From positions 1-61,943 of the IMG/VR virus record IMGVR_UViG_3300025120_000046: a DNA stretch of 61,943 nt. One strand, given 5' to 3'. Made by a program: the position numbers and the translations under genes. The notes under the pieces are model-generated. The model searched no databases. It saw only the letters and a program-made list of their open reading frames with translations, and was not told the origin of the DNA. The stretch comes from a virus. Taxonomy: Duplodnaviria > Caudoviricetes. This document shows positions 1 to 61,943 of this stretch, piece by piece; position 1 is the stretch's first letter, and every line of letters starts with the position of its first letter.

Positions 1-633
1 GAGGTAAAAGCAAGAAAAAAATCAACTAAAGGATTTCAAAAGCATTTACTAGTATTCAGAAATGATGATGTTGTTATTAATGGTGAAGATGGTGATACAG
101 TTTACCCACAAATTATATTAACTAATTCTCATGATGGAAAAAATTCATTCCAATTTCAAGCAGGTTTATTTAGATTAGTTTGTTCAAATGGATTAGTAAT
201 TGCAGATACTCAGTTTGAAGCAGTTAAAATGAGACATATGGGTTATTCATTTGAAGATCTTCAAGTTAAAATTAAAGAAATGGTTGAAAAATTACCATTA
301 ACAGTTGAATCGATGAATAAAATGAAAGCTACAGAAATGGAGCAAGATGCGATTCTTCAATTTGCTAAAGATGCTTTAAATACTAGATTTTCAGATGATG
401 AAATGAAAAGAATTAAAGTTGATATGGATGAATTTCTTACACCAGTTAGGAAAGAAGATTCAGGTAGTGATCTTTGGAGTGTATTTAATTTAGTACAAGA
501 AAAGGTTATTACAGGTGATTTTGATTACACAATAGGTACTAAACATAGAAAAGCTAGAGAAATTAAAAATTTCAAGCAAGATATGTTAATCAACAAAGAG
601 TTATTTAATGTAGCATTAGAGTATGCCTCATAA
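1..633 (+). CDS. DUF932 family protein (5'-truncated by window edge)
   Basis: Frame is open from base 1 and reads ...IILTNSHDGKNSFQFQAGLFRLVCSNGL..., the DUF932 signature; C-terminal LWSVFNLVQE. The ORF-track start at 229 is an internal Met. Confidence 0.8.
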   Translation, partial: EVKARKKSTKGFQKHLLVFRNDDVVINGEDGDTVYPQIILTNSHDGKNSFQFQAGLFRLVCSNGLVIADTQFEAVKMRHMGYSFEDLQVKIKEMVEKLPLTVESMNKMKATEMEQDAILQFAKDALNTRFSDDEMKRIKVDMDEFLTPVRKEDSGSDLWSVFNLVQEKVITGDFDYTIGTKHRKAREIKNFKQDMLINKELFNVALEYAS

Positions 634-1030
634 AAATATAGTTTGGATTAATGGTTGTTTTGATGTGCTCCATATGGGGCATATCAAACTCTTCCAACGA
701 GCAAGACAGATGGGTCTTCCGGTGATAGTGGGGATAGATACGGATGATAGAATTCAGTCGATGAAGGGAGAGGACCGTCCTATAAATAACTTACAACATA
801 GGGTAGAATTTTTAAGGGCTATTAAATATATAGATGCGGTAGTATCCTTTTCAACGGATGATGAATTAATTAATATAATTAAAGAACATTCACCCAAATA
901 TATGTTAATTGGGGATGACTATAAAGATAAGGAAATAATAGGTAGTGAGCATATTAAGGAAATTATATATGTAAAACGCTATGGTGAGTTAAGTTCTTCG
1001 GATATTATAAACGGAACCCACAAAACGTGA
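623..1030 (+). CDS. rfaE: RfaE/HldE domain II-type nucleotidyltransferase (ADP-heptose synthase / cytidylyltransferase family)
   Basis: NGCFDVLHMGH (HxGH) motif, KGEDRPIN, GDDY and SSSDII motifs. Confidence 0.8.
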   Translation: MPHKNIVWINGCFDVLHMGHIKLFQRARQMGLPVIVGIDTDDRIQSMKGEDRPINNLQHRVEFLRAIKYIDAVVSFSTDDELINIIKEHSPKYMLIGDDYKDKEIIGSEHIKEIIYVKRYGELSSSDIINGTHKT

Positions 1031-1038
1031 TATTTATA
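1031..1038 (+). promoter_or_regulatory. Putative late promoter TATTTATA
   Basis: Same motif recurs upstream of about 15 genes in the window. Confidence 0.65.
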
Positions 1039-1054
1039 ATAAAAATATTCCAGC

Positions 1055-1885
1055 ATGGCAATAACCAACTTCACAGCAGCAGAAATGCACGGTCAGGGAC
1101 AATTAGGTCCTACTTTAACTACGACCGTACAACTCACATTTACCAACACACTCGACTCTAATAATCAATATCCTGCGGGATATCTTATTTTACAAGGAAA
1201 CTCAACCGCTAACTCTAATCTTGATAGTTCTGTTGATATAGGCAAGAATTACTTTTTTGTTGGTGATGATGGTGAGTGGCCCACAAAAGCAACAATTGCA
1301 AATAATATGCGTAATTCAATTGCAATACCTATCAAGCAAGCTTCTAATGATAGCTCTCCTATAACACAAGGTATTTTATATAAAAAAGTAATTGATGCTA
1401 ATGGTAATTACTTAATGAGTAAAGGAAGTGGTAAACCATGGCCCACTCGTTATGATCTTCTCCTACCGGCCAACGCCTTAGGATTAGAAGTTATTGGATA
1501 TGATCCTTCAATTTCATATGATAGATTTGCTGGTACTCGACAAATGAGTTGGAATCCTGACCCTGAAAATACTGAATTAATTTGCACTGATTCTTTTGGA
1601 AACGTTGTTGGTCCTCCTTTTGGACAAGATGCAAATTTTTGTGTTGATTTTGACAACAACGGTTTCATAGAGAAAATATATGTTGAAGAATTTGAAAAAG
1701 ATATTCCTATTGCTTTAGGATTAACTATTATGTGTAATGGACCAAATGCCGAATCCAAATACCATAACTTAGGTGTTAAATTTAGTGATTCTAGATGTTT
1801 AATGGATGCTGCTACTGGTACTGAAACTAATCCTTACTATGTAAAGTCTACCGGTAATTTTTCACTTAAAATGGAAGACGTTTAA
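1055..1885 (+). CDS. Hypothetical protein, probably late/virion-associated
   Basis: 276-aa ORF preceded by the late motif; T/N/G-rich. Confidence 0.55.
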   Translation: MAITNFTAAEMHGQGQLGPTLTTTVQLTFTNTLDSNNQYPAGYLILQGNSTANSNLDSSVDIGKNYFFVGDDGEWPTKATIANNMRNSIAIPIKQASNDSSPITQGILYKKVIDANGNYLMSKGSGKPWPTRYDLLLPANALGLEVIGYDPSISYDRFAGTRQMSWNPDPENTELICTDSFGNVVGPPFGQDANFCVDFDNNGFIEKIYVEEFEKDIPIALGLTIMCNGPNAESKYHNLGVKFSDSRCLMDAATGTETNPYYVKSTGNFSLKMEDV

Positions 1886-1951
1886 TATATACGTATTTAT
1901 AGATGCTATATTGTCGAAGAGAGAAGTTTCGAGACCGCCTTTATAAATAAA

Positions 1952-1983
1952 TTTGGAGAAGCAAAAAATCGTTCGTATATTCA
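1952..1983 (+). promoter_or_regulatory. Bacteroidota-type (-33/-7) host-RNAP promoter
   Basis: TTTG-N20-TATATTCA; near-identical copy at 4053-4084. Confidence 0.7.
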
Positions 1984-2007
1984 CCCCATAATAATAAAAT
2001 AAAGGTT

Positions 2008-2469
2008 ATGTCACTACAAAGATTAAATTTAAAAGAATCCGAACAATACTTCCCTTCTAAAGGTATTGAAGATGCTTCTTTCTTTACTTTAACCCCCTCT
2101 TCTAAAGGTGGTGATTGGGAAGATGTCACATATTTTACAAGTCGTAAAAAACTTTCATATACTAATCGTGATGGAGATCATGATTCTTGGGTATATGTTT
2201 TATCTAATCCTTCACAACCCGGGATTTTTAAAATTGGTTATACAAGTAATACTCCCGAAGAAAGAGCAAGACAATTATCTAATGCAACAGGTGTTGCTTT
2301 ACCTTATGAAGTTGAGTATGCTTATAGTTGTTGGAATGGTTTAGAGTTAGAAAAAGATATTCATGAAAGGTTAAATGAGTATCGTTTGACTAAACAACGT
2401 GAATTTTTTCAAGTTGATTTGGAAGAAGCAAAAGAAATAATTAATGAAATAGGAGAAAGTTATGTATAG
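2008..2469 (+). CDS. T5orf172/MUG113 (GIY-YIG-like) domain protein
   Basis: WVYVLSNPSQPGIFKIGYT...PEERARQLS.ATGV, LEKDIH, REFF. Confidence 0.85.
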   Translation: MSLQRLNLKESEQYFPSKGIEDASFFTLTPSSKGGDWEDVTYFTSRKKLSYTNRDGDHDSWVYVLSNPSQPGIFKIGYTSNTPEERARQLSNATGVALPYEVEYAYSCWNGLELEKDIHERLNEYRLTKQREFFQVDLEEAKEIINEIGESYV

Positions 2470-3091
2470 ATTATTATTAATATTACTTGTTTTATCTTCT
2501 TGTACTAAAGAAGAAATTAACCAAACTCCATGTATGGGAGATTGTGAAACTCAATATAGAGTATTATATAAAAATCAACCTATTAATTTAAATAATGGTT
2601 ATTATGAAATTACTTGGGATGATTTAGATTATTTTCAAATAGAAGGTAATTTATCTACATTAAATGATCAATATGTTTTAAATGATGTTCCATTAATTGA
2701 AGCAAAATTTGACTCTGATTATTGGGTTATTATGGATACTATCCAGTATCAAACCCCGATGTATTCTTATTTAGGTTGGTTTAATGATCAAACTTTAAAT
2801 ACACCCATTTCAATTGGTCCTCACATATATACTATGATTGATTTAGCTAATATCAACCCCCCATTAAATATTGTAGGCTATCAAATTCCTAAACATTTTT
2901 GTTTTGAATGTCCTTATGCTTCTTCTATAGTAGGAACATACTCAAAATATAACTATAACCCAAAACAAAATATATTTTTAGATAATGAGATGATTGGTGA
3001 TACAATTAATTTATTTATAGAAACTACATTTAACACCGATGTAGGTGAAAGTGAAATAATAAGAGATCAGATTAAAGTTATTATATTATAA
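2462..3091 (+). CDS. Putative lipoprotein
   Basis: Hydrophobic signal peptide ending in lipobox LSS|C. Confidence 0.65.
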   Translation: MYRLLLILLVLSSCTKEEINQTPCMGDCETQYRVLYKNQPINLNNGYYEITWDDLDYFQIEGNLSTLNDQYVLNDVPLIEAKFDSDYWVIMDTIQYQTPMYSYLGWFNDQTLNTPISIGPHIYTMIDLANINPPLNIVGYQIPKHFCFECPYASSIVGTYSKYNYNPKQNIFLDNEMIGDTINLFIETTFNTDVGESEIIRDQIKVIIL

Positions 3092-3092
3092 A

Positions 3093-3124
3093 TTTGGTTT
3101 CCCCAAATATTGTTCGTATATTAA
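3093..3124 (+). promoter_or_regulatory. Bacteroidota-type promoter
   Basis: TTTG-N20-TATATTAA upstream of uvsE. Confidence 0.65.
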
Positions 3125-3139
3125 TATAAAATAAAGGTT

Positions 3140-4036
3140 ATGAATTTAGGTTATGCTTGTATCAATACTGCTTTAAGTAGCAATGGAATAATGACAAATC
3201 GCACAATGCGTAGAAAAACATTCGATGCTAAAGGTATTGATTATGTGTCAGATTTATCTTTATTAAATGTTAAAGATTTAAAAACTATTATTCAATGGAA
3301 TAACGAGATGGGTATTAAATTATTTAGACTCTCTTCTCAAATATTTCCATGGTCCGATGAATATAATATTAAAGATCTTAAAGATTATAAAGAAATTTGT
3401 GATTTAATGTTAGAAATTGGAACCATTGCAAAGGATGCAGGCCAGCGTCTTACAATGCATCCAGGTCCATATAATTGTTTAGCTTCACCTACAAAAAAGG
3501 TTGTTGAAAAAACTATTAGGGAACTTAATTTCCATAGCCTACAATTTGATATGATGGGGTATGAACCTTCTCCATATAATAAAATTAATATCCATGTTGG
3601 AGGCGCATATAACGACAAAGAATCTACATTAATACGTTTCTGTGATAATTTTGAATTATTGGATACTAACACTAAAAAACGGCTAGTAATCGAAAATGAT
3701 GATAGCCCAAATGAATATTCTGTTAAAGATTTATTGAATGGTGTCCATTTAAAAATTGGTATACCTATTACATTTGATTATTTTCACCATAAATTTAATA
3801 CTGGTGGTTTAACTGAAGAAGAAGCATTGATTGTAGCATCTTCTACTTGGCCTGATGGTATTGCTCAATGTTGCCATTATTCTGAAAGTAGAAGGAAAGA
3901 ACAATTAGATGAATCAATTAGACCACAAGCACACTCAGATATTATCTACGAAAAAATTCAAACTTATGGGTTAGAGCCAGATATTGTAATTGAAGCTAAA
4001 TTAAAAGAACAAGCAATATTCAAAAGAGTTATTTAA
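3140..4036 (+). CDS. uvsE: UV DNA damage endonuclease UvsE/UvdE
   Basis: LGYACIN, FRLSS, RLTMHPG, NIHVGG, IENDD, FDYFHH, AHSD, IEAKLKE motifs. Confidence 0.93.
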   Translation: MNLGYACINTALSSNGIMTNRTMRRKTFDAKGIDYVSDLSLLNVKDLKTIIQWNNEMGIKLFRLSSQIFPWSDEYNIKDLKDYKEICDLMLEIGTIAKDAGQRLTMHPGPYNCLASPTKKVVEKTIRELNFHSLQFDMMGYEPSPYNKINIHVGGAYNDKESTLIRFCDNFELLDTNTKKRLVIENDDSPNEYSVKDLLNGVHLKIGIPITFDYFHHKFNTGGLTEEEALIVASSTWPDGIAQCCHYSESRRKEQLDESIRPQAHSDIIYEKIQTYGLEPDIVIEAKLKEQAIFKRVI

Positions 4037-4052
4037 GACTCCCGGTGGAAAA

Positions 4053-4084
4053 TTTGGAGAAGCCAAATATTGTTCGTATATTCA
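4053..4084 (+). promoter_or_regulatory. Bacteroidota-type promoter
   Basis: TTTG-N20-TATATTCA; repeat of 1952-1983. Confidence 0.7.
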
Positions 4085-4117
4085 CCCCATATTAATAATT
4101 AAAAATAAATAAAAGTT

Positions 4118-4303
4118 ATGTCAAAAATAAATGTAAATTCCAAAAACAGTATCCTAATTAATAATAGATTATATATTACTGCTTTAAAAGCTCAAACAAT
4201 TTCTAAAAAATTAAGTGAAGAGTTTATCAACACAGGAAATAATATTAATCATCCTGTAAAAGGACTTCATTATGAGTTTACGGGTAATTATTCAAGATCA
4301 TAA
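4118..4303 (+). CDS. Small hypothetical protein
   Basis: Directly downstream of promoter; A-rich leader aataaaagttATG as in other genes. Confidence 0.55.
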   Translation: MSKINVNSKNSILINNRLYITALKAQTISKKLSEEFINTGNNINHPVKGLHYEFTGNYSRS

Positions 4304-4305
4304 TT

Positions 4306-4503
4306 ATGAATATTGTTCAAAAACGTTTTTTAGAAAAAGCAACATCTGAAGAGATTTTAGATTTTGCTAGTTGTCTTGATCAAGCTAGTAGAGCAGGAAA
4401 GACAGTTGAAGTAGTATACTCAGCACTAGAAACAATTAACTCAATACCCAGTATATCTCCATTACTAGCTATGCAAATAGCATGTGGGGATTGGGATGTC
4501 TAA
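4306..4503 (+). CDS. Small hypothetical protein
   Basis: Operonic spacing and typical codon use. Confidence 0.6.
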   Translation: MNIVQKRFLEKATSEEILDFASCLDQASRAGKTVEVVYSALETINSIPSISPLLAMQIACGDWDV

Positions 4504-4520
4504 TTTAAAAAAATTAAAAT

Positions 4521-4685
4521 ATGTCAGAAAATTCAAAACCAATTACAATGGAAGAAATGCAATCTCTACATGATGAATGGTGGAATAGTTTATCCGAAGA
4601 TGAAAAAATTAAACTATTTCAAGAACAAAAAGAAGCAGAAGATTACTTCTATAATCAAAAACAATCTAATAAAGATTTAAAATAA
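4521..4685 (+). CDS. Small hypothetical protein (54 aa, not in ORF track)
   Basis: MSENSKPITMEEMQSLHDEWWNSLSEDEKIKLFQEQKEAEDYFYNQKQSNKDLK; A-rich leader. Confidence 0.6.
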   Translation: MSENSKPITMEEMQSLHDEWWNSLSEDEKIKLFQEQKEAEDYFYNQKQSNKDLK

Positions 4686-4804
4686 TCTTACACTATTTTG
4701 AATAGCGATATTGCATTATAACGCGAAATTACGCGATTTAATACAATACTTACCATGTTATATAACACTATATAACTTTAATATAAAATTAATTATATAC
4801 ATTA

Positions 4805-4878
4805 GGACCAGTAGCTCAGTTGGATAGAGCATCTGCCTTCTAAGCAGACGGTCACAGGTTCGAATCCTGTCTGGTTCA
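4805..4878 (+). tRNA. trnR: tRNA-Arg (anticodon UCU)
   Basis: Acceptor GGACCAG/CTGGTTC, D arm GCTC/GAGC, anticodon arm TCTGC-CT-TCT-AA-GCAGA, T arm ACAGG-TTCGAAT-CCTGT; CCA not encoded. Confidence 0.95.
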
Positions 4879-4935
4879 CTATTTCTTTAAGAATCATTTG
4901 GATTTAGTATATTTATACCATATATTCAAGATTAT

Positions 4936-5115
4936 ATGGGACATTATGAAGATTTTTTTATTGAAATGACACAATCACTGGATGAGAGAGGTCTAAGAGG
5001 TAAGTTTGATTCTCAATTACAAAAGATGCAATATCAAGAAAAACATCAAAGTAAGGATATTAGAGATAAGTGGAGATATGCTTTTGAAAAAATTATAAGT
5101 GATAAAAATGCTTAA
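4936..5115 (+). CDS. Small hypothetical protein (59 aa, not in ORF track)
   Basis: MGHYEDFFIEM...KWRYAFEKIISDKNA; preceded by TATTTATA at 4910-4917; overlaps next gene start. Confidence 0.6.
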   Translation: MGHYEDFFIEMTQSLDERGLRGKFDSQLQKMQYQEKHQSKDIRDKWRYAFEKIISDKNA

Positions 5116-5524
5116 TCTAGATAATCTGTTTAATTTATTTCCCCCTAAGGATGTTATTGAAAACAATGATGTTCATATTGATTTTAAAGAATCCCCTACA
5201 TATTATTTAGGTATGTGGAAAAAAATAATATTAAACCATATAAACTTTAATAAAAAAATCTTAACATTTTTTAAAAAAACAAATAATGAATTTGACATAC
5301 AAGATATTGCTGAAGCTGGTAGGTATGTAACATTTGGAAGGGCTTGGTTTTACTTAAAAAAACTAGATCTTAATAATAAAGAGCATGTTAAAGCTATTCA
5401 AAATTACAGTGATGATTATTTAGATACATCCTTAGAATTAGGCATTCAGCATTTCCAAGAAAAAGAAGAATATGAAAAGTGTGCCCAAATCTTAAAAATA
5501 TTAAAAATCTCTCAAGAAATTTAA
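5108..5524 (+). CDS. Hypothetical protein with C-terminal UVR-like motif
   Basis: C-terminal EEYEKCAQI; ATG at 5108 is the likelier start than 5099. Confidence 0.55.
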   Translation: MLNLDNLFNLFPPKDVIENNDVHIDFKESPTYYLGMWKKIILNHINFNKKILTFFKKTNNEFDIQDIAEAGRYVTFGRAWFYLKKLDLNNKEHVKAIQNYSDDYLDTSLELGIQHFQEKEEYEKCAQILKILKISQEI

Positions 5525-5681
5525 ATCTAAGCTTGGTTACCCTATTTCCCTCCGGTACCTTGGAAATACGGGAATTTTGAAAAATTAGGAATGATTAGGG
5601 AAATAAGGGATGTAGGAATAAGGGTGGATAGGGGAATAATTATTCGTATATTATATCATATTAATTAATTAAACAAAAGTC

Positions 5682-5879
5682 ATGGATTTCAGAAATAAAA
5701 CACTAGTAGACAAAAGGTTTACTCAAATCAAATCAAAAGTAAAAAATTTAGACCTTATGGTAGCTAGAGGTCAATCAACCCAGCAAGATTTTAGAAATAG
5801 TCTTAAAGATCTATATGAAACAGTTGAAGATCTTGAAACTCTAATTGAAAGAGAAACTCAAGAATTAAGAAACGGTTAA
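5682..5879 (+). CDS. Small coiled-coil hypothetical protein
   Basis: Preceded by TTCGTATATT promoter element at about 5643-5654. Confidence 0.6.
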   Translation: MDFRNKTLVDKRFTQIKSKVKNLDLMVARGQSTQQDFRNSLKDLYETVEDLETLIERETQELRNG

Positions 5880-5895
5880 AATTAAAATAAAAGTT

Positions 5896-6672
5896 ATGAA
5901 ACTATCAGCAGAACAAATCCAATCAAATTGGGAAGAATTTCATTCTAATATAAAAAAATATATTAAGGGTGATAGGCAAACACAATTATTAGCATTTTAT
6001 ACTAAATTTCAAGATCGTCTTGTAATGATGCCTGCTTCACATAAAAAAGAGTACCATAATGCATTCCCAGGTGGATATATCGATCATGTAAATAGAGTAG
6101 TTAGATGTGCTCTTAAACAATATAAATTATGGGAAGAAGAAGGTGCAGATATTACTACTTTTACAGTTGAGGAATTAGTATTTTCTGCTATCAACCATGA
6201 TTTAGGTAAAATGGGGGATGATACTCATGAATCTTATTTACCTCAGACTGATAAATGGAGAAAAGATAAATTGGGAGAAGATTATATGCACAATAAAGCT
6301 ATTGCTTTTGCTGCTGTCCCAGATAGAGGTTTATTTTTACTCCAACAACATGACGTTAAATATACATTTAATGAAATGATAGCTATTCAAACACATGATG
6401 GTTTATATGATTCAGCAAATGAAAAATATTTAAAATCATATATGCCAGAAACTAAACCTAGAACTTCATTACCTTTTATATTACACCAAGCAGATATGAT
6501 GGCCGCAAGAATAGAATTTGAAGTTGAATGGTTACCTAAGTTTAAAAATAACTTGGATGGGCAAGAAAAGAATTTTACATTAAACAACAATAGCAAAAAA
6601 TCTAATGTTAAAAACAAAGCTTTAGGTTCTATTCAAAGTGAAGGTTTAAAAAACATATTCGATAAATTATGA
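5896..6672 (+). CDS. HD-domain metal-dependent phosphohydrolase
   Basis: YHNAFPGGYIDH, NHDLGKMG, THDGLY, LHQADMMA. Confidence 0.85.
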   Translation: MKLSAEQIQSNWEEFHSNIKKYIKGDRQTQLLAFYTKFQDRLVMMPASHKKEYHNAFPGGYIDHVNRVVRCALKQYKLWEEEGADITTFTVEELVFSAINHDLGKMGDDTHESYLPQTDKWRKDKLGEDYMHNKAIAFAAVPDRGLFLLQQHDVKYTFNEMIAIQTHDGLYDSANEKYLKSYMPETKPRTSLPFILHQADMMAARIEFEVEWLPKFKNNLDGQEKNFTLNNNSKKSNVKNKALGSIQSEGLKNIFDKL

Positions 6673-6962
6673 TTATAACAGGTTCAACCATAGTTATTAT
6701 ACTTCTTTCAATAATTGTACTTCTTTTAGGGTTTACAACTCTTAATTTACTTAGAAAAAACGAAAAAGCAGAAGATATTGTTGTTGGTTATCTTACATAT
6801 CTAGATCAAATATCTAGAGTAATTGAGGCAGCCGATATTAAAATCAAAAAAATAGATATTAAAGGTTCATTTGAATCCGATGATGAGATAGGTTTTTTCT
6901 TCAAACAAATTAAAAAAGTACAAGAAATTCTAAATGAATTTCAATTGAAAAAATTTAAATAA
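6669..6962 (+). CDS. Membrane-anchored hypothetical protein
   Basis: N-terminal transmembrane segment; overlaps neighbouring genes. Confidence 0.6.
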   Translation: MIITGSTIVIILLSIIVLLLGFTTLNLLRKNEKAEDIVVGYLTYLDQISRVIEAADIKIKKIDIKGSFESDDEIGFFFKQIKKVQEILNEFQLKKFK

Positions 6963-7777
6963 TGGATGAAATAATAAGAAAGCATAAAGCACAAAAACAA
7001 AGTAGAGTATATTTTTCAAAAGAAACAGAAGCCGCGATTGTTAGTTACAATCGCTCTTCTGATCCCGATGAACGAAGTAATTTATATCAAGAAAAAATAC
7101 ATTGGGCCTTTTATAAATTAACAGAAAATATTATCCATACATTTAAGTTCTATTATACTGATGGAGTTGAAAATTTAGAAGATCTTCAACATGAGATAAT
7201 AACTTTTTTATTGTCTAAAATACATAAATTTGATCCTACTAATGGGGCTAAAGCATATTCTTATTTTGGTACTATAGTTAAAAGATGGTTAATAGTTTAC
7301 AACCAAAAAAATTACGGAAAGAAAATTAAAAATATTTCTATATCAGATTTAAATCATTATTCACAATTAGATACTACAGATCCTGCTTTTATTACATCTA
7401 AAAGAGTAGAGGATGATGTTTCTCATGTAATTAATGTTGAAGAATTTAGTAACTATACAAATTCTAAAATACCTAAAGATTATAAATATGAAGATCGTTT
7501 ATCTTTATTTGTAGATCAATATGTAAAATATTGTACCGATAGAATATATGAATTATTCCCTAAAGGAAATGATGCTACTATAGCTGATGCAATCTTAGAA
7601 TTATTTAGAAAAAGAGATGCTATAGATGTTTTTAATAAAAAAGCATTATATATTTACATACGTGAAATGGTTGATGTAAAAACCCCAAAAATAACTAAAA
7701 TAGCAAATAAGTTATATGGCATTTTTAAAGAAAAATATTTATTTTATTTAGACCACGGATATTTTCCTCCAAAATAG
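6962..7777 (+). CDS. T4 gp55-like late-transcription sigma factor
   Basis: Sigma region-2-like segment DLQHEIITFLLSKIHKFDPTNGAKAYSYFGTIVKR, resembling gp55 NFDPEKSKNPFAYFTQI; sits immediately before the late genes. Confidence 0.7.
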   Translation: MDEIIRKHKAQKQSRVYFSKETEAAIVSYNRSSDPDERSNLYQEKIHWAFYKLTENIIHTFKFYYTDGVENLEDLQHEIITFLLSKIHKFDPTNGAKAYSYFGTIVKRWLIVYNQKNYGKKIKNISISDLNHYSQLDTTDPAFITSKRVEDDVSHVINVEEFSNYTNSKIPKDYKYEDRLSLFVDQYVKYCTDRIYELFPKGNDATIADAILELFRKRDAIDVFNKKALYIYIREMVDVKTPKITKIANKLYGIFKEKYLFYLDHGYFPPK

Positions 7778-7790
7778 TTTTAAAAATATA

Positions 7791-7798
7791 TATTTATA
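7791..7798 (+). promoter_or_regulatory. Putative late promoter TATTTATA
   Basis: Recurrent motif at the start of the baseplate cluster. Confidence 0.65.
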
Positions 7799-7808
7799 AC
7801 CAAAAATT

Positions 7809-8144
7809 ATGGGACAATTAGATTCATTAGTTTTTGGTAAAAAATCATTTTCCGATATATTGGAAGAAATTTACCAAAACCAAAAAAAGAGAGACGCTCA
7901 AGTAGTAGCTTTAATATCTGAATTAAAACCATTAGTTCAAGAAATAGGTGATGCTACTCTTATAGTACCACTTATTAAAGAATATATGGAAATTGGAGTT
8001 AAAAATGATGATGCATTAATAAAGATGGCAACTATAGTACAAAGAGTACTTCAAAATGAAGGAGATGGTGATACATTAGGCATTACAGATGAAGAAAAAC
8101 AACAACTTTTAGCTGAAATGGATAAACTTCAATTAGATAAATAA
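7809..8144 (+). CDS. Helical hypothetical protein
   Basis: 111-aa ORF after late promoter. Confidence 0.6.
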   Translation: MGQLDSLVFGKKSFSDILEEIYQNQKKRDAQVVALISELKPLVQEIGDATLIVPLIKEYMEIGVKNDDALIKMATIVQRVLQNEGDGDTLGITDEEKQQLLAEMDKLQLDK

Positions 8145-8152
8145 ATATAAAT

Positions 8153-9385
8153 ATGCCAAGATTAGCAAAAACTCTAGCATCATTTGCTGCTATATCAACA
8201 GCAACACCATCTAGAGCAAATATTTTTCCTGCAAGGGTAAAATTTGCAATGGTAGATGATAAGACCCAAAGTAAAGTGTTTAAAAACTTTGGAGAATGGA
8301 GTTCTATTGGTTGTATTTTCTTTGATAGATTAAATCAACCAAATGCTAACCCTCAATTTACTACTGATAATTTTGCTAGACCTTTATTTCCTAACAATTC
8401 AAATATACCACTACATAATGAATTAGTTTACATAATGGCTTTACCTAATAGTAATGTTCAAGCTGATGTAAATGAATTAGCATATTATTATTTTCAAGCT
8501 ATTAATATATGGAATAGTACTCATCACAATGCTATACCAGACCCAATATTTGGGGATGCAAATCCAGATTCTCAACAAGCAGATTATCAACAAACAGAAG
8601 CAGGTGCCGTAAGAAGAGTAACTGATGGTGGTACTGAAATTGATTTAGGGGATGATTTTCAAGAAAAATTAGAAGTAAGAAATTTACAACCATATGCAGG
8701 AGATTTAATATACCAAGGTAGGTGGGGGCAATCATTTAGATTTGGATCAACCTTACAAGGAGCGCAGATTCCTAATCCATGGTCAAAATCTGGAGAAGAT
8801 GGAGACCCAATAACAATTTTAAAAAATGGTCAACATGAAGATAGTAATGAACCGTGGGTACCACAAGTTGAAGATATAAATACAGATTTATCTAGTATTT
8901 ATTTAACTTCAACACAAGAGATTCCAATTGAAGTAGCTAGTAAAAACTATAAATCATATGATTCATCACCTGAAGCACCCCCAAAATTTATAGGAGAACA
9001 AGTAATTATTAACTCTGGTAGATTATTATTTAATTCAAAAAATGATAATATTTTACTTTCATCTTCCGATACAATTAATTTAAACTCAATAAATAGTTTT
9101 AATGTAGATACACCTAAAACAATTATAGCATCTAAAGAAATATATTTAGGTGATAAAGGAGCAACAGAACCTATTATTTTAGGTAATAAATTTTTAGATG
9201 ACTTTCAAAAATTATTATCATCTTTAATATCATTGTGTGGTGCTTTAGGTACTCCTATAGGATCAGGACCACCTTTTGCAATTAATGGTGCTATTCCTGG
9301 ACCTGCAACTCAAACACTAGTAAAAGCCCAAAATATGTTAAATAAAATAACTCAATATAAATCAAAGGTTAGTAAATCTAAATAA
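8153..9385 (+). CDS. Putative baseplate hub/spike (gp5/gpV-like) protein
   Basis: Beta-rich C-terminal part (QVIINSGRLLFNS..., EPIILGNKF); lies upstream of the gp25 and gp6 homologs. Confidence 0.55.
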   Translation: MPRLAKTLASFAAISTATPSRANIFPARVKFAMVDDKTQSKVFKNFGEWSSIGCIFFDRLNQPNANPQFTTDNFARPLFPNNSNIPLHNELVYIMALPNSNVQADVNELAYYYFQAINIWNSTHHNAIPDPIFGDANPDSQQADYQQTEAGAVRRVTDGGTEIDLGDDFQEKLEVRNLQPYAGDLIYQGRWGQSFRFGSTLQGAQIPNPWSKSGEDGDPITILKNGQHEDSNEPWVPQVEDINTDLSSIYLTSTQEIPIEVASKNYKSYDSSPEAPPKFIGEQVIINSGRLLFNSKNDNILLSSSDTINLNSINSFNVDTPKTIIASKEIYLGDKGATEPIILGNKFLDDFQKLLSSLISLCGALGTPIGSGPPFAINGAIPGPATQTLVKAQNMLNKITQYKSKVSKSK

Positions 9386-9387
9386 CA

Positions 9388-10995
9388 ATGTCGGCATTAG
9401 GAAAATTATTAGTAAAATCTACTACCAGAGCTATAAAAAACACTGCTAAATTTGAATTAGCAGTTGATAACTTAATTGAAAAGTTTTCAGAGGCATGCCC
9501 ACCAAAAAATCAACTGTTACAAATAGTTAAACAAAAGAACCAAATACAGTCTGCATTACAAAATGTATTAGGAGAATTTTCAAGAGTCAATTCAGTAGTT
9601 GATACTACTAAAACAATTGTTACAACTGTAGGAACAGCAGTTAAAGTTATTAAAGCAATTCCACTACCAACATCAGTTCCCCCAGGTGTTGGTATTCCTG
9701 TTAATGTTATTACATTACTAGCTGATTCATTAGATACTTTAGGGGATTTAGTAAAAGGAGCAAAAGCATCTCTTAAAATAGTCCCACCAGTAGCAAAAAC
9801 AATTACTAGTTCAGCTGAAGTTGTATTAACTAAATTATCATCTTTAGATGGAGTTTTAAATGTATGTATTGAAGCATTATTAGATAATTTAGAATGGAAA
9901 GATAATGTAGAATATAATATAGGTAATCATGTTACTTATCAAGGTAATTATTATGCTTCTCAAATTGAACCTAATTTAAATATTCCTCCAATACCTGAAA
10001 CTGTACCTATATCATGGACATTATCAGATGCCGCAAGTGCTTTAAATGAATTAATGAATGAAATAGGAAATGTAGCAGCATCATCAGGAGCTAGTGTTGA
10101 TACTGGGTTAAATGAAGCAGATGATAAATTATTACTTGATAGATTAGATCCAAATTCTAATGATCCTTTATTTTACAAAAAATCAGGCTTTCCGTATAAA
10201 GATTGGAAATTAACAATAGAATATAACCCAAATAATGATTTTACTTTTCCCCAAAGAAGGATTAGAGCTGAAAATGTAAATAAATATGATGGTAATCCTT
10301 TTAAAGGAATAACTGTATATAACATATATGGGAAAAAATATTCATATAGTACTTCAGTAGCTGTATTAATTGATGAGGTTAAATTTGTTATAGAACAATT
10401 AGATACTAACTGGTATAAACAAAATAATCCAGAATATAATTCCTCAGGAACATTTGATCTAAATGCAAACTTTGAATTTAACTATCAAGGAATAGGAGAA
10501 AATACATTAGGTGAAAATATTAGTTCAAATTCAACCTCAAATACTGCCCCATTACCTCCACCAGCACCATTAGTTCCAATTCAATTTATTGCAGAGAATT
10601 TAGAAGAAAATGGAACAGAAACTAAAAAAATAATTCTCCCAACAAATATAAATAATGGGGTTTTAAATGCGATAGCAGGTAAAGTTGTAACTACTAACCC
10701 TTCTCAATCTATAGAAATAGTAGTAGATACAGGAACTAATTTTAGTTTTGGTAGTGGAAATCAAAACCAACCAGCAGAAGCAAGAGTAGAATTTACCCCA
10801 GATATATTGAAATCACTTAATAATTACACCTACCCAGATCTAGCTATAACTTATGCAACAGCATATGATGAAGAATATGTTAGAAGATTTACTTATAATG
10901 AACCTGGGGAATATACATTTAAATTACGAGTATTACATCAATATAGTATCAACACAACCGCAAACGGTAAAACTTATTTGCGATTGGAGCAATAA
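9388..10995 (+). CDS. Virion protein with helical N-terminus, a chitin-binding-type (ChtBD3/CBM5-12-like) motif and an Ig-like C-terminus
   Basis: WKDNVEYNIGNHVTYQGNYYAS motif; C-terminal FTYNEPGEYTFKL (PKD-like). Confidence 0.5.
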   Translation: MSALGKLLVKSTTRAIKNTAKFELAVDNLIEKFSEACPPKNQLLQIVKQKNQIQSALQNVLGEFSRVNSVVDTTKTIVTTVGTAVKVIKAIPLPTSVPPGVGIPVNVITLLADSLDTLGDLVKGAKASLKIVPPVAKTITSSAEVVLTKLSSLDGVLNVCIEALLDNLEWKDNVEYNIGNHVTYQGNYYASQIEPNLNIPPIPETVPISWTLSDAASALNELMNEIGNVAASSGASVDTGLNEADDKLLLDRLDPNSNDPLFYKKSGFPYKDWKLTIEYNPNNDFTFPQRRIRAENVNKYDGNPFKGITVYNIYGKKYSYSTSVAVLIDEVKFVIEQLDTNWYKQNNPEYNSSGTFDLNANFEFNYQGIGENTLGENISSNSTSNTAPLPPPAPLVPIQFIAENLEENGTETKKIILPTNINNGVLNAIAGKVVTTNPSQSIEIVVDTGTNFSFGSGNQNQPAEARVEFTPDILKSLNNYTYPDLAITYATAYDEEYVRRFTYNEPGEYTFKLRVLHQYSINTTANGKTYLRLEQ

Positions 10996-11026
10996 AAATT
11001 AATAAACATAATATTTATAATAAAAA

Positions 11027-11374
11027 ATGAAGTCATCACAATTAAAAACGCTAATTAAAGAAGCGGTAAAAGAAGCAATTCAAGAAGAATTGAAAGAAAT
11101 TTTATTGGAAGCTGTTAAGACTCCTAAAGTTGCAACAATAACATCTGCACCATATCAACCTGTTGTAGAATCAAATATTCCTCAACAACCTCAGATGAGT
11201 GCTGAAGAGAAAAGAGCAGCATATAAAAATATATTAGGTGATACAGCAGCATCCTTTACTACTAATAATGTTCCTCAAGGATTTAGACCTCAAGCAGGTT
11301 ATGATTCAAGTAATGGTACATTACCATCAGGTGAAGTTGATATGTCAATGATAGCAGGATTAATGAAAAAATAA
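11027..11374 (+). CDS. Late hypothetical protein with amphipathic N-terminal leader
   Basis: MKSSQLKTLIKEAVKEAIQEEL; TATTTATA at 11012-11019. Confidence 0.6.
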   Translation: MKSSQLKTLIKEAVKEAIQEELKEILLEAVKTPKVATITSAPYQPVVESNIPQQPQMSAEEKRAAYKNILGDTAASFTTNNVPQGFRPQAGYDSSNGTLPSGEVDMSMIAGLMKK

Positions 11375-11376
11375 TA

Positions 11377-11784
11377 ATGGCAAGAATAATACAGAGTAAA
11401 TACCCAATTGATTCAATCGCTAGAAAAGCGGTAGGGTTTTCTCTTCCTTTTAATGGTCCTGCTGTTTTTAACCCCACATTTACTACTAGAGAACAAACAA
11501 AATCTAATTTAATTAATTATTTATTAACTAATTTAGGTGAAAGAGTATTTAATCCTAATTTTGGAGCTAATTTAAGAGCTTTAGTATTTGAAAATATATT
11601 AGATAGAACTACAGATGAACTTAAAGAAAGAATACAAAATGATATTACTCTTTTTTTCCCACAAGTTACAATTGCCGAAATACAATTTAATAACCAACCA
11701 GATGATAATACAATAAATTTTACTTTAACGTATACTATTCAAAATTTTGGTATAACTGATGAAATAAACATATTACTACAATAA
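11377..11784 (+). CDS. gp25: Baseplate wedge subunit, gp25/GPW family
   Basis: NLINYLLTNLGERVFNPNFGANL signature. Confidence 0.9.
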   Translation: MARIIQSKYPIDSIARKAVGFSLPFNGPAVFNPTFTTREQTKSNLINYLLTNLGERVFNPNFGANLRALVFENILDRTTDELKERIQNDITLFFPQVTIAEIQFNNQPDDNTINFTLTYTIQNFGITDEINILLQ

Positions 11785-13646
11785 TGGCCGATTTAAAAAG
11801 AGACATAAGATATATTGATAGGGATTTTAACCAATTTAGAAATGCTTTAATTAACTATTCTAAAACTTACTTTCCTAACACATACAATGATTTTACAGAT
11901 ACATCTACAGGTATGCTATTTATGGAAATGGCTTCTTATGTAGGTGATGTATTATCATTTTATTTAGATAATCAAATACAAGAAACATTTATTCAAAAAG
12001 CTAGACAGCAAGAAAATTTATACCAAATGGCTTACTTATTAGGTTATGAACCTAAAGTAACAACAGCTGCTAGTGTTGATATTGATTTTTACCAACAAGT
12101 CCCTGCAATTCAAGTAAGCGGAGAATGGGTACCTGATTATGATTATGCTATGATAATTCCAGAAAATACTTCAATAACATCTAATTTAAATGCAACCCAA
12201 CAATTTTTAATTGAAGATGTAATAGATTTTTCGGCATCAGGATCTTTAGATCCAACAACAGTATCAGTATATCAAATATCAGGAACAGATCCAACATATT
12301 ATTTATTAAAAAAGACAAGAAAGGCTATATCAGCTACTATACAAACCCAAGAGTTTACATTTACAGCAGCTGAAAGATTTGATACTAGAACAATACAGGC
12401 ATCTAACATTATAGGCGTATTAGACTGCGTAGATACAGATAACAATACTTGGTATGAAGTACCAAATATGGCGCAAGAAAACGTATTTAATTCCATTAGA
12501 AACACAAATACTAATGACCCAACCTATAATTTAGAAGAAGATGCTCCATACTTATTACAACTAAAACAAGTTCAAAGAAGGTTTGTAACTAGATTTTTAG
12601 ACTCAGGTTCATTACAAATCCAATTTGGAGCAGGTTCAACTAAATCTAATGATGAAAATATTATTCCTAACCCAGATAATGTAGGTTTAGGTTTACCATT
12701 TGAAAGAGATCAATTAACAACAGCTTTTTCACCTTTAAATTTTATATTTACAAATACTTATGGAATTGCTCCTTATAATACAACATTAACATTTAGATAT
12801 TTAACAGGTGGAGGTATTGCTTCAAATGTAGAAGCAGGTGTATTAACGGTTTTAGATGATACTAATTTTAGATTTATAAATCCAAATTTAGCAAACACAG
12901 CTTTAGCAAATCAGATATTTGCTTCTGTATCATCAAATAATCCTTTAGCAGCTGATGGTGGTCAGGATGGAGATACAGTAGAAGAATTAAGATTAAATGC
13001 AGTAGGTAATTTTCAAAACCAATTAAGAGCAGTAACTAAAGAAGATTATTTAATTAGAGCATTATCAATGCCTTCTAATTTAGGCACAATAGCAAAAGCT
13101 TATGCAGTCCCTGCAAAAATAGGAGAATACCAACCCGGTGAATTACCTACAATTTTAGATTTATATGTTTTAACATATGATGCTAATAGTAATTTAAGAA
13201 CAGCTTCAAAATTAATTAAAAGAAATTTAGCAACCTATTTAGCAGAATATAGAATGATTAATGATTCTATTAAATTAAAAGATGCTTTTATTATAAACAT
13301 AGAAGTAGTATTTGATATAATAGTATTACCAAACTTTAATAATAATGAAACTATTACTAAATGTATAGCTTCATTAAGTAATTATTTTAAATTAGATGAT
13401 TGGCAAATTAATCAACCTATAATATTTTCAGATTTATATGTTTTATTAGATAAAGTAGAAGGAGTTCAAACAGTTAAAAATGTATCAGTTAATAATCTAT
13501 CAGGAGAAGCCTTAGGGTATAGTTCTTATGCATATGATATAGCAGGAGCAACTATTAATGATGTAGTTTATCCATCAATAGATCCTATGATTTTTGAAGT
13601 CAAATACCCTAATACTGACATTAAAGGTAGAGTAGTACCATTATAA
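11784..13646 (+). CDS. gp6: Baseplate wedge protein, gp6/baseplate J-like
   Basis: DFNQFRNALINY, SYVGDVLSFYLD, IQFGAG, GGQDGDTVEELR, QLRAVTKEDY. Confidence 0.85.
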   Translation: MADLKRDIRYIDRDFNQFRNALINYSKTYFPNTYNDFTDTSTGMLFMEMASYVGDVLSFYLDNQIQETFIQKARQQENLYQMAYLLGYEPKVTTAASVDIDFYQQVPAIQVSGEWVPDYDYAMIIPENTSITSNLNATQQFLIEDVIDFSASGSLDPTTVSVYQISGTDPTYYLLKKTRKAISATIQTQEFTFTAAERFDTRTIQASNIIGVLDCVDTDNNTWYEVPNMAQENVFNSIRNTNTNDPTYNLEEDAPYLLQLKQVQRRFVTRFLDSGSLQIQFGAGSTKSNDENIIPNPDNVGLGLPFERDQLTTAFSPLNFIFTNTYGIAPYNTTLTFRYLTGGGIASNVEAGVLTVLDDTNFRFINPNLANTALANQIFASVSSNNPLAADGGQDGDTVEELRLNAVGNFQNQLRAVTKEDYLIRALSMPSNLGTIAKAYAVPAKIGEYQPGELPTILDLYVLTYDANSNLRTASKLIKRNLATYLAEYRMINDSIKLKDAFIINIEVVFDIIVLPNFNNNETITKCIASLSNYFKLDDWQINQPIIFSDLYVLLDKVEGVQTVKNVSVNNLSGEALGYSSYAYDIAGATINDVVYPSIDPMIFEVKYPNTDIKGRVVPL

Positions 13647-13656
13647 AATTTAAATT

Positions 13657-14247
13657 ATGCCAACAGGAAATAATACAATACCAAATATAAAACCTCTTCT
13701 AACTAAAGAAGATGGAACAAGGGAAGTAAAATCATTAGCAAATAGCTTTAACCAAACTAATCTAGATTTAGAAAACAAATCTCCTTTAGGAGGTCCTATT
13801 AATACTGATCCTGTTACAATAAATGGTGTTGAATATGGAGGATTCTCAGCTAAATATTCTCCAACAGAACCTTACATACAAGAAGGAAATCAAAAATCAT
13901 CATTAGTAACAGTTGAACCTGGTGGGGATGTTTCAGATTTAGGAACATTAAAAGTAACAGCATTAGATATTGCATCAGATGAAGCAGGGACAAAACAAGG
14001 AGGAACGGGTGGACCAAATAGAACTAATGCTATAAATCAATATAATACAGTTGGAAGTGATGGTACATATCAATTAAAACGATATCCAAGTGAAAAAAAC
14101 AATTTTACTCCCTCTCCAAGTAATGGAACACCATTAAAAAATAGAGAGGGTAAAGACGTTGAAAACCAAACCCTTTCAGCTTATACCCCTGATAACACTT
14201 ATATGGATTATGTTATAGAACAAAAATCAAAACTAGACAAATTATAA
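13657..14247 (+). CDS. Hypothetical virion protein with internal duplication
   Basis: Repeated T.LD...GGP and Y(S/T)P...Y segments. Confidence 0.55.
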   Translation: MPTGNNTIPNIKPLLTKEDGTREVKSLANSFNQTNLDLENKSPLGGPINTDPVTINGVEYGGFSAKYSPTEPYIQEGNQKSSLVTVEPGGDVSDLGTLKVTALDIASDEAGTKQGGTGGPNRTNAINQYNTVGSDGTYQLKRYPSEKNNFTPSPSNGTPLKNREGKDVENQTLSAYTPDNTYMDYVIEQKSKLDKL

Positions 14248-14250
14248 GAT

Positions 14251-15405
14251 ATGGCTATATATAAAATATTTCCTGAAAAAGATGCTACATTATATACTGA
14301 ATTCCCAAACCAAAACACTGGTAGGGATGAAATTTTAGAAGCATCAACATATTTAAAAAATTCACAACCTCAAGTTAGTAGATATCTTGTAAAATTTGCA
14401 ACTAGTGAAATTACAAATGTAATATCATCAAAAATAGGAACTGGGAAATCTGAATGGACAGCATATTTTAGAAATTTCCATGCTGTAGTAACAGGTTTAA
14501 ATTTAGATCAAAAATTAGAATTTTACCCAATATCAGGAAATTGGGGAATGGGAACAGGAAAATATAATGACATCCCAAAAGTTGAAAATGGTACAAGTTG
14601 GAATTGGGTAGATTATTCAGGATCAACTTTATGGCCTACAAGTGGATTTCCAATTTATGTAACAGCTTCCTGGTCTGGTAGTGTAACAGGAGGTGGAAAT
14701 TGGTATACAGGTTCAAATTTATCATCACCTTTAAATGAAGTAACCCAATCTCAAACTTTTACATATTCAGATACAAAAGATATAATAGTAGATGTAAAAA
14801 ATACAGTTGAAACCTGGTATAGTTATTCTTTAAATAATGCTAATGGTTTTGCTAATGAAGGATTTTTAGTAAAAAATACAGGATCTGTAGAATTTATTAA
14901 TACTAAAAATGCAACTACAACTTTTAAATATTTTTCAATTGATACTAATACAATATATCCCCCACAATTAGAATTTAGATGGAATGATTATACGTTTAAC
15001 ACAGGTTCATCTAATAATACTATTTTACCTCAGGTAGAAAGTTTTATTTCTATATACAACAATCAAGGAACTTATTATTCTCAAAGTATACCAAGACTAA
15101 GATTTGCAGCAATGCCAAAATACCCTGATAGAGTATTTTTAACTGCTTCATTATATAATACAAATTATTACCTACCAGAATCCCAGTCATTATATGCTGT
15201 TAAAGATACTGAAACAAATGAATTCGTAATTGATTTTGATAGTGATTATACAAGAATCAGTTCGGATACTACTTCAAGCTTTTTTGATTTATATTGTAAT
15301 GGTTTAGAACCTGAAAGGTATTATACAATTTTAGTAAAAACAACTATAGATGGTACTACTAAAGTTTTTGATGAAAACATAATGTTTAAAGTAGCTAAAG
15401 GATGA
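14251..15405 (+). CDS. Virion structural protein (baseplate region)
   Basis: MAIYKIFPEKDATLY start; beta-rich; context. Confidence 0.6.
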   Translation: MAIYKIFPEKDATLYTEFPNQNTGRDEILEASTYLKNSQPQVSRYLVKFATSEITNVISSKIGTGKSEWTAYFRNFHAVVTGLNLDQKLEFYPISGNWGMGTGKYNDIPKVENGTSWNWVDYSGSTLWPTSGFPIYVTASWSGSVTGGGNWYTGSNLSSPLNEVTQSQTFTYSDTKDIIVDVKNTVETWYSYSLNNANGFANEGFLVKNTGSVEFINTKNATTTFKYFSIDTNTIYPPQLEFRWNDYTFNTGSSNNTILPQVESFISIYNNQGTYYSQSIPRLRFAAMPKYPDRVFLTASLYNTNYYLPESQSLYAVKDTETNEFVIDFDSDYTRISSDTTSSFFDLYCNGLEPERYYTILVKTTIDGTTKVFDENIMFKVAKG

Positions 15406-15806
15406 GTACAAATAAAAATATAAATTTAAAAAGACAAGTATTTGATAAAGCTAAATTTAATGAGACAGTTAATACTAACTTTACTCAATTAAAATCTGAA
15501 TTAGATCCTCAATTTTTTGATTTAAGTTTGGCTACATTAGATGATTTTTGGAGCTTATATGAAAAGTTTTTTTATGATATTCCTAAAGATGGTGATATAA
15601 ATTCACATTTATATTTAGTAAAAACTAGTGGTGAATATATTAATTATACCCCTCAAAAAGAAGAAATTGAAGCATTGTTAGAAGAAATAGCAGAATTAAG
15701 AACAGAAAATCTAGAAGTAAGACAAGAAATAGCAGAAGTTATAGCTAATTTCAATTCAAATTCAGCATCAGCTGAAGCAATAGATAGTCAAACTCAAGCT
15801 GGTTAA
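15402..15806 (+). CDS. Hypothetical protein with C-terminal coiled coil
   Basis: Overlapping operonic ORF. Confidence 0.55.
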   Translation: MSTNKNINLKRQVFDKAKFNETVNTNFTQLKSELDPQFFDLSLATLDDFWSLYEKFFYDIPKDGDINSHLYLVKTSGEYINYTPQKEEIEALLEEIAELRTENLEVRQEIAEVIANFNSNSASAEAIDSQTQAG

Positions 15807-15819
15807 AATAAAGAATTGG

Positions 15820-18800
15820 ATGAAATATAATGAGTCTTTAAGAAAAGAAAAAAGCAGAAAAGAGAAAGAAATTGAACTAGGTTATTCTCCTATAATGGTA
15901 ACCACATCTTCAATTGAACTATCTAATCCAGTTCAACAACTGGAAGTATCAGATGTTACTAATAATAATGAAAATATTATTCCTGTTAGTGCTTCTTGTA
16001 CACCCGTTAATCCTAGTACTTTATCAAGTGATGGTTTTGAATTACAAGACCAAGAAATAATACCGAGTGAAAATATTACAGGTTCATTTACACCAGGAAA
16101 AAATCTAGTAGAATTTTTTGTATATGATGCTGATAAAAATTTATCAAGTGTTAATTATAATTTTACAAATTGGACCACAGGTAAAGAACCAGGTAATGAA
16201 TTACTATCAGGATCAGTTGAAGAACCTCCAACATCATCTATAACAAATGCTATTTCATTAGACCCAGCATTAAATGCTTATAATTTAGGATTTGACACAG
16301 GGCAAGTATTTACATCATATAATTTTGTAAATTATGAATTAGGGTCAAGTATTGAAGAAACGTTTTATATATCTGAAATATCCGGAGATAGAACAGAAAT
16401 AGCTATTAAATCTAATTTTATATCTTCTTCTGTTGCACTTTCAGGATATCTATCTTTAAAAAATCAACTAGAAACAGCAACTAATTTTGATGAGTTCTAT
16501 ATTAGTTTATTTAATAATGATTATCAAATAGCTATTAATATAGATATTATTTCTGAAGATACTGACGATCCTACTATCTTAATTAAATTATATGATGCTT
16601 TACCACCCCAATTTAGTACAAAAGATGAACTATATGTTGTAACTAAAGTAGGTGAAAGTGTAGCTTATAAAATTAATTTTGTTGAAGATGTACAATTATT
16701 TATTGATAATGCTAATTATATTAAAGGGCCTAATATTAATATTTCATTACAAGATTTAGTTAATAACTCAACAACATTAAAATCAAGAGAAGATTTATTA
16801 AATACTAATGCAACATCTTCTTTAAATAATGTTTTAAATATTTTAAATCAAAAAGGTGTAGCAATTACTCCTAATTATTCATATAACACCTATAGTGAAT
16901 TTGTTAATTTTTCATCAGCAAAAGAAAGAGTTAATAATTTTTACGAAAAAGTATCTCAAATCCAAGCATATGAAGCTGATATAACTTCAATACAAACAAC
17001 AGTAGCAAGTAATCCAGGAGTATCAGCAATATCCCAAAGTTTAGCTAGTTTGCAAACTAATATAACTAATCTAATTGAAAATTTTGATGGATATGAAACT
17101 TATTTATATTATAATACTTCTTCTTTATATGCTTACCCTAAAAATACAGGTTCAGGCACGTCTTATCCTTATGATTTATTATCTACAAGTTCAGCTGAAG
17201 TATTAACATGGTTAGGTAGTGATGTTGAAAATAATCAATATTATGGAGGAATAATTAATTCAGCATCTATATATGATGAAAATAACCAAAATTGGTTATA
17301 TTATACTATACCTCAATACATTATAGATAACTCAGATAATGTAAATTATCTAACATTTGCTAATATGGTAGGCCAATCCTTTGATGAAGTTTGGATTTAT
17401 ACTAAAGCATTAAGTGAAAGATATAATACTACAAATGATCCTGATTCTGGTTTACCTTTAGATTTAGCTGCTGATGCTATTGAAGGTTTAGGATTTCAAA
17501 CTTTTGGTAATAATTATGATAATCAAGATAATTTTATAGGTTTAGCAGGTTATAATGATGGTGTTTATACCCCGCCAACTGGAAGTGAATTAATTACTAA
17601 ATATATAGCAGTTAATAGTGGTTCTATCATTAATTATTGGGACCCAGAATATTCATTTGCTGATTATGTTGAATCCGTTACTGAAGCAGCATTTCCTTAT
17701 GCTATTGATAAAGTAAGTAAAGAAATTTATAAACGTCTTTACCATAATATGGCTTACCTTACTAAAAAGAAAGGTACTATATCTGGCTTAAGACAATTAA
17801 TTAATATTTGGGGTATTCCTAATACTATACTTCGAATTAATGAGTTTGGAGGTAAAAATAGAGATAACAGTAATGATTATGATTTATGGTATAATAGATT
17901 TAGTTATGCTTATACACCTGTAGCAACACAATATTTAGCAAGTTCCTCTATTTTAGTACCATGGCAACCTTTATATAGAAATTATTTAACTGACATAAAT
18001 GAAGCAGGAGATAATGAATTTATAGTACCAGATGGTGTAGGTGTTAGATTTAAAACTACAGGTTTCCCATCTTCTAGTTATGCTGGTACTTTTTATAGTC
18101 AATCAATTTTAGCTAAAAAATCTAATACTACTAAAAATAGTGCTGTTGATTGGGCTATATCACTACAATATGATAATCAACCATCAGGTTCATATAGTGG
18201 ATCTAGTTTTAGTGATTATTATGAATATGGAAATTTATCGTTCTTTTTATCAGGTTCTGAAAGTGAAGGTGGTACAATCCAATCAGAAAAAATATACTTA
18301 CCTTTCTTTAATAGAGGGTGGTGGACAGTTTTATTACAGAGAGATACCCATGCTTCAGCTAGTAATAATTCTGCGGATGTAACATATACTCTATACGCAG
18401 CTAATAATCAATATAATGGAGCGGATGGTAATACTATAGGGTGGACAGGATCAGTAAGTGTAAGTCTTAATACTCCAGGAGCTTCACAATCATTAAATGA
18501 ATCTTGGAATAAATTCTCTACAGGAGTAAATGATGGTGTTTATATAGGTGGTTATGTATCAGGATCAAATGTAGGTGTTGTAAAAAGTGGATCTGGGGGT
18601 ACAAATGGATTCCAAGCAATAACTAATGGTGCTGGTAAAATATTTTCTGGATCATTTCAAGAATTTAGATATTATTCTCATGCAATTGGTGAAGAGGTAT
18701 TTTATGATTTTGTAATGAACCCTGAATCAGTTGAGGGTAATTCAATTACAGGATCACAATCATCATTTGATATAGTTAATTTTAGAGCACCTTTAGGGAA

Positions 18801-21800
18801 TGAATTAGAGCAATTATATACATCCTCAGGAAGTAATTATTATGTAACAGAAATATCTTCATCACACCCAGCAGTAACAGGATCAGCACCATCTGTAATA
18901 ACGGCTTCATTTATAAACCCAGCAGATTTTTCATTAACATCTAGTTATGATTGGATAGTATATGATAATACAAGTACTAGAACTTATAGTAAACCTAATT
19001 ATGAGGTTTATCAATTAGATCAACCAGCAATAGGAATTAGAAATAGGGTATCAAATAAAATACAGGATGAAAGTGGAGATGCTTATGGGAATGTTTTATC
19101 AACCCAAATAAGTATAGATCAAAACTATTTAATAAGTCAAAGTTACACTGAAGACACAAATAATTTAGAAGTAGGATTTTCACCTCAAGATGAGGTAAAT
19201 GATGATATTATAGCTACATATGGTTATGGAGTAATTTCTGATGCTATTGCAGATCCAAGATTTGTAACATCATCAGATTCATATTATCCAAAATTAAGAG
19301 AAACAGCAGAAGATTATTTCAAAAAATATACTGAAGGTAATGTTTGGGATTATTTAAGATTAATAAAATATTTTGATAATTCATTATTCAAAGCAATTAA
19401 ATCATATGTACCTGCTCGTACTAGTGTAACTACAGGTGTTATAATTAAACAACATATGTTGGAGCGTAATCGTCGCCCAGCTATACAAATAACGCCTAAT
19501 ACTACAATAGCTTTTAGTACTAGTGGTTCATTTGTTACTCAATCTACAGACACAGGAGCTACATATGGATTTGGTTTATATGGAGTAGCTAATTATGGTA
19601 CTGAAGGAGAAATTGCAAGGTGGGGTGCTAATACTTTAAATGTACATAATGTGTTCCAAAATTTAGAATTAAATGCTAATATACCTTTAGGCTCTTACTC
19701 AGGAACTATTCAAACATTTACAGGAGGACATGCATTTAAATCTCCACCAGTAGATTTTACACATTTTACTTCAAGTGGTGCGGTTTCAATTACGGGTTCA
19801 ACATCTTTAATTCCTTTATCAAATTCAGGATCTTTTTTCTATAGTTCTTCAGTAGCTACAGAACCTTCTACTGAATTAGATTTATTTAATTTTATACAAG
19901 CTGGATTCCAAATGACTGGCTCTGCAACTAGAATTACAATGGATCTTAATAATACTTACATTCAATCACCTAATGATGCTGAAGAATACAATCCAGGTTC
20001 TTGTTTTATAGAAACAACAAAACACATAAAATCTAAAGTCCAATGGAATCTTAGCAGAGTAGCAGATGGGAGTGATCCAGCATTAAAATTTCAAATAACT
20101 TCAAGTGAAAGAGGTGTAATATTTAATAGAACATTAACAACAGTGGGTAATGTTTCTACAATTGAGTATACATCTTCATATATGGAATTTTTCCCTGGGG
20201 AGCAATTGTATTTTAATTTTATTGGGGGTGATCAAGGCCAAGTTTATACAAATACATTCCTTAGATTTGGTGATTTAAAGGATGAAAATTCAGGGAGTAT
20301 AGGTAAATTTATAGGAGATTCTGTTTCACAACAAGGATATTTTGAAAAAAATGAAACAATATCAGGTAGTGTATTAGAATGGAATGGAACTCAAGAACAA
20401 CTTTATAATGGAGAATATAGTGGTAGTGTAATAACAGCAACTACCCAATCATTATTAAATAATCCATTTGCACTTGCCCCACCACCAGATACAACTTACC
20501 ACTTAATAATAGATCAAGACAATGGATTAGCAGATCCAATCTCAACTACTGAACTGTTTGGGATGAGGATGTTAATATTTGAATATGACTCAGCTCAATC
20601 AGCAATGGAACAAATTGAAACGGATTTTGCTCCTTATTTAAGTACAGAGTATACAGGAGCAATAGCTATTAAACAAGCAGACTTAACAGGAGTAAATCAT
20701 TTTATATATGCTATGGTAATGCCTATGAGGGTAATTAGAAATCCTTCATCTCCATCAAGTGCAGATTTAGCATTAGTAAATGGAGAATTTAGATCAGATT
20801 TATCAGTGCCCTTTCCAAATATCTCTCCAGATGAAAATATGGCGTATTCAACTTGGACTCAACCAGTTTATGATACTGCTACTAATACATTCGAATATGG
20901 TTTTAACCAAATTAACCCACTTATAAAATGGTCTCAAATGCCTGTTACAACAGGTGGTTGGGAGTTTCTCGATACAGGGTTATTAGGAAATTTAAATTCA
21001 GGTATACTTCACTCAGGGTATTTTGGAAGAACTCGTATTGTGGAAAGATATTTTGGTAGTCCTTCAGGTCTAAAAACTAATCCTCCTGCAGGAACAGAAA
21101 AATTTGTAATGTATAAATTTCCGGGTGCAGAATCTAATAAAGGTAGACCAATAAGATTAGCTGAAGTAGGTACTGGAACAGCACCAGGAAATGCAGGTAC
21201 TCCTACTAGTTTTAGAAATCTTGTTAGTAATGGTACGGGGACTGAAAAAGGAGTTGCATTAACATTTAATTATAGTAAATTTGCTACTAAACAACAAAAC
21301 TTCTTAAATACAATTGCAACTGCATCTTATGGACCAGGAACAGGTAGTTTATTTTTATTGGGAACATCTTTTACATCATCTTATTTCCATGATATTGGAA
21401 ATTGGGTACCATCAGCATTAGTATTTAATAAAAATAGTATAGATTCTCAAGGAAATCTTATTAATAATGAAAGTACATTGTTAAATGAAAATGTTGATTT
21501 TGCATTTAATTTAAATGTTAGTCAAAGTGGTAGACCATTTTTAGATAGTACAAATGTTTTGGGAAGTAGATTTGTACAAAGTTTAAATCAATTAAATGGT
21601 GTAATATCATCTAATGATAATTCAATGATTGGTTATTCATATGTTGCAAATTCAATGGGTGTGAATGGTACTAGAGTATTAAGTGGGTCAGCAGCTGGAT
21701 ATGTTTCAACTGCTGTAAGTTCTATGAATTTAGATGACGATGGTGGTGGATTCTCAGTAGGACAAACTTACACAACAATAAATAATAATACAGGAGTAGA

Positions 21801-23730
21801 TTCAGGTATTGTAATTAGAGTAGATACAGTTGTTGGATCCGGTGGTATTGCTACATTTACTATAATAGATGGAGGTAGTGGAAATACTAATGGAGATGAA
21901 ATTGAAACTAACAAAGGTAGTAATGAGGCTATGTTTTTAGTTACAGGAATAGCAACAGCCCAAAATGGTATATATTCATCTTCATTTGCTAATTCACAAT
22001 TTATATCATTTAATCCTACAGCACCAGATGAAACTAGTTTTTATAATACAGCATTTAATCCATTAATTAATAATGCATCTTCAAGTGTTAAAAACACTTA
22101 CATTATGAAGGTTGAATATGATGATGGTGAAGCAATACCATCAAATATTTTACCTATTATTAGTAGAACAGCTGAGAAAGCTCAAATACCAGATAGTAAT
22201 TATACTACAACTAGAATAATTAACCCTAGATATGTAGGTAGTAGATTACAAAGTGCTGATTACAATAATTATACTCCTGCAACATCAAGTATTACATTTT
22301 TAAATGCATTAAGTGGAAGTGCAGAATCACAATCAGCTTGGAATGGGGATGATAGCTATGCTAATCAAGCAGTAATTAATAAAAACCCAATTTATTTTGC
22401 CCATTTCAAATCATCATTTAATAATTTAAATCTTCCTGGAACTTATACATTTGAAATTGATTCATTAATTTTATCACCTTCATCAAGTGTTCAAGGTGAA
22501 AAAGCACCACAAACACCAGTAGTAATTAAAGTAGATGGTAGTGGAAACGCACTAACTGAAGTTAGAAGTACATTTGAAGTAGATAGAAAAGTAGCAGTAA
22601 CATACGATTCTTTAAAATTTGCTAGTGTAAATTATGCTAAATTAAAAACTGGGGATAATGTTATATTTCAAGGAGCTTTAGAAATGTTAACAGTGGGAGC
22701 TTCAACAACAGGAGAAGAAGGACCTATAGATCAATTTAGATACCCAACATTTACACCAACTATGTCGTTTAATTCATCAAGTTGGGTTGATGGAGGAGGT
22801 TCAGCAACTAATTATACTGAAGTATCTGCATCTTTAAAAGTTTTTGGTATTAATACAAATGATGGGTATTTAGCGACAGGGAGTAAATGTTTATTTTTAA
22901 GAGGATCTGGTGGTTTTATGTCAGCACCATTTAGAAATGATGGAAATGGTGTTCAATATGTAAGTGGTCCTGGATTAGCTATAATAAATAGTATGAATCA
23001 TTGTGTAAGCCAATCTCTTACTGGATCCATAGTTGTTCAAGAATCTGAAAATAGAATTATACCAGGAATTCCTCAGTCATTGTCTCAATCATTTTCAGAA
23101 AACCCAGGTTTAAATGAAAAGGGTATTTATTATTGGAGTCAAAACTTTACAGGTAGTAATTTAGGTGGTTATCGTGCCTCAGAAGGAGCTATACCATTTT
23201 TAATAAAAAAGAATGATGAAATAGAATGTACTTTTGTAAATAATACACAACTAGCAGCAACAGATGGAAAAAATTATGAAACAGTAACATTTATTGTGAC
23301 ATCCATAAGTGGGTCAGTCCCAGGTGATTCCGAAGGTCCACCTACGGCACCTGTAGAAGGAGAATTTTCTGGTTCATATTGCAACTCTACGGTATGTTTT
23401 CAAGCTAAACCTATGGCAACAGCAGCAGGTGTTACTAACATTAGAAATAAAATTAATGTATACCCAGACCCATCAACCTATAATATAGTTGGGGGATTAA
23501 TAGGTTCATTTACAATTAGAAGAAGAGTAAATGCTGATGATAGGGTAATTGTTTATCAAACCGCACCTATAAATACTGGAATAGGTGAAACAACAGGATC
23601 AGGTGGTGGGTTCTTAATACCAAATGACTTTTCACCTCAACAAAAAAGAAATGCTTTAACATTAATTAACCAACTAAAACAGAAAAATGCATTTAGGGAT
23701 GATTCAGAATTACCAGATCCAGTTAAATAA
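15820..23730 (+). CDS. Giant baseplate/tail structural protein (gp7-like wedge initiator with accessory domains)
   Basis: 2636 aa; YLTKKKGTISGLRQLINIWG (gp7/P2 gpI-like KG(T/S) motif), LamG-like segment (FSGSFQEFRYY), GGIATFTIIDGGSG repeat unit. Confidence 0.65.
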   Translation: MKYNESLRKEKSRKEKEIELGYSPIMVTTSSIELSNPVQQLEVSDVTNNNENIIPVSASCTPVNPSTLSSDGFELQDQEIIPSENITGSFTPGKNLVEFFVYDADKNLSSVNYNFTNWTTGKEPGNELLSGSVEEPPTSSITNAISLDPALNAYNLGFDTGQVFTSYNFVNYELGSSIEETFYISEISGDRTEIAIKSNFISSSVALSGYLSLKNQLETATNFDEFYISLFNNDYQIAINIDIISEDTDDPTILIKLYDALPPQFSTKDELYVVTKVGESVAYKINFVEDVQLFIDNANYIKGPNINISLQDLVNNSTTLKSREDLLNTNATSSLNNVLNILNQKGVAITPNYSYNTYSEFVNFSSAKERVNNFYEKVSQIQAYEADITSIQTTVASNPGVSAISQSLASLQTNITNLIENFDGYETYLYYNTSSLYAYPKNTGSGTSYPYDLLSTSSAEVLTWLGSDVENNQYYGGIINSASIYDENNQNWLYYTIPQYIIDNSDNVNYLTFANMVGQSFDEVWIYTKALSERYNTTNDPDSGLPLDLAADAIEGLGFQTFGNNYDNQDNFIGLAGYNDGVYTPPTGSELITKYIAVNSGSIINYWDPEYSFADYVESVTEAAFPYAIDKVSKEIYKRLYHNMAYLTKKKGTISGLRQLINIWGIPNTILRINEFGGKNRDNSNDYDLWYNRFSYAYTPVATQYLASSSILVPWQPLYRNYLTDINEAGDNEFIVPDGVGVRFKTTGFPSSSYAGTFYSQSILAKKSNTTKNSAVDWAISLQYDNQPSGSYSGSSFSDYYEYGNLSFFLSGSESEGGTIQSEKIYLPFFNRGWWTVLLQRDTHASASNNSADVTYTLYAANNQYNGADGNTIGWTGSVSVSLNTPGASQSLNESWNKFSTGVNDGVYIGGYVSGSNVGVVKSGSGGTNGFQAITNGAGKIFSGSFQEFRYYSHAIGEEVFYDFVMNPESVEGNSITGSQSSFDIVNFRAPLGNELEQLYTSSGSNYYVTEISSSHPAVTGSAPSVITASFINPADFSLTSSYDWIVYDNTSTRTYSKPNYEVYQLDQPAIGIRNRVSNKIQDESGDAYGNVLSTQISIDQNYLISQSYTEDTNNLEVGFSPQDEVNDDIIATYGYGVISDAIADPRFVTSSDSYYPKLRETAEDYFKKYTEGNVWDYLRLIKYFDNSLFKAIKSYVPARTSVTTGVIIKQHMLERNRRPAIQITPNTTIAFSTSGSFVTQSTDTGATYGFGLYGVANYGTEGEIARWGANTLNVHNVFQNLELNANIPLGSYSGTIQTFTGGHAFKSPPVDFTHFTSSGAVSITGSTSLIPLSNSGSFFYSSSVATEPSTELDLFNFIQAGFQMTGSATRITMDLNNTYIQSPNDAEEYNPGSCFIETTKHIKSKVQWNLSRVADGSDPALKFQITSSERGVIFNRTLTTVGNVSTIEYTSSYMEFFPGEQLYFNFIGGDQGQVYTNTFLRFGDLKDENSGSIGKFIGDSVSQQGYFEKNETISGSVLEWNGTQEQLYNGEYSGSVITATTQSLLNNPFALAPPPDTTYHLIIDQDNGLADPISTTELFGMRMLIFEYDSAQSAMEQIETDFAPYLSTEYTGAIAIKQADLTGVNHFIYAMVMPMRVIRNPSSPSSADLALVNGEFRSDLSVPFPNISPDENMAYSTWTQPVYDTATNTFEYGFNQINPLIKWSQMPVTTGGWEFLDTGLLGNLNSGILHSGYFGRTRIVERYFGSPSGLKTNPPAGTEKFVMYKFPGAESNKGRPIRLAEVGTGTAPGNAGTPTSFRNLVSNGTGTEKGVALTFNYSKFATKQQNFLNTIATASYGPGTGSLFLLGTSFTSSYFHDIGNWVPSALVFNKNSIDSQGNLINNESTLLNENVDFAFNLNVSQSGRPFLDSTNVLGSRFVQSLNQLNGVISSNDNSMIGYSYVANSMGVNGTRVLSGSAAGYVSTAVSSMNLDDDGGGFSVGQTYTTINNNTGVDSGIVIRVDTVVGSGGIATFTIIDGGSGNTNGDEIETNKGSNEAMFLVTGIATAQNGIYSSSFANSQFISFNPTAPDETSFYNTAFNPLINNASSSVKNTYIMKVEYDDGEAIPSNILPIISRTAEKAQIPDSNYTTTRIINPRYVGSRLQSADYNNYTPATSSITFLNALSGSAESQSAWNGDDSYANQAVINKNPIYFAHFKSSFNNLNLPGTYTFEIDSLILSPSSSVQGEKAPQTPVVIKVDGSGNALTEVRSTFEVDRKVAVTYDSLKFASVNYAKLKTGDNVIFQGALEMLTVGASTTGEEGPIDQFRYPTFTPTMSFNSSSWVDGGGSATNYTEVSASLKVFGINTNDGYLATGSKCLFLRGSGGFMSAPFRNDGNGVQYVSGPGLAIINSMNHCVSQSLTGSIVVQESENRIIPGIPQSLSQSFSENPGLNEKGIYYWSQNFTGSNLGGYRASEGAIPFLIKKNDEIECTFVNNTQLAATDGKNYETVTFIVTSISGSVPGDSEGPPTAPVEGEFSGSYCNSTVCFQAKPMATAAGVTNIRNKINVYPDPSTYNIVGGLIGSFTIRRRVNADDRVIVYQTAPINTGIGETTGSGGGFLIPNDFSPQQKRNALTLINQLKQKNAFRDDSELPDPVK

Positions 23731-23810
23731 TCACTTAAATCAATAAATTTAAATTATAACTTGGAGTAGAAACTAAAAAATTATATATTTATAACTAAAA
23801 CACATTTAAT

Positions 23811-24479
23811 ATGGGATATTTAAATAATCAGGTAGTAACAGTAGATGCTATCTTAACAACAAAAGGAAGGGAACTCTTGGCAAGAGGAGATGGTTCTTTT
23901 AATATAACACAATTTGCTTTATCTGATGATGAAATCGATTATACTTTATATAATCCAACCAACCCATCAGGATCAGCTTACTATGGAGAAGCTATTCAAA
24001 ATATGCCCCTATTAGAAGCATTTCCTGATGAAGGACAAATGTTAAAGTATAAATTAGCAACTCTTCCTAGAGACACAGCTAAAATGCCAGTACTTGACAT
24101 TGGTTTAGGTTTAGTTAAATTAGCTCAAACAGCTCAAACTACAATTAATCCACAAACATTAAATTATTTAGGTAATAATTCAGTTGTAGAATCATCAGGA
24201 TATGTATTTACATTAAGTAATGCAACACAATTTCAATCTATAGTAGGAGCAGGTATTGATACAGATGCTGCACTTACTTTAAATTCAACAACAACTAACG
24301 GAACAGATGTATCAAAAACAGTAATTGGAACTTCGCTTACATTAGTAGCAACAGGAATTAATACTTTATTTGGTACAGTAGGAACAGCTACATCTACATT
24401 ATATAGTTTATTAACTATAGTAGGTAGAGATTCAGGTGCAAGATTACAAGTTCCAATTAATATTACTAAAACATCATAA
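23811..24479 (+). CDS. Baseplate/tail structural protein
   Basis: DAILTTKGRELLA...ITQFALSDDEIDY, a tail-collar-like N-terminus; preceded by TATTTATA at 23786-23793. Confidence 0.6.
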   Translation: MGYLNNQVVTVDAILTTKGRELLARGDGSFNITQFALSDDEIDYTLYNPTNPSGSAYYGEAIQNMPLLEAFPDEGQMLKYKLATLPRDTAKMPVLDIGLGLVKLAQTAQTTINPQTLNYLGNNSVVESSGYVFTLSNATQFQSIVGAGIDTDAALTLNSTTTNGTDVSKTVIGTSLTLVATGINTLFGTVGTATSTLYSLLTIVGRDSGARLQVPINITKTS

Positions 24480-24490
24480 AAAAATAAACT

Positions 24491-25534
24491 ATGGCTGGAG
24501 CATTTCAAACATTAGACCCAAGAGATTTACTTATTAGTAATGAAAATGTTACCAATACGGTCTGGTTAAACAATTCACCTACAATAACGGCGTATTACAC
24601 ATCATCAGTTCAGGTAGCAAGTACAACAGGACAGTTTTATTATAATGTATTCTTCGGCCCTGCGGCAACAGGATCAGTTCAGTTTGCAATTACTTATTGT
24701 GATCAAGATGGTAGTGGAAGTTTACTATATAATCCGAATGTAAATCAATTTTCACCATCAAGAACAAATTATGGTCAATATAGATCATTAATTATTGGAG
24801 ATGAAGGTAATTCATTTGTATTTGGTAATCAATCAGCATCTTATTTTTATGCTTTACCTGTTGAAAGATCAGGATACAAAGAGGAATTACTTCCAGGAGT
24901 AATGACTTTATGTATATCAGGATCTGGAGCTAGTGATGAGTTATATCTTACAGATGATAGTAAATTAGGTGGAGCAGCTGTATTTTCAGAAGCAGGTAGA
25001 ATATATAATTTAGTATCAGGTTCAGCTGGAACTGTTTTTACAGGAGTAAATGCTAATGGTTGGACGGTAAATTCAGGATCATATGGTTGGTTTTTACCAG
25101 ATATTGGAACTGTATTATTAAATGGACCTGCATTACAAGGTACTTTTGCTGAAGGGGGTATTGCTTTAGCAACTACACGAAATTCCAATCAGGCTGATAA
25201 CAACCCAGAAAAATTATTTAATAGATTAAATTTAGGAGGAGCAGCAGCAACATCCCCTGGTTGGACTTTAAACTCAAACGAACAATTATCATCTGATTTT
25301 GTATTTGTTAGAGCAAGAAGTGATGAATTTAATTACTCAACTAACCCATCATTTATTTCAGGTTCTACAGGAGCTGTTTTATTTGATTCATTTATTAACG
25401 ACCCACAAGTGTATATTACTTCAGTAGGTCTTTATAATAATAATCAAGAATTAGTAGCAGTAGCTAAATTATCTAGACCATTATTAAAAGATTTTACTAA
25501 GGAATTACTTGTAAGAGTTAAGTTAGACTTCTAA
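24491..25534 (+). CDS. Tail/baseplate protein (paralog of next gene)
   Basis: C-terminal FNYSTNPS...YITSVGLYNNNQELVAVAKLSRP. Confidence 0.6.
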   Translation: MAGAFQTLDPRDLLISNENVTNTVWLNNSPTITAYYTSSVQVASTTGQFYYNVFFGPAATGSVQFAITYCDQDGSGSLLYNPNVNQFSPSRTNYGQYRSLIIGDEGNSFVFGNQSASYFYALPVERSGYKEELLPGVMTLCISGSGASDELYLTDDSKLGGAAVFSEAGRIYNLVSGSAGTVFTGVNANGWTVNSGSYGWFLPDIGTVLLNGPALQGTFAEGGIALATTRNSNQADNNPEKLFNRLNLGGAAATSPGWTLNSNEQLSSDFVFVRARSDEFNYSTNPSFISGSTGAVLFDSFINDPQVYITSVGLYNNNQELVAVAKLSRPLLKDFTKELLVRVKLDF

Positions 25535-25537
25535 TGA

Positions 25538-26551
25538 ATGAGCGCATTCAAACAATTTACAACCAAGGACGTTACTGTAACGCCATTTATAGCAGATAAA
25601 GGATTTGATATTTCTGGTAGTAATATTACTGCCTCTGAATTTGGTATAAATGTATATTATGGAGCAAATGAAACTGTAGGCACATCTACTTATGATGCAA
25701 CAACGGGATTCGTTTTTACATCATCTCAAGGAAATATCTATAATAGTGCTAAACATCTTTATTACACAAATTTTTTAACCCAAAGTACAGGTGATTTTGC
25801 AACAACACAAAGTGTAATTCCTGGGGCAATGAGGGAAGATGATTATTTTTATGGTCCTATTATAGCACCAAGATTTGAAAATTATTTACAATCAACACTT
25901 ACCCAATCTAGATTTTTCCCTACAGGTTCTGGTGCTGCGGGAGTGATTTCTACATTTTCATTACCCCAAAAATTATTTGGTGAAAAAATAATGCCTTATA
26001 CTTTTAAACTCCAATATACAAAATCAGGTACTTTTCCAACTGGACTTCTTATAGAAGATGATGGCGAAGGAAATCTTATAAGTAGTTCAATTAGCTCATC
26101 AGGTGGAGATTTAAATACAAGTTTAATTGTAGGTCAAATATTTTATTCTCAAGGTATAGCTGTATTTACTACTGGAAGTAATAATGGTAGTATTTTAGCA
26201 GGTTTAGGTAAATTTTTGGGTACAACCCAAGGTGCAACCCCAGATCTAGATAATTTAAGAATTCAATTTTCTTCATCATTAACAATATTTGAACAACAAT
26301 ATAAATGTACAATTTTAGAAAATGAGTTTGGATACTCAACTAATCCATCGTTACTTACTAACGGAGGTGGAACTGGAAGTTTAAATGTTGAATATTATCC
26401 GTTTGTTACAGCATCATACTTCACCCCATATGTTACTAGTGTTGGATTATATAATGAAAACACTGAATTAGTAGCGGTAGGAAAATTATCATTCCCAGTC
26501 CCAATTTCACAATTTACGGATACAACAATAATAGTCAATTTCGACGTATAA
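25538..26551 (+). CDS. Tail/baseplate protein (paralog of previous gene)
   Basis: C-terminal FGYSTNPS...YVTSVGLYNENTELVAVGKLSFP. Confidence 0.6.
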   Translation: MSAFKQFTTKDVTVTPFIADKGFDISGSNITASEFGINVYYGANETVGTSTYDATTGFVFTSSQGNIYNSAKHLYYTNFLTQSTGDFATTQSVIPGAMREDDYFYGPIIAPRFENYLQSTLTQSRFFPTGSGAAGVISTFSLPQKLFGEKIMPYTFKLQYTKSGTFPTGLLIEDDGEGNLISSSISSSGGDLNTSLIVGQIFYSQGIAVFTTGSNNGSILAGLGKFLGTTQGATPDLDNLRIQFSSSLTIFEQQYKCTILENEFGYSTNPSLLTNGGGTGSLNVEYYPFVTASYFTPYVTSVGLYNENTELVAVGKLSFPVPISQFTDTTIIVNFDV

Positions 26552-27000
26552 TGAACAATTGGACATATCAAAATCAGGAAGTAGATACAGTATCTGACTT
26601 TCCTGATAATACTTATGGATTTGTATACTCTATAACTCATTTACCTACAGGTAAAAGATATATAGGTAAAAAAATATTATTCTTTACAAGAAAAGTAAAA
26701 CTTACAAAAAAAGATTTACTAGAATATAAAGGAGTAATAGGTAGAAGACCTTCATATAAGCTAGCAGTTAAAGAATCAGATTGGAAAACATATTGGGGAT
26801 CTAATAAAGAAATGTTAGATCTTGTAAAATCTGAACCTGATGAAAATTGGGAAAGAGAAATACTAGAATCAGCATCCACCAAAAAACTATTAACTTACTA
26901 TGAAACAAAATATCAAATGGTTTATCAAGTATTAGAAAAACCAGATGAATTTTGGAATGATAATATTTTAGGTAAATTTTACACTAAAGATTTCCAATAG
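26551..27000 (+). CDS. GIY-YIG family endonuclease (T4 DenA/EndoII-like)
   Basis: YGFVYSIT...KRYIGKK, WKTYWGS, YYETK, NDNILGKF. Confidence 0.8.
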   Translation: MNNWTYQNQEVDTVSDFPDNTYGFVYSITHLPTGKRYIGKKILFFTRKVKLTKKDLLEYKGVIGRRPSYKLAVKESDWKTYWGSNKEMLDLVKSEPDENWEREILESASTKKLLTYYETKYQMVYQVLEKPDEFWNDNILGKFYTKDFQ

Positions 27001-27006
27001 TATAGC

Positions 27007-27037
27007 TTTGATGTCTAAAATTAGTTTTGTATATTGA
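27007..27037 (+). promoter_or_regulatory. Bacteroidota-type promoter
   Basis: TTTG-N19-TATATTGA upstream of primase. Confidence 0.55.
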
Positions 27038-27043
27038 TGGAAC

Positions 27044-27979
27044 ATGGTAAACGAACTATTAATTAATCTAGTAAATTCAGTACTAGGATCTGGTAAACGT
27101 ACTGCACGAGGCAACCAAGCTCATACTTGTCCTTATTGCAACCACCATAAACCTAAATTAGAAATAAATTTTTCCGAGAATAAAAAAGGTTATAACCCAT
27201 GGCATTGTTGGGTGTGTAATAAAAAAGGTACTAGAATCTCCTCTTTATTTAAAATGGTTAAAGCATCATCTGAAAAATTTGATGAATTGTTTAAATTAAT
27301 AGGTAATGAAAAAGAATACAAAGCTAAAGATAGTACTAAAATTCAATTAAAATTACCTGAGGAACTTAAACAATTTTCAGATATTACTACATCAAATATT
27401 GAAGGTAGACGTGCTTTATCTTATTTAAAAAATAGAGGTATTACTGATGATGATATAATTAAATATAATTTAGGATATTGTACATCTGGTAGATACCAAA
27501 ATATGATTATTATTCCTTCATATGATGGGAATGGTCATTTAAATTATTTTACGGGTAGATCATTTGAAAAAGATCCATATATTAAATACCGTAATCCAGA
27601 AACATCAAGAGATATAATTCCATTTGAATTATTTATTAATTGGGACTTACCATTAGTATTATGTGAAGGACCTTTTGATGCAATAGCAATTAAACGTAAT
27701 GCTATACCTTTATTAGGTAAAAATTTACAACAAAATTTATTAATGAAAATAGTAAGATCAACAGTAGAGAAAATATATATTGCTCTAGATTCTGATGCTA
27801 GAAAGCAAGCACTAAAGTTTGCTGAACAGTTTATGGATGAAGGAAAGGAAGTCTACTTAGTAGAACTCGAAGGGAAAGACCCTAGTGAAATGGGATTTAC
27901 CTATTTTACAAATTTAATCCAAAGTACATTTCCATTAACACAATATGATTTAATGGAAAAAAAATTACAACTAGTATGA
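27044..27979 (+). CDS. dnaG: DNA primase (Zn finger + TOPRIM)
   Basis: CPYCNHH...WHCWVC, YLKNRG, LCEGPFDA, IALDSDA, KDPSE. Confidence 0.9.
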   Translation: MVNELLINLVNSVLGSGKRTARGNQAHTCPYCNHHKPKLEINFSENKKGYNPWHCWVCNKKGTRISSLFKMVKASSEKFDELFKLIGNEKEYKAKDSTKIQLKLPEELKQFSDITTSNIEGRRALSYLKNRGITDDDIIKYNLGYCTSGRYQNMIIIPSYDGNGHLNYFTGRSFEKDPYIKYRNPETSRDIIPFELFINWDLPLVLCEGPFDAIAIKRNAIPLLGKNLQQNLLMKIVRSTVEKIYIALDSDARKQALKFAEQFMDEGKEVYLVELEGKDPSEMGFTYFTNLIQSTFPLTQYDLMEKKLQLV

Positions 27980-28749
27980 GTAAAAAGAATATTAAAAAGT
28001 CCTATAATAGGATTTTAGAAATCAGTGAGGATGCAAAGCAAATCACACTACCAGATTCAAGGTATTATAGACGAAATGGGAAATATTACCCATCAATTAC
28101 CTATGTACTACAATATTACCCAAAAGGCAAATTTTTCCAAGAATGGTTAAAAAAAGTTGGTTATAGTGCTGATTGGATAGTTAAAAAAGCAGGTGAAGAA
28201 GGTACTTTAGTACATGAAATGTGTGAAGATTATCTTAATGGGAAAGAATTAAATTTCTTATCACCAAGTGGTAATCCAATGTATAACCCATTAGTATGGC
28301 AAATGTTTTTAAGATTTGTTGATTGGTGGGAAACTTACAACCCAAAATTAATTGAAACTGAAGTACACATATTTTCAGATGAATTAAAAGTAGCAGGTAC
28401 TTGTGATATGGTATGTGAAATTGGTGGTGAGCTATGGATTATTGATTTTAAAACATCTAACCATTTACAAACAACATATGATTTACAAACTGCAGTTTAT
28501 GGTAAATGTTATGAAGAATGTTATGGTAAAACTCCTGATCGTTATGGTGTGTTATGGTTAAAATCTTCTAAAAGAGGTCCTAAAGAAGGTGCAATGCAAG
28601 GTAAAGGATGGGAAATGTATGAATCAAAACGTACACAAGAAGAAAATATTGACATTTTTAACACAGTTAAAAAATTATTTGATTTAGAAAACCCAAGACA
28701 CAAACCAGTATTTACTGAATTTAGAACTACAGCTAAACGAAATTTGTGA
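27976..28749 (+). CDS. PD-(D/E)XK exonuclease
   Basis: YPSITYVL, GTLVHE, AGTCD, IIDFKTS, LQTAVY. Confidence 0.85.
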   Translation: MSKKNIKKSYNRILEISEDAKQITLPDSRYYRRNGKYYPSITYVLQYYPKGKFFQEWLKKVGYSADWIVKKAGEEGTLVHEMCEDYLNGKELNFLSPSGNPMYNPLVWQMFLRFVDWWETYNPKLIETEVHIFSDELKVAGTCDMVCEIGGELWIIDFKTSNHLQTTYDLQTAVYGKCYEECYGKTPDRYGVLWLKSSKRGPKEGAMQGKGWEMYESKRTQEENIDIFNTVKKLFDLENPRHKPVFTEFRTTAKRNL

Positions 28750-28773
28750 TATTTATAACAAAATATTCACTTT

Positions 28774-29574
28774 ATGATATCATTAGTAACATTATTGAAA
28801 GAAGCAACTGAAACCCCAAAAGCAATTATATTAGCTGGGGCACCAGGTGCTGGTAAAGGATATATATTAAAAGGTTTAGATTTAGGTGGTTTAAAAGTAT
28901 TAAATATTGATAATATTTTTGTTAACATGCTTAAAAAAGCAAATGTATCTTTAGATTTAAAAAACGCAACACCAGAAGAAAGAAGCCAACAAGCTAAATC
29001 TATGGCAGCTGCAAATAAAGAATTTAAAGGAGATGTTGCAAGTGTAATTTTAAATAAAGAATCATTTATATTAGATGGTACGGCTGCATCATTAAGAAAT
29101 ACTCTTAAGCTAAAAGATGAATTAAAGGAAGCAGGGTATGAAGTATTTATGCTTTATGTTTATACTGATTTAGAACGTTCATTAAGACAAAATCAAAATA
29201 GATTTGAAAAATCAGGTGGTGAAGATAGAAGTTTAGCACCTGCAATTGTATTACGTACTTGGAAAAATGTAACTGATAATTTACCTGAATATGCTAATGC
29301 ATTTGGTGATAATTTTGTAGCAGTTGCTAATACTTTAGAAGGTCAAAAAATTGGAGATATAGAAAAAATAGTTCAAAAATACCTTAATCCATTCAAACCA
29401 GAAGGTACTAAACCTAAAACACCAGCTCAACAAAAAAAATCTGACGAACAAAAAGCAGAATTAAATGCTGAAATTCAAGATATGTTAAGTGATGAATTTT
29501 TATATGATGTAATTGAATACACTATGTCTAAAGAAGAAGCACAAATGAGATTAAAACAATTTTTAAATGGGTAA
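28774..29574 (+). CDS. Zeta-toxin-like / AAA_33 P-loop kinase, late-expressed
   Basis: ILAGAPGAGKG Walker A, FILDGT, SLRQNQNR; TATTTATA at 28750-28757; leader MISLVTLLKE. Confidence 0.75.
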   Translation: MISLVTLLKEATETPKAIILAGAPGAGKGYILKGLDLGGLKVLNIDNIFVNMLKKANVSLDLKNATPEERSQQAKSMAAANKEFKGDVASVILNKESFILDGTAASLRNTLKLKDELKEAGYEVFMLYVYTDLERSLRQNQNRFEKSGGEDRSLAPAIVLRTWKNVTDNLPEYANAFGDNFVAVANTLEGQKIGDIEKIVQKYLNPFKPEGTKPKTPAQQKKSDEQKAELNAEIQDMLSDEFLYDVIEYTMSKEEAQMRLKQFLNG

Positions 29575-31618
29575 AGTAATAGCAGCATACGGAGGTGGTT
29601 TTAAACCACCAACAAGAGGTCATTTTGAAATAGTACAAAAAGCTCTTAATGAGTTTCCTGAAATAGATGAATTTTTTATTTATGTAGGGGGTAAAGAACG
29701 TAATGGTATTGATCAAGCTGAAGCTATTCAAGTTTGGGAAATATATAAAAAATATTTAGCTAATAAAATTGATATTCAACCTGCTAAACAACCAATTAAA
29801 AGTGTATTAGATTTAGCCAAAGAAAATCCTCAGGATATAGTATATTTTATTTTAGGTTATAGAGAAGGCAGAGAAGATGATACTCAAGATATAACAGATA
29901 GATCTAAGTTAGAAGAAAAATATCCAAATTTAATAGTAAAAACACTAGGAACTCCAGATCCAAATATGAGTGGAACTAATGCTAGAAAAGCAATAGCTGA
30001 TGAAGAAGAATTTATAAAATTTTTACCTGATGAAGTTGAAGAAAAATCTGAAATTTGGAATATAATAAGACCAGCAGTAAATGAAAATGACCCTAAAAAA
30101 GGTACAGGTAAAAAACCTGAAGGATCAAAACGTAGATTATACACAGATGAGGATCCAAAAGATACAGTAGGTATAAAATTTTCTACTAGACAAGATATAG
30201 TAGATACATTAGGTAAAGCATCTTTTAAAGCTAAATCACATGCTAGACAATCTCAAATTATTAATTTAATACACCAAAGAGTAAGAGCAGCGTATGGTAG
30301 AGCAAAAGATCCTGCTGTAAAAAAACGATTAAAAACTGGTTTAGATTATATTACAGATAAAAAAGAAGCATCTAAGAAAAAGACACAACGTTTAAAAAAT
30401 CAAAAAGAAAATATAGATCCTAAATCACAAAAGCAACATAAAGGTAAAGCAGCACCATTTGGCTCAGCATATAAACCATTAAGTGAAGAAATAGTAGGTA
30501 GTAAAATACACTGTAATAACTGTGATTGGAGTTGGGAGATTGAAGATGGTGGTGCTGATTTGTTTATTTGTCATAAATGTAATCATGATAATACTGAATA
30601 TATAGAAAGACAAAAGTTTACAATTAATGAAAATGCTACTTATACTAAAAAAATTAATTTAATAGATATTTTAGCAACTTTTACTCAACATATGTTAGAT
30701 ATAGGTATGAATATTTCTCCATTACCTAAGTTAGAATTTATAGATGGTGATAGTGAAAATGCTAGTCAATTTTTAGGCAAAACTGCGTATTACGACCCAA
30801 ATACCCAAACTATAGTACTATATACGGAAGGTAGACATCCTAAGGATATAACGCGTAGTTACGCGCATGAAATGGTACACCACATGCAAAATTTAGAAGA
30901 TAGATTAGGCAATATCCAAACAACAAATACACAAGAAGATGATAATTTAAATAATATTGAAGCTGAAGCTAATTTAAAAGGTACAATGACATTTAGAAAT
31001 TGGACTGATAGTTTAAATGAAGATAAATCTTATAAACATAAATTTGGATTTAATGATAAATTAGGTAAGGATCCATTTGGTTTAAATCAATTTGCTAGAG
31101 AAATAGCAACAGAAGTTGAAGACGTTATGAATAAAGAAAAAACAAGTTATAAAATATTTTCAGATATGGATGGTGTTTTAACAGATTTTGATAAATCATT
31201 TTTAAAATATTCAGAAGGAATACCACCAAGAGAATATGAAAAAACATATGGTAAAGAAAAATTTTGGGAATTAATTGATGGTAAAGGTAAAGTAGGATTT
31301 TGGGTAGGAATGCCTTGGATGGAAGATGGAAAACAATATTGGGATTATATTAAAAATTATGACACAGAACTACTATCTTCACCTTCAAGATCATCAACAT
31401 CTAGATTAGGTAAAAGATTATGGGTAAGAAATAATATGCCTGGAATTAAATTAACGTTAGCTCAAGCGGCTAAAAAACAAAATTATGCAGCACCTAATCA
31501 TATACTAATTGATGATAGACCTTCAAATATAGATCAATGGAGATCACAAGGTGGAATTGGTATATTACACACATCAGCTGCCGATACAATATCACAACTT
31601 AAAAAATTAGGATTATGA
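29567..31618 (+). CDS. Multidomain protein: cytidylyltransferase-like NTase + basic domain + Zn ribbon + HExxH zincin + HAD 5'-nucleotidase
   Basis: GGGFKPPTRGH and MSGTNAR; CNNC..CHKC; SYAHEMVHH; FSDMDGVLTDF and LIDDRPSNI. Confidence 0.75.
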   Translation: MGKVIAAYGGGFKPPTRGHFEIVQKALNEFPEIDEFFIYVGGKERNGIDQAEAIQVWEIYKKYLANKIDIQPAKQPIKSVLDLAKENPQDIVYFILGYREGREDDTQDITDRSKLEEKYPNLIVKTLGTPDPNMSGTNARKAIADEEEFIKFLPDEVEEKSEIWNIIRPAVNENDPKKGTGKKPEGSKRRLYTDEDPKDTVGIKFSTRQDIVDTLGKASFKAKSHARQSQIINLIHQRVRAAYGRAKDPAVKKRLKTGLDYITDKKEASKKKTQRLKNQKENIDPKSQKQHKGKAAPFGSAYKPLSEEIVGSKIHCNNCDWSWEIEDGGADLFICHKCNHDNTEYIERQKFTINENATYTKKINLIDILATFTQHMLDIGMNISPLPKLEFIDGDSENASQFLGKTAYYDPNTQTIVLYTEGRHPKDITRSYAHEMVHHMQNLEDRLGNIQTTNTQEDDNLNNIEAEANLKGTMTFRNWTDSLNEDKSYKHKFGFNDKLGKDPFGLNQFAREIATEVEDVMNKEKTSYKIFSDMDGVLTDFDKSFLKYSEGIPPREYEKTYGKEKFWELIDGKGKVGFWVGMPWMEDGKQYWDYIKNYDTELLSSPSRSSTSRLGKRLWVRNNMPGIKLTLAQAAKKQNYAAPNHILIDDRPSNIDQWRSQGGIGILHTSAADTISQLKKLGL

Positions 31619-31821
31619 GTACATTAAATGCAATAAATGGAGGTTATACAGGAGGTTCTCCTAGAGTAAGAAGTGAAAATGTTAAAGATTTTGCTCCCCA
31701 AGAACCAGTACAAAAAATATTAATAAATGATTTAGTAAAACAAATAAAAATATGGAAAGTTGATGGTAAGCTTACTTCAGAAGAAATACAAACAATAATT
31801 GCAGAATTAAAAAAAATATAG
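31615..31821 (+). CDS. Small hypothetical protein
   Basis: Overlapping operonic ORF. Confidence 0.55.
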   Translation: MSTLNAINGGYTGGSPRVRSENVKDFAPQEPVQKILINDLVKQIKIWKVDGKLTSEEIQTIIAELKKI

Positions 31822-31823
31822 TT

Positions 31824-32402
31824 ATGAGTAAAGTACAGGGGTTAAATAAAGAATTTACTGAAAAAGATGTAAAACGTATGCGTAATCTTATTCAAGGTAA
31901 ACACGGAGAAAAAGTAGGTCAAAGTGTAGGTTATGCTAAAAAAGATATACATTATAAAGAAGGTGATGTTTGGGAAATAGATGGCCGCAAATGGACTATT
32001 AAAAATGGTATTAAGCAAAACATAACAAAATTAGATAAAGCTAAAAAAGCTCATTTAATGCCTTTATTTTGTCCTAATTGTAGATCTAAAATGCATACTG
32101 ATATTGATAAACCATATTATAATATACATAAAAAATGTTTTAACTGTGTTGTTGAATTTGAGCATCATTTAAAAACATCAGGATTATATGAAGCTTATGT
32201 TAAAAAAATTAACAATGCTGACATTGATGGTGTTATAGAAGAATTTAAATTATTTATAGAATCCGAATTATCTATATCAAATAATTCATTTATTACAGAG
32301 CAAGGTGATGTTGAAAAATGGGTTGGTAGACCCAATGCCGAAAAAGTTTTAGAAGGTTTAGCTAAAACTATTAAACATTTAGAAAGTATCAAAAGTAAAT
32401 AA
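31824..32402 (+). CDS. Hypothetical Zn-finger protein
   Basis: CPNC...CFNC; GDVWEIDGRKWTIKNG. Confidence 0.6.
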   Translation: MSKVQGLNKEFTEKDVKRMRNLIQGKHGEKVGQSVGYAKKDIHYKEGDVWEIDGRKWTIKNGIKQNITKLDKAKKAHLMPLFCPNCRSKMHTDIDKPYYNIHKKCFNCVVEFEHHLKTSGLYEAYVKKINNADIDGVIEEFKLFIESELSISNNSFITEQGDVEKWVGRPNAEKVLEGLAKTIKHLESIKSK

Positions 32403-32431
32403 ATCTTTATATATTTATAAATAAAATTAAC

Positions 32432-33457
32432 ATGAGCAATTTCGATATTCATTCTTTTTTCAAAAATCAATATATAAACGAAGCGATTAATTCTAAACTT
32501 AATTCTAATGAAATGAGTAAAGAAGAAGATGCTAAAATATTAATATCTGCTGTAGAAGAAGCAGTTGGTGGGATTGATGATAGATTTGGATCAGGAGGAT
32601 ATAATGGTAGAGATGGATATTATTTAAGAGTATATGATTTAGAATATTGGGAAGATGAAGAAGTTGATGCTATTAAAAAAGCATTCGAAATGGCAAATAC
32701 CCAAACCGAAAAATATGATTTTGAATTTTATAGTGTAACTGATTATGATGAGGATCCAGGTGAAAGAACATACCCGGCTTCAATATCATTTTTTGCTGTG
32801 GAAAAACCAGTAAATGAAATAGATATGAATGATCCTGTTGTAATGAAAGCAAGAGCGGCTAAAATGGCTGATGAAAAAGAAATGGCTAGACAAGCATCAT
32901 TAGATAAAAAATATGGTTCTACATTCATGGATAAATTAGATGCTGAAATAAGTTTAAAACAAGAACTTCAAGATCTAAAAGACGAAAGAGAACAGCTAAT
33001 GATAGATATGGAGCAAGAAGCAGAACCAGAAGGAGGAGAAATAGCTGATAGATACGGTTCTAGACTTAATGACATTGATGCTAGAATGGCTGAAATAAAA
33101 CCTGAATTAGATGATTTAAGAATGTATGAATCAGTTAATGAAAGTTCTTCTTCTGAAGAAAAAAGAATTGCTATGCGTGCTATTAAAAGTATTGCTAAGT
33201 ATAGAGGTGTTAGTGAAGATGAAGCAAGAAACGATCTTATGAGAGCAGCTAAAGAATTAGGTAGTTTAAAAGAAGCAATACTAGATATTAAAGAAACTAT
33301 TGAATTAGGAAAAAATTTAAATGAAGAACTTTGCGCTAAAGGTAAAGCATATAGAAAACGTAGAATGGCTGCAGGTGAAAAATCATCAGCTTACTTATCA
33401 GGACGTGCTGTTAAAGTATGTAAAGGTCAAATGAGTGGTAGGAAAAAAAAGAAGTAA
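32432..33457 (+). CDS. Modular acidic protein with basic C-terminal domain (putative internal head protein)
   Basis: Late motif at 32412-32419; INE/VNE/LKE/LNE-bounded modules; C-terminal LCAKGKAY...AYLSGRAVKVCKG. Confidence 0.6.
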   Translation: MSNFDIHSFFKNQYINEAINSKLNSNEMSKEEDAKILISAVEEAVGGIDDRFGSGGYNGRDGYYLRVYDLEYWEDEEVDAIKKAFEMANTQTEKYDFEFYSVTDYDEDPGERTYPASISFFAVEKPVNEIDMNDPVVMKARAAKMADEKEMARQASLDKKYGSTFMDKLDAEISLKQELQDLKDEREQLMIDMEQEAEPEGGEIADRYGSRLNDIDARMAEIKPELDDLRMYESVNESSSSEEKRIAMRAIKSIAKYRGVSEDEARNDLMRAAKELGSLKEAILDIKETIELGKNLNEELCAKGKAYRKRRMAAGEKSSAYLSGRAVKVCKGQMSGRKKKK

Positions 33458-34098
33458 TGAATAACTTTGATTTAAAAAAATATTTATCTGAAGGTAAATT
33501 AACTGAAGATATTCCTGTAGAAGAAATGGAATCTTTTGCTGAAGGTAGAGGTGAAGGCGCAGAAACAATAGCTGACAATGCTAAAGAAAAAGGTGGTAAT
33601 TCAATGTTGACTTATCACCATTTTAAAGTTAAAGCACCTTATTATAAAAAAGCAACAGATGGTAATTTTGATAAAGATGAATTTACTGAAGATTATAAAG
33701 GATTTTTGGAAGAATTATATGAAAAAACTAAAGATGGTATGAACATTGAACCTATAGCTTTTCAAGAGATTATGGGTAAAATTGAAGTATTAGGTGAACT
33801 TTTAGTTGAAAATAAAGAACCATTAAATGAAGCAGAAGAAGACAGTAATATAGTCCCTGAAGCTGAATTAATTTTACCTAGAGGCAAAAAAGTAGTATTA
33901 CAAGCTGAAGACACAGATTATAAAAGAGGTTTAATAGTTGAACTACTAGACAATGGTGGTTATGAGATGGCCTACTGGTATGATAAACCAGATAAACCAT
34001 ACCCAGTTGAAATATTAGTTGATGGTCAAAGTATTAAGGAAGATGGTAAAATCGTTGAAATGAAATTTCACCCACAAGATTATTATGATAAACAATAG
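33457..34098 (+). CDS. Two-module acidic protein (putative internal head protein)
   Basis: Leader MNNFDLKKYLSE; LTE and LNE sites. Confidence 0.6.
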   Translation: MNNFDLKKYLSEGKLTEDIPVEEMESFAEGRGEGAETIADNAKEKGGNSMLTYHHFKVKAPYYKKATDGNFDKDEFTEDYKGFLEELYEKTKDGMNIEPIAFQEIMGKIEVLGELLVENKEPLNEAEEDSNIVPEAELILPRGKKVVLQAEDTDYKRGLIVELLDNGGYEMAYWYDKPDKPYPVEILVDGQSIKEDGKIVEMKFHPQDYYDKQ

Positions 34099-34104
34099 AT
34101 AATA

Positions 34105-34380
34105 ATGACTAGAGAAAGATTAGATGAAATAATACAAGAATCCCTACGTGACTGGTTTAAAAAAGAAAACTGGGTTCGCATCAATACTTCAGGTAATATT
34201 GCTGGTGATTGTGGTACTATGAAAAAAGGTAAAGCAACTACTAGATGTTTACCTAAGAAAAAAGCTCAATCTTTAACTAAAGCTGAGCGAAAAGCAACAG
34301 TTGCTAAAAAGGTTCGAGGAGATAAAAAAGGTAAACAATTCGTTAAAAATACAAAAAAAGCAGAATACAAGAAAAAATAA
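34105..34380 (+). CDS. Small basic protein (DUF5872-like)
   Basis: LRDWFKKENWV...CLPKKKAQSLTKAER..AKK after the leader MTRERLDEIIQE. Confidence 0.6.
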   Translation: MTRERLDEIIQESLRDWFKKENWVRINTSGNIAGDCGTMKKGKATTRCLPKKKAQSLTKAERKATVAKKVRGDKKGKQFVKNTKKAEYKKK

Positions 34381-34459
34381 CAATAATCACGTAAAAATAC
34401 GCGATTAGGAACTATTTCGATATATTTATAAATAAACCCAACTAAAATAAAAATTTAAA

Positions 34460-35155
34460 ATGAAAAAATCTGAATTAAAAGAAATTATAAAAGCATCATT
34501 TCTTGCTGAAGCTGAGGATTCCAAAAAAGGAAATAAAGAAGAGCAAAAGCGTATGGAAGGTGCTATCCGTGATGATAGAGATCATATAAAAGATCTTGAA
34601 AAAGACATTAAGGATAACGAAGAAAAATTAGCTAAACTTAAAAAAGACTTTAAAGATGACGTTTCTGAAGAAATGAAAAAAGATGATGTTGATGAAGCTA
34701 TGAGAGGTGGAGATGACGTTGATGAAGCTATGCGTAACAGATATGAAGATGATACAATGAGAGAAGCTGAAGAAGTTAATGTTGAAGATAATGAAGACAT
34801 TAATGTTGACGTTGAAGATGATATTGATATTGATGATGTATCTAAAAAATCAGAAATTGAAGTTGATTCTGAATTAGCAGGTGAAGATGCTGATGTAGCA
34901 GCTATATTAGGTCTTTTAACAAAAGCTCAAGCAAATGCTAAAGATTTAGGTGATGAAAAACTAATGGATCAAATCGGAAATACTATTACTTATTATACTA
35001 GAACTCATGTTGTTGCTGAAGAAATGAAAGATGATATGGATGAAGCTATGAGAGGTGATATGGATGAAGAAATGAAAGATGATAAAATGGAAGAAGCTAT
35101 TAATTTAGATGAATCATTATCAAGATTTAGAAAATTAGCAGGATTAGACAAATAA
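34460..35155 (+). CDS. Acidic scaffold-like protein (putative head core component)
   Basis: MKKSELKEII leader, DEAMR repeats, C-terminal RFRKLAGL like the scaffold's RFKKLAGI. Confidence 0.6.
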   Translation: MKKSELKEIIKASFLAEAEDSKKGNKEEQKRMEGAIRDDRDHIKDLEKDIKDNEEKLAKLKKDFKDDVSEEMKKDDVDEAMRGGDDVDEAMRNRYEDDTMREAEEVNVEDNEDINVDVEDDIDIDDVSKKSEIEVDSELAGEDADVAAILGLLTKAQANAKDLGDEKLMDQIGNTITYYTRTHVVAEEMKDDMDEAMRGDMDEEMKDDKMEEAINLDESLSRFRKLAGLDK

Positions 35156-35183
35156 AAAAGTTATTAAAATAAAATTTATAAAG

Positions 35184-35357
35184 ATGAATACTCAAGAACT
35201 ATTCGAAAGATTAGATGTTCTATTTGAAACATTTAAAGATGAGCATGGAAGTAAATCCAAAGCTGCTCATGGTCGTGCAAGAAAAGCATTAGGTGAAATT
35301 AAAAAACTTGTAACTGAATACAGAAAAGCATCTGTAGCAGAAGATAAAGCAAAATAA
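35184..35357 (+). CDS. Histone H1-like (Hc1-family) small protein, 57 aa (not in ORF track)
   Basis: MNTQELFERL...SKAAHGRARKALGEIKKLVTEYRKASV resembles the Bacteroidota Hc1 KAAGTRARKAS..L.K..KEFRK.S pattern. Confidence 0.75.
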   Translation: MNTQELFERLDVLFETFKDEHGSKSKAAHGRARKALGEIKKLVTEYRKASVAEDKAK

Positions 35358-35358
35358 A

Positions 35359-36912
35359 ATGGCGATAAACGAACGTAAACTGTCTAAAGACGAACTTAAA
35401 AAAAGGGAAGACATTATCATGAAAATGAAAGGTAACAAACGTGACCTTGTAAAAAAATATGGTAAAGATGCTGAAGCAGTAATGTACGGACGTGCCACTA
35501 ATATGGCTAAAAAAGCTACTGAAGAATCAAAAGATTCTAAATTAACTGAGTTAATTAAAGATGCTTTAAAAAATCCTAAAAAAGCTGATTTAGATAAAGA
35601 TGGTAAATTATCTGATTATGAAGAAGCAAGAGGAAAAGCTATTGAAAAATCAATAGAAAAGGATAAAGTAGAAGAAGTAATTCCGTTGGAGAAAGATTTT
35701 ACTTATGATTATGAAGATATAGGTCAATTTTATTTAGAGGGTTTTGGTAAACCATATTCATTAAATAATAGTGAATTAGAGATATTAGGTAAACAAATTG
35801 TTGATAGATTATATAAAGGAGATATTGGTAAAGCATATGATGATCTAGTAAAAAGAAGCAACGTAGATGAGGATTTAGATTTAGGTCATGAAGATAATGA
35901 GCCAGGTATGATTAAAGGTGATTTATATCAAATTGGTAAAGCATCTATGGAGTTATACAAAGTACTAGATCAATTTGATGATGCGGGTGAAGTAGATTTA
36001 CCTTCATGGTGGCAAAGTAAAATATTTAAGGCAAAAGAGGCTGTGGTTGGTGCTCAAGAATACCTTGAATTTGAACTTAAAGAACCACAAATTGATGCAA
36101 TAGTAGATGATGCTACCCTAGAAGAAATGGGCCAATTAGGCACAGATGATGATACAGGGTTTACTCCTAACTTATATACACCGAATGAAGTAGGCGATGA
36201 AGCAGTTCACCAAAGAGCAGCATCGGGGGCATTTGAAGAAAACTTAAATAAAGACAAAGACATGAAAGAACAAAGTAATGCAAATTCAAATTATGGATCA
36301 AATGATGGTTCAAATGAAAATTCAAATGATAACTTATCTTCATACTCAGGACTTAAAAAATTCGTAGCAGAAAAATTAGCTAAAGAATTAAAATCATCAG
36401 AAATTGATTTTGAAGAAGTTGAGGATGCAAATACAAGTGGTGTTGGTGATGGTTTAGCTGAAGATTTACTTAAAAAAGGTGGTAAAATATCTAAAGCATT
36501 AGAAGCATTAGAAAAAGCAGCGGCAGATGCTAAGATATCTGGTGATGCTGCAAAAGAATTATTTGCTAAATTTAAAAAAGAAATGGCACTAGCAGAACAA
36601 ATGCCTGGTGACCCAGAAAGGTTTGTTGGCTCAGGTGGTGATGAAATTGACTCAGATAACATTGATAATGTAACAGTTGATAGACCAGATAAAGATGCTG
36701 AAATAGGATTTGCATTAGATGAAGAAGAAACTAATGAATCTTTTGGTTCATTAGCTAAAAAAATTGACAAACAAAAAGGTAAAACTAAAAAAGATGCAGC
36801 TAACATAGCTGGATATATAGCTAATATTAAAAGAAAAGGTGGTGGGTCAGGTCCAACTACAAAACAAAAGAAAAGAATGGCTGAAACCGTTCTTAAACAA
36901 CTAAGAAAATAA
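35359..36912 (+). CDS. Modular polyprotein-like protein (putative internal head protein)
   Basis: Alternating basic and acidic modules separated by xxE sites; EF-hand-like DLDKDGKLSDYE. Confidence 0.6.
   Translation: MAINERKLSKDELKKREDIIMKMKGNKRDLVKKYGKDAEAVMYGRATNMAKKATEESKDSKLTELIKDALKNPKKADLDKDGKLSDYEEARGKAIEKSIEKDKVEEVIPLEKDFTYDYEDIGQFYLEGFGKPYSLNNSELEILGKQIVDRLYKGDIGKAYDDLVKRSNVDEDLDLGHEDNEPGMIKGDLYQIGKASMELYKVLDQFDDAGEVDLPSWWQSKIFKAKEAVVGAQEYLEFELKEPQIDAIVDDATLEEMGQLGTDDDTGFTPNLYTPNEVGDEAVHQRAASGAFEENLNKDKDMKEQSNANSNYGSNDGSNENSNDNLSSYSGLKKFVAEKLAKELKSSEIDFEEVEDANTSGVGDGLAEDLLKKGGKISKALEALEKAAADAKISGDAAKELFAKFKKEMALAEQMPGDPERFVGSGGDEIDSDNIDNVTVDRPDKDAEIGFALDEEETNESFGSLAKKIDKQKGKTKKDAANIAGYIANIKRKGGGSGPTTKQKKRMAETVLKQLRK
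36268..36363 (+). repeat. SNxx tetrapeptide (12-nt) repeat cassette, copy 1
   Basis: EQSNANSNYGSNDGSNENSNDNLSSYSGLKKF; homologous to 51728-51823. Confidence 0.8.
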
Positions 36913-36913
36913 C

Positions 36914-37360
36914 ATGACCAAAGCAGAACTAAGGGAAAAGATAAGATTACTCGTCCCAACTGTTGTTGGTAATAAAAAACAAGCTGAAGCAGCTGCAGTT
37001 GAGTACGACGAACTTACAAAATTCCCAGAATTAAAAGCAGTAATTGTTGACTTATTAACACATGAGTTTGACAATTTTCTTGCATCTATAGATTGGGTAG
37101 CTCCAAAACCTACTACGTTCAGAATTAATTTAAAAAACGATCAAGATTTTTATTTAATATATTCAAGAACAAGTTGGATAGCTCAAGTTGAAGGTAAAAA
37201 ATATTATTTACTTAATTTACCAGAAGAAGAAAGAGCTACTGAAGCAATTGCTCGTATATTAAGATATGGAACTGCATCATCAGGTGAAGCAGCTGATACT
37301 GATAGTGGTGGTGAAGATGTTGATGTTGAAGTAGATGATAACGTTGATATAGATGTATAA
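36914..37360 (+). CDS. Hypothetical protein
   Basis: Leader MTKAELREKIR; acidic tail. Confidence 0.6.
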   Translation: MTKAELREKIRLLVPTVVGNKKQAEAAAVEYDELTKFPELKAVIVDLLTHEFDNFLASIDWVAPKPTTFRINLKNDQDFYLIYSRTSWIAQVEGKKYYLLNLPEEERATEAIARILRYGTASSGEAADTDSGGEDVDVEVDDNVDIDV

Positions 37361-38395
37361 ATGGATAATATAACTAAATATTTAAATAGGATAGCATATA
37401 AATTTCCTAAAGGATATCCTGACATGAATAATGATCAGGATGTTTTGTTATTAGAATCACTTATTAGTAAGTTAGGTATTAATATTGGTGAAGATCAATT
37501 TATTCAAAAAATAAATGAAGATATTAAAGGTAAAGCAACTTTATTTGAAACAGCTTTAGTAAAAGCATGGTATGAATTAAAAGAAGAGGAAGTACCTGAG
37601 GGAAATGCCCCAACAAAAGATCTAGCAGCCTTAACTACTGAAATGGTTGAAGATGCAAAAAACATACTAAAACAAACAAAACTAACAGGTGGAAGCGAAG
37701 CATACCAGCTTGGATCTTCATCAGCAGGTTTAACATCATTTTGGAAAGATCATGGAGCTACAAATACAACACCAAAAACAGATATTGTAATAGATGGAAA
37801 AAAGATTTCATTAAAAGTAGGTCCATCTCAACTTATGTCAGGTGCTGGAAATGAATTAACAGCAACTTTTTATGCTGCTCTTAAAAATACACCTAATGTT
37901 AAAAAAGAAATAATAGATGATATTTCAAAATCTATTAAAGATGTATTTGTTAGAGGAACAACTAAACAAGGTAATGTAAGACAGGCTAAAAAAGAAGGTA
38001 ATGATGCCGTTTTAAACAAAGCTGTGGATGAAATGGGTATTTTAAAGGTTAAAATTGCTGATTTTTTAGAAAATAATAAAGATTTCCAAACAGCCTTTGC
38101 TTATGAAGCAGCAACGGGATCAGAAAAATTTGGAAATAATGATGGTACTGCTAATTATATATTATCGATTTCATCAAATTATAAAAATGGTGTATTAAAA
38201 CCAATAGATTTAGATTATGCTTCTAAAATAGCTAGTAAAATAAAGTTAGATATTAATATGAAATCTGGTTCTCAAAAAGTAAAGGGAATAAAAACAGGAA
38301 AATATAATTACTATACAGTTTTAAGAGCTGGATTAGCAGACTTATTCCAGGATGCTTCTGATGGTATAACTGTAGATAATGAAATAACCTTATAA
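37361..38395 (+). CDS. Putative PD-(D/E)XK (restriction-enzyme-fold) nuclease with N-terminal leader domain
   Basis: TPKTDIVIDGKKISLK motif; leader AYKFPKGYPDMNN...LLE, followed by an INE site. Confidence 0.45.
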   Translation: MDNITKYLNRIAYKFPKGYPDMNNDQDVLLLESLISKLGINIGEDQFIQKINEDIKGKATLFETALVKAWYELKEEEVPEGNAPTKDLAALTTEMVEDAKNILKQTKLTGGSEAYQLGSSSAGLTSFWKDHGATNTTPKTDIVIDGKKISLKVGPSQLMSGAGNELTATFYAALKNTPNVKKEIIDDISKSIKDVFVRGTTKQGNVRQAKKEGNDAVLNKAVDEMGILKVKIADFLENNKDFQTAFAYEAATGSEKFGNNDGTANYILSISSNYKNGVLKPIDLDYASKIASKIKLDINMKSGSQKVKGIKTGKYNYYTVLRAGLADLFQDASDGITVDNEITL

Positions 38396-38404
38396 TGAAA
38401 TAAT

Positions 38405-39352
38405 ATGTGTAAAAAATGTGGATGTAATACGTGTGAAACTGAAAGTACAATGTTAGTACTTAATGAGAGCAAAGCTCCGGCGACTATATTGTCTGAAGGT
38501 TTAAAGCACCATATAGACACTAATAAACCGCTTACTGAGCATTTATATCGTGCTGGCTCACGTGCTTACTTTGATTTATTTGCAGAAGCAAGATCATTAT
38601 ATAGTAGAGGTATTTTAGAATTTACTCATGAAGATGATGTAGCTTTACTTACAGAAACTAACTTAGGTCATTTTGGCATGTTTGAAGGTAAAAAAGTGCC
38701 TTTAGATTTTCCTATTGAATTAAATGAGCAAATGGATCTTGAAGATGAGTTAGCAAATATGGAATTTGGAATGGATTATGATCAATTAGGTGATAATGAA
38801 AAAGAATGGGTTCGTGATGAAATGGACAATATGTCTATGAATGAAGTTACCCGTTATAGTGGTTTTAATAGAAACCCAGAAGATCCAGATTCAGAACCAT
38901 TTAATCCAGAAGGAGCAGTAGCTGAATTTAAAGAAGAGTTAAGAGCATTATTTGGTAAATTTAAAGGTGATTTAAAAAATCCTGAATTTATAAAAGGAGT
39001 AGCTCAAATAATGGTTAATTGGAAACCACTTTTAAGAAGTCAATTAGACGAAGCTAAAAAGGCTAAGAAAAAAGATAATAGACCAATAGGAAAACCAATG
39101 CGCTCATCATCAGGTGGAAAAGCATATAAAGTATATGTTAAGGATCCTAAAACTAAAAAAATTAAAACTGTCAGATTTGGATCTGGTGGTTTAAGAGCTA
39201 AAATAAATGACTCAAAAGCACGTGCTGCATTTGCAAAAAGGCACAAATGTTCAACTAAAAAAGATAGAACAAAAGCTGGATATTGGAGTTGTAGATTACC
39301 ACGTTATGCAAAATTACTCGGACTTAAATCAAGTTTCTCTGGATTCTGGTAA
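38405..39352 (+). CDS. Modular protein with C-terminal basic Cys/His domain common in T4-like phages
   Basis: KAYKVYVKDPKTKKIKTVRFG...AFAKRHKC...AGYWSC; N-terminal CKKCGCNTC. Confidence 0.65.
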   Translation: MCKKCGCNTCETESTMLVLNESKAPATILSEGLKHHIDTNKPLTEHLYRAGSRAYFDLFAEARSLYSRGILEFTHEDDVALLTETNLGHFGMFEGKKVPLDFPIELNEQMDLEDELANMEFGMDYDQLGDNEKEWVRDEMDNMSMNEVTRYSGFNRNPEDPDSEPFNPEGAVAEFKEELRALFGKFKGDLKNPEFIKGVAQIMVNWKPLLRSQLDEAKKAKKKDNRPIGKPMRSSSGGKAYKVYVKDPKTKKIKTVRFGSGGLRAKINDSKARAAFAKRHKCSTKKDRTKAGYWSCRLPRYAKLLGLKSSFSGFW

Positions 39353-39617
39353 ACCATATACAGATTTAGAAGTAACAGAAGATTATACTTTAAGACAATT
39401 TGATGAGTCAATTGACCCAATTGAATTACTATGGCATCGTGATGATGAAGATAGAGTAGTTGAAATTGTAGGAGACACAGATTGGATGTTACAGTTAGAT
39501 AATTCTCTGCCGACTTCACTTCAAGAGCGTATATTTATACCTAGACATAAATGGCATAGAGTCATTAAAGGAACTGGAATATTAAAATTAAAAATATATA
39601 AAAATGGAAAATTGTAA
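39306..39617 (+). CDS. Small cupin-like phage protein (start uncertain)
   Basis: ELLWHRDDEDR...WMLQLDN...FIPRHKWHRVIKG; nearest in-frame ATG is at 39306. Confidence 0.6.
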   Translation: MQNYSDLNQVSLDSGKPYTDLEVTEDYTLRQFDESIDPIELLWHRDDEDRVVEIVGDTDWMLQLDNSLPTSLQERIFIPRHKWHRVIKGTGILKLKIYKNGKL

Positions 39618-39672
39618 TTGTACGGCATGTGGGTGTAAAAAATCTTGTAGTTGTTCTTGTTGCGATTGTTAA
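39604..39672 (+). CDS. 22-aa Cys-rich metallothionein-like peptide (not in ORF track)
   Basis: MENCNCTACGCKKSCSCSCCDC, 9 Cys; A-rich leader; fills the gap before the next late promoter. Confidence 0.65.
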   Translation: MENCNCTACGCKKSCSCSCCDC

Positions 39673-39710
39673 AAACCATTATATTTATAAATAAAGAAAA
39701 AAATTAAATT

Positions 39711-40451
39711 ATGGCTAAACATTCATTTTTCGCAGGAGCAGCCGATGGAAATATAAACACAACAGCACTTGCTAATGCCGGATACAATTTATTTGGAAAG
39801 TATGACTCAACTGAAGGATCCGCAGGATACCAAGAAGTACCAAATGGTATAGGAGCAGTAATTAATACTCCTAATGTAACAACTATTGGATCCGCAAACA
39901 TACCCTTAAATAATGCAAAAGCAGGAACAGTAGTTGCAACAGGAAATAGTGGCGAATTAGCAACTGTCCAGGCCTCAAGTTTTATGGGAGGAGTTAACAA
40001 TGGTGAGGATTTAGGAGGTACTGGAAAAAGATACTATTACATAGGTTGTATAAACTATAACAACTATAATCTTGGCACAACTTCATCTGAAAATACAATT
40101 CCTGGAAATAATGTAGATGGAATGTATTCAGTTGATGAAGGTATAGCTCAATACACAACTGCTGGAGATGTTGGTGGGTCAGGAACAGATTACACAGTAT
40201 GTTTATTATCTAATAATAAAAATGGACAATCCGCTGCTGGTAGACAAGGAACAAGAATTACTTTTAGATTTGCAAATGGAGGTTTAGGTGCTGGTTTATC
40301 TGCTTTAGCTTATTATGTAAATGAAGAGGGAGATTATGGTTTACAAATTACTGCACTTATGAATGATGAAAACGCAGCCGGAAGATGGTTAGGAGCTGGG
40401 TATGGTATATTAAAAGGTGCACAACCTACTTTTTGGGATGGTGCTAATTAA
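39711..40451 (+). CDS. Gly/Asn/Thr-rich late (virion) protein
   Basis: TATTTATA at 39682-39689; composition resembles fibre or decoration proteins. Confidence 0.55.
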   Translation: MAKHSFFAGAADGNINTTALANAGYNLFGKYDSTEGSAGYQEVPNGIGAVINTPNVTTIGSANIPLNNAKAGTVVATGNSGELATVQASSFMGGVNNGEDLGGTGKRYYYIGCINYNNYNLGTTSSENTIPGNNVDGMYSVDEGIAQYTTAGDVGGSGTDYTVCLLSNNKNGQSAAGRQGTRITFRFANGGLGAGLSALAYYVNEEGDYGLQITALMNDENAAGRWLGAGYGILKGAQPTFWDGAN

Positions 40452-40505
40452 AAACTTACAGCTCGATTCATAGCCGAGCGACTATATAAAATCAATTTTG
40501 AGATC

Positions 40506-40539
40506 TGTGGCCTTCTATTTGGAGGTCACATTTTTTTTT
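40506..40539 (+). terminator. Rho-independent terminator overlapping the next promoter
   Basis: TGTGGCCTTC-TATTT-GGAGGTCACA followed by T9. Confidence 0.75.
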
Positions 40540-40549
40540 CGTATATTAA
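40518..40549 (+). promoter_or_regulatory. Bacteroidota-type promoter
   Basis: TTTG-N20-TATATTAA. Confidence 0.6.
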
Positions 40550-40570
40550 TAACAAATAAATTAAGTCTAG

Positions 40571-41884
40571 ATGAATAATAAAATAGTAATGATAGGTGCA
40601 GGAGTAGCAAATGTAAATGCTGCTACTAAATTAATTGATGAAGGTTTCCAAGGTAAAATCACTATTATTGATATGGGTAAAGATCCGTATAGAAGACCAT
40701 ATGAAGAAGTAATGACTGGTTTTTTAGGGGCTGGTGGGTGGTCTGATGGTAAATTAACTTATCATACATCAATTGGGGGTCAATTAAGTAAATATTGTGG
40801 TGAAGAAAAAGCAATGGAGTTATTTGATCAAGTAATTGATAATTTTAAACGTTTTCACCCTAACCCATCAGAAGTGCAATGTTCGAACCCTATAGCGGAA
40901 CCAGAATTTATTAAACCATATTTTGGATTACGTTTATTTCCAGTATGGCACGTTGGTACTGATTATTTACATGAAATAGGTAAAAATTGGTATAATTTTT
41001 TAGCTGATAATGGTGTTGAATTTATATGGGAAACAAAAGTTACTTCAATTGATTTTGATAATAATGAATTATTTATAGGAGAAGAAGAATCTTTTTTAAA
41101 TCCAAAAAATTGGCCTATTTCATATGATACACTTATCTTTGGTGTAGGTAAATCAGGAATTGACTTTGGTAAACAATTAGCAGAACAATATGATTTGCCA
41201 ACTGAACCAAAACCAGTACAAATAGGTGTTAGATTTGAAGCACCACAAAAACACTTTCAAAAATTAATTGATGTAAGTTATGATTTCAAATTATATAGAA
41301 AATATGAAGACAAAGGAGTATCATTACGTTCTTTCTGTACAAACAACAATGCAGCATATGTTGCCGTTGAAGAAACGTATGGAGACCATAGCTACAATGG
41401 ACACGCTAAAAAAGATGAAGCATTCCGAAATGATATGACCAATTTTGGTATATTAATGGAAGTTCAAGGCATTGATAAACCATTTGATTGGTCTAGAGAA
41501 TTAGTAGGAAAAGTACAAAAAGAAAGTACTGGATTATTTTATAGTCCTACAAGAAAACCTACTACTACATCTGAAGGTATAGGTGTTAGTGCAGTTCAAA
41601 TTGATTCATTAGATGAAGTAAGAGAAGCATTTCAAGGATATTACACATACATTGATGATTTTATTGATGATATGAAGAAAGTATTTCCTACATTAGGAGA
41701 TGATTGGGGTGTGTATGTACCTGAAATTAAATATCTATCACCTGAACCTCTAGTTAATTATAATGATTTAAGTTTAACAAAATATCCTAATGTTCACTTT
41801 GTTGGTGATGCATTAAGTGCAAGAGGAATTACAGTATCTGGGGCACAAGGAACATTAGTAGCAGAACAAATAATAAAAAAATAA
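40571..41884 (+). CDS. FAD-dependent oxidoreductase (COG2509-like)
   Basis: IGAGVA, GFLGAGGWSDGKL, IGVRFE, RSFCTN, NGHA, FVGDALSARGITVSGAQG. Confidence 0.85.
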   Translation: MNNKIVMIGAGVANVNAATKLIDEGFQGKITIIDMGKDPYRRPYEEVMTGFLGAGGWSDGKLTYHTSIGGQLSKYCGEEKAMELFDQVIDNFKRFHPNPSEVQCSNPIAEPEFIKPYFGLRLFPVWHVGTDYLHEIGKNWYNFLADNGVEFIWETKVTSIDFDNNELFIGEEESFLNPKNWPISYDTLIFGVGKSGIDFGKQLAEQYDLPTEPKPVQIGVRFEAPQKHFQKLIDVSYDFKLYRKYEDKGVSLRSFCTNNNAAYVAVEETYGDHSYNGHAKKDEAFRNDMTNFGILMEVQGIDKPFDWSRELVGKVQKESTGLFYSPTRKPTTTSEGIGVSAVQIDSLDEVREAFQGYYTYIDDFIDDMKKVFPTLGDDWGVYVPEIKYLSPEPLVNYNDLSLTKYPNVHFVGDALSARGITVSGAQGTLVAEQIIKK

Positions 41885-41888
41885 AATT

Positions 41889-42164
41889 ATGGGTAAAAAA
41901 TCAAAACTATATGAAGAAAAAGTAATTAAGTATAAAGGTGCAAGACATTATTTAATTAGAATGGAAGGTGAAGAGCATTTTAAACACCATAGATGGGACA
42001 ATCCAGCAATAGTACCCCTATCAAGAAAAAGTGAATTTAAAAAAGGATATTTTTTAAGTGGGATTGAATACCCAGAAGAAGTATATAACGAAATAATGAA
42101 AGAAAGAGAAGGTTTACCTTGGTATAAGCAATCAGCACCTAAAGGAGAAACATATAGAAACTAG
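41889..42164 (+). CDS. Hypothetical protein
   Basis: HRWDNPAI...YFLSGIEY; operonic. Confidence 0.6.
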   Translation: MGKKSKLYEEKVIKYKGARHYLIRMEGEEHFKHHRWDNPAIVPLSRKSEFKKGYFLSGIEYPEEVYNEIMKEREGLPWYKQSAPKGETYRN

Positions 42165-42166
42165 TT

Positions 42167-42580
42167 ATGAGAGAGTCAACAATACAAGCTTTACCTTATA
42201 AAGGTGAGATTCATAAAAAAGCTTGGGGTCATGAGTTATGGATTATCAATAATGAAAAATATTGTGGTAAATTATTAGTATTTAAAGCTAATAAACAATT
42301 TTCAATGCATTATCATATGTTAAAAGATGAAGCATGGTATATTAATAAAGGAGAATTTGAATATAAATATATTGACACAGAAACTTCAGAATTAAGGTCT
42401 AAAATAGTTAGAGAAGGAGATTGTATTCATTTAATTCCAGGACAACCTCACCAAATGTTGGCTTTGCAAGAAGGAAGTTGTATATTCGAGGTATCAACAC
42501 AACACTTTGATAGTGATAGTTATAGGATTTTACCTGGGGCATCACAAGATGAAAATAATAATGAAGATTTACCATTTTAA
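42167..42580 (+). CDS. Cupin (sugar-phosphate isomerase-like)
   Basis: KAWGHE, YCGKLL, SMHYHMLKDEAWY, PGQPH, EVSTQHFDSDSYR. Confidence 0.8.
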   Translation: MRESTIQALPYKGEIHKKAWGHELWIINNEKYCGKLLVFKANKQFSMHYHMLKDEAWYINKGEFEYKYIDTETSELRSKIVREGDCIHLIPGQPHQMLALQEGSCIFEVSTQHFDSDSYRILPGASQDENNNEDLPF

Positions 42581-42582
42581 AT

Positions 42583-43272
42583 ATGGAAAGAAACGGAAAA
42601 CAGTTTTATACAGTTGGGGGAAAATTAATTGATATTTCAAATTGGAATATTAGTGGAAGTATTGCTGACTTTGAAAAAAATTATGGCTGGGAAGGTGCAA
42701 TGGCTTATGGAAATTTAGTTCATGATGAATTAAACCAACATGGTCCAGGAATCCAACCAGGAGATGTATATTTAGACTTGGGGGCAAATATAGGTATGTC
42801 GGCTTTAAGAGCTGAATTGTGTGGTGCCTCTAAATTATATTGCATTGAACCAGATCCGGGTGTATATAAAGCTTTAGAAATAAATAAATCAGATAAATGG
42901 GAAACATTTAATTTAGCAATTGCTGATTATGATGGAGAAATAAATATACCTAGATGGCCTAATTGGAGAGATAATGTTTTACGTTCTTGTATTACTTTAG
43001 AAAATTTTATTTATTCTAATAAAATCCCACACATTGATTATATGAAAGTAGATATTGAAGGACATGAAATTCAAATTATGCCTCAAATTACTAAAGCAAT
43101 ATACAGTAAAATTTCTAAAATATTTGTAGAATATCATGAGGACACTACAATTTCTAATGAAGAAAGAGATACAAATAGATTAAAATTTATTAAATCAATC
43201 AAATCAAAAGGTTATAATAATTTTCATGTTCATCTTGGATGGGCTCAAAGTTGGTTGTATTTTTGGAAATAA
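42583..43272 (+). CDS. FkbM-family SAM-dependent methyltransferase
   Basis: YLDLGANIG, IEPDP, MKVDIEGHE, VEYH. Confidence 0.85.
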   Translation: MERNGKQFYTVGGKLIDISNWNISGSIADFEKNYGWEGAMAYGNLVHDELNQHGPGIQPGDVYLDLGANIGMSALRAELCGASKLYCIEPDPGVYKALEINKSDKWETFNLAIADYDGEINIPRWPNWRDNVLRSCITLENFIYSNKIPHIDYMKVDIEGHEIQIMPQITKAIYSKISKIFVEYHEDTTISNEERDTNRLKFIKSIKSKGYNNFHVHLGWAQSWLYFWK

Positions 43273-43282
43273 ATAATAAGTT

Positions 43283-43813
43283 ATGAAAATAGGTTTTTGT
43301 GGAACAATGTCAGTAGGTAAAACAACTTTAGTTAATGCTTTAGCTGAATTATCTGAATTTAAAGATTATAAGTCAACAACAGAACGATCTAAATATTTAA
43401 TGGGGTTAGGTATTCCTTTAAATACTGATTCTACAGTTAAAGGTCAAGCTGTATTTTTAGCTGAAAGAGCTAGTGAATTAATGAATGATAATATTATTAC
43501 TGATAGAACTATTATTGATGTAATGGCGTTTGCTAAATGTTCTAAATCAATGAATTATATAGAAGCAAATGATTTTTGTCATTTTGCAAGTAATATGTTA
43601 AATGAGTATGATTATATATTTTATGTATCTCCTGAAGGTGTTGACATAGAAAATAATGGAGTTAGAGAAACTAATGCAGATTATAGAAAACAAATTGATG
43701 AGGCAATTCAACTATTAATTATTAAATATAGGCATAAAATTAAAAATTTAGTTGAAATTAAAGGATCAACAAAAGAGCGTATAAAATCAGTTAAACTATC
43801 AGTCCTTTCGTGA
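43283..43813 (+). CDS. AAA_28/NadR-like nucleotide kinase
   Basis: GTMSVGKTT, ITDRTIID, ENNGVR. Confidence 0.8.
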   Translation: MKIGFCGTMSVGKTTLVNALAELSEFKDYKSTTERSKYLMGLGIPLNTDSTVKGQAVFLAERASELMNDNIITDRTIIDVMAFAKCSKSMNYIEANDFCHFASNMLNEYDYIFYVSPEGVDIENNGVRETNADYRKQIDEAIQLLIIKYRHKIKNLVEIKGSTKERIKSVKLSVLS

Positions 43814-43838
43814 TATTTATAACCAAAATACTCTTAAA

Positions 43839-44192
43839 ATGAAAAAATCTGAATTAAAGGCATCAATAAAAGAAGAAATAATTGAAATATTATCTGAAGC
43901 AGAAACAGCAGATGATATTAGTGATAAAGCAAAGGCACAAGCTGAATTAAATAAGGAATTAGAAAAAACTAAAGAACTTACTTCAGAAGCAGATGATGAT
44001 GAACCTACAACATCACAATTAAAAGGTGACTCTGTATCTAAATTAGGTACTAAATTACAACAAACAACAGCAGAAATGAAACGAGTAGTTAAAAAATGGA
44101 AAGATGCTGAAGGTGCTGAAAAAGTTAAATTAACTGATAGATTAAGAGAATTAACAAAAATTAAAAAAGAGATAGAATCTCTACTACAATAA
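43839..44192 (+). CDS. Late coiled-coil protein with MKKSELK leader
   Basis: TATTTATA at 43814-43821; leader identical to that of the 34460 gene. Confidence 0.6.
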   Translation: MKKSELKASIKEEIIEILSEAETADDISDKAKAQAELNKELEKTKELTSEADDDEPTTSQLKGDSVSKLGTKLQQTTAEMKRVVKKWKDAEGAEKVKLTDRLRELTKIKKEIESLLQ

Positions 44193-44196
44193 AGTT

Positions 44197-44499
44197 ATGA
44201 AAAACATTTGGAAAATTATTTTAGCAATTGGAGGAACAATTGCAGGTATATTAGCTATATTTGCTTCTTCAAAATCCAACCAAAGTAAAAAAGAATTTAA
44301 TAAACGAGTTAAAGCTAATAATAATAAATTAGATTTTATTACAAATCAATCTGCTGGAGTAGAAAAAAAGAAAAAAGCTACAAAAGCAAAAATTAAAAAA
44401 ACATCTACTAAAATTAAATCAACAAAATCAAAAGTAAAAAGTACTAAAAATGCTAAAAATACAGTAGATAGTTTTGAAAAGAAGTACAGAAAAAAATAA
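44197..44499 (+). CDS. Membrane-anchored basic coiled-coil protein (i-spanin-like)
   Basis: N-terminal TM followed by a Lys-rich coiled coil. Confidence 0.45.
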   Translation: MKNIWKIILAIGGTIAGILAIFASSKSNQSKKEFNKRVKANNNKLDFITNQSAGVEKKKKATKAKIKKTSTKIKSTKSKVKSTKNAKNTVDSFEKKYRKK

Positions 44500-44500
44500 C

Positions 44501-44881
44501 ATGAAAAATATATTGTTAATTTTATTAACGATTATAACATTTAATTGTTATAGTCAGTCTACAGTTGAAATTCCTCAAGATGAACTAGAAGAATTTTTTT
44601 TAGCTATTGATACCCTTAAACAACAAGATTCAGTTAAATCAGTTTTAATAACAGATTTAGAACTTCAAATAAAAAATTATACATTATTATCACAGCAAGA
44701 TAGTTTAATTCTTAATTATAGATCTCAAGAAATTACTTTACTAAAAGATCAAATTAAATTATATGATAATAGGTTAAATCAAGTAGATAAATGGTATAAA
44801 AAACCTTGGGTGGGTGTAGTAGGAGGAGTTGTAGGTACACTATTTACAATTCATATAATAGATTACTCATTACCTAAATAA
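44501..44881 (+). CDS. Signal-peptide coiled-coil protein with C-terminal TM (spanin-like)
   Basis: MKNILLILLTIITFNC..., C-terminal WYKKPWVGVVGGVVGTL; ATG at 44501. Confidence 0.45.
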   Translation: MKNILLILLTIITFNCYSQSTVEIPQDELEEFFLAIDTLKQQDSVKSVLITDLELQIKNYTLLSQQDSLILNYRSQEITLLKDQIKLYDNRLNQVDKWYKKPWVGVVGGVVGTLFTIHIIDYSLPK

Positions 44882-46461
44882 TGGCTGAGGATATAAAAAA
44901 AATAATAAGACAAGAATATTTAAAATGTGCTAAAGATCCTGCTCATTTTATGAAAAAATACTGTTTTATTCAACACCCACAAAGAGGTAGAATACAATTT
45001 GGTTTATATCCATTTCAAGAAAAAGCATTACATTTATTTAGAGATAACCCATACTCAATTATTCTTAAGTCTAGACAGTTAGGTATATCAACTCTATCAG
45101 CTGGTTATTCTTTGTGGTTAATGTTATTTCATAAAGATAAAAATGTATTATGTATTGCAACTAAGCAGGAAACAGCACGTAACATGGTTACTAAGGTTAA
45201 GTTTATGTATGATAACTTACCTTCATGGTTATCAATTAAAGCTGATGAAAATAATAAATTATCATTAAGATTAAGTAATGGATCAATAATTAAAGCAACA
45301 TCAGCAAGTAGTGATGCTGGTAGATCAGAAGCAGTATCCTTACTATTAATTGATGAGGCTGCCTTTATTGATAATATTGGAGAAATTTGGGCATCATCAC
45401 AGCAAACATTAGCTACAGGGGGTGGGGCTATAGTATTAAGTACACCTTATGGTACTGGGAATTGGTTCCATAAAACATGGGTTAACGCTGAATCAGGTGA
45501 AAATCAATTCTTACCAATTAAATTACCATGGTGGGTTCACCCCGAAAGAAATCAAGAATGGAGAGATGAACAAGATTCATTATTAGGTGATCCTAGATTA
45601 GCAGCACAAGAATGTGATTGTGATTTTAGTACCTCAGGTGATATAGTATTTTACTCTGAATGGATTGATTTCTTAAAAGAAACAACTATAAAAGATCCAA
45701 TGGAAAGAAGAGGTGTAGATCAAAATTTATGGATTTGGGAAGCAGCTGACTATTCTAGAGAATATATGGTTACAGCTGATGTAGCTAGAGGTGATGGTAA
45801 AGATTTTTCAGCATGTCATGTAATGGATATAGCAACAAACACACAAGTAGCAGAATATAAAGGACAAATGCCACCCAAAGAATTTGGATATTTTTTAACT
45901 GGTTTAGCTACAGAATTTAATAACGCAATGTTAGTAGTTGAAAATGCTAATATAGGTTGGGCAACATTAGATGCAGTTAGAGAAAGAGGATATAGAAACT
46001 TATATCAGTCTCCAAAATCAGATGCATTAACCGCAGAATCTTTTTTAAGAGTATATGAAGGCAATTCAGAGATGGTACCTGGTTTTACAATGTCAATGAA
46101 AACTAGACCACTTTGTATCAATAAATTTAGAGAATTTGTTGGTGATAAATCAGTAACTATACGTTCAAAGCGTTTACTTGAAGAAATGAAAGTGTTTGTT
46201 TGGAAAAACGGAAGGCCAGAAGCCCAAACAGGCTACAACGATGACTTGGTTATGTCATTTGGGATTGGTATGTTTCTACGAGACACGTCGTTAAAATTTC
46301 AACAACAAAGTTTAGATATGGCAAGAGCAGCATTAGGAGGAATTAAAAGTAATAGAGCTAGTCAAACAGGGGCATACACTGGTTTAGGAAGAGAAATTGC
46401 AAACCCATATAAAGTAGAAATAGATGGAAAGCCTCATGACATAAAATGGTTATTAGGGTAA
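44881..46461 (+). CDS. terL: Terminase large subunit (T4 gp17-like)
   Basis: LYPFQ, KSRQLGIST, LLIDEAAF, LSTPYG, ADVARGDGKDFS, VVENAN, NDDLVMS. Confidence 0.95.
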   Translation: MAEDIKKIIRQEYLKCAKDPAHFMKKYCFIQHPQRGRIQFGLYPFQEKALHLFRDNPYSIILKSRQLGISTLSAGYSLWLMLFHKDKNVLCIATKQETARNMVTKVKFMYDNLPSWLSIKADENNKLSLRLSNGSIIKATSASSDAGRSEAVSLLLIDEAAFIDNIGEIWASSQQTLATGGGAIVLSTPYGTGNWFHKTWVNAESGENQFLPIKLPWWVHPERNQEWRDEQDSLLGDPRLAAQECDCDFSTSGDIVFYSEWIDFLKETTIKDPMERRGVDQNLWIWEAADYSREYMVTADVARGDGKDFSACHVMDIATNTQVAEYKGQMPPKEFGYFLTGLATEFNNAMLVVENANIGWATLDAVRERGYRNLYQSPKSDALTAESFLRVYEGNSEMVPGFTMSMKTRPLCINKFREFVGDKSVTIRSKRLLEEMKVFVWKNGRPEAQTGYNDDLVMSFGIGMFLRDTSLKFQQQSLDMARAALGGIKSNRASQTGAYTGLGREIANPYKVEIDGKPHDIKWLLG

Positions 46462-46490
46462 TAAATATTATATTTATAAATAAATAAAAC

Positions 46491-48389
46491 ATGGCAGATA
46501 CAGGTTTATTTTCAAGATTAAGAAGATTATTTTCTACAGACGTAATTATTCGTAATGTAGGAGGTGCTCAATTAAAAGTTTTTGATGTTAATAAAATACA
46601 ACAATCAGGGGAGATTGAAACAAATACATTAGTAGATAGATTTAATAGAATTTATTCTAATTCATCAACATCCTTATGGGGCCAACAATCCCATTTTAAT
46701 TATCAATACTTAAGACCACAACTATATTCAGAGTATGATGCAATGGATACAGATGCAATTGTAGCATCAGCATTAGATATTATAGCTGATGAATCTACTC
46801 TTAAAAACGATATGGGAGAAGTATTACAAATTAAATCCCCAGATGAAGATATACAAAAAATACTTTATAATTTATTTTATGATGTATTAAATATAGAATT
46901 TAATCTTTGGCCTTGGGTTAGAAATTTAGCTAAATATGGTGATTTTTTCCTTAAATTAGAAATAGCAGAAAAATATGGTGTTTATAATGTAATACCTTAT
47001 ACTGCGTTTCATATTGAAAGAATGGAAGGTTTAGATCAAGAAAACCCAACTGAAGTAAAATTTAGATTTTCTCCAGATGGTGTTTCTGCTTCTGATTATG
47101 GTTATTATAATGTACCTAATACTGGAACATTTGAAAATGCTATTATATTTGATAATTATGAAATGGCTCATTTTAGATTATTAACAAATATGAATTTTTT
47201 ACCTTATGGTAGATCATATATTGAGCCAGCTAGAAAATTATTTAAACAATATGTGTTAATGGAAGATGCTATGTTAATCCATAGAATTGTTCGTGCACCA
47301 GAAAAACGTATTTTCTATATGAACGTTGGAGCAATACCTCCAAATGAAGTAGATGCGTTTATGGAAAAAACATTAAGTAAACTTAAACGTACTCCTCACG
47401 TAGATGAAAAAACAGGTGAGTACAATTTAAGATACAACATGCAAAACCTACTTGAAGATTATTACATACCAGTTAGAGGTAATGATGCAAGTACTAAAAT
47501 TGAAAGTGCTAATGGTTTACAGTGGGATGGTATTGCTGATGTTGAGTATTTAAGAGATAAATTATTTGCTGCTCTTAAAGTGCCTAAAGCCTTTATGGGT
47601 TATGATGAAAACACAGACGGTAAAGCTACATTAGCAGCCCAAGATATTAGATTTGCTCGTACAATTGAAAGAATACAAAGAATTGTAGTTTCGGAATTAT
47701 ATAAAATAGCATTAGTTCATTTATATACTCAAGGTTATAAAGATGAACAATTAGCTAATTTTGAATTATCATTAACTACTCCATCTATTATTTATGATCA
47801 AGAAAGAGTAGCATTAATGAAAGAAAAAATGGATTTAGCTGCTCAAATGGTTGAAACAAATATATTCCCAACTGATTTTATTTATGATCATTTATTCCAT
47901 TTAAGTGAAGATCAATATGATGACTTTAGAGATTTAATTAGAGAAGATGCTAAACGTAAGTTTAGAATTACTCAAATTGAAGCTGAAGGTAATGACCCAG
48001 TTGAAACAGGTCAATCATATGGTACACCTCATGATTTAGCTTCACTATATGGTAAAGGAAGAATGTATTCAAACCCAGGTGATACCCCAGAACCAAATGA
48101 TAAAGGTCAATATATAGGAGATAGAAAAACTCCATTAGGTAGACCTAAAGAAAAAGCATCTAAACGAAATACTCAAGATGATAATTTCGGTAAAGATAGA
48201 TTAGGTACTAAAGGTATGAAAAGAGATTATAATGATCCTAAAAAAAGTTCTTTAGCATTAGAAAGTAATGCTGAGTTTGCTAAGCATCAATCTATGTTAA
48301 AATCAATTTCTAAAAAGAAAAAGTTGGTATTTGAGCAAAATAACGCAGAAAGTTCGTTACTTGATGAATCAAACATTAAGGAACAGTAA
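46491..48389 (+). CDS. gp20: Portal protein (T4 gp20-like)
   Basis: LMEDAMLIHRIVRAPEKRIFY, EDYYIPVRG, DVEYLRDKLFAALKVPK, DIRFARTIERIQ. Confidence 0.93.
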   Translation: MADTGLFSRLRRLFSTDVIIRNVGGAQLKVFDVNKIQQSGEIETNTLVDRFNRIYSNSSTSLWGQQSHFNYQYLRPQLYSEYDAMDTDAIVASALDIIADESTLKNDMGEVLQIKSPDEDIQKILYNLFYDVLNIEFNLWPWVRNLAKYGDFFLKLEIAEKYGVYNVIPYTAFHIERMEGLDQENPTEVKFRFSPDGVSASDYGYYNVPNTGTFENAIIFDNYEMAHFRLLTNMNFLPYGRSYIEPARKLFKQYVLMEDAMLIHRIVRAPEKRIFYMNVGAIPPNEVDAFMEKTLSKLKRTPHVDEKTGEYNLRYNMQNLLEDYYIPVRGNDASTKIESANGLQWDGIADVEYLRDKLFAALKVPKAFMGYDENTDGKATLAAQDIRFARTIERIQRIVVSELYKIALVHLYTQGYKDEQLANFELSLTTPSIIYDQERVALMKEKMDLAAQMVETNIFPTDFIYDHLFHLSEDQYDDFRDLIREDAKRKFRITQIEAEGNDPVETGQSYGTPHDLASLYGKGRMYSNPGDTPEPNDKGQYIGDRKTPLGRPKEKASKRNTQDDNFGKDRLGTKGMKRDYNDPKKSSLALESNAEFAKHQSMLKSISKKKKLVFEQNNAESSLLDESNIKEQ

Positions 48390-48417
48390 TTTTAGTATAT
48401 TTATAAAAAAATAAGTA

Positions 48418-49278
48418 TTGATGTATATAAAACATTCAAAATTCAGGAATACGGGTATTTTATTTGAAGTAGTAGTTAGAAAAATTACTTCAGAGACTCT
48501 ATCAGGTAAAGATTCCCCCGCAATTAACATATTAAAAAAACATTTTGTTAATACAGAGTTAGGTAAAGAGTATAAATTGTATGAAACTACATTTAGATCT
48601 AAAAATTTAAATGATAGTAAGGCAAATACTATTTTAAATACAGTATTAGAACAATCTAAAAAGCTTAATAGAAGTAGGATTAGAAAAGAAAAATACAATT
48701 TAATAAGTGAGCTAAAATTGCATTATAATGTAGAAGATTTATTTAAAACCAAAATGAATGATTATAAAGCACAAGCATCACTTTATACTTTATTAGAAGC
48801 TTATAATACAGATAAACTAATAGATCCTAATCAAATTATAGATAATAAAGTAACTTTATTAGAATATTTAACATCTAAAGATGTAAATAGAAATAACGTA
48901 AAAGATGATATCATATCAGAATTTAAATCTCAAGATAAAGATATTCGTACATTAACATATCATGTAATGTTAGAAAAATTTAATGAAAAATATGATGAGT
49001 TAAATTTAAAACAAAAATCAATACTTAAAGAATTTATTGAGTCTGTAGATAATACATCTAGGTTAAAAGAATTTTATAATAATGAAGTTAAAATAATTAA
49101 AGAATCAATTAAATCTTCAATATCCAAAGTTAAAAGTGAAGTTGTTAAAATTAAATTAAATGAAGTTTCTTCTTTAATTAAAGAATTAGATAAAAGAACT
49201 ATTATTAAAAGTGATCATTTAGTTGATTTGTTACAATATCATTCATTATTAGAAGAATTAAATACAGCTCATGGATAG
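48418..49278 (+). CDS. Head-module hypothetical protein
   Basis: KHSKFRNTGILFE start; between portal and protease; late motif at 48398-48405. Confidence 0.65.
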   Translation: MMYIKHSKFRNTGILFEVVVRKITSETLSGKDSPAINILKKHFVNTELGKEYKLYETTFRSKNLNDSKANTILNTVLEQSKKLNRSRIRKEKYNLISELKLHYNVEDLFKTKMNDYKAQASLYTLLEAYNTDKLIDPNQIIDNKVTLLEYLTSKDVNRNNVKDDIISEFKSQDKDIRTLTYHVMLEKFNEKYDELNLKQKSILKEFIESVDNTSRLKEFYNNEVKIIKESIKSSISKVKSEVVKIKLNEVSSLIKELDKRTIIKSDHLVDLLQYHSLLEELNTAHG

Positions 49279-50641
49279 AACTAAAATAATTAATAAAGTA
49301 ATTAAAGAAATCCTATCAGAAGCTCCTGGAGATGATTTACCTAAAGTTGATAAAAGTGGTAAATCAAAAGTAGGAGATGTTAAAATTAGTAATGGTATAA
49401 AATCAACTATTACTAATATAGATAAAGAAACAGGAGCAATTAAGTGGGATATAGCTTATTTACCTAATTTTGATAAATTATTTGATGATGTAACTGATTT
49501 AGTGGGCACAGCAAAAGGTGTTTATACTAAAGCAAAAGGAGATGATGTATTAAGGGTAATATATGATGAAGCTCGTGTATTAAGAAATAAAATTCGTACA
49601 CATATTAGAAATGAATATCCTGAAGAATATAGAAGGATAACAATGAATGAAGGTGAATTAGAAGAAATGTCTACAACAGGTGGTGGAGCTGGATCAGCTA
49701 CATTTACACCAGGTACAGGAATGCAGTATGCAACACCATATGCATTTAAAAGAGTTAAAAAGAAAAAAGAAGAAGTTAAAGAAAATTTAAAAGATTATAT
49801 AAAAATATCTGAACCAAGTTTTAGGAAAGATAAAAATAATCCTAATTTCTTATCTGGGTATATAAAGTATGATACTGGAGGTGGTTCATCTATGGCATTA
49901 GGTAAAGAAACAATGTCAGGTCAAATCAGAAGATTAAGTTCAGCTGAAGCTGTAAGACAAATGGATAATATAGCTAAAAAGCTTAATGATAGTTTTGATA
50001 TAGAAGATATTGAAGTAACAGATTTAGAAAATGGTGTAGTTGAATTATTTGCTGTATCAGATGATTTTATAGATATGGATCCAAGATCTGAATTAAGTAT
50101 GGCTTTATTAGAAGTAGATGAAAAATGGGATAAGATTGCAAGAGATGAGTATGGCAAACCTTGGATGGAATTAAGTATTGCCCAAAAGCAAGAGATGCTA
50201 AGTTATGCGAATAGAGAGACAGAAAAGAAATTTGAAACAGATTTTGAAAGACGTAGAAAAGAAACATCTGATTATGTAGATGAAGGAATTGGAGCTTCAT
50301 TAGGCCCAGGTCCTAAAGCAAGTGCTGATGGAGTTAAAGATAATTCATACGTAAAAGAATTTGGGTATAAATTAGTACCTAAAAAAATTAAAGGATCAGG
50401 TTTAATAGTAAAACAACTATTTGAAGCTGCTGAATCAACAGATGACTTTCAAGGTGGAAGATTAAAAGCATTTGATCGCATTGAACAAGAAATAAATGAT
50501 ATTTATAAAATGTTGAGTAATGCTAAAAATGAAACAGCTGAATACTATAAAGAAAACCCAGGTTCATACTCTGTAGTAAAACCAACAGATTTAGTTTTAG
50601 ACTATATAAAAGATATTAAAGACTTATTAAAAGGAGAATAA
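49271..50641 (+). CDS. Modular head-associated protein
   Basis: IKEILSE leader; EMSTTGG...YATPYAF module; xxE-bounded modules. Confidence 0.6.
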   Translation: MDRTKIINKVIKEILSEAPGDDLPKVDKSGKSKVGDVKISNGIKSTITNIDKETGAIKWDIAYLPNFDKLFDDVTDLVGTAKGVYTKAKGDDVLRVIYDEARVLRNKIRTHIRNEYPEEYRRITMNEGELEEMSTTGGGAGSATFTPGTGMQYATPYAFKRVKKKKEEVKENLKDYIKISEPSFRKDKNNPNFLSGYIKYDTGGGSSMALGKETMSGQIRRLSSAEAVRQMDNIAKKLNDSFDIEDIEVTDLENGVVELFAVSDDFIDMDPRSELSMALLEVDEKWDKIARDEYGKPWMELSIAQKQEMLSYANRETEKKFETDFERRRKETSDYVDEGIGASLGPGPKASADGVKDNSYVKEFGYKLVPKKIKGSGLIVKQLFEAAESTDDFQGGRLKAFDRIEQEINDIYKMLSNAKNETAEYYKENPGSYSVVKPTDLVLDYIKDIKDLLKGE

Positions 50642-50644
50642 AAA

Positions 50645-51835
50645 ATGAAAACATTACAAGAACAATACAACCAAATAAAAAAAGGAAATGGTAGTAAAGA
50701 AATTTTCCTTAAAGAAGTAAAAGCAAAATACCCAAATTTAGTTCGTAACGCAGCTCAATTTGATGAAGCTTCAGCTATTTTAGCAAAAAGAAATATTATA
50801 TCAGAAAATCTATATGTTACTAATAAACCAAAAGACCCAAATTGGTTTAAATTATTTGATGAAAATATGAATCTTGTTTCTTTAGAAGAAGCAAAAGCAA
50901 TTGAAAAAAAAGTAACTAAAGAAGTAACTGATTTACAAGCGCCAACTAAGGGATATGACTATAAAAATGATAGTCTAATTGATAATGTATCAGGTGAACA
51001 ATTCCGTCAAGGTTATTATACAGAACTTACTGATGCTTCTAATGCAGATAAATCTAAAAAAGAATTAATTGATTTAGTTATTAAAAATATGTCTAAAAAT
51101 CCACAATATTATACTGAAGAAGCTCAGTTTGGTGTTAAAGGAATAGGATATACAGAAGATGCTCCGGCATTAGGAAAAGGAAAACAAGTAAAAGACCCAG
51201 GTGTTGGTGGTGGATATGGTGAAGCTACTAAAAAAGACTTTGATAAAGGAGAAGTTGGTACTGGTTATTTAGAATTAAAAGAAAACAAAATGATATCATT
51301 ATTAGATTTATTAAACGAATCACCATTAGGTGAAAAACCAAAAGCTAAAAAAGTTAAAAAAGCTAAAAAAGAAACAACCGAAAGTAAATTAGCCGAAATT
51401 GAAAAAAACGGTAGAATTGCTACTATGGAACTTCAAATTGAAGCTTTATATGAAATTATTGAAGGTAAACAAGAAAGAATTTCTATGGTTACTGAAGATG
51501 ATAGCCTATCAGAATTAGTAGATAAAACTAAAATGAAAGAAATGCAACGTGAAGTAAAGATTCTTGAAAAGCGTAAAGATAAGATGGAAAAAGTTTATGA
51601 AAAGATGTGTGGTAAAGCATATAAAAGACAAATGGATGAAGATTTAGGTTCTTCTAATTATGCTGGAGCAGCTAATAATGATAAATCACAAGAAGCTTTT
51701 AGAAATAATGCTGATCAAGAAATTGCTGAAGAAAGTAATGCTGGTTCAAATGAAGGTTCAAATGATAATTCAAATGAAAATTCAAACGATAACAAAGAAT
51801 CATATTCTGGTTTAAGTAAATTTAGAACTGCATAA
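50645..51835 (+). CDS. Head-associated protein (prohead core-like)
   Basis: MKTLQEQY start; internal MISLLDLLNE; coiled coil; SNxx tail. Confidence 0.6.
   Translation: MKTLQEQYNQIKKGNGSKEIFLKEVKAKYPNLVRNAAQFDEASAILAKRNIISENLYVTNKPKDPNWFKLFDENMNLVSLEEAKAIEKKVTKEVTDLQAPTKGYDYKNDSLIDNVSGEQFRQGYYTELTDASNADKSKKELIDLVIKNMSKNPQYYTEEAQFGVKGIGYTEDAPALGKGKQVKDPGVGGGYGEATKKDFDKGEVGTGYLELKENKMISLLDLLNESPLGEKPKAKKVKKAKKETTESKLAEIEKNGRIATMELQIEALYEIIEGKQERISMVTEDDSLSELVDKTKMKEMQREVKILEKRKDKMEKVYEKMCGKAYKRQMDEDLGSSNYAGAANNDKSQEAFRNNADQEIAEESNAGSNEGSNDNSNENSNDNKESYSGLSKFRTA
51728..51823 (+). repeat. SNxx tetrapeptide repeat cassette, copy 2
   Basis: EESNAGSNEGSNDNSNENSNDNKESYSGLSKF. Confidence 0.8.
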
Positions 51836-51843
51836 AATATACT

Positions 51844-52446
51844 ATGAGTCAATTATTAATAGAAACACACGTATTTAAACCTAAAGGGGTACGTTTAAAC
51901 GAATCACGTTCAAAACGAGGTTTACCTATAGTTGAAGGAATATTAGCTACTGCTGAAGTAAAAAACGGTAATGGCAGATATTATTCTAAAGAACTTTGGG
52001 ATAGAGAAATAGACAAATACAGAGTATTAGTTGACGAAAATAGAGCAATGGGTGAATTAGACCACCCTGAATCATCAGTAATAAATTTACAAAATGTATC
52101 ACATAATATATCAGATATGTGGTGGGATGGAGATAATGTAATGGGTAAAATAGAAATTTTACCTACCCCAAATGGTAATATACTTAAGGCATTAGTTGAA
52201 AGTGGAATTACAGTTGGTGTTTCATCTAGAGGAATGGGTACATTAGAACAAAAAGGTGAATTAATGGAAGTACAAGATGATTTTGAATTACTGTGTTGGG
52301 ATTTTGTTTCAACACCTTCTAATCCAGATTCATTTATGCATTTAGTTAGAGAAAATAAAGAATATAAAGCACAAGATAATTATAAAAAAGTAAATACAAT
52401 ACTAGGTGAAATATTATGTTCGCATGGTTTTTGCCCTATTGTATAA
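51844..52446 (+). CDS. gp21: Prohead maturation protease (T4 gp21-like)
   Basis: KNGNGRYY, GELDHP, NVSH, TPNGNI, GVSSRGMG, DFVSTPS. Confidence 0.93.
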   Translation: MSQLLIETHVFKPKGVRLNESRSKRGLPIVEGILATAEVKNGNGRYYSKELWDREIDKYRVLVDENRAMGELDHPESSVINLQNVSHNISDMWWDGDNVMGKIEILPTPNGNILKALVESGITVGVSSRGMGTLEQKGELMEVQDDFELLCWDFVSTPSNPDSFMHLVRENKEYKAQDNYKKVNTILGEILCSHGFCPIV

Positions 52447-52472
52447 TTTAAGATTTTACCCCTGATTCCTGA

Positions 52473-52514
52473 GAAGAGGCGTTTTCAATTATTTGAAGCG
52501 CCTTTTCGCTTTTC
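52473..52514 (+). terminator. Probable terminator hairpin
   Basis: GAAGAGGCGTTTTCAA-TTAT-TTGAAGCGCCTTTTC followed by GCTTTT. Confidence 0.6.
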
Positions 52515-52632
52515 GTATCTCCCCATATACGTATAAACATAATATACCATCTTCTATATGGTATTAATTTAATACAAACCCCCTATTACGTTTCTTAATA
52601 AACGTAGTTTCCCAACAAAAAATTTAGGAAAA

Positions 52633-53910
52633 ATGAACAGAAACTTTTTAAAAGAAGCAATCGCTGATGCTAAAGCAGTCAAAGAATCTGCAATAGCAAA
52701 TGCTAAAGTCGCTCTAGAAGAAGCTTTTTCCCCACAAGTTCAAGCCATGTTCGCTAGTAAAATAGAAGAAATGGAAAAAGAAGATGTGAAGGAAGAAATG
52801 GACGATAAAGTAGACGAAGCTAAAAAAGATGATGATAAAATGGAGGAAGGAAAAGAATACATGACCAAAAAGGAAAAGCGCGAAGGTGACGATCGTAAGT
52901 CTGATAACAAGGCTGAGACTGAAACTGAAAAAATGCGTAAAATCAAAGAGGAAGATGTATCTGATCTAGACGAAATTTTAGCAGAATTAGAAAAAGATGA
53001 AGATCTAAAGGAAAACAAAGACAAAGAAATCGACGAAGCAAAAAAGGACGACGACAAGGAAGACATCAAAGAAGATGAAAGAACTGACGCTGAAGAAGAA
53101 GGCTACGAAGATGGAATGGAAGACGAAAAAGAAGATGAGGACGATGAAGATATCGACCTTGATGACTTATCGGAAGAAGACCTTAAGAAATTTATCGAAG
53201 ATGTAATCGAAGATATGGTTAACGCTGGTGAAATTGAAGCTGGTGAATCATTCGAAGATGATGTAGATGTTAATGTTGACGTAGACGGAGAAATTGAAGT
53301 AGAAGATGATGAAGAAACTTCTGTGGATGTAGCCGAAGCTAAAGAAGACATTGATGAAGCAAAAGATAAAGTTGACGAAAAGAAAAAACAAGGATACGAT
53401 GCAAGATTGGATGATGCTGAAGGTGCTAGACATGGTAAAAAGAAACAAGATATGGCTCAAAGAAGAGCTGATTCTGAAAACATGGAAAAAGCTGACGGTA
53501 AAAGAAAATTTGCAGGAGACAAAGAAATGGACAAAGTTAAAGAAGAATTAGCTGAAGCATACGCTACAGTTAAAACTTTAAAAACTGAGTTAAATGAAAT
53601 CAACTTATTGAATGCTAAATTACTCTACACGAATAAAGTGTTCCGTGGCAAAAACTTAACTGAATCACAAAAAGTTAAAGTATTAGGAGCTTTTGATAAA
53701 GCTGAATCTGTGAAAGAAGTAAAACTTGTGTTTGAAACTATCGATGGTAGTGTTAAAACAAAAGTATCTAATAAATCTATAAGCGAAGGCTTTAGATCTA
53801 AAGGAAGTGCTTCTAACATGACAGTAAATAAGAAAGAGACTAAAAAACAACCTATTGTTGAATCAGATGAGATGGTCGCTCGCTTTAAGAAATTAGCTGG
53901 AATAATCTAA
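52633..53910 (+). CDS. Prohead core scaffold protein (gp22-like)
   Basis: Very acidic coiled coil between protease and capsid genes; LNEINLLNAKLLY; C-terminal RFKKLAGII. Confidence 0.8.
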   Translation: MNRNFLKEAIADAKAVKESAIANAKVALEEAFSPQVQAMFASKIEEMEKEDVKEEMDDKVDEAKKDDDKMEEGKEYMTKKEKREGDDRKSDNKAETETEKMRKIKEEDVSDLDEILAELEKDEDLKENKDKEIDEAKKDDDKEDIKEDERTDAEEEGYEDGMEDEKEDEDDEDIDLDDLSEEDLKKFIEDVIEDMVNAGEIEAGESFEDDVDVNVDVDGEIEVEDDEETSVDVAEAKEDIDEAKDKVDEKKKQGYDARLDDAEGARHGKKKQDMAQRRADSENMEKADGKRKFAGDKEMDKVKEELAEAYATVKTLKTELNEINLLNAKLLYTNKVFRGKNLTESQKVKVLGAFDKAESVKEVKLVFETIDGSVKTKVSNKSISEGFRSKGSASNMTVNKKETKKQPIVESDEMVARFKKLAGII

Positions 53911-53953
53911 TTCATTAAAAATTAATAATAATTAAACTTAAAATTGTAAAAAA

Positions 53954-55669
53954 ATGTCACAATTAAATTCTCTATTAGAAAGTGCTAATCCTTACAAGTC
54001 GCTACAAAGTGATGCGGCTAGATTAGCAAACAAATGGAATAAGACAGGTTTATTAGAAGGTATCGGTAACGAAACTGAGAAAAATAATATGTCTATTATT
54101 CTTGAAAACCAAGCTAAGCAGTTGGTAATGGAAGAAAGTAATACTGGTGGTGGTGCAGGTTCAGGAACATTTACTCCTGGAACTGGTGCTCAATGGGCTG
54201 GTGTAGCTTTACCATTAGTAAGAAAAGTATTTGGTCAAATCGCAGCAAAAGAATTTGTTTCGGTTCAACCAATGAACTTACCTTCTGGCCTAGTATTTTA
54301 TCTTGATTTCCAGTATGGTACTACAAAAGATCCATTCACAAGAGGAAATTCATTATTTGGTGATACAGTAGCAACTCAAACAGGTCCTATTAATGACGTA
54401 ACTTCTCCATTTGGTAACACAAATGCAGGTGGTCTTTATGGTGCTGGTAGATTTGGTTACTCTATTAACAACACACAATCATTAGCTTATAAGCCAGTTT
54501 CGGCTTCAGTTGATTGGTATGTAGATTTACAAGCTGATTCTTCAGTTTCTCAATCTTATCTTGCAGGTAATGTAACTAACGCTGCTGGAACAGGTATTAC
54601 AGGTGCTAAGCAAATTGGTGCGTTCAACGTACCAGTAGCTTCTTTACCTAACTACGATACTAGAGCCGTAAAAGGATTCTATTTATCAGGTTCTGCTGCT
54701 ACTATTCCTGCTACTACAGTTCAATACCCACAATTTACAAAAGTAACGCAATCAGCTGGTGTTGATGTAATTGCTTTCTTCGTAGATTCTGATATTGATG
54801 CTTCTGCTGCAGGTGCAAACGTTAAAGTTGTTTATACTCTTCAAACTTCTGACAATGAAAGAGGTGATTTCGAAGATGGTAACACTAACTTAAACGGAAA
54901 TAACGACCCAATCACTATCCCTCAGATTAACATTCAAATGCAATCAGAGGCTATAGTTGCTAAAACTAGAAAATTAAGAGCAGTTTGGACTCCTGAGTTC
55001 GCTCAAGATCTTAACGCTTACCATTCTCTAGATGCAGAAGCTGAATTAACTTCAATCATGAGTGAGTACATTTCATTAGAAATTGACTTAGAAATTCTTG
55101 ATATGTTGATCGAATCAGCTGCAGCTGGTACAGAATGGTGGAGTGCTCAGAACAACTTAGCAGTTGGTTCTACAGGTGTTGTAAATGCTGACTTAGGGTT
55201 CTTTAACTCTCAAGGACAATGGTTCCAAACTTTAGGAACTAAAATCCAAAAGTTAAGTAATATCATTCACCAGAAAACTCTTAGAGGTGGTGCTAATTTC
55301 TTAGTATGTTCTCCAACAGTAGCTACAATTATCGAATCTATACCAGGATTTGCTAGTACTTCTGATGGTGATGCTGCTAAAGCTTCTTACGCTTTTGGTG
55401 TACAGAAAGCTGGTACTATCAACTCTAGATATACTGTTTATAAGAACCCTTACATGACTGAAAACACAATCCTATTAGGATTTAGAGGAGGTCAGTTCTT
55501 AGAAGCTGGTGCTGTATTTGCTCCATATATTCCGTTAATTATGACTCCATTAGTATACGATCCAAATACCTTTACTCCAAGAAAAGGTCTATTAACTCGT
55601 TACGCTAAGAAAGTCGTAAGACCAGAATTCTATGGTAAAATCTTTGTTAATGGTTTAAATACTCTTTAA
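53954..55669 (+). CDS. gp23: Major capsid protein (T4 gp23-like)
   Basis: VSVQPMNLPSGLVFYL, AKTRKLRAVWTPEFAQDL, LDAEAEL, EIDLEI, FAPYIPL, FTPRKGLLTRY. Confidence 0.95.
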   Translation: MSQLNSLLESANPYKSLQSDAARLANKWNKTGLLEGIGNETEKNNMSIILENQAKQLVMEESNTGGGAGSGTFTPGTGAQWAGVALPLVRKVFGQIAAKEFVSVQPMNLPSGLVFYLDFQYGTTKDPFTRGNSLFGDTVATQTGPINDVTSPFGNTNAGGLYGAGRFGYSINNTQSLAYKPVSASVDWYVDLQADSSVSQSYLAGNVTNAAGTGITGAKQIGAFNVPVASLPNYDTRAVKGFYLSGSAATIPATTVQYPQFTKVTQSAGVDVIAFFVDSDIDASAAGANVKVVYTLQTSDNERGDFEDGNTNLNGNNDPITIPQINIQMQSEAIVAKTRKLRAVWTPEFAQDLNAYHSLDAEAELTSIMSEYISLEIDLEILDMLIESAAAGTEWWSAQNNLAVGSTGVVNADLGFFNSQGQWFQTLGTKIQKLSNIIHQKTLRGGANFLVCSPTVATIIESIPGFASTSDGDAAKASYAFGVQKAGTINSRYTVYKNPYMTENTILLGFRGGQFLEAGAVFAPYIPLIMTPLVYDPNTFTPRKGLLTRYAKKVVRPEFYGKIFVNGLNTL

Positions 55670-55697
55670 TCAATAGATTTTAAATAATAGTAATTAA

Positions 55698-55725
55698 GAG
55701 CCCCGCATTAGCGGGGCTTTTTTTT
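55698..55725 (+). terminator. Rho-independent terminator after the capsid gene
   Basis: AGCCCCGC-ATTA-GCGGGGCT followed by a T-run. Confidence 0.9.
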
Positions 55726-55729
55726 ATTA

Positions 55730-55763
55730 TTTGGTTACCTAGTAGGTACTTAGTATATTTATA
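55730..55763 (+). promoter_or_regulatory. Composite host-type + late promoter
   Basis: TTTG-N20-TATATTTA overlapping TATTTATA at 55756-55763. Confidence 0.55.
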
Positions 55764-55785
55764 CTCAAACAAAACAGTTATTAAA

Positions 55786-56700
55786 ATGAAAGAAACTCCC
55801 TCGCAGTTACCAATTCAAAGTTACGTAATGAATTTCCCACATACATTTTCAACAGATGATCCAAATAATGTTTGGATGAAGGAAATGTCCGATAAAGAAT
55901 TAGCAATAAATAGACCAAAGGCATATAAGCAGTTTATGGACTTGTATAACTTTATGGCTGGACAATCATTAGTACATTTATTACCTGCAGAAGGTAATTT
56001 CCAAGATTTAATTTATGTAGCAAATTTAGGATTACAATTACCACATATTTGTGATGAAAATCATATTTTATTATCAAATTATACTTCACCCCCAAGACAA
56101 GGAGAAGAATATGTAGGTGAAAAATTCTTTAAACAAATGGGTTATAATACTCACATATCACCTCATAAATGGGAAGGTGAAGCAGATATAAAATATTTAA
56201 AAGATAATGTTTATATAGGGGGATATGATATTCGTTCAGATATAAAAACATACCATTGGATGGAAGAAAACTTTAATATGAAAGTTATTAAAGTTAAAAT
56301 GGTTGATGAGTATATGTACCATTTAGATTGTAGTATATTCCCGTTAAATACGCGGTCAACTATGGTTTGTACTGAGTTATATGATAAAACCGAGTTAGCG
56401 CAAATTAGCAAATATACTAACATAATAGACATAGATGCAGAAGACTCAATGTATGGAATGGCTAATTCTGTTAGATTAGGTAATATGATTTTATGTGCTT
56501 CAAATATTTCTGAAATGAAAAAAGGAGATGAATTTTATGAAGGTGAAAAACATAAAATTGCTTCATTAGAAAAAATATGTTCTGATGAAGGGATGGAACC
56601 TGTAATTTTTAATCTATCAGAATATATGAAATCTGGAGCTATGTTAAGTTGTATGGTAATGCATTTAAACAGAGTTGATCATTTTAAATCACTTCTTTAA
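55786..56700 (+). CDS. Amidinotransferase/pentein superfamily enzyme (ArgZ-type arginine dihydrolase / DDAH-like)
   Basis: NNVWM, DLIYVANLG, WEGEAD, YHLDCS, EYMKSGAMLSC (catalytic Cys). Confidence 0.8.
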   Translation: MKETPSQLPIQSYVMNFPHTFSTDDPNNVWMKEMSDKELAINRPKAYKQFMDLYNFMAGQSLVHLLPAEGNFQDLIYVANLGLQLPHICDENHILLSNYTSPPRQGEEYVGEKFFKQMGYNTHISPHKWEGEADIKYLKDNVYIGGYDIRSDIKTYHWMEENFNMKVIKVKMVDEYMYHLDCSIFPLNTRSTMVCTELYDKTELAQISKYTNIIDIDAEDSMYGMANSVRLGNMILCASNISEMKKGDEFYEGEKHKIASLEKICSDEGMEPVIFNLSEYMKSGAMLSCMVMHLNRVDHFKSLL

Positions 56701-57434
56701 TGGCTGAGACTTTAAAAGATTGGTTAAATGGTGAAGTAAATAAATTATCTAAATTATCAGTAGGAGAATTAAGCAACACATTCTTTTTTAGAGATCCCTT
56801 AAGATCAACCCACATAGATTATAAACATTTTTATAGTCCAGCAGATGGAACTATTTTATATCAAAAATTAGTTCAACCTGGTGAACAAGTTTTAGAAATA
56901 AAAGGTATTGATTATACTATCCAAGATGTAATGGGTGATAGCGATTATAATAAACCTTCTTTAGTTATTGGAATATTTATGTCATTTTATGATGTACATA
57001 TTAATAGAATTCCTTATGGTGGTGTACTTAAGTATAAACGTTTGGAACCTATTGAATCTACAAACAAACCAATGTTAGCGGTAGAGAAGGATATTTTAAA
57101 TAAAGTAATCAATCCGAATAACATGGCGTACTTAAAGTACAATGAAAGGATGTCTAACCAAGTGTATGTTCCTTCTTTAGATTACACATATCATATAATA
57201 CAAATAGCAGATGAAGATGTAAATGTAATAGCCCCTTTTAAACAACAGGGGGATCTTTGTACACAAAACGAAAGATTCAGTTTGATTAGATGGGGGTCAC
57301 AAGTAGATTTAGTTCTACCTCTAGATTCTAGATATAAATTTGAGACCATTCTAGATGATACAATGCATGTAAATGCAGGTCTTGATAAATTAATCAAAAT
57401 TAAAGAAACGAATAATGACATCGAACCATCATAA
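56700..57434 (+). CDS. psd: Phosphatidylserine decarboxylase-family pyruvoyl proenzyme
   Basis: FFFRDP, YSPADG, FMSFYDVHINRIP, RWGSQVDL autocleavage site. Confidence 0.8.
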   Translation: MAETLKDWLNGEVNKLSKLSVGELSNTFFFRDPLRSTHIDYKHFYSPADGTILYQKLVQPGEQVLEIKGIDYTIQDVMGDSDYNKPSLVIGIFMSFYDVHINRIPYGGVLKYKRLEPIESTNKPMLAVEKDILNKVINPNNMAYLKYNERMSNQVYVPSLDYTYHIIQIADEDVNVIAPFKQQGDLCTQNERFSLIRWGSQVDLVLPLDSRYKFETILDDTMHVNAGLDKLIKIKETNNDIEPS

Positions 57435-58149
57435 GGACGAAGTATTCAGAAAAAAAAGAATAGTAAAAAACCCAATTAAATTTAAATTACAATTAAACGA
57501 AGAACAAAAAGAAGCAAAGGCAAAAATACTAGATCACACATTATCAGTATTAGCTGGTAGAGCAGGTTCAGGAAAAACATTATTAGCTTGTAATATAGCA
57601 TTAGATGGATTGTTAAGAAGACATTACACAAAAATTGTAATTACACGTCCTACAGTATCAAAAGAAGAAATAGGATTTTTACCTGGTGATTTAAGAGAAA
57701 AAATGGATCCTTGGATTCAACCAATTTATCAAAATATGTATTCTTTGTTTGATAAAGTTAAAGTTGAAAAATTAATTGAAGATGGAAAAATAGAAATAGT
57801 ACCTTTAGCATTTATGCGAGGTAGAACATTTTTAGATTCATGTATTATAGTAGATGAAGCACAAAATGTTACTCATGAACAAATGGAAATGATTTCAACT
57901 CGTATAGGTTTAAGATCAAAAATGATAGTTTGTGGTGATGATCATCAAATTGATTTAAGAGGTAAAGCAGATTCTGGTTTTAGATTTTTATATGCTGCTG
58001 CTAGAAGAATTAAAAAAATGACTAGTATAACTTTAATGCAAAATCATAGAGATCCTATTGTTGATAATTTAATTGAAATCTATGAGGAAGCAGAAGAAAA
58101 AGGTATGTTTAAGGGTACCTCAGGAAGTAGCGGAAAAACCCGGAAATAA
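57415..58149 (+). CDS. phoH: PhoH family ATPase
   Basis: GRAGSGKT, ITRP, IGFLPGDLREK, LAFMRGRTF, VDEAQN, GDDHQID, HRDPIV. Confidence 0.95.
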   Translation: MTSNHHKDEVFRKKRIVKNPIKFKLQLNEEQKEAKAKILDHTLSVLAGRAGSGKTLLACNIALDGLLRRHYTKIVITRPTVSKEEIGFLPGDLREKMDPWIQPIYQNMYSLFDKVKVEKLIEDGKIEIVPLAFMRGRTFLDSCIIVDEAQNVTHEQMEMISTRIGLRSKMIVCGDDHQIDLRGKADSGFRFLYAAARRIKKMTSITLMQNHRDPIVDNLIEIYEEAEEKGMFKGTSGSSGKTRK

Positions 58150-58194
58150 ATAATTGGGAATAATTTTTTATATATTTATAACAAAAAATATATT

Positions 58195-58656
58195 ATGGCA
58201 TCAACATTAACTCCAACAAAATTTCAAATAAAAATTAAGGAGGAACATATTGTTAAGGATATTAAAACTCTTAATGAAACGTTTTTTACAATTGATAATG
58301 TAACTAATGTGGATAGAAGATTTGTAACTGTACCTCAAACAACATCTATAGATTTAATTAATGTTAATGGTGTTGATCCTGGCGCTGGTACATTTCCATC
58401 TAGTAGTATGAAATATGTAAGAATTTCTAATTTAGATAATTCAGCATCTTTAGCAGTTAATTTTACATCATCAGATGATGGTGGAGGAGCTAAATATTGG
58501 ACTATGGAATGTTTACCAACTTCATCTTTAATGTTTTCAAGCCCTAATGTAACAAGTAGTTTATTTAATGGAACTTTTGGTCAAGATATAGAATTTATAT
58601 CTGTTTATTCTTTAAGTTCTAGTATTGATGTTGAATACGTAGTAGTTAACGCTTAA
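58195..58656 (+). CDS. Late structural hypothetical protein
   Basis: TATTTATA at 58173-58180; beta-rich, YVRISNLD. Confidence 0.55.
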   Translation: MASTLTPTKFQIKIKEEHIVKDIKTLNETFFTIDNVTNVDRRFVTVPQTTSIDLINVNGVDPGAGTFPSSSMKYVRISNLDNSASLAVNFTSSDDGGGAKYWTMECLPTSSLMFSSPNVTSSLFNGTFGQDIEFISVYSLSSSIDVEYVVVNA

Positions 58657-58668
58657 AAATAAAATAAT

Positions 58669-59829
58669 ATGGCAAATATACCAATATGGCCCGGTTCTAG
58701 TTCATTCCACCCAGGAGATACACCTTTTGGATTTTATGATAATGATATAGAATTCCAGCAAGACGCAGATAAGTTTGCAAAATTTGCAGCACAAAGATTA
58801 GGTTATCCAATAGTTGATATTGAATTACAAAAATTTAATTTTTATACAGCATTAGAGGAAGCAGTTACTGATTATGCTAACGAAGTATATGCTTATAGAG
58901 TTAGGGATAATTATTTAACATATGACGGTGCTGAAGGGACATTTGATGCTGAAGAAACACTTGTAATTCCTAATTTAGGAAGAGTTATTCAAATTGCTGA
59001 GCAATATGGAGTTGAAGCTGGTACTGGGGGTAATGTTACATGGCATAAAGGTGAAATACAATTAACAAAAAGTGTTCAAGATTATGATTTAGAAAAATGG
59101 GCGGATGAAAATATTCCTCATTATAAAGGACATGATATAGAAATTATGAGAGTGTTTTACGAAGCACCCCCAGCATTATTAAGATTTTTTGATCCTTATG
59201 TAGGATCAGGAATGGGTACTATGGATTTAATGGATTCATTTGGTTTTGGTAATTACTCACCAGCAGGTGTTGATTTTGTATTAATGCCTATGAATTATGA
59301 TTTACAGGTAATTCAACAAATTGAATTTAATGATATGATTAGAAGATCTAATTATTCATTTGAAATGCATAATAATAATTTAAGATTATTTCCTATACCT
59401 GATGGACATCCTCAAACAATGTGGTTTGAATATATTCTAAATTCCGAACGTTCAAGTGCTTCATTTGTAGTAGGTGGAAGTAGTACAATAACTAATATCT
59501 ATGATGTACCTTATAAAAATCCAAATTATGATAAAATTAATTCTATAGGTAGAGCTTGGATATTTGATTATGCTTTAGCAGTATGTAAAGAAATGTTAGG
59601 ATATGTTAGAGGTAAATATCAGGTAGTACCAATACCAGGAGATAACGTTACATTAAATGCAAATGACTTAATTACAGCCGCAACAGGTGAAAAAGAAAGA
59701 TTAATTGACAGATTAAGAGCTTATTTAGGTGAAATGTCAAGAGAAAAATTATTAGAAAGAAGAGCAATAGAAGGTGATTACCTGGAAAAAGAACTAGGAA
59801 AAGTTCCATTTCCAATTTATATAGGATAA
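58669..59829 (+). CDS. Neck / head-tail adaptor (gp13-like)
   Basis: RLGYPIVDIEL, WIFDYALAVCKEMLGYVRGKY, VTLNANDL, final PIYIG. Confidence 0.75.
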   Translation: MANIPIWPGSSSFHPGDTPFGFYDNDIEFQQDADKFAKFAAQRLGYPIVDIELQKFNFYTALEEAVTDYANEVYAYRVRDNYLTYDGAEGTFDAEETLVIPNLGRVIQIAEQYGVEAGTGGNVTWHKGEIQLTKSVQDYDLEKWADENIPHYKGHDIEIMRVFYEAPPALLRFFDPYVGSGMGTMDLMDSFGFGNYSPAGVDFVLMPMNYDLQVIQQIEFNDMIRRSNYSFEMHNNNLRLFPIPDGHPQTMWFEYILNSERSSASFVVGGSSTITNIYDVPYKNPNYDKINSIGRAWIFDYALAVCKEMLGYVRGKYQVVPIPGDNVTLNANDLITAATGEKERLIDRLRAYLGEMSREKLLERRAIEGDYLEKELGKVPFPIYIG

Positions 59830-59830
59830 T

Positions 59831-60427
59831 ATGGCATTATTTGGAGGAGCAAGAGACATAAGCCTATTTAGACACGTAAATAGGGAGTTAATGGCAGATG
59901 TTATTACTCAACAATGCTCATTCTATAAGTTTAAATTAGAAGAAACTAAAGTAAATTTATATGGTGAAGCAGCTGAGGAAAAATATTACATGGGTCCTGT
60001 CTTGTTAAATTGTCTTATTGATAGAGCAAATGAAGATTTCCCTGAAACAGATTTAGGTACTGACTTTACTTGGGGTGCTACATTTAAGTTTTTAAGAGAT
60101 GACTTATTAGGCAAAATGGAAGATTTTAATTTAGATTTTGAACCTACAAATTATCAATATGGAGCAGATTTAGTTCCTGAAGTAGGTGATATTATTTTAT
60201 ATCAAGAAGGTTACTATGAAGTAGATGTGGTTAATGCTAACCAATATTTTATGGGTAAAAATCCAGATTATCCTAATTCACCACAAATACAAAATCCTGG
60301 ATTAGATCAATTTGGCCAGTCAGTTTCTATAATTTGTGAAACACATTATGTACCAGCTGATAAAGTAGGAATAACACAAGAAAGATTATATACAGGAAAT
60401 AATTCAAACCCATCACTAAATGGCTAA
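59831..60427 (+). CDS. Neck / head-closure protein (gp14-like)
   Basis: NLYGEA, PEVGDIILY...YYEV; position after the gp13-like gene. Confidence 0.6.
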   Translation: MALFGGARDISLFRHVNRELMADVITQQCSFYKFKLEETKVNLYGEAAEEKYYMGPVLLNCLIDRANEDFPETDLGTDFTWGATFKFLRDDLLGKMEDFNLDFEPTNYQYGADLVPEVGDIILYQEGYYEVDVVNANQYFMGKNPDYPNSPQIQNPGLDQFGQSVSIICETHYVPADKVGITQERLYTGNNSNPSLNG

Positions 60428-61379
60428 TAGAGGAAAAACACCAATACCGAAGACTCAAAGAGAAATATTAAATTCTCAAATTGAACCATATAACCCGCCT
60501 GCGGGTTCACCTGGTTTTTCGGATACAGGTAATCCTAATGATTCTGGTACTTTTAATAGAGGAAATCAAGTATCATTTAGAGATGATAATACAAAACCAT
60601 TTTCTTTAGGTATTAAAGATATTGATGAAGCTATAATGTACTATATGGAAGAAGTAATTCAACCTACTGTTATGCAAAATGGAGTAGTTCAACAAGTACC
60701 TTTTATTTATGGCTCCCCTGAAAGATGGAAACAAGTACAAAAAGATGGTTACTATAGAGATAAAAAAGGCAAAATTATGTTACCTTTAATTACTTTTAAA
60801 CGTAATAATATTGAAAAAGTAAGAAATATAGCTAACAAATTAGATGCAAATAATCCACATAATGTAAATGTATTTCAAAAGAAATATAGTACTAAAAATG
60901 CATATGATAATTTTGCAATATTAAATAATCAACAACCATTAAAAACAAACTATGCAGTAGTAGTCCCAGATTATGTTAATATGACTTATGATTTTATAAT
61001 TGCTACTTATTATGTAGAACAATTAAATAAAATTATTGAAGCTATAAATTACGCATCAGATTCATATTGGGGTAATCCTGAAAGATATCAATTTAGAGCT
61101 AGAATTGATAATTTTGCTACTCCAGTACAAATAGAACAAAAAGGAGAAAGATCAGTTAAAGCAACATTCTCTTTAAAATTATATGGATATTTAGTCCCAG
61201 ATACAGTTCAAAAACACCTAAGTAAACTTAATAGAAAATTTAATACACCCTCACAAATTATATTTAATATGGAAACAGTACAAAGTATAGAGCAGTTAAA
61301 TCAAAATAGTAATAATAATCCATCACGATTAGAAATTCAAAGTGATAATGATTTTACAGGATTTACAGAAAATATATAG
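60420..61379 (+). CDS. Tail terminator / sheath stabilizer (gp15-like)
   Basis: VPFIYGSPERW, LPLITF, VPDYVNMTY, QLNKIIE. Confidence 0.6.
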   Translation: MANRGKTPIPKTQREILNSQIEPYNPPAGSPGFSDTGNPNDSGTFNRGNQVSFRDDNTKPFSLGIKDIDEAIMYYMEEVIQPTVMQNGVVQQVPFIYGSPERWKQVQKDGYYRDKKGKIMLPLITFKRNNIEKVRNIANKLDANNPHNVNVFQKKYSTKNAYDNFAILNNQQPLKTNYAVVVPDYVNMTYDFIIATYYVEQLNKIIEAINYASDSYWGNPERYQFRARIDNFATPVQIEQKGERSVKATFSLKLYGYLVPDTVQKHLSKLNRKFNTPSQIIFNMETVQSIEQLNQNSNNNPSRLEIQSDNDFTGFTENI

Positions 61380-61416
61380 TAATATTGAATTTCATAATAT
61401 TTATAAATAAAATTAG

Positions 61417-61943
61417 ATGGGTATAATATTAAGACAGAACAAAGGTTCCGAGTTAACGTTCGCAGAAGTAGATGGCAATTTCCAGTCACTCTACTACTCT
61501 AGTTCTCTGTCTGCATCTATTTTATCATTTTTCTTTCCTAGCAGTAGTGTTACACATAGTGTAGATATAGCAGGAGCAGGTGGAGTTAACCAAATTGTAG
61601 CCGGATCTAATGTTACAATTTCTCCTGCAGATGGTAAAGGTATAGTAACAATAAATTCTACAGGTGGTAGTGGTGGATCAGGTATATTTGTTGAAACTGG
61701 TTCATTTTACGCTACTACAAATGATTTACAAATAACAGGTTCACTTGGTCTTAATGGAGATCTTTCTTTACCAGATAATACTTTTATAAGATTAGGTGAC
61801 AAAGCTGGTGGGGGTGGTGGTGATTTAAAAATTTATCATGATAGTAGTAATAGTTACATAGAGGATCAAGGGCAAGGATTTTTATTTTTAAGAGCAGCAA
61901 ATTCACTTGTATTAGAAGATAATCTTGGTGGTAATTATTTTAG
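61417..61943 (+). CDS. Tail fibre-like protein (3'-truncated; not in ORF track)
   Basis: MGIILRQNKGSELTFAEVDGNF..., IVAGSNVTIS, DLKIYHDSSNSYI; late motif at 61398-61405. Confidence 0.7.
   Translation, partial: MGIILRQNKGSELTFAEVDGNFQSLYYSSSLSASILSFFFPSSSVTHSVDIAGAGGVNQIVAGSNVTISPADGKGIVTINSTGGSGGSGIFVETGSFYATTNDLQITGSLGLNGDLSLPDNTFIRLGDKAGGGGGDLKIYHDSSNSYIEDQGQGFLFLRAANSLVLEDNLGGNYF

Follow-up and report, generated by a model that had tools for sequence, protein, structure and literature searches.

RESULTS

Genes and features of the locus

The window, by which we mean the whole stretch of 61,943 nucleotides analyzed (IMG/VR record IMGVR_UViG_3300025120_000046), is AT-rich, with a G+C content of about 30%, and belongs to a marine T4-like phage; it encodes a gp23 capsid protein, a gp20 portal, and a T4 gp21-type prohead protease (51844..52446; Pfam Peptidase_S77, PF03420, 104.8 bits, E 5.4e-30). 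All features described here lie on its plus strand. At 29567..31618, an open reading frame (ORF) without internal stops encodes a 683-residue protein in which five modules follow one another from the N to the C terminus: an HxGH-type nucleotidyltransferase (A), a basic helical domain (B), a Cys4 ribbon (C), a minimal zincin (D), and a putative HAD nucleotidase (F). The motifs that a first-pass annotation had named in this chain are all present, i.e., TRGH (residues 16 to 19), AVNE (170 to 173), KGTGKKP..RRLYTDEDP (178 to 198), PLSE (304 to 307), CNNC (316 to 319), CHKC (335 to 338), TINE (352 to 355), HEMVHH (434 to 439), SLNE (482 to 485), and DMDGV (533 to 537), and we also find SGTNAR at residues 135 to 140.

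Directly upstream, at 28774..29574, lies the gene for a Zeta-toxin-like P-loop kinase of 266 residues. The kinase matches Pfam Zeta_toxin with 59 bits (E 5.7e-16; cut-off, 22.3 bits), AAA_33 with 28.3 bits, and a portion of PHROG 16619 (annotated "minor head protein"), and its Walker A motif, GAPGAGKG, is conserved among the kinases. Zeta-family kinases act on UDP-GlcNAc or NAD. The PezT equivalog cut-off is missed by a wide margin (NF041574; 16.7 versus 470 bits), and the neighbors of the kinase are an exonuclease and the polyprotein, which does not look like a toxin-antitoxin pairing (epsilon/PezA). The overlap of the kinase and polyprotein genes reported in the first-pass annotation spans 8 nt (ATGGGTAA), with the kinase stop overlapping the polyprotein ATG, and the linkage of the two is kept in 69 of 79 related loci, 6 of the other 10 being cut by contig ends. 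In the window, this overlap has the +1 geometry of a frameshift that would fuse the two products; other loci have a 4-nt overlap and others gaps, and since no direction of shift is conserved, translational coupling of the ordinary kind is more likely. In a complex prediction for the kinase and module A, for which the mark was 0.32, the scores were 0.09, 0.34, and 0.00.

The kinase starts with a leader of 10 residues, MISLVTLLKE (28774..28803), which ends in L-K-E and is followed by Ala. Across an alignment of 32 kinases, L8 never varies and conservation of M1, I2, L4, and E10 is 90% or higher; the leader is as conserved as the P-loop. Among 50 distinct kinase N termini, 45 combine L/I at position 8 with E at position 10. 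Likewise, three ORFs that encode the zincin alone start with a pattern of this kind, M-x-K-L-x-x-L-[LI]-N-E (e.g., MAKLTSLLNE), many split HAD ORFs start with a leader resembling the T4 capsid targeting sequence (CTS; e.g., MSKSIIDLLE and MKKTPTLLDLYE), and leaders are found on 23 distinct polyprotein N termini among the loci (MNQLTKFLVDGILNE). Two ORFs of 341 and 213 residues farther downstream (32432..34098) carry leaders as well (MSNFDIHSFFKNQYINE and MNNFDLKKYLSE), together with modules common to the polyprotein family: loci L021, L041, and L047 have the module of the 213-residue protein within the polyprotein, and the C-terminal module of the 341-residue protein, whose gene encodes 228 to 733 residues in relatives, is an insert in homolog P0039. 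A mere [LIVM]xE in the first 12 residues was discarded as a general cargo mark; about 13 of the window's 60 ORFs have one, which is near chance, and for this reason only conserved leaders were used.

An octamer, TATTTATA, lies at 28750..28757, directly after the exonuclease stop and 24 nt 5' of the kinase ATG. It recurs 15 to 37 nt 5' of ORFs 1055, 7809, 11027, 23811, 32432, 34460, 39711, 43839, 46491, 48418, 55786, 58195, and 61417, of which 46491 encodes the portal and 11027 heads the baseplate operon; others belong to the region of the window with capsid and tail genes. In related loci, the exact octamer is found within 60 nt upstream of 39 of 69 kinase genes, 0 of 71 primase genes, 1 of 75 exonuclease genes, and 0 of 61 module A starts. 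The late promoter claimed earlier for this gene pair is best regarded as putative: the kinase has a motif in common with the portal and the baseplate operon, the motif preceding the primase is a different one, and early-only expression, named beforehand as a refutation of the earlier reading, is not indicated.

As a side observation, four marine metatranscriptome runs from one study contain short contigs that are 90 to 100% like all parts of 27000 to 33500; these contigs give neither strand, start, nor timing and may stem from DNA carry-over, and they were left out as evidence.

The five modules

Module A (residues 1 to 173; 29567..30085; 19.8 kDa, pI 4.8), modeled by AF2 with a pLDDT of about 90, combines a predicted Rossmann-like fold with the (T/H)xGH and SxTxxR-type motifs of the HxGH superfamily, and the TRGH and SGTNAR residues are invariant in the homologs. 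Foldseek matches it to NadD, PPAT, and NMNAT at E values of 6e-6 to 1e-4, with TM scores of 0.75 to 0.79 to PPAT, and a sequence search against solved structures gave marginal PPAT matches only (best E, 0.002). The gathering score of Pfam CTP_transf_like is missed by module A itself (15.1 versus 21 bits) and passed by homolog P0094 (23.7 bits). Likewise, the equivalog cut-offs of NadD (TIGR00482; 21.5 versus 112.45 bits) and CoaD (TIGR01510; 18.5 versus 103.3 bits) are missed, and no enzyme module of the chain reaches an equivalog cut-off; the signature of module A is GGFKPPTxGH, with Lys-Pro-Pro. NAD salvage of the NamPT plus NMNAT type is not supported, since NamPT (PF04095) was found in none of five related genomes with a completeness of 97 to 100%; the record of the window, only 40% complete, has none either.

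Modules B and C are mobile and occur in homologs before the zincin, after it, or not at all. Module B (residues 174 to 307; 30086..30487; 15.1 kDa, pI 10.2) has a stand-alone relative of 96 residues in Pelagibacter phage HTVC033P, and the Atlas clusters closest to it consist of small viral proteins (145 to 181 residues). Module C (residues 308 to 355; 30488..30631; 5.7 kDa) is a Cys4 zinc ribbon (C316, C319, C335, and C338) with a fold predicted at low confidence. At the C terminus, module F (residues 486 to 683; 31022..31618; 22.7 kDa) is a putative HAD-type, NT5C-like nucleotidase in which DMDGV and the Asp pair D649/D650 are conserved in homologs; it matches PHROG 2643 (5'-3' deoxyribonucleotidase; E 2.2e-22) and scores 17.6 bits for Pfam NT5C, under the cut-off of 24.8. 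Phage immuto encodes this module as an ORF of its own, and so do 29 of the 79 loci.

Module D (residues 356 to 485; 30632..31021; 14.9 kDa) is a minimal zincin-like domain with HEMVHH and conserved E465/E467. Modeled alone, it reaches a pLDDT of 87 and a pTM of 0.83, with (in model numbering) a helix at 14 to 27, three strands, a helix at 74 to 92 that carries HEMVHH, and a helix at 108 to 137 that carries E114/E116. This predicted layout, an HExxH helix and a downstream Glu helix with a three-strand sheet, is that of the zincins, and we take module D as a predicted peptidase. VIA-align gave Z scores of 8.3 for Wss1, 7.6 for SPRTN, 7.6 for PprI/IrrE, and 7.0 for ArdC, values of a size that can reflect common arrangements; HExxH zinc metallopeptidases make up most of the 50 matches listed. 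IrrE was also matched by Foldseek (E 0.017), and a sequence search against solved structures returned nothing for this module.

Shuffling of modules among homologs

The chain has more than 4,876 homologs, and 3,057 cluster representatives match module D. The first-pass annotation would have given up its reading had the domain order been invariant in relatives; the order varies, with 58 module arrangements among the 119 homologs listed, a split HAD in the loci mentioned above, and a zincin alone, with its own leader, in 3 of 79 loci. These homologs are related, and the counts are not independent events. Module D is present in all 119, its position is variable in 146 representatives, and some proteins contain two or three copies. 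Homologs also contain insertions of unrelated modules, plastocyanin for instance; Pfam searches on 26 homologs found plastocyanin, DUF6934, and a weak CTP_transf only. Among 50,697 phage records, the only cultured carriers of module D are the immuto phages.

[LIV]-x-E motifs at the joints

Each of the four joints carries a [LIV]-x-E motif: V171-N-E173 (joint 1; 30077..30085), L305-S-E307 (joint 2; 30479..30487), I353-N-E355 (joint 3; 30623..30631), and L483-N-E485 (joint 4; 31013..31021). The Glu of joint 3 (E355) never varies among 61 aligned homologs, and those of joints 1 and 4 (E173 and E485) reach at least 90% conservation; joint 3 is encoded by 12 different 9-mers. AF2 places all four joints in linkers of low confidence between domains (pLDDT of <50), with joint 1 in the stretch from 171 to 196, joint 2 in that from 281 to 316, and joint 4 at the edge of that from 484 to 501. 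Packing of the domains into one unit with buried xxE sites, set beforehand as a refutation of the earlier reading, is not predicted, the pTM of the whole chain being 0.34; the in silico model rather presents exposed L/I-X-E sites at the expected processing positions. The Val at P3 of joint 1 falls outside the strict L/I rule.

The motif is short and its statistics are weak. In the 683-residue chain, [LIV]xE occurs 9 times, as expected from composition (9.1 +/- 2.5 in shuffles), and what exceeds chance is its placement, in that all four joints lie in linkers and their positions are conserved. Module interiors are depleted in the motif (per sequence, 0.41 versus 1.86 for D, 0.27 versus 1.27 for F, and 0.25 versus 0.63 for B). 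An acidic, scaffold-like protein (52633..53910), whose gene lies between those for the prohead protease and major capsid protein, served as a reference for the motif and contains 25 copies versus 11.7 +/- 2.9 in shuffles.

In homologs, module borders all carry [LIV]-[NKSTD]-E. Module B ends in YKPLNE, YEPVKE, YKELNE, or YDKVNE, and where A abuts D, tandem sites arise (e.g., RPSVKE-IINE-NATY). Among 50%-identity representatives, [LIVM]xE precedes 118 of 128 internal zincin copies, and the motif follows 84 of 112 copies with at least 30 residues behind them versus 2 of the 28 C-terminal copies; the C-terminal copies as a group represent only about three lineages. Ends of local alignments accumulate precisely at joint 1, and overall 34 to 43% of alignment break points fall on the motif, compared with 11% of random positions, with peaks exactly at the Glu. 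A second joint-codon pattern, at the end of module A, matched other places too and was discarded.

DISCUSSION

Taken together, the shuffling, the split genes, and the unpacked linker joints give good comparative support to the earlier proposal that the domains are released from one precursor. T4 gp21 is reported to cut after Glu in L/I-X-E (PMC9026906), and a protease of the same S77 family is encoded in the window, in phage immuto, and in both complete relatives searched (2/2). Because its joints carry the motif of the phage's own head protease, the chain is probably cut into separate enzymes in the capsid, and we lean toward the view that the 683-residue protein is a capsid cargo polyprotein. 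It would be made late, in one transcription unit with the leader-bearing kinase, and would enter the prohead core, where the gp21-type serine protease would cut after Glu173, Glu307, Glu355, and Glu485. The resulting pieces of about 20, 15, 6, 15, and 23 kDa would work as independent units that remain in the head and pass into the host together with the DNA. In the host, nucleotide or dinucleotide pools may be the target of the kinase, nucleotidyltransferase, and nucleotidase, and a protein that of the zincin; delivery at infection, which the first-pass annotation had also proposed, is what we infer from this chain of steps. With modules being exchanged, gained, lost, or detached at these joints among related phages, the payload would change quickly.

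Several observations do not sit easily with a role as capsid cargo. The 683-residue protein has no targeting leader of its own, since it starts with MGKVIAAYGGGF and residue 3 already belongs to the first strand of the nucleotidyltransferase, and 109 of 120 proteins among the matches listed, this chain included, are likewise leaderless. Its gene adjoins those of the primase and exonuclease, outside the head module. Module A shows no depletion of internal motifs (3.58 versus 3.43) and keeps five of them. Finally, A always comes first in the homologs listed and F is last in 118 of the 119, an order more fixed than fully independent units would lead one to expect.

Cutting might alternatively be the work of the zincin itself, with module D instead of the prohead protease processing the chain in cis or in trans, either within the cytoplasm or ahead of packaging. 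Such self-processing was put forward by Iyer et al. for polyvalent proteins and for phage P1 DdrB (PMC5512222). The HExxH of module D is intact, its Glu helix is conserved, and the folds closest to it are those of Wss1, SPRTN, IrrE, and ArdC; it is also the sole module in all 119 homologs listed, forming a hub of variable position and sometimes of two or three copies, much like the MPTase hub described in that paper. Still, the joint motif is the known specificity of the encoded S77 protease and is enriched in the scaffold-like protein; it also ends the leaders of the single-domain kinase and joins modules in neighboring genes without a zincin, and at three loci the zincin stands alone, bearing a leader, with no polyprotein to process. 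We therefore consider self-processing unlikely.

Equally improbable, in our estimate, is an uncut multidomain enzyme that tethers consecutive reactions of a nucleotide pathway, in which case the [LIV]xE joints would be no more than a favored flexible linker inherited with the modules. The fixed positions of A and F would suit such an enzyme, as would the fused cofactor enzymes in which a kinase is paired with an HxGH transferase. It fits poorly with the existence of F and D as separate genes, the permuted module order, the insertion of modules as unrelated as plastocyanin, the lack of predicted packing between domains, the loss of the Glu where a zincin ends the protein, and the gain of leaders ending in the joint motif by stand-alone forms. 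That the joints are merely short A-rich microhomologies (AATGAA) left by cassette recombination, without a role in the protein, is very hard to believe even for an AT-rich genome in which AATGAA recurs at many joints, since a hydrophobic P3 is kept through 8 different codons (so that selection acts on the protein), P2 varies whereas the Glu does not, tandem sites are kept, and the motif ends N-terminal leaders, where there is no cassette joint.

For the cargo polyprotein, the closest precedents are the IPI, IPII, and IPIII internal proteins of T4, together with Alt (PMC9026906), which likewise come from a T4-type phage with an S77 protease; the predicted cut after Glu in L/I-X-E is the same, and the T4 CTS, with 10 residues and processing through residues 8 and 10 in the account given there, resembles the leaders found on the kinase, on the zincin encoded alone, and on the HAD where it is split off. 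Alt sets a precedent for an enzyme as capsid cargo (PMC9026906). Unlike in these T4 proteins, unrelated enzymes are here concatenated, predicted to be freed by internal cuts, and reshuffled among thousands of variants, and the chain in the window is itself leaderless; Pfam and PHROG searches found no homology of the modules to T4 IPs or Alt.

The polyvalent proteins of Iyer, Burroughs, Anand, de Souza, and Aravind (2017; PMC5512222) are similar in joining many unrelated effector domains (2 to 15, compared with five modules here) around a zincin-like hub, in their predicted packaging and delivery with the DNA, and in counting Zeta-like kinases among the cargo; such kinases also occur in phages as fusions with MuF head proteins (PMC5512222). 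That work, in the text available, proposes self-processing by the zincin and makes no mention of prohead-protease joints, and the HxGH transferase and HAD nucleotidase are absent from the same text ("phosphatase" does not occur, and "nucleotidyltransferase" occurs twice, both times for Pol-beta). In the giant phages phiKZ, 201phi2-1, and SPN3US, inner-body and ejection proteins are reported to be cut by a gp21-like protease at many redundant sites after Glu (PMC9026906), and head-internal cargo enters the host (PMC9026906, PMC5694885, PMC7411985). Their motif, however, is S/A-X-E, they form a different phage lineage, and their substrates are mostly structural or uncharacterized proteins with propeptides, in contrast to the chains of recognizable small enzymes seen here.

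With respect to function, the coupling of a P-loop kinase gene to a compact PPAT/NMNAT-like transferase is reminiscent of NadR and CoA synthase (PPAT-DPCK), cofactor enzymes in which a kinase is fused to an HxGH adenylyltransferase. Unlike these, the phage proteins reach no equivalog cut-off, carry the GGFKPPTxGH signature, and have no NamPT in relatives.

Conceivably, the locus is one example of a combinatorial capsid-payload system of marine T4-like phages, a preloaded and fast-evolving enzyme arsenal freed by the head protease; we hold this broader proposal more tentatively than the reading of the single chain, though it seems a serious possibility. A small protein would become injected cargo either through a leader of about 10 residues or by in-frame splicing between two [LIV]-x-E joints. 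The arsenal, comprising thousands of natural variants with kinase, nucleotidyltransferase, nucleotidase, zincin, ParB-like, and other modules, would act before phage gene expression, most plausibly against nucleotide-based host defenses. A PADLOC search gave no match.

If this holds, the T4 principle of a tag and a gp21 cut would extend from a few small internal proteins to modular kits of injected enzymes, in phages that, to judge from the numbers of homologs and zincin-bearing cluster representatives, make up a very abundant group of the uncultured marine phages. Many phage proteins that now lack annotation would become candidate first-minute effectors, capsid cargo could be predicted by a simple sequence rule, and natural design rules would be at hand for loading foreign proteins into T4-type capsids. 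We found no paper describing this polyprotein family, and the papers on immuto among the matches listed concern DNA modification and polymerases (PMC10516641 among them). A relative is present in one isolate, Flavobacterium phage immuto, which makes the idea directly testable.

Modular architecture of the polyprotein

Translation of the ORF at 29567-31618 (+) gives 683 residues, and every motif that the first-pass annotation had read in this protein was found where it had been placed. In an AlphaFold2 model of the chain built with 61 homologs, residues 1-170 (pLDDT of about 90), helices 208-281, residues 365-483, and residues 526-683, the last preceded by a helix at 506-522, stand as folded units apart, with a pTM of 0.34 for the whole polyprotein. 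The pLDDT fell below 50 at residues 171-196, 281-316, 319-340, 342-356, 484-501, and 511-525, and these low linker values may stem in part from alignment gaps.

Module A (residues 1-173) resembles NadD, PPAT, and NMNAT by fold (Foldseek E values of 6e-6 to 1e-4; TM scores of 0.75 to 0.79 against PPAT). TRGH and SGTNAR do not vary in the homolog alignment, and the module's sequence scored far under the cut-off of every family in family profile searches. Module B (residues 174-307) is a basic helical unit of 15 kDa with a pI of 10.2, and a Cys4 ribbon makes up module C (residues 308-355). Module D (residues 356-485) has a minimal zincin layout with HEMVHH and a conserved Glu helix. Modelled alone, it reached a pLDDT of 87 and a pTM of 0.83; its closest folds were Wss1 (Z 8.3), SPRTN (7.6), PprI/IrrE (7.6), and ArdC (7.0), HExxH zinc metallopeptidases formed the majority of the 50 fold matches listed, and Foldseek matched it to IrrE at an E value of 0.017. 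Module F (residues 486-683) is an NT5C-like HAD nucleotidase with the DMDGV motif (PHROG 2643, E 2.2e-22), which scored under the cut-off for Pfam NT5C. Together with the Zeta-family kinase encoded upstream, the compact PPAT/NMNAT-like transferase and the NT5C-like nucleotidase suggest some form of nucleotide or dinucleotide-cofactor chemistry; five complete or near-complete relatives contained no NamPT gene.

Genomic setting

The window is a portion of a T4-like myophage genome with about 30% G+C. Its structural genes include those for gp25/gp6-like baseplate components, the large terminase, the gp20 portal, and the gp23 capsid protein, alongside a Peptidase_S77 prohead protease (51844-52446) and a very acidic scaffold-like protein (52633-53910). 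The Zeta_toxin-family P-loop kinase (28774-29574; 59 bits) lies directly upstream of the polyprotein gene, its stop overlapping the polyprotein start. The order of two paralogs, SegE-like endonuclease, primase, exonuclease, kinase, polyprotein, and 68-, 192-, 341-, and 213-aa ORFs is retained in 79 IMG/VR loci, and the isolate Flavobacterium phage immuto keeps part of it. Of these 79, 69 contain the kinase; contig ends truncate six of the remaining 10, three have a solo zincin only, and one has another gene.

In immuto (L001; host Flavobacterium sp. LMO8), the kinase position is occupied by a protein of 302 aa that carries GDIDL, and a paralogous GDLDI-bearing unit opens the 907-aa relative, KNV73_gp088 (L001 3218-4126 and 4128-4990); motifs of this kind occur in Pol-beta-type nucleotidyltransferases. 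Immuto also encodes a separate HAD with a leader (gp087) and an S77 protease. The SegE-like GIY-YIG homing endonuclease (26551-27000; PF19835, 91.6 bits) adjoins the primase, and the label of its best PHROG (447, "NAD synthetase") looks wrong.

Module joints resemble prohead protease sites

The modules of the 683-aa protein meet at VNE173, LSE307, INE355, and LNE485, and T4 gp21 cleaves after the Glu in L/I-X-E, as described in PMC9026906, where in vitro cleavage work is also reported for phiKZ gp175. In homologs, [LIV]-[NKSTD]-E occurs at every module border irrespective of the neighbor, and direct contacts between A and D retain both sites (e.g., RPSVKE-IINE-NATY). Upon all-against-all comparison, the motif coincided with 43% of alignment ends and 34% of alignment starts, versus 11% of random positions, and peaks of alignment breaks fell exactly on the Glu. 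Among 146 diverse representatives, which are related sequences, the motif preceded 118 of 128 internal zincin copies; it followed 84 of the 112 copies with at least 30 residues behind them but only 2 of the 28 that end the chain, as in a protein terminating in RNWEDNIKNV. The motif is depleted inside D, F, and B, with no depletion in the interior of A. Since the hydrophobic P3 position of the joint is served by eight different codons, selection acts at the protein level.

The scaffold-like protein contains 25 [LIV]xE sites where 11.7 are expected. ORFs between portal and protease are also enriched (48418-49278, 14 versus 6.7; 50645-51835, 15 versus 7.4). In the ORF at 49271-50641, the stretch MSTTGGGAGSATFTPGTGMQYA directly follows two LxE sites and is nearly identical to ESNTGGGAGSGTFTPGTGAQWA, which in the major capsid protein (53954-55669) comes after the predicted propeptide sites.

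Leaders on stand-alone units

Stand-alone units open with a short leader that ends in the joint motif. In the kinase this is MISLVTLLKE, followed by Ala; across 32 sequences L8 never changes, conservation at M1, I2, L4, and E10 is 90% or higher, and 45 of 50 distinct kinase N termini combine L/I at position 8 with E at position 10. Solo zincins, 142 aa long and located in three loci with the exonuclease gene on one side and the 192-aa ORF on the other, begin with MAKLTSLLNE, MVKLVSLINE, or MTKLINLLNE. Many split HAD genes start with MSKSIIDLLE, MKKTPTLLDLYE, or MYKLTDLYKQIKE, and some called split HAD ORFs begin right at MDGV. These leaders match the T4 capsid targeting sequence, which, according to PMC9026906, comprises 10 residues, with those at positions 8 and 10 controlling processing.

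The leader MNQLTKFLVDGILNE or a similar one was found at 23 distinct polyprotein N termini among the loci and in 11 listed proteins. It is missing from 109 of the 120 listed proteins, including the polyprotein of the window, and this leaderless protein is the chief gap in the argument for capsid cargo.

Capsid entry followed by S77 cleavage into five pieces is the reading that best fits the evidence, which is comparative or predicted throughout. The polyprotein would enter the prohead and be cut by the S77 protease, and the five pieces would travel with the phage DNA, the coupled kinase being cargo that is tagged separately. The main rival is self-processing, as proposed by Iyer et al. (PMC5512222). 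Such a mechanism would account less well for the identity of the joint motif with that of gp21, for the leaders on single-domain proteins, and for the existence of solo zincins.

Module shuffling among relatives

The family comprises at least 4,876 proteins at an E value of ≤0.001, out of 7,999 scored, and literature searches found no description of it. Defining an arrangement by module order and the lengths of unassigned inserts, we count 58 among 119 listed homologs, a number that overstates independent events since the homologs are kin. All 119 start with A and contain D, and 118 end in F, whereas B and C shift place, drop out, or gain other modules alongside. Among the additions are a unit matching PHROG 23027/14518, another HExxH unit, a DGNHR-motif unit (possibly ParB-like), DUF6934, and plastocyanin. 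The latter two are cassettes inside the homologous polyproteins P0092 (plastocyanin at residues 209-291; PF00127, E 3.6e-16), P0105, and P0108.

F is encoded as its own gene in 29 of the 79 loci and in immuto. The profile of D matched 3,057 representatives of 50%-identity clusters, in which D lies anywhere from residue 3 to 839 of proteins of 145 to 1,421 aa and sometimes occurs in two or three copies. An enzyme whose domains remain tethered and uncut would leave unexplained the split genes, the permutations, and why the Glu disappears when a module ends the chain.

Promoter-like motifs and candidate cargo genes

Two promoter-like motifs occupy the intergenic spacers of the window. One, TATATTTATA(A), lies upstream of the portal gene, the ORF heading the baseplate operon, and other capsid and tail-part ORFs, as well as of the kinase and the 341-aa gene, both candidate cargo genes (spacer positions include 1031, 7791, 11012, 23786, 28750, 32412, 46471, 48398, 55756, 58173, and 61398). 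The other, TTCGTATATT, lies upstream of an endonuclease, a dehydrogenase, and, in variant form, the primase (e.g., 1980, 3110, 40540, and 27020). From the neighboring genes we infer that TATTTATA is a late promoter. Among 69 related loci, 39 have an exact motif of the TATATTTATA class before the kinase, and most of the others have a one-letter variant; the corresponding counts are 0 of 71 for the primase and 1 of 75 for the exonuclease.

The ORFs at 32432-33457 and 33457-34098 have the related leaders MSNFDIHSFFKNQYINE and MNNFDLKKYLSE and many [LIV]xE sites. The former varies from 228 to 733 aa across relatives, and its C-terminal Cys/Lys-rich module is also an insert in the homolog P0039; the module of the latter turns up within polyproteins of the related loci L021, L041, and L047. 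Both look like further cargo chains from a common module pool.

Elsewhere in the window, a giant ORF of 2,636 aa (15820-23730) follows the baseplate genes and had no match in a PHROG search at an E value of 1e-5. Auxiliary genes at 40571-43813 encode dehydrogenase-like, cysteine-dioxygenase-like cupin, methyltransferase, and thymidylate-kinase-like proteins.

Follow-up and report, generated by a model that had tools for sequence, protein, structure and literature searches.

A nine-cysteine, metallothionein-like microprotein gene carried by marine phages and Bacteroidota

Among gene-encoded metallothioneins, the fungal Cu-thioneins of Neurospora crassa/Agaricus bisporus, with 26 residues and seven cysteines, are described as having long been held the shortest (PMC4755600), and the cluster of the metallothionein beta-domain is described as Zn3Cys9 (PMC10243857). 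For bacteria, one review names SmtA/BmtA, PmtA and MymT, from cyanobacteria, Pseudomonas, a few enterobacteria and Mycobacterium, and gives SmtB as the metal sensor of SmtA/BmtA; Bacteroidota do not figure among these carriers (PMC12193353). For viruses, metallothionein-type host-like genes in fumarole viruses are mentioned in one preprint (PMC13317609). Our literature search found no phage or Bacteroidota mini-metallothionein.

Here, we examine a 22-codon reading frame with nine cysteine codons in a phage sequence, which an original prediction, made from the DNA alone, had read as an uncalled gene for a phage mini-metallothionein. We show that 1) the frame is a conserved coding gene, 2) it belongs to a family of peptides that recurs in marine phages and in marine Bacteroidota, and 3) this whole family has been missed by gene finders and protein databases. 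As to function, it is fairly probable, judging from composition and cysteine spacing, that the product is a minimal metallothionein-like peptide forming a metal-thiolate cluster with Zn/Cd or Cu(I).

The peptide gene and its surroundings in a T4-like phage

The window (i.e., the whole stretch of DNA analysed, 61,943 bases) is the IMG/VR virus record IMGVR_UViG_3300025120_000046, with an estimated completeness of 40%, a G+C content of 30% and all long ORFs on one strand. Its T4-type core genes include those for the Gp23 capsid, Gp20 portal, T4-type terminase, gp25 baseplate wedge, a prohead protease, PhoH and a SegE-like endonuclease. The capsid protein is closest to that of Flavobacterium phage vB_FspM_immuto (Immutovirus; 56% identity over 100% of the query), and a host within the Bacteroidota is therefore likely for this T4-like, Immutovirus-related phage.

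The peptide gene occupies positions 39604-39672 on the + strand, running from an ATG at 39604 to a TAA at 39670-39672, and encodes MENCNCTACGCKKSCSCSCCDC, a product of 22 residues with nine cysteines and without aromatic residues, as had been predicted. Its ATG lies 14 nt within the upstream ORF (39207-39617; stop at 39615-39617), and the 14 bases ahead of it (39590-39603, + strand) form an A-rich initiation region that lacks a Shine-Dalgarno sequence, with A at -1 to -4, -6, -8 and -10 to -14, and hence at the positions -3, -6 and -10 to -14 that matter in the comparison below. The A-rich start overlapping an upstream stop, another element of the original prediction, is thus borne out. So is the motif expected just beyond the peptide gene: a palindromic, promoter-like sequence, TATTTATAAATA, which contains the T4-late-type TATAAATA, lies at 39682-39693 (+ strand), 10 nt past the peptide stop and 18 nt ahead of the next ATG at 39711. 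Five exact copies of this palindrome occur in the window, each shortly upstream of a gene start (32432, 34460, 39711, 46491 and 61417), and it is retained 3' of the peptide gene in four loci (L001, L004, L009 and L018).

We consider the frame almost certainly a real, translated gene. The cysteine-spacing pattern, in degenerate form, has a single match in the window and no match in 100 dinucleotide-preserving shuffles; together with codon usage and the conservation of the cysteines at syntenic positions in other phages, this leads us to reject a chance reading frame. One contig from a marine RNA library (X1 record 4, depth 4.4) spans 39607-39732, with DNA carry-over possible. Coverage of the peptide region is mostly thin in the four RNA-library runs, and the contigs give no transcript start, strand or level. 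Because such libraries can contain DNA, we give the RNA evidence little weight.

The ORF that overlaps the peptide start is listed from 39207 as a 136-aa frame. The 43 codons at its start run over the 3' end of the preceding gene and are interrupted by stops in relatives, and the conserved protein is limited to the last 85-93 residues, so that 39336 is the likely start of what we call the mini-cupin gene (39336-39617, + strand). An alignment of 25 sequences contains 33 invariant columns, including W-H-R-D and H-x-W-H-R motifs, and the invariant residues H34, D36, E38, H71 and H74 are candidate metal-site residues. Pfam provides no match. The AF2 model (pLDDT 71.8) retrieves cupin-fold structures as all of the best 15 Foldseek matches in the PDB, each of them weak (E 0.03-0.1, TM ~0.48), which makes a cupin plausible. 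The original prediction had placed the peptide beside a metal-binding cupin and a protein beginning with a cysteine motif: the second of these neighbours is present, and the first is indicated by the weak model matches. That second neighbour, two genes upstream of the peptide, is a 315-aa protein of unknown function (38405-39352, + strand) that begins MCKKCGCNTC; the N-terminal Cys4 motif, CxxCGCxxC here and CxCGCxxC in most relatives, is found in 51 of 58 homologue rows, and the C-terminal part matches phrog_7595, also without known function. Further downstream, a 137-aa gene (42167-42580) bears the PHROG label 'Cysteine dioxygenase'. Pfam and NCBIfam show only a generic cupin there, so we reject the label and draw no link to cysteine metabolism.

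Conservation of the family and its distribution in phages and hosts

The family was delimited in two ways, namely by scanning for the cysteine pattern and by following the upstream protein. A looser first scan of IMG/VR, in which no stop codon was demanded, returned mostly simple-repeat poly-Cys frames among the matches listed, and many of these frames sat in giant-virus bins. The tight cysteine pattern gave at least 120 viral matches in IMG/VR, and the viral and genome scans together yielded at least 129 distinct peptides, drawn from more than 120 marine viral contigs and from bacterial genomes, which share the motif M-x(0-3)-CxCxxCxCxxxCxCxCCxC-stop. Relatives of the mini-cupin, a set independent of the pattern, were confirmed in 175 stretches, from which 80 loci were kept, 79 of them with at least 90 nt of downstream sequence. 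A 22-codon ORF for the peptide follows directly 3' of the mini-cupin homologue in 20 of these 79 loci (12 distinct nucleotide versions), and the peptide lies 863 nt further on in one; something else is found in the remaining 58. Any partnership of the peptide with the cupin is therefore optional.

In the syntenic set, all nine cysteines are retained while most other positions vary. The nine cysteine columns are also invariant in an alignment of 103 members, a result that is circular for pattern-found sequences because the pattern itself required the cysteines; the scans thus serve to widen family membership, and cysteine invariance is judged on the syntenic set instead. Both cysteine codons are used at all nine sites (TGT in 89-122 and TGC in 18-51 of 140 unique sequences), and pN/pS is 0.28 overall and 0.72 at the non-cysteine columns. 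Syntenic conservation of the cysteines through synonymous change was the check that the original prediction had proposed for its gene, and the outcome agrees with it: the nine cysteines are kept while TGT and TGC alternate, as expected of a conserved coding gene that annotation had overlooked.

Length and ends are equally constrained. Among the 129 distinct peptides, 13 have 20 residues, 85 have 21, 26 have 22 and three have 23, whereas two are longer, at 30 and 36 residues, the latter with an additional cysteine-rich stretch preceding the core. The first cysteine stands 0-3 residues from the start in 127 of the 129, and no residue follows the last cysteine in any. The loose scan, in which a stop was not demanded, supplied at least 15 further members, and in 15 of 15 the stop comes directly after the last cysteine. 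Cysteine makes up 42% of the composition, an aromatic residue and a histidine each occur in one of the 129 peptides, and the non-cysteine positions are almost exclusively N, K, D, S, T, G, E and Q. Phage forms are mostly MKC[ND]C... with G after the fourth cysteine; host forms are mostly MDCNC... with T, N, D or Q there.

The start context is also shared. Across 194 family members, A occurs at 88% at -3, at 79% at -6 and at 68-83% at -10 to -14, and at only ~42-45% at -7 to -9. In Flavobacterium johnsoniae, A at the former positions (-3, -6 and -10 to -14) is reported as a positive determinant of initiation, in a phylum without Shine-Dalgarno sequences (PMC6847099). By sequence, the family start context is of the Bacteroidota type.

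The tight pattern, run against 185,579 species genomes (one per prokaryote species), matched 38 loci, of which 37 are in marine Bacteroidota. These 37 are MAGs or single-cell genomes of Flavobacteriaceae, Cryomorphaceae and Cytophagales/Marinoscillum; the remaining match is in an archaeon, whose peptide is longer and has a different cysteine-rich sequence. One 'bacterial' match (L346) has a phage-like neighbourhood and a peptide near-identical to a viral one, and may be a binned phage contig. Several matches lie on contigs of 0.3-1.1 Mb, and all five host genomes that were checked are 1.2-1.6 Mb in size with one copy of the peptide each. Within the streamlined Flavobacteria genus to which one of these five belongs, exactly one copy was found in 22 of 34 genomes, many of them incomplete, and a reversed-pattern control gave no match. 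Among 201 genomes searched from the wider family, the starting genome (G001) alone matched, and the gene is accordingly not general to that bacterial family among the genomes covered.

The host copies have neighbours of their own. One lineage keeps a fixed order of a glutamine-synthetase-like gene, an Na/Ca exchanger on the opposite strand, a tRNA, a 119-122-aa gene without known function that ends 31-38 nt upstream of the peptide, and the peptide itself; on the 3' side, 290-420 nt without coding sequence terminate in a hairpin, and beyond this lie a lipoprotein gene and a pirin gene on the opposite strand. Neighbours in other host lineages include beta-lactamase-fold, FMN reductase, dienelactone hydrolase, PhoD and GNAT genes, and in three loci (L325, L333 and L348) a glyoxalase/VOC-fold gene begins at the peptide stop. 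Of the name 'phage mini-metallothionein', then, the part that stands is that the gene is on a phage; it is not specific to phages, being near-core in a marine Flavobacteria genus with genomes of 1.2-1.6 Mb. For that reason, 'host-like microprotein carried by phages' is the better name, and the phage copy is thus a host-like gene carried in the manner of auxiliary metabolic genes, with streamlined marine Flavobacteria as the likely hosts.

Searches of existing collections returned little. No Pfam or NCBIfam model matches the peptide even at E<=10, and phmmer of the peptide against the PDB gave no match, short and compositionally biased sequences being hard for such searches, which limits these negatives. 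The family profile has a sole PDB match, the wheat Ec-1 metallothionein 2kak, at a non-significant E of 5.7, and among the ESM Atlas clusters nearest to the 36-aa form, Metallothio_5 is the only one with a name (score 0.80), which we treat as no more than a lead. We regard both as resemblance and not homology, and the likeness to animal metallothioneins that the original prediction had seen in the cysteine spacing likewise does not amount to homology. None of ten exact peptides tested is present in a collection of ~15 billion predicted proteins, and a search of 1.84 billion representatives with the 36-aa form gave no relative at E<=0.001. In cultured phages (INPHARED), tblastn and blastn of the peptide returned nothing or chance-level 27-nt matches, a search in which the low-complexity filter may hide hits. 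Flavobacterium phage immuto, the cultured relative, carries the mini-cupin without the peptide: other small ORFs come next, and the Cys motif is absent. On its sequence, the peptide cannot be placed in a described metallothionein family.

Candidate functions of the nine-cysteine peptide

The sole constrained features of the family are nine spaced thiols among small polar residues, and we therefore adopt the metal-thiolate reading. The family combines the traits by which metallothioneins are operationally recognised (i.e., small size, dense and conserved CxC, CC and CxxC motifs, and scarcity of aromatic residues and histidine), and links to metal-enzyme folds, namely an in-frame cupin fusion in one contig and the glyoxalase/VOC-fold gene next to the peptide in the three host loci above, argue in the same direction. 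A counterpoint is that the peptide is not significantly similar to the metallothioneins of any family. A metal transporter or sensor is usually found next to other bacterial metallothioneins; among 35 host neighbours and 63 window ORFs, we found no metal transporter, sensor or metal-responsive operator beside the peptide, and in one host lineage an Na/Ca-exchanger family gene on the opposite strand lies near it.

Without metal, the peptide is probably unstructured, and the nine invariant thiolates, arranged as four CxC pairs and a CC-x-C, would fold around a metal-thiolate cluster. Two forms are conceivable for this cluster, the M(II)3Cys9 of a metallothionein beta-domain and the Cu(I)4-8 of a fungal Cu-thionein. 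To our knowledge, the cysteine density of the peptide (42% in 19 residues) is above that of any characterised metallothionein, so the cluster geometry is conjectural. Such a peptide would buffer, store or hand over Zn or Cu in the cytoplasm. On the phage, the gene closes a transcription unit, and its translation is probably coupled to that of the overlapping mini-cupin gene. A more far-reaching proposal, which we put forward tentatively and consider rather doubtful when taken as a whole, is that this would be the smallest gene-encoded metallothionein (with a 19-residue Cys9 core), the first in Bacteroidota and the first to be widely phage-carried, and that it would let T4-like flavophages capture or supply Zn or Cu inside streamlined Flavobacteria, co-translated with the mini-cupin and beside the Cys4-tagged protein.

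The alternative that survives best, and one we judge unlikely, is that the peptide is a metal-cluster adaptor, a rigid knot folded by Zn and akin to binuclear zinc-cluster modules, which would bind and control a partner (the mini-cupin or a host enzyme) and might serve the phage as a takeover or chaperone device. In its favour, the peptide gene shares 14 nt with the cupin gene, both in the window and in close relatives, and the preceding 315-aa protein offers another conserved Cys4 motif. The mini-cupin frame even runs in frame into the peptide as a natural fusion in one contig (L007/L220). This fusion is confined to that contig, however, where the peptide keeps its own ATG; moreover, the 58 of 79 cupin loci without the peptide and the different neighbours of the host copies argue against this reading.

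Distinctly unlikely, in our view, is a thiol redox peptide. In place of storing metal, its cysteines would either buffer oxidants and electrophiles, as sacrificial or recyclable thiols, or serve a flavoprotein as substrate in a peptide-reductase pair. The commonest downstream neighbour in phages points that way: a flavoprotein homologue follows ~115 nt downstream of the peptide in 19 of the 80 pattern-found viral loci listed, and in the window a 437-aa FAD/NAD(P)-binding protein (40571-41884, + strand) begins ~900 nt downstream. Its N-terminus (Pyr_redox_2) matches pyridine nucleotide-disulphide oxidoreductase families, and metallothioneins themselves are also described as scavengers of oxidants (PMC10603854). 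Yet neither a CxxC nor a CxxxxC redox pair occurs in the translation of this flavoprotein, its resemblance is to the 'FAD-dependent protein' group, which is uncharacterised, and searches of PDB sequences and NCBIfam returned nothing specific for it. Moreover, a gap of ~115 nt separates the two genes, and in the window the promoter-like motif and another gene intervene, a 246-aa frame without known function (39711-40451, + strand) that occupies this slot only in the window phage and a few close relatives (four related loci). The host copies have no flavoprotein neighbour, so that the adjacency in phages could be inherited synteny, and a simple thiol buffer needs no strict spacing of nine cysteines. 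Two unrelated neighbours without known function are common to 16 and 13 of the 80 viral loci listed, and the flavoprotein and cupin adjacencies, which would fit either a redox pair with the flavoprotein or a metal-delivery or control role towards the cupin, may equally be inherited gene order.

The original prediction had itself named a RiPP-like or disulfide-rich peptide as an alternative, and both versions lose ground because leader, signal peptide and maturase are all absent. A leaderless RiPP-like precursor, with cysteines processed by an enzyme such as the flavoprotein or the cupin and with the C-terminal cysteine as a modification site, could account for the peptide end, which is always exactly at a cysteine, and for the recurrent neighbours in the phage loci listed (flavoprotein in 19 of 80, mini-cupin homologue upstream in 16 of 80). 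We find it improbable: with 0-3 residues before the first cysteine in 127 of 129 peptides, an enzyme would have no leader to recognise; radical-SAM, YcaO, lanthipeptide (LanM/LanD) and MNIO-type enzymes are all missing from the 35 host neighbours and 63 window ORFs; the host neighbours vary by lineage; and an exporter and a protease are likewise missing.

A regulatory leader ORF, in which a run of cysteine codons would sense the supply of Cys-tRNA and control the downstream gene by attenuation or translational coupling, is highly improbable. The frame is very short and rich in one amino acid, and one host lineage has the 290-420 nt of non-coding DNA with a strong hairpin before the lipoprotein gene. 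In the window, however, no further gene of its unit comes after the peptide and the promoter-like motif stands next, and in one locus (L010) the next gene starts 8 nt past the stop, which leaves no room for an attenuator. The downstream genes vary as well (flavoprotein, unknowns, PhoD, GNAT, glyoxalase and lipoproteins), leader peptides do not hold exact residue spacing or an exact end, and an Rfam search of six host loci found no riboswitch or leader, only the tRNA. Finally, a secreted disulfide peptide is rejected, the family having no signal sequence and an odd number of cysteines.

The minimal-metallothionein reading thus remains the one that we prefer. The interest of the family rests on its size, its strict conservation, the reduced genomes that carry it and its spread among marine phages. 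A gene that is near-core in a Flavobacteria genus with genomes of 1.2-1.6 Mb and that recurs in well over 100 marine phage contigs suggests a function under strong selection, both in bacteria that are abundant in the ocean and in their viruses. If the peptide binds metal, the minimum size of metallothioneins would fall below the 26 residues of the fungal Cu-thioneins, metallothioneins would extend to Bacteroidota and phages, and a 20-22-mer that can be synthesised would become available for the study of metal-thiolate clusters. If flavophages do seize Zn or Cu with it, trace-metal handling would count among the processes that viral host-like genes act on in ocean surface waters. Should the peptide bind no metal, a nine-cysteine peptide of fixed spacing that is common to phage and host would be stranger still.

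Comparison with described metallothioneins

Among bacterial metallothioneins, SmtA/BmtA, PmtA and MymT are ~50-56 residues long, and SmtA/BmtA use histidine as well as cysteine in a zinc-finger-like fold. Like them, the peptide is a small bacterial cysteine-rich cytoplasmic metal binder, in its case by prediction only; unlike them, the family lacks a fixed histidine and a nearby sensor, and its members are under half that length.

The beta-domain spans ~30 residues and is one half of a two-domain metallothionein. The peptide resembles the vertebrate and crustacean beta-domain in having nine cysteine ligands, mostly in CxC pairs, with Lys, Ser, Asn, Asp and Thr between them. It differs in that the nine cysteines fall within 19 residues of a standalone product, and no Pfam metallothionein model matches it.

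The fungal Cu-thioneins (metallothionein family 8) are also close in form. In contrast to these, with which our searches revealed no sequence homology, the members of the peptide family have 20-23 residues and nine cysteines, including a CC pair, and occur in bacteria and phages. What the two have in common is a very small, gene-encoded and cytoplasmic product that lacks aromatic residues and has the repeated CxC motifs that are the hallmark of the fungal peptides.

Micro-ORF turnover after the mini-cupin

The position following the mini-cupin, the predicted cupin-like gene that ends at 39617, is a hot spot of micro-ORF replacement. In the window this slot holds the Cys9 peptide (39604-39672, + strand), and six close relatives that lack this peptide (L002, L003, L005, L006, L008 and L020) carry another small ORF in its place, which is 24 aa long, hydrophobic and contains 3 Cys. 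The replacement ORF uses the same overlapping ATG as the Cys9 peptide. In L021, a further close relative without this peptide, the slot ORF, again with that ATG, is 28 aa long with 6 Cys. Other Cys-rich micro-ORFs include one of 29 aa that lies about 600 nt away from the cupin (L020:4004-4093) and has its 8 Cys arranged as CxC pairs, and a 36-aa form of the Cys9 family on the minus strand of L224 (2004-2111), which bears an extra Cys-rich stretch N-terminal to the core. An archaeal MAG (L342) was also found to encode a Cys-rich micro-ORF (33 aa, 13 Cys), flanked by a class-V aminotransferase (cysteine-desulfurase-like) gene on one side and a DUF1858 gene on the other.

Boundaries of the mini-cupin and a two-hairpin element

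Codons 1-43 of the 136-aa ORF (39207-39335) fall within the 3'-terminal part of the 315-aa gene (38405-39352), and the matching region in relatives contains stop codons. Translation of the mini-cupin probably begins with the ATG at 39336.

A conserved two-hairpin element (40459-40540) follows the 246-aa gene (39711-40451) in the window, consisting of a stem-loop with GATTCATAGCC at its centre and, after it, a terminator-like, G+C-rich hairpin with a T-run. The same element lies directly 3' of the mini-cupin in many related contigs, namely L025, L027, L029, L030, L032, L037, L043, L045, L049 and L052, and may represent a mobile or conserved terminator/RNA module.

Other genes of the phage

A cupin of 137 aa (42167-42580) matches phrog_7851 (E = 2e-38), which PHROGs labels 'cysteine dioxygenase'; with Pfam and NCBIfam the assignment goes no further than a cupin of generic or WbuC-like type. 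This gene belongs to the same run as the flavoprotein (40571-41884), an FkbM-type methyltransferase and a nucleotide kinase. Host-like genes encode a UvdE UV-endonuclease (3140-4036), a Zeta-toxin-family kinase domain (28774-29574) and a phosphatidylserine decarboxylase (56700-57434). Set among the baseplate and tail genes is a single 2,636-aa ORF (15820-23730), with no matches in Pfam or PHROG.

Downstream of the Cys9 peptide in host loci

In host loci of the Cys9 peptide, mostly from marine Bacteroidota genomes, a AAAGTTATTAACAATTT box whose core, GTTATTAAC, is nearly palindromic is conserved 35-45 nt 3' of the peptide stop (L326, L327, L330, L332, L334, L337, L338, L340, L341, L353, L358 and others). 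It is followed by a TAAATTTG-type motif resembling the Bacteroidota -7 promoter, and then by an ORF-free stretch of 250-350 nt ending in a strong hairpin. The region 3' of the peptide matched no Rfam family in the six host loci searched; the ORF-free stretch may correspond to a small RNA not yet annotated, or to a long 5' leader. Two host lineages (L339:2085-2324 and L349:220-459) have a 79-aa lipoprotein gene adjoining the Cys9 peptide, either after or before it. Family searches with this lipoprotein returned no match, and its Cys pattern, judged by eye, looks like that of Kazal-type protease inhibitors.

Follow-up and report, generated by a model that had tools for sequence, protein, structure and literature searches.

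Enzymes of polyamine metabolism are known to be encoded by viruses, and those described include phage pyruvoyl ADC/ODC derived from SpeD and the ADC-AIH-NCPAH pathway of PBCV-1 (PMC9992855). Among pyruvoyl enzymes, the phosphatidylserine decarboxylase (PSD) of E. coli has been described in terms of its self-cleavage, in which D90, D142 and H144 have roles, of its N-terminal amphipathic helices, which provide monotopic membrane binding, and of its phosphate-binding Tyr137, a position at which 85% of PSDs have Tyr and 15% have Arg (PMC7952604). The PSD fold is also found in enzymes that act on free amino acids, namely PsiD, which decarboxylates L-tryptophan (PMC11929908), and Ao-ADC1, an arginine decarboxylase (PMC12904898). 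In DDAH, the substrate is bound by Asp73, Asp78, Arg98 and Arg145 (PMC9980740). Searches of open-access full texts and bioRxiv, without supplementary files, found no paper that pairs the two phage genes described below or gives them a function, and the main text of the survey of viral polyamine enzymes contains none of the terms "phosphatidylserine decarboxylase", "dihydrolase", "Campylobacter" or "Bacteroides phage" (PMC9992855).

Organisation of the locus

The window, which is the whole stretch of 61,943 nucleotides that was analysed, comes from a marine T4-like phage, and this phage is the carrier of two overlapping genes, ORF1 and ORF2 (Table 1). The overlap reported in the initial annotation is present, with the stop codon TAA of ORF1 (56698-56700) and the ATG of ORF2 (56700-56702) having one A in common, so that the junction reads TAATG at 56698-56702. 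The composite promoter placed before ORF1 by the same annotation was not confirmed, as the sole promoter-like site there is the weak match listed in Table 1 and sites of this type were not enriched in the scan of the region (12 found versus 18.9 expected). Terminator-like hairpins in the region numbered 2, with 0.9 expected. On the plus strand, positions 55756-55763 read TATTTATA, which is half of the TATTTATAAATA motif present before other genes. PhoH is a conserved downstream neighbour of ORF2, found in 72 of 80 related viral loci, the other 8 of which end before PhoH would be reached.

Table 1. Positions in the window and properties of the features at the ORF1-ORF2 locus.
Feature	Position	Strand	Description
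Major capsid gene	53954..55669		Upstream of the ORF1/ORF2 module
Terminator-like hairpin	55696..55721	+	Strong; 11-pair stem with 7 GC pairs, 4-base loop, then T-run TTTTATTATT; closes the capsid gene
Weak sigma-70-like match	55758..55787	+	9/12 match, before ORF1; candidate only
ORF1	55786..56700	+	304 aa; ArgZ/AgrE-like pentein (guanidino-group hydrolase); phrog_12759, 4e-58
ORF1 candidate residues			D74, N80, R104, E130, D134, R150, H179, D181, C289
ORF2	56700..57434	+	244 aa; soluble PSD-family pyruvoyl proenzyme; phrog_12670, 7e-42
ORF2 self-cleavage set			D49, D98, H100, S200; predicted cleavage site G199-S200
PhoH-like ATPase gene	57415..58149	+	PF02562, 6.6e-62; first 20 bases overlap the 3' end of ORF2

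Three metatranscriptome libraries of marine origin, from two studies, contain short contigs near-identical to both genes, a result that speaks only for presence in RNA libraries. In these libraries contig depth was much higher over the capsid gene and PhoH, contig depth being a quantity that cannot rank genes. The PADLOC models for defence and counter-defence returned no family for either ORF1 or ORF2 at E<=0.01.

ORF1 resembles cyanobacterial arginine dihydrolases

Based on the NCBIfam models, ORF1 is related to arginine dihydrolase (E-value 1.6e-24), dimethylargininase (1.4e-23) and bifunctional ArgZ (2.3e-23), with scores that lie far below the equivalog cut-offs for ArgZ/AgrE (NF052232, 86.6 versus 450 bits; NF052231, 82.2 versus 1025 bits). 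The DDAH models were not reached either (NF045659, 83.5 bits versus a cut-off of 300; no Pfam match to PF19420 at E<=0.1); some close relatives of ORF1 carry a precomputed PF19420 label. The only matches to ORF1 among PDB sequences were AgrE and ArgZ, at 3e-15 with the single protein and 9e-24 with a profile. The AlphaFold model of ORF1 (pLDDT 89.2) matched 119 PDB chains at E<=0.001, including AgrE, ArgZ, DDAH, AstB, agmatine deiminase and amidinotransferases, and has the five-bladed beta/alpha propeller fold of the penteins. The closest of these in Foldseek were AgrE and ArgZ, with an E-value of 2e-18 and TM-scores of 0.77-0.79, whereas DDAH reached only 1e-10.

HMMER alignments place nine residues of ORF1 opposite residues of AgrE/ArgZ (D74=D65, N80=N71, R104=R90, E130=E118, D134=D122, R150=R139, H179=H168, D181=D170 and C289=C264), and each of the nine is conserved in 58-61 of the 61 phage and bacterial homologues; R104 is found in all 61, R150 and D74 in 60 each, and Asn at N80 in 59. 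The pentein active-site set of Cys nucleophile, His and acidic residues is present as C289, H179, E130 and D181. We take N71 of ArgZ to be required for the second hydrolysis. According to the titles of the ArgZ/AgrE entries in the PDB, C264 is the residue that was mutated in order to trap substrate, and N71S (6JUZ) traps a covalent intermediate. The initial annotation had proposed an ArgZ-like pentein from the spacing of the catalytic motifs, and we agree with this assignment, since AgrE and ArgZ are nearest to ORF1 by both sequence and fold and every mapped catalytic residue is retained, including the Asn that distinguishes ArgZ.

Arg and Asp positions of ORF1 also match the spacing of the four substrate-binding residues of DDAH, an equivalence that is one of spacing only, and this suggests that the substrate of ORF1 may still have an amino-acid head group. 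R104 and R150 would presumably be the carboxylate binders, an assumption that leans on DDAH structures and on the spacing. At 304 amino acids ORF1 consists of the N-domain only, without the C-terminal ornithine cyclodeaminase domain of the bifunctional enzymes. When longer, fused forms (533-2000 amino acids) were searched for, one intein-bearing pentein allele only and no pentein-decarboxylase fusion came up, an empty result that is weak evidence.

ORF2 is a PSD-family protein that lacks the membrane- and phosphate-binding features of E. coli PSD

ORF2 matched PF02666 in Pfam at 7e-24 and 85 bits, versus a cut-off of 22, over positions 6-193 of the 198 in the profile, and scored below the cut-off of all 15 NCBIfam PSD models, the best being NF003685 (78.4 versus 183 bits). 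The three autocleavage motifs recognised in the initial annotation, SPADG (46-50), DVH (98-100) and GS (199-200), are all present in the translation and conserved across the family; in an alignment of 79 members, D49 is kept in 69, D98 in 63, H100 in 78, and G199 and S200 in 77 each. Sequence alignment over residues 63-155 of E. coli PSD places D49, D98 and H100 with D90, D142 and H144, and for S200 the counterpart is S254, as judged from the conserved Gly-Ser motif together with a fold match that ends at E. coli residue 252.

The features by which PSD binds membrane and phosphate are lost. ORF2 has no hydrophobic segment, as the highest Kyte-Doolittle mean over 19 residues is 0.95, and its N-terminal 40 residues are hydrophilic with a mean of -0.4. 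The N-terminal membrane helices of E. coli PSD are missing, since the model aligns to 6L06 only from residue 40 and the sequence alignment only from residue 63, in keeping with the earlier remark that there is no obvious membrane anchor. At the position of Tyr137, ORF2 has F93, and of the 79 family members 74 have Phe there and 5 have Tyr.

The ORF2 model (pLDDT 95.2) could be superposed on E. coli PSD with a Z-score of 12.4 and an rmsd of 4.5 Å over 178 aligned residues, on the tryptophan decarboxylase PsiD with a Z-score of 10.6 and an rmsd of 4.6 Å over 179, and on the arginine decarboxylase Ao-ADC1 with a Z-score of 10.0 and an rmsd of 4.7 Å over 178. A search of the PDB with the single sequence gave no match at E<=0.1, and it was the profile alone that reached PSD and PsiD; in the latter alignment, which is marginal (E 0.0098), H296 and F289 of PsiD are placed with H100 and F93 of ORF2. 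Long relatives of ORF2 are an intein allele or are joined to unrelated domains (Acb1, ADP-ribosyltransferase), joins that may be the result of gene-calling read-through.

The two genes are linked in phages and bacteria

In each scan, the best 80 of 235-238 viral relatives were examined. Among these 80 loci, an ORF2 homologue lies immediately 3' of the ORF1 homologue in 78, and the two others end within about 70 bases of ORF1. A second set gave a PSD-like gene in 75 of 78 loci, many of them on the same contigs as the first set. The pentein gene comes first in the phage pairs, and the capsid proteins of the phage lineages that carry the pair are only 53-57% identical. In the Bacteroides phage SJC03 the pentein and PSD-like genes are adjacent, and in Campylobacter Fletchervirus records, 40 of which have an ORF1 homologue (one of them just a 35% match) and 39 an ORF2 homologue, the two genes are about 42 kb apart. 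Within 50,697 phage records, only phages of Campylobacter and Bacteroides proved to carry the pair. In public metagenomes the protein clusters of each gene, formed at 90% identity, exceed 1,200 in number.

Inteins are found inside both genes and homing endonucleases between them. Based on these and on the near-universal linkage, both genes can be likened to the core genes of a marine myophage lineage that is widespread. Linkage in other genomes, on which the coupling proposed in the initial annotation depended, is seen in the viral loci above, in Bacteroides phages and in bacteria.

In bacteria or MAGs, 20 of 57 pentein loci contain a PSD-like gene, which in most of the 20 is directly upstream of the pentein and in L162, L175 and L193 downstream; in L167 the best PSD-like match is about 1 kb from the pentein on the opposite strand. 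ORF1 belongs to a separate pentein clade, in which the bacterial proteins share 31-48% identity with ORF1 and are encoded next to decarboxylases. Clusters with the same pentein occur in Actinomycetota and cyanobacteria. Exporters (MatE, ABC, EamA, MFS) are often near the bacterial pairs, and the loci contain NRPS, a condensation-domain protein and sugar-modifying or sugar-antibiotic-like genes, which suggests that what the bacterial pairs make is a secondary metabolite for export and not putrescine for housekeeping.

In the sister pentein clade the neighbour is a PLP-dependent decarboxylase, of the Orn/Arg/DAP type (PF02784) in 11 loci, 2 of which have weak matches more than 3 kb away, and of the Orn/Lys/Arg type (PF01276) alone in 3 loci; L201 has a PF02784 match plus an Orn/Lys/Arg-type match about 4 kb away. 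The best match of these PLP decarboxylases is lysA at about 1e-40, under its cut-off. The replacement of the PSD-like gene by a PLP decarboxylase of a basic-amino-acid type argues that ORF2 decarboxylates a basic amino acid and not a lipid. The sister-clade clusters often have an agmatine-deiminase-like gene, which is compatible with a route through agmatine or with a product that is more complex.

Proposed pathway

In light of these data, we put at roughly 0.45 the probability that ORF1 and ORF2 are two soluble enzymes of one module, with arginine or a close guanidino amino acid as the starting compound and a diamine as the product. The most likely chemistry is from arginine to ornithine and on to putrescine. 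What the data show is the two folds, a set of conserved residues, the loss of the PSD membrane and phosphate features and a tight linkage of the genes; the substrates of ORF1 and ORF2, the order of the steps and the purpose are inferred.

In the first step, Cys289 of ORF1 would attack the guanidino carbon, aided by His179, Glu130, Asp181 and Asn80, and complete hydrolysis of arginine would give ornithine, two NH3 and CO2. In the second step, ORF2 would self-cleave at Gly199/Ser200 via Asp49/Asp98 and His100, converting Ser200 to a pyruvoyl group, which would form a Schiff base with the alpha-amino group of ornithine and, with removal of the carboxyl group, yield putrescine. The likely purpose would be to provide polyamines for the infected cell or the packaged DNA, and arginine nitrogen would be set free as a by-product; polyamines for DNA condensation would be a plausible use. 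Spermidine synthase (PF01564) was absent from 5 of 5 phage genomes with the pair, and in the complete relative G001 no polyamine family was found in the 105 of 172 ORFs scanned, the other 67 being mostly from the structural region, so that the phages would encode no downstream use of putrescine.

Folding the two proteins together gave a median score of 0.43 (runs of 0.55, 0.43 and 0.04) versus 0.00 for the best control, with partner pLDDT values of at least 84 and agreement between runs in at least 97% of contacts. For comparison, among 80 solved complexes 58 attained the mark used for this score, 7 of them at <=0.60, and among 110 mismatched pairs 2 did so, both at <=0.60; a pass at <=0.60 is more often wrong than right unless the complex was likely beforehand, and with custom alignments such counts are only rough. 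The models thus weakly suggest a physical complex of ORF1 and ORF2.

We tentatively propose, as a possibility that goes further, that the pair represents an unrecognised PLP-independent route from arginine to putrescine, in which an arginine dihydrolase is followed by a PSD-fold ornithine decarboxylase, and that this route, possibly as a physical complex, is common to abundant marine T4-like, Bacteroides and Campylobacter phages and to Actinomycetota. The sub-cut-off NCBIfam scores, the sub-cut-off lysA match of the PLP neighbours, the exporter context and the gap of about 42 kb in Fletchervirus are points against a path from arginine through ornithine to putrescine. The initial annotation had put forward two coupled steps, with a PSD fold repurposed for a substrate other than a lipid, and this pathway, its substrates and step order apart, is supported by the linkage, the ArgZ-like pentein, the missing lipid and phosphate features and the PLP partner in the sister clade; the amino-lipid and base-modification alternatives offered there gained no support.

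Alternative explanations

The steps could be taken in the opposite order, with ORF2 as a pyruvoyl arginine decarboxylase that forms agmatine and ORF1 as an enzyme hydrolysing agmatine to putrescine (an "agmatine dihydrolase") or to N-carbamoylputrescine. We consider this unlikely, as the near-invariant R104, R150 and D74 of ORF1 correspond by spacing to the head-group binders of DDAH, agmatine has no carboxylate and the phage pairs are pentein first, although the PSD-like gene is usually the first of the bacterial pairs, and agmatine may be the intermediate in the sister-clade clusters where genes of the agmatine-deiminase family are frequent. A PSD-fold arginine decarboxylase does exist in Ao-ADC1 (PMC12904898), on which the ORF2 model can be superposed as given above.

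Lower still we rate an amidinotransferase reaction, in which ORF2 would make an amine from an amino acid and ORF1 would move the amidino group of arginine onto that amine to form a guanidino-amine; such a product would be an exported or peptide-linked natural-product building block in bacteria and a polycation or effector in phages. The exporters, NRPS, condensation-domain protein and sugar-antibiotic-like genes of the bacterial loci would suit this chemistry, and amidinotransferase is the name that phage annotators gave to the Campylobacter homologue, but this is a similarity label only. SxtG, HsvA and AGAT have the same fold as ORF1, with Foldseek E-values of 1e-10 to 6e-9, but ORF1 is by sequence and fold much closer to the hydrolases ArgZ and AgrE, and it keeps the Asn equivalent to N71 of ArgZ.

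It is highly improbable that the two are unrelated auxiliary genes, ORF2 being a true phosphatidylserine decarboxylase that remodels host lipids and ORF1 an independent DDAH or arginine-catabolic enzyme. ORF2 is over the Pfam threshold for PSD, its relatives are named phosphatidylserine decarboxylase by their sources, viral psd is classed as lipid metabolism in a survey of marine viral metabolic genes (PMC11360552), and the Fletchervirus copies are far apart; against this stand the absence of membrane-binding helices, the change of the phosphate-binding Tyr to Phe, a linkage that is nearly without exception across phage lineages with divergent capsids and recurs in Actinomycetota, and the PLP amino-acid decarboxylase that takes the partner's place in the sister loci.

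Equally improbable is modification of DNA or nucleotides by the pair, for example in the 7-deazaguanine pathway or in deoxyinosine DNA synthesis, even though G001 encodes GTP cyclohydrolase I, a QueD-like protein and a radical-SAM enzyme and deoxyinosine replaces deoxyguanosine in Fletchervirus DNA (PMC13091555), because in the 50,697 records the pair came up only in Campylobacter and Bacteroides phages, with no match in Flavobacterium or Cellulophaga phages and CP220 absent among the matches listed, whereas the phages described as fully 7-deazaguanine-modified are Flavobacterium phage immuto, Cellulophaga phiST and Campylobacter CP220 (PMC10516641), because the proposed CDG decarboxylase DpdL is a QueD paralogue and not a PSD relative (PMC10516641), because pyruvoyl enzymes require a primary amine beside the carboxyl group, as described for PsiD (PMC11929908), and because the bacterial homologues adjoin exporters rather than DNA-modification genes. 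The link to 7-deazaguanine or deoxyinosine was rejected.

Comparison with known systems

With conversion of arginine to a diamine as the preferred reading, the pair seems to add a new form to the polyamine metabolism that viruses encode. The genes are presently annotated as "phosphatidylserine decarboxylase" and as "DDAH" or "amidinotransferase", and for this reason they are tallied as lipid or creatine metabolism in surveys of the metabolic genes of viruses. If the proposal is true, a systematic mis-annotation would be corrected, and polyamine biosynthesis would gain a new pathway and a new decarboxylase fold. This fold would be new for the decarboxylation of ornithine, and it would be the third time that the PSD fold has been recruited independently for a free amino acid. 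The phages would bypass the regulated three-step agmatine route of the host, supply diamine late in infection and free two ammonia per arginine, which would offer a testable handle on polyamine and nitrogen handling by large phages of Bacteroidota and Campylobacter, and in Actinomycetota and cyanobacteria the bacterial loci would point to an exported metabolite that has yet to be characterised.

The cyanobacterial arginine dihydrolases ArgZ (Sll1336) and AgrE (Alr4995) have the same pentein fold as ORF1, with the TM-score of 0.77-0.79 rising to 0.86 when normalised to the ArgZ N-domain, at about 21% identity, and all aligned active-site residues are common to them, including the equivalents of C264, H168, E118 and N71. 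They differ in that ArgZ and AgrE have about 700 amino acids with the ornithine cyclodeaminase domain that the 304-residue ORF1 lacks, and in that ORF1 reaches 86.6 of the 450 bits set for their family.

E. coli PSD (6L06, 7CNW) and ORF2 have in common the fold and the self-processing set, D90/D142-H144-S254 corresponding to D49/D98-H100-S200. Unlike ORF2, the bacterial enzyme has three N-terminal amphipathic membrane helices, and at its Tyr137, His147 and LGST cleavage motif ORF2 has Phe, Arg and WGSQ. PsiD and Ao-ADC1, both soluble, are PSD-fold pyruvoyl enzymes with free amino acids as substrates, and ORF2 is like them in fold and in its predicted soluble form, although these fungal proteins have about 440-480 amino acids with extra N-terminal regions, compared with 244 in ORF2, and no pentein partner is reported for them in the available text of their descriptions (PMC11929908, PMC12904898).

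The viral polyamine enzymes described in PMC9992855 likely share the purpose of the pair, namely putrescine or agmatine from arginine or ornithine, as well as pyruvoyl chemistry and, in PBCV-1, the use of a pentein. The PBCV-1 pentein is an agmatine deiminase, whereas ORF1 is ArgZ-like, and the viral decarboxylases have the AdoMetDC/SpeD or the alanine racemase fold, whereas ORF2 has the PSD fold.

A two-gene module behind the capsid gene

The window is a metagenomic virus contig of 61.9 kb that belongs to a T4-like myophage, with genes for the gp20 portal, a gp21-type prohead protease, a very acidic scaffold-like protein, the gp23 capsid, the large terminase, gp25 and PhoH. ORF1, a 304-aa ArgZ/AgrE-like pentein, and ORF2, a 244-aa pyruvoyl proenzyme of the phosphatidylserine decarboxylase (PSD) family (PF02666), have one A of a TAATG in common, the overlap described in the initial annotation. 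The composite promoter that it also proposed was not confirmed; there is a single sigma-70-like site before ORF1, with a 9/12 match, and the region has fewer such matches than shuffled sequence. The motif TATAAATA occurs 35 times in the window against 22.2 expected, a count reached by none of 100 shuffles. At five sites between genes, immediately ahead of a gene start, it takes the palindrome-like form TATTTATAAATA, which matches on both strands offset by 4 bases; this is a candidate late-promoter motif for this phage lineage. ORF1 is preceded by the half motif TATTTATA only.

Elsewhere in the window, the gene at the scaffold position encodes a 425-aa product that is extremely acidic and of low complexity, with many D, E and K residues, and the long serine-rich ORFs on its opposite strand are spurious. 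A 2636-aa ORF in the baseplate/tail region has no Pfam match at E<=1e-5, and a similar ORF of 2721 aa is present in G001, a complete 164-kb virus relative. A short run of non-structural genes lies within the structural genes. Hints of a Bacteroidota host come from a 15.6-kb contig binned in a Flavobacteriales MAG (L162), probably phage DNA, which carries the pair at 91% identity, and from a G001 product with a CHU_C type IX secretion sorting domain.

Table. Coordinates of features in the window and in the loci compared
Feature	Location	Remarks
2636-aa ORF	window 15820-23730	
Zeta-toxin/AAA_33-like kinase	window 28774-29574	
TATTTATAAATA sites	window 32412-32423, 34423-34434, 39682-39693, 46471-46482, 61398-61409	
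Non-structural gene run	window 40571-43813	pyridine-nucleotide-disulphide-oxidoreductase-like, cupin, FkbM-type methyltransferase, AAA_28 kinase-like
Scaffold-position gene	window 52633-53910	
Terminator-like hairpin, strong	window 55696-55721	directly after capsid gene
TATTTATA half motif	window 55756-55763	
ORF1	window 55786..56700	co-oriented with ORF2 and PhoH
ORF2	window 56700..57434	co-oriented with ORF1 and PhoH
PhoH gene	window 57415..58149	overlaps end of ORF2; third of three co-oriented genes
Nucleotide-modification-type genes	L220:536-5402	part of G001
CHU_C sorting-domain product	L222:11085-12065	part of G001
Selfish elements	L085:6905-7450, L092:1900-2700, L113:6880-7937	viral loci
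Two PSD-like paralogues and pentein	L167, ~6100-8900 and flanks	Streptomyces sp.

Linkage of the pair in phages

Both proteins are abundant in marine metagenomes, with 1263 clusters for ORF1 and 1243 for ORF2 at E<=0.001. The coupling claimed for this contig extends to other phages: ORF2 directly follows ORF1 in 78 of the 80 marine IMG/VR loci most like ORF1, the remaining two stopping no more than ~70 bases past it, and the order capsid-ORF1-ORF2-PhoH is kept even at a capsid identity of just 53-57%. In a second viral scan, ranked by a gut-phage homologue, a PSD-like gene was present in 75 of 78 locus ids, many of them on contigs already in the first set; two of the exceptions are contigs that stop right after ORF1, and the third (L113) has an HNH-like endonuclease ORF to the contig end. 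Relatives of ORF1 occur in 47 of 50,697 deposited phage records (40 Campylobacter, 6 Bacteroides, 1 Ralstonia) and those of ORF2 in 45 (39 Campylobacter, 6 Bacteroides), with no Flavobacterium phage record matching either. In Bacteroides phage SJC03 the two are neighbours, as genes 241 and 242, each labelled "hypothetical". Campylobacter phage NCTC12673 has both genes ~42 kb apart, as gp044 "aminidotransferase" and gp085 "phosphatidylserine decarboxylase", and this non-adjacency in Fletchervirus is counted as evidence against a coupled module.

Selfish elements are drawn to both genes (P0242, P0391 and the three loci in the Table). One PSD-like allele contains an intein with a LAGLIDADG domain and one pentein allele a probable intein (weak Pfam match, E 4e-4). 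GIY-YIG-like or HNH-like ORFs lie between the pentein and the PSD-like gene in three viral loci, GIY-YIG-like ORFs filling the gap in L085 and L092, and the PSD-like gene of Campylobacter phages is overlapped at its end by a homing endonuclease.

ORF1 is an ArgZ-like pentein

No Pfam match was found for ORF1, which is assigned to phrog_12759 (4e-58), a family without functional annotation; its nearest NCBIfam entries, at ~1e-24, are arginine dihydrolase, DDAH and ArgZ, none of whose cut-offs it comes close to. AgrE and ArgZ are the only solved structures related to it by sequence, and they are also closest to its AlphaFold model (32 homologues as input, pLDDT 89.2), with E 2e-18 and TM 0.77-0.79, against 1e-10 or weaker for DDAH, amidinotransferases, AstB and agmatine deiminase. 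HMMER alignments equate D74, N80, R104, E130, D134, R150, H179, D181 and C289 of ORF1 with D65, N71, R90, E118, D122, R139, H168, D170 and C264 of AgrE/ArgZ, and each of the nine is conserved in 58-61 of 61 phage and bacterial homologues, so that the ArgZ-like identity initially assigned to ORF1 is right. According to PDB titles, C264 is the nucleophile, mutated for substrate trapping, and the N71S mutant traps a covalent intermediate. In DDAH structures two arginines hold the alpha-carboxylate, and R104 and R150 of ORF1 would be their counterparts by spacing. D74, N80, R104 and R150 are spaced in the same way as the DDAH substrate-binding residues Asp73, Asp78, Arg98 and Arg145 (PMC9980740). 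This residue pattern favours a substrate that would retain its amino-acid head group.

ORF2 has a PSD fold with a predicted self-processing site

ORF2 scores 85 bits against Pfam PSD (threshold 22), falls under all NCBIfam PSD cut-offs and is assigned to phrog_12670. Among 1.84 billion representative proteins scanned, 905 relatives were recovered at E<=0.001, of which 98 pass E<=1e-30; in most cases their length is ~240 aa. Two longer relatives (P0245/P0246) run on into unrelated domains, one of 390 aa into an Acb1 anti-CBASS domain and one of 1114 aa into VapB-like and ADP-ribosyltransferase exoenzyme domains; these may be real fusions or gene-calling read-through. The ORF2 model, built on 79 of the relatives (pLDDT 95.2), matches E. 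coli PSD (Foldseek 4e-7; VIA Z 12.4, rmsd 4.5 Å, 178 aligned), the tryptophan decarboxylase PsiD (Z 10.6, 4.6 Å, 179 aligned) and the arginine decarboxylase Ao-ADC1 (Z 10.0, 4.7 Å, 178 aligned); EIIA-type barrel proteins match comparably (Z 11.2 and 10.5) because the core is common to both.

Profile alignment to E. coli PSD, with residue roles from PMC7952604, pairs D49 with D90, D98 with D142, H100 with H144 and F93 with Y137, H147 being replaced by R103, and G199-S200 fall at the end of the fold match (chain residue 252), just ahead of S254. H100 also aligns with H296 of PsiD, essential for cleavage (PMC11929908). The autocleavage motifs noted initially are thus present, and conserved across the 79 family members (D49 in 69, D98 in 63, H100 in 78, G199 and S200 in 77 each); with all of them matched, the set for the predicted self-processing is intact. 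The lack of an obvious membrane anchor was likewise borne out: the N-terminus is hydrophilic, ORF2 has no hydrophobic segment, and the three N-terminal amphipathic membrane helices of E. coli PSD have no counterpart, alignments starting at E. coli residues 40-63. A further lipid-specific feature of E. coli PSD is missing as well: where that enzyme has its phosphate-binding Tyr137, 74 of 79 members carry Phe, as does PsiD (F289). Polar residues conserved specifically in the family are N122, E129, N148, R150, D171 and Q189, of which E129 and D171 may serve to hold a cationic side chain.

Bacterial homologues and their decarboxylase partners

Across 185,579 species genomes, 57 loci were found to encode a pentein that has 31-91% identity to ORF1, these bacterial penteins being nearer to ORF1 than ArgZ is; a few short MAG contigs at 64-91% identity (L162, L175, L190, L208) are probably binned phage DNA. 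A PSD-like gene is in the locus in 20 of the 57, in most directly upstream of the pentein (Streptomyces, Saccharothrix, Actinosynnema, Streptoalloteichus, Thermoleophilaceae, an Eiseniibacteriota MAG and others), and downstream, the phage-like order, in L193 (Saprospiraceae), L162 and L175. In L167 the best PSD-like match lies ~1 kb off on the opposite strand and a second copy directly upstream. The two paralogues are divergent and the cluster, with DegT-type aminotransferases, glycosyltransferases, an epimerase, a GNAT protein and a carbamoyltransferase, looks like an aminoglycoside or nucleoside-antibiotic-type one.

Eleven loci, chiefly of cyanobacteria and Myxococcota, have a PLP-dependent decarboxylase of the Orn/Arg/DAP type (PF02784/PF00278) as neighbour, two of these matches being weak, >3 kb away and probably unrelated, and one locus (L201) having an Orn/Lys/Arg-type match ~4 kb away as well; three Spirulina-like loci have an Orn/Lys/Arg decarboxylase (PF01276) in that place. 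The 23 loci without any of these decarboxylases are mostly lower-identity alphaproteobacterial or truncated contigs. A quick maximum-likelihood tree of the penteins (SH-aLRT support only, midpoint root) has two halves, one (support 97) with all PSD-partnered bacterial and 11 of 12 phage sequences, the other with penteins that have a PLP decarboxylase or no decarboxylase neighbour; the Campylobacter pentein is in the latter on a long branch, its placement unsure. A pentein of the ORF1 kind is habitually paired with a putative amino-acid decarboxylase, a role filled by three unrelated folds, and this is the strongest argument for ORF2 acting on a basic amino acid and not on a phospholipid.

Proposed pathway and alternatives

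The most likely reading of these comparisons is a route from arginine through ornithine to putrescine, in which ORF1 would hydrolyse the guanidino group fully, releasing ornithine, CO2 and two NH3, and ORF2 would self-cleave to its pyruvoyl form and then decarboxylate ornithine. Counted against it are the bacterial settings, which resemble secondary metabolism with export more than they do housekeeping, and the lack of a visible downstream polyamine enzyme in phages: spermidine synthase is absent in 5/5 phage genomes and no polyamine-related gene was found among the 105 of 172 G001 ORFs scanned. In the main rival, ORF2 would decarboxylate arginine and ORF1 then hydrolyse agmatine, for which there is direct precedent in Ao-ADC1 (PMC12904898) and which fits the agmatine-deiminase-family genes in several PLP-decarboxylase loci; we prefer the pentein-first order because ORF1 keeps, by spacing, the residues that bind the amino-acid head group, and because the pentein comes first in phage gene order. 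Amidino transfer by the pentein onto an amine produced by ORF2 would suit the NRPS and sugar-antibiotic-like bacterial neighbours and the exporters (MatE, ABC, EamA, MFS) that often adjoin the penteins, but fits less well, as ORF1 is much closer to hydrolases.

Pyruvoyl chemistry requires an alpha-amino acid, which speaks against a role of the pair in DNA modification. Such a role was considered because G001 has FolE, QueD-like and radical-SAM genes and Fletchervirus DNA contains deoxyinosine (PMC13091555). It was rejected, since the pair has no match in any Flavobacterium or Cellulophaga record, though phages reported as fully 7-deazaguanine-modified include Flavobacterium immuto, Cellulophaga phiST and Campylobacter CP220, the last not among the matches listed, and since the proposed CDG decarboxylase is a QueD paralogue (PMC10516641). 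G001 itself encodes GTP cyclohydrolase I (FolE), PTPS/QueD-like, radical-SAM, phosphoribosyltransferase and DUF1599 "nucleotide modification associated" proteins, with no QueC family member among 105 ORFs scanned, which suggests that its DNA may be 7-deazaguanine-modified, as reported for the related Flavobacterium phage immuto.

Returning to the arginine-ornithine-putrescine route, a co-fold of ORF1 and ORF2 had a median score of 0.43 against 0.00 for the best control, with partner pLDDT of at least 84 and runs agreeing in at least 97% of contacts. Of 80 solved complexes 58 attain the co-fold mark, as do 2 of 110 mismatched pairs; at <=0.60 it is attained by just 7 of the solved complexes and by both mismatches, so the model lends weak support to a complex. 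Short contigs nearly identical to both genes are present in three marine metatranscriptome libraries from two studies, which shows presence in RNA libraries and not proven transcription.

Comparison with known systems

The pairing was not recognised from characterised pathways in the initial annotation, and our full-text literature search found no paper on both genes together or with a tested function for either phage gene. Polyamine synthesis encoded by viruses is established (PMC9992855); the main text of that paper leaves "phosphatidylserine decarboxylase", "dihydrolase", "Campylobacter" and "Bacteroides phage" unmentioned. Viral psd is discussed under lipid metabolism in one survey of the metabolic genes of marine viruses (PMC11360552). 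Shared by abundant marine phages, phages of the gut and of Campylobacter, and several bacterial phyla, the pair is a conserved and uncharacterised module of two enzymes that probably represents a new route from arginine to a diamine. Both proteins are members of known superfamilies, the penteins and PF02666, and neither qualifies as the named enzyme: ORF1 is under the ArgZ equivalog score and is without the cyclodeaminase domain of ArgZ, and ORF2 fails three defining features of a lipid PSD. ArgZ/AgrE is the working analogue for the hydrolase step, and PsiD and Ao-ADC1, amino-acid decarboxylases of the PSD fold, are those for the step of ORF2.
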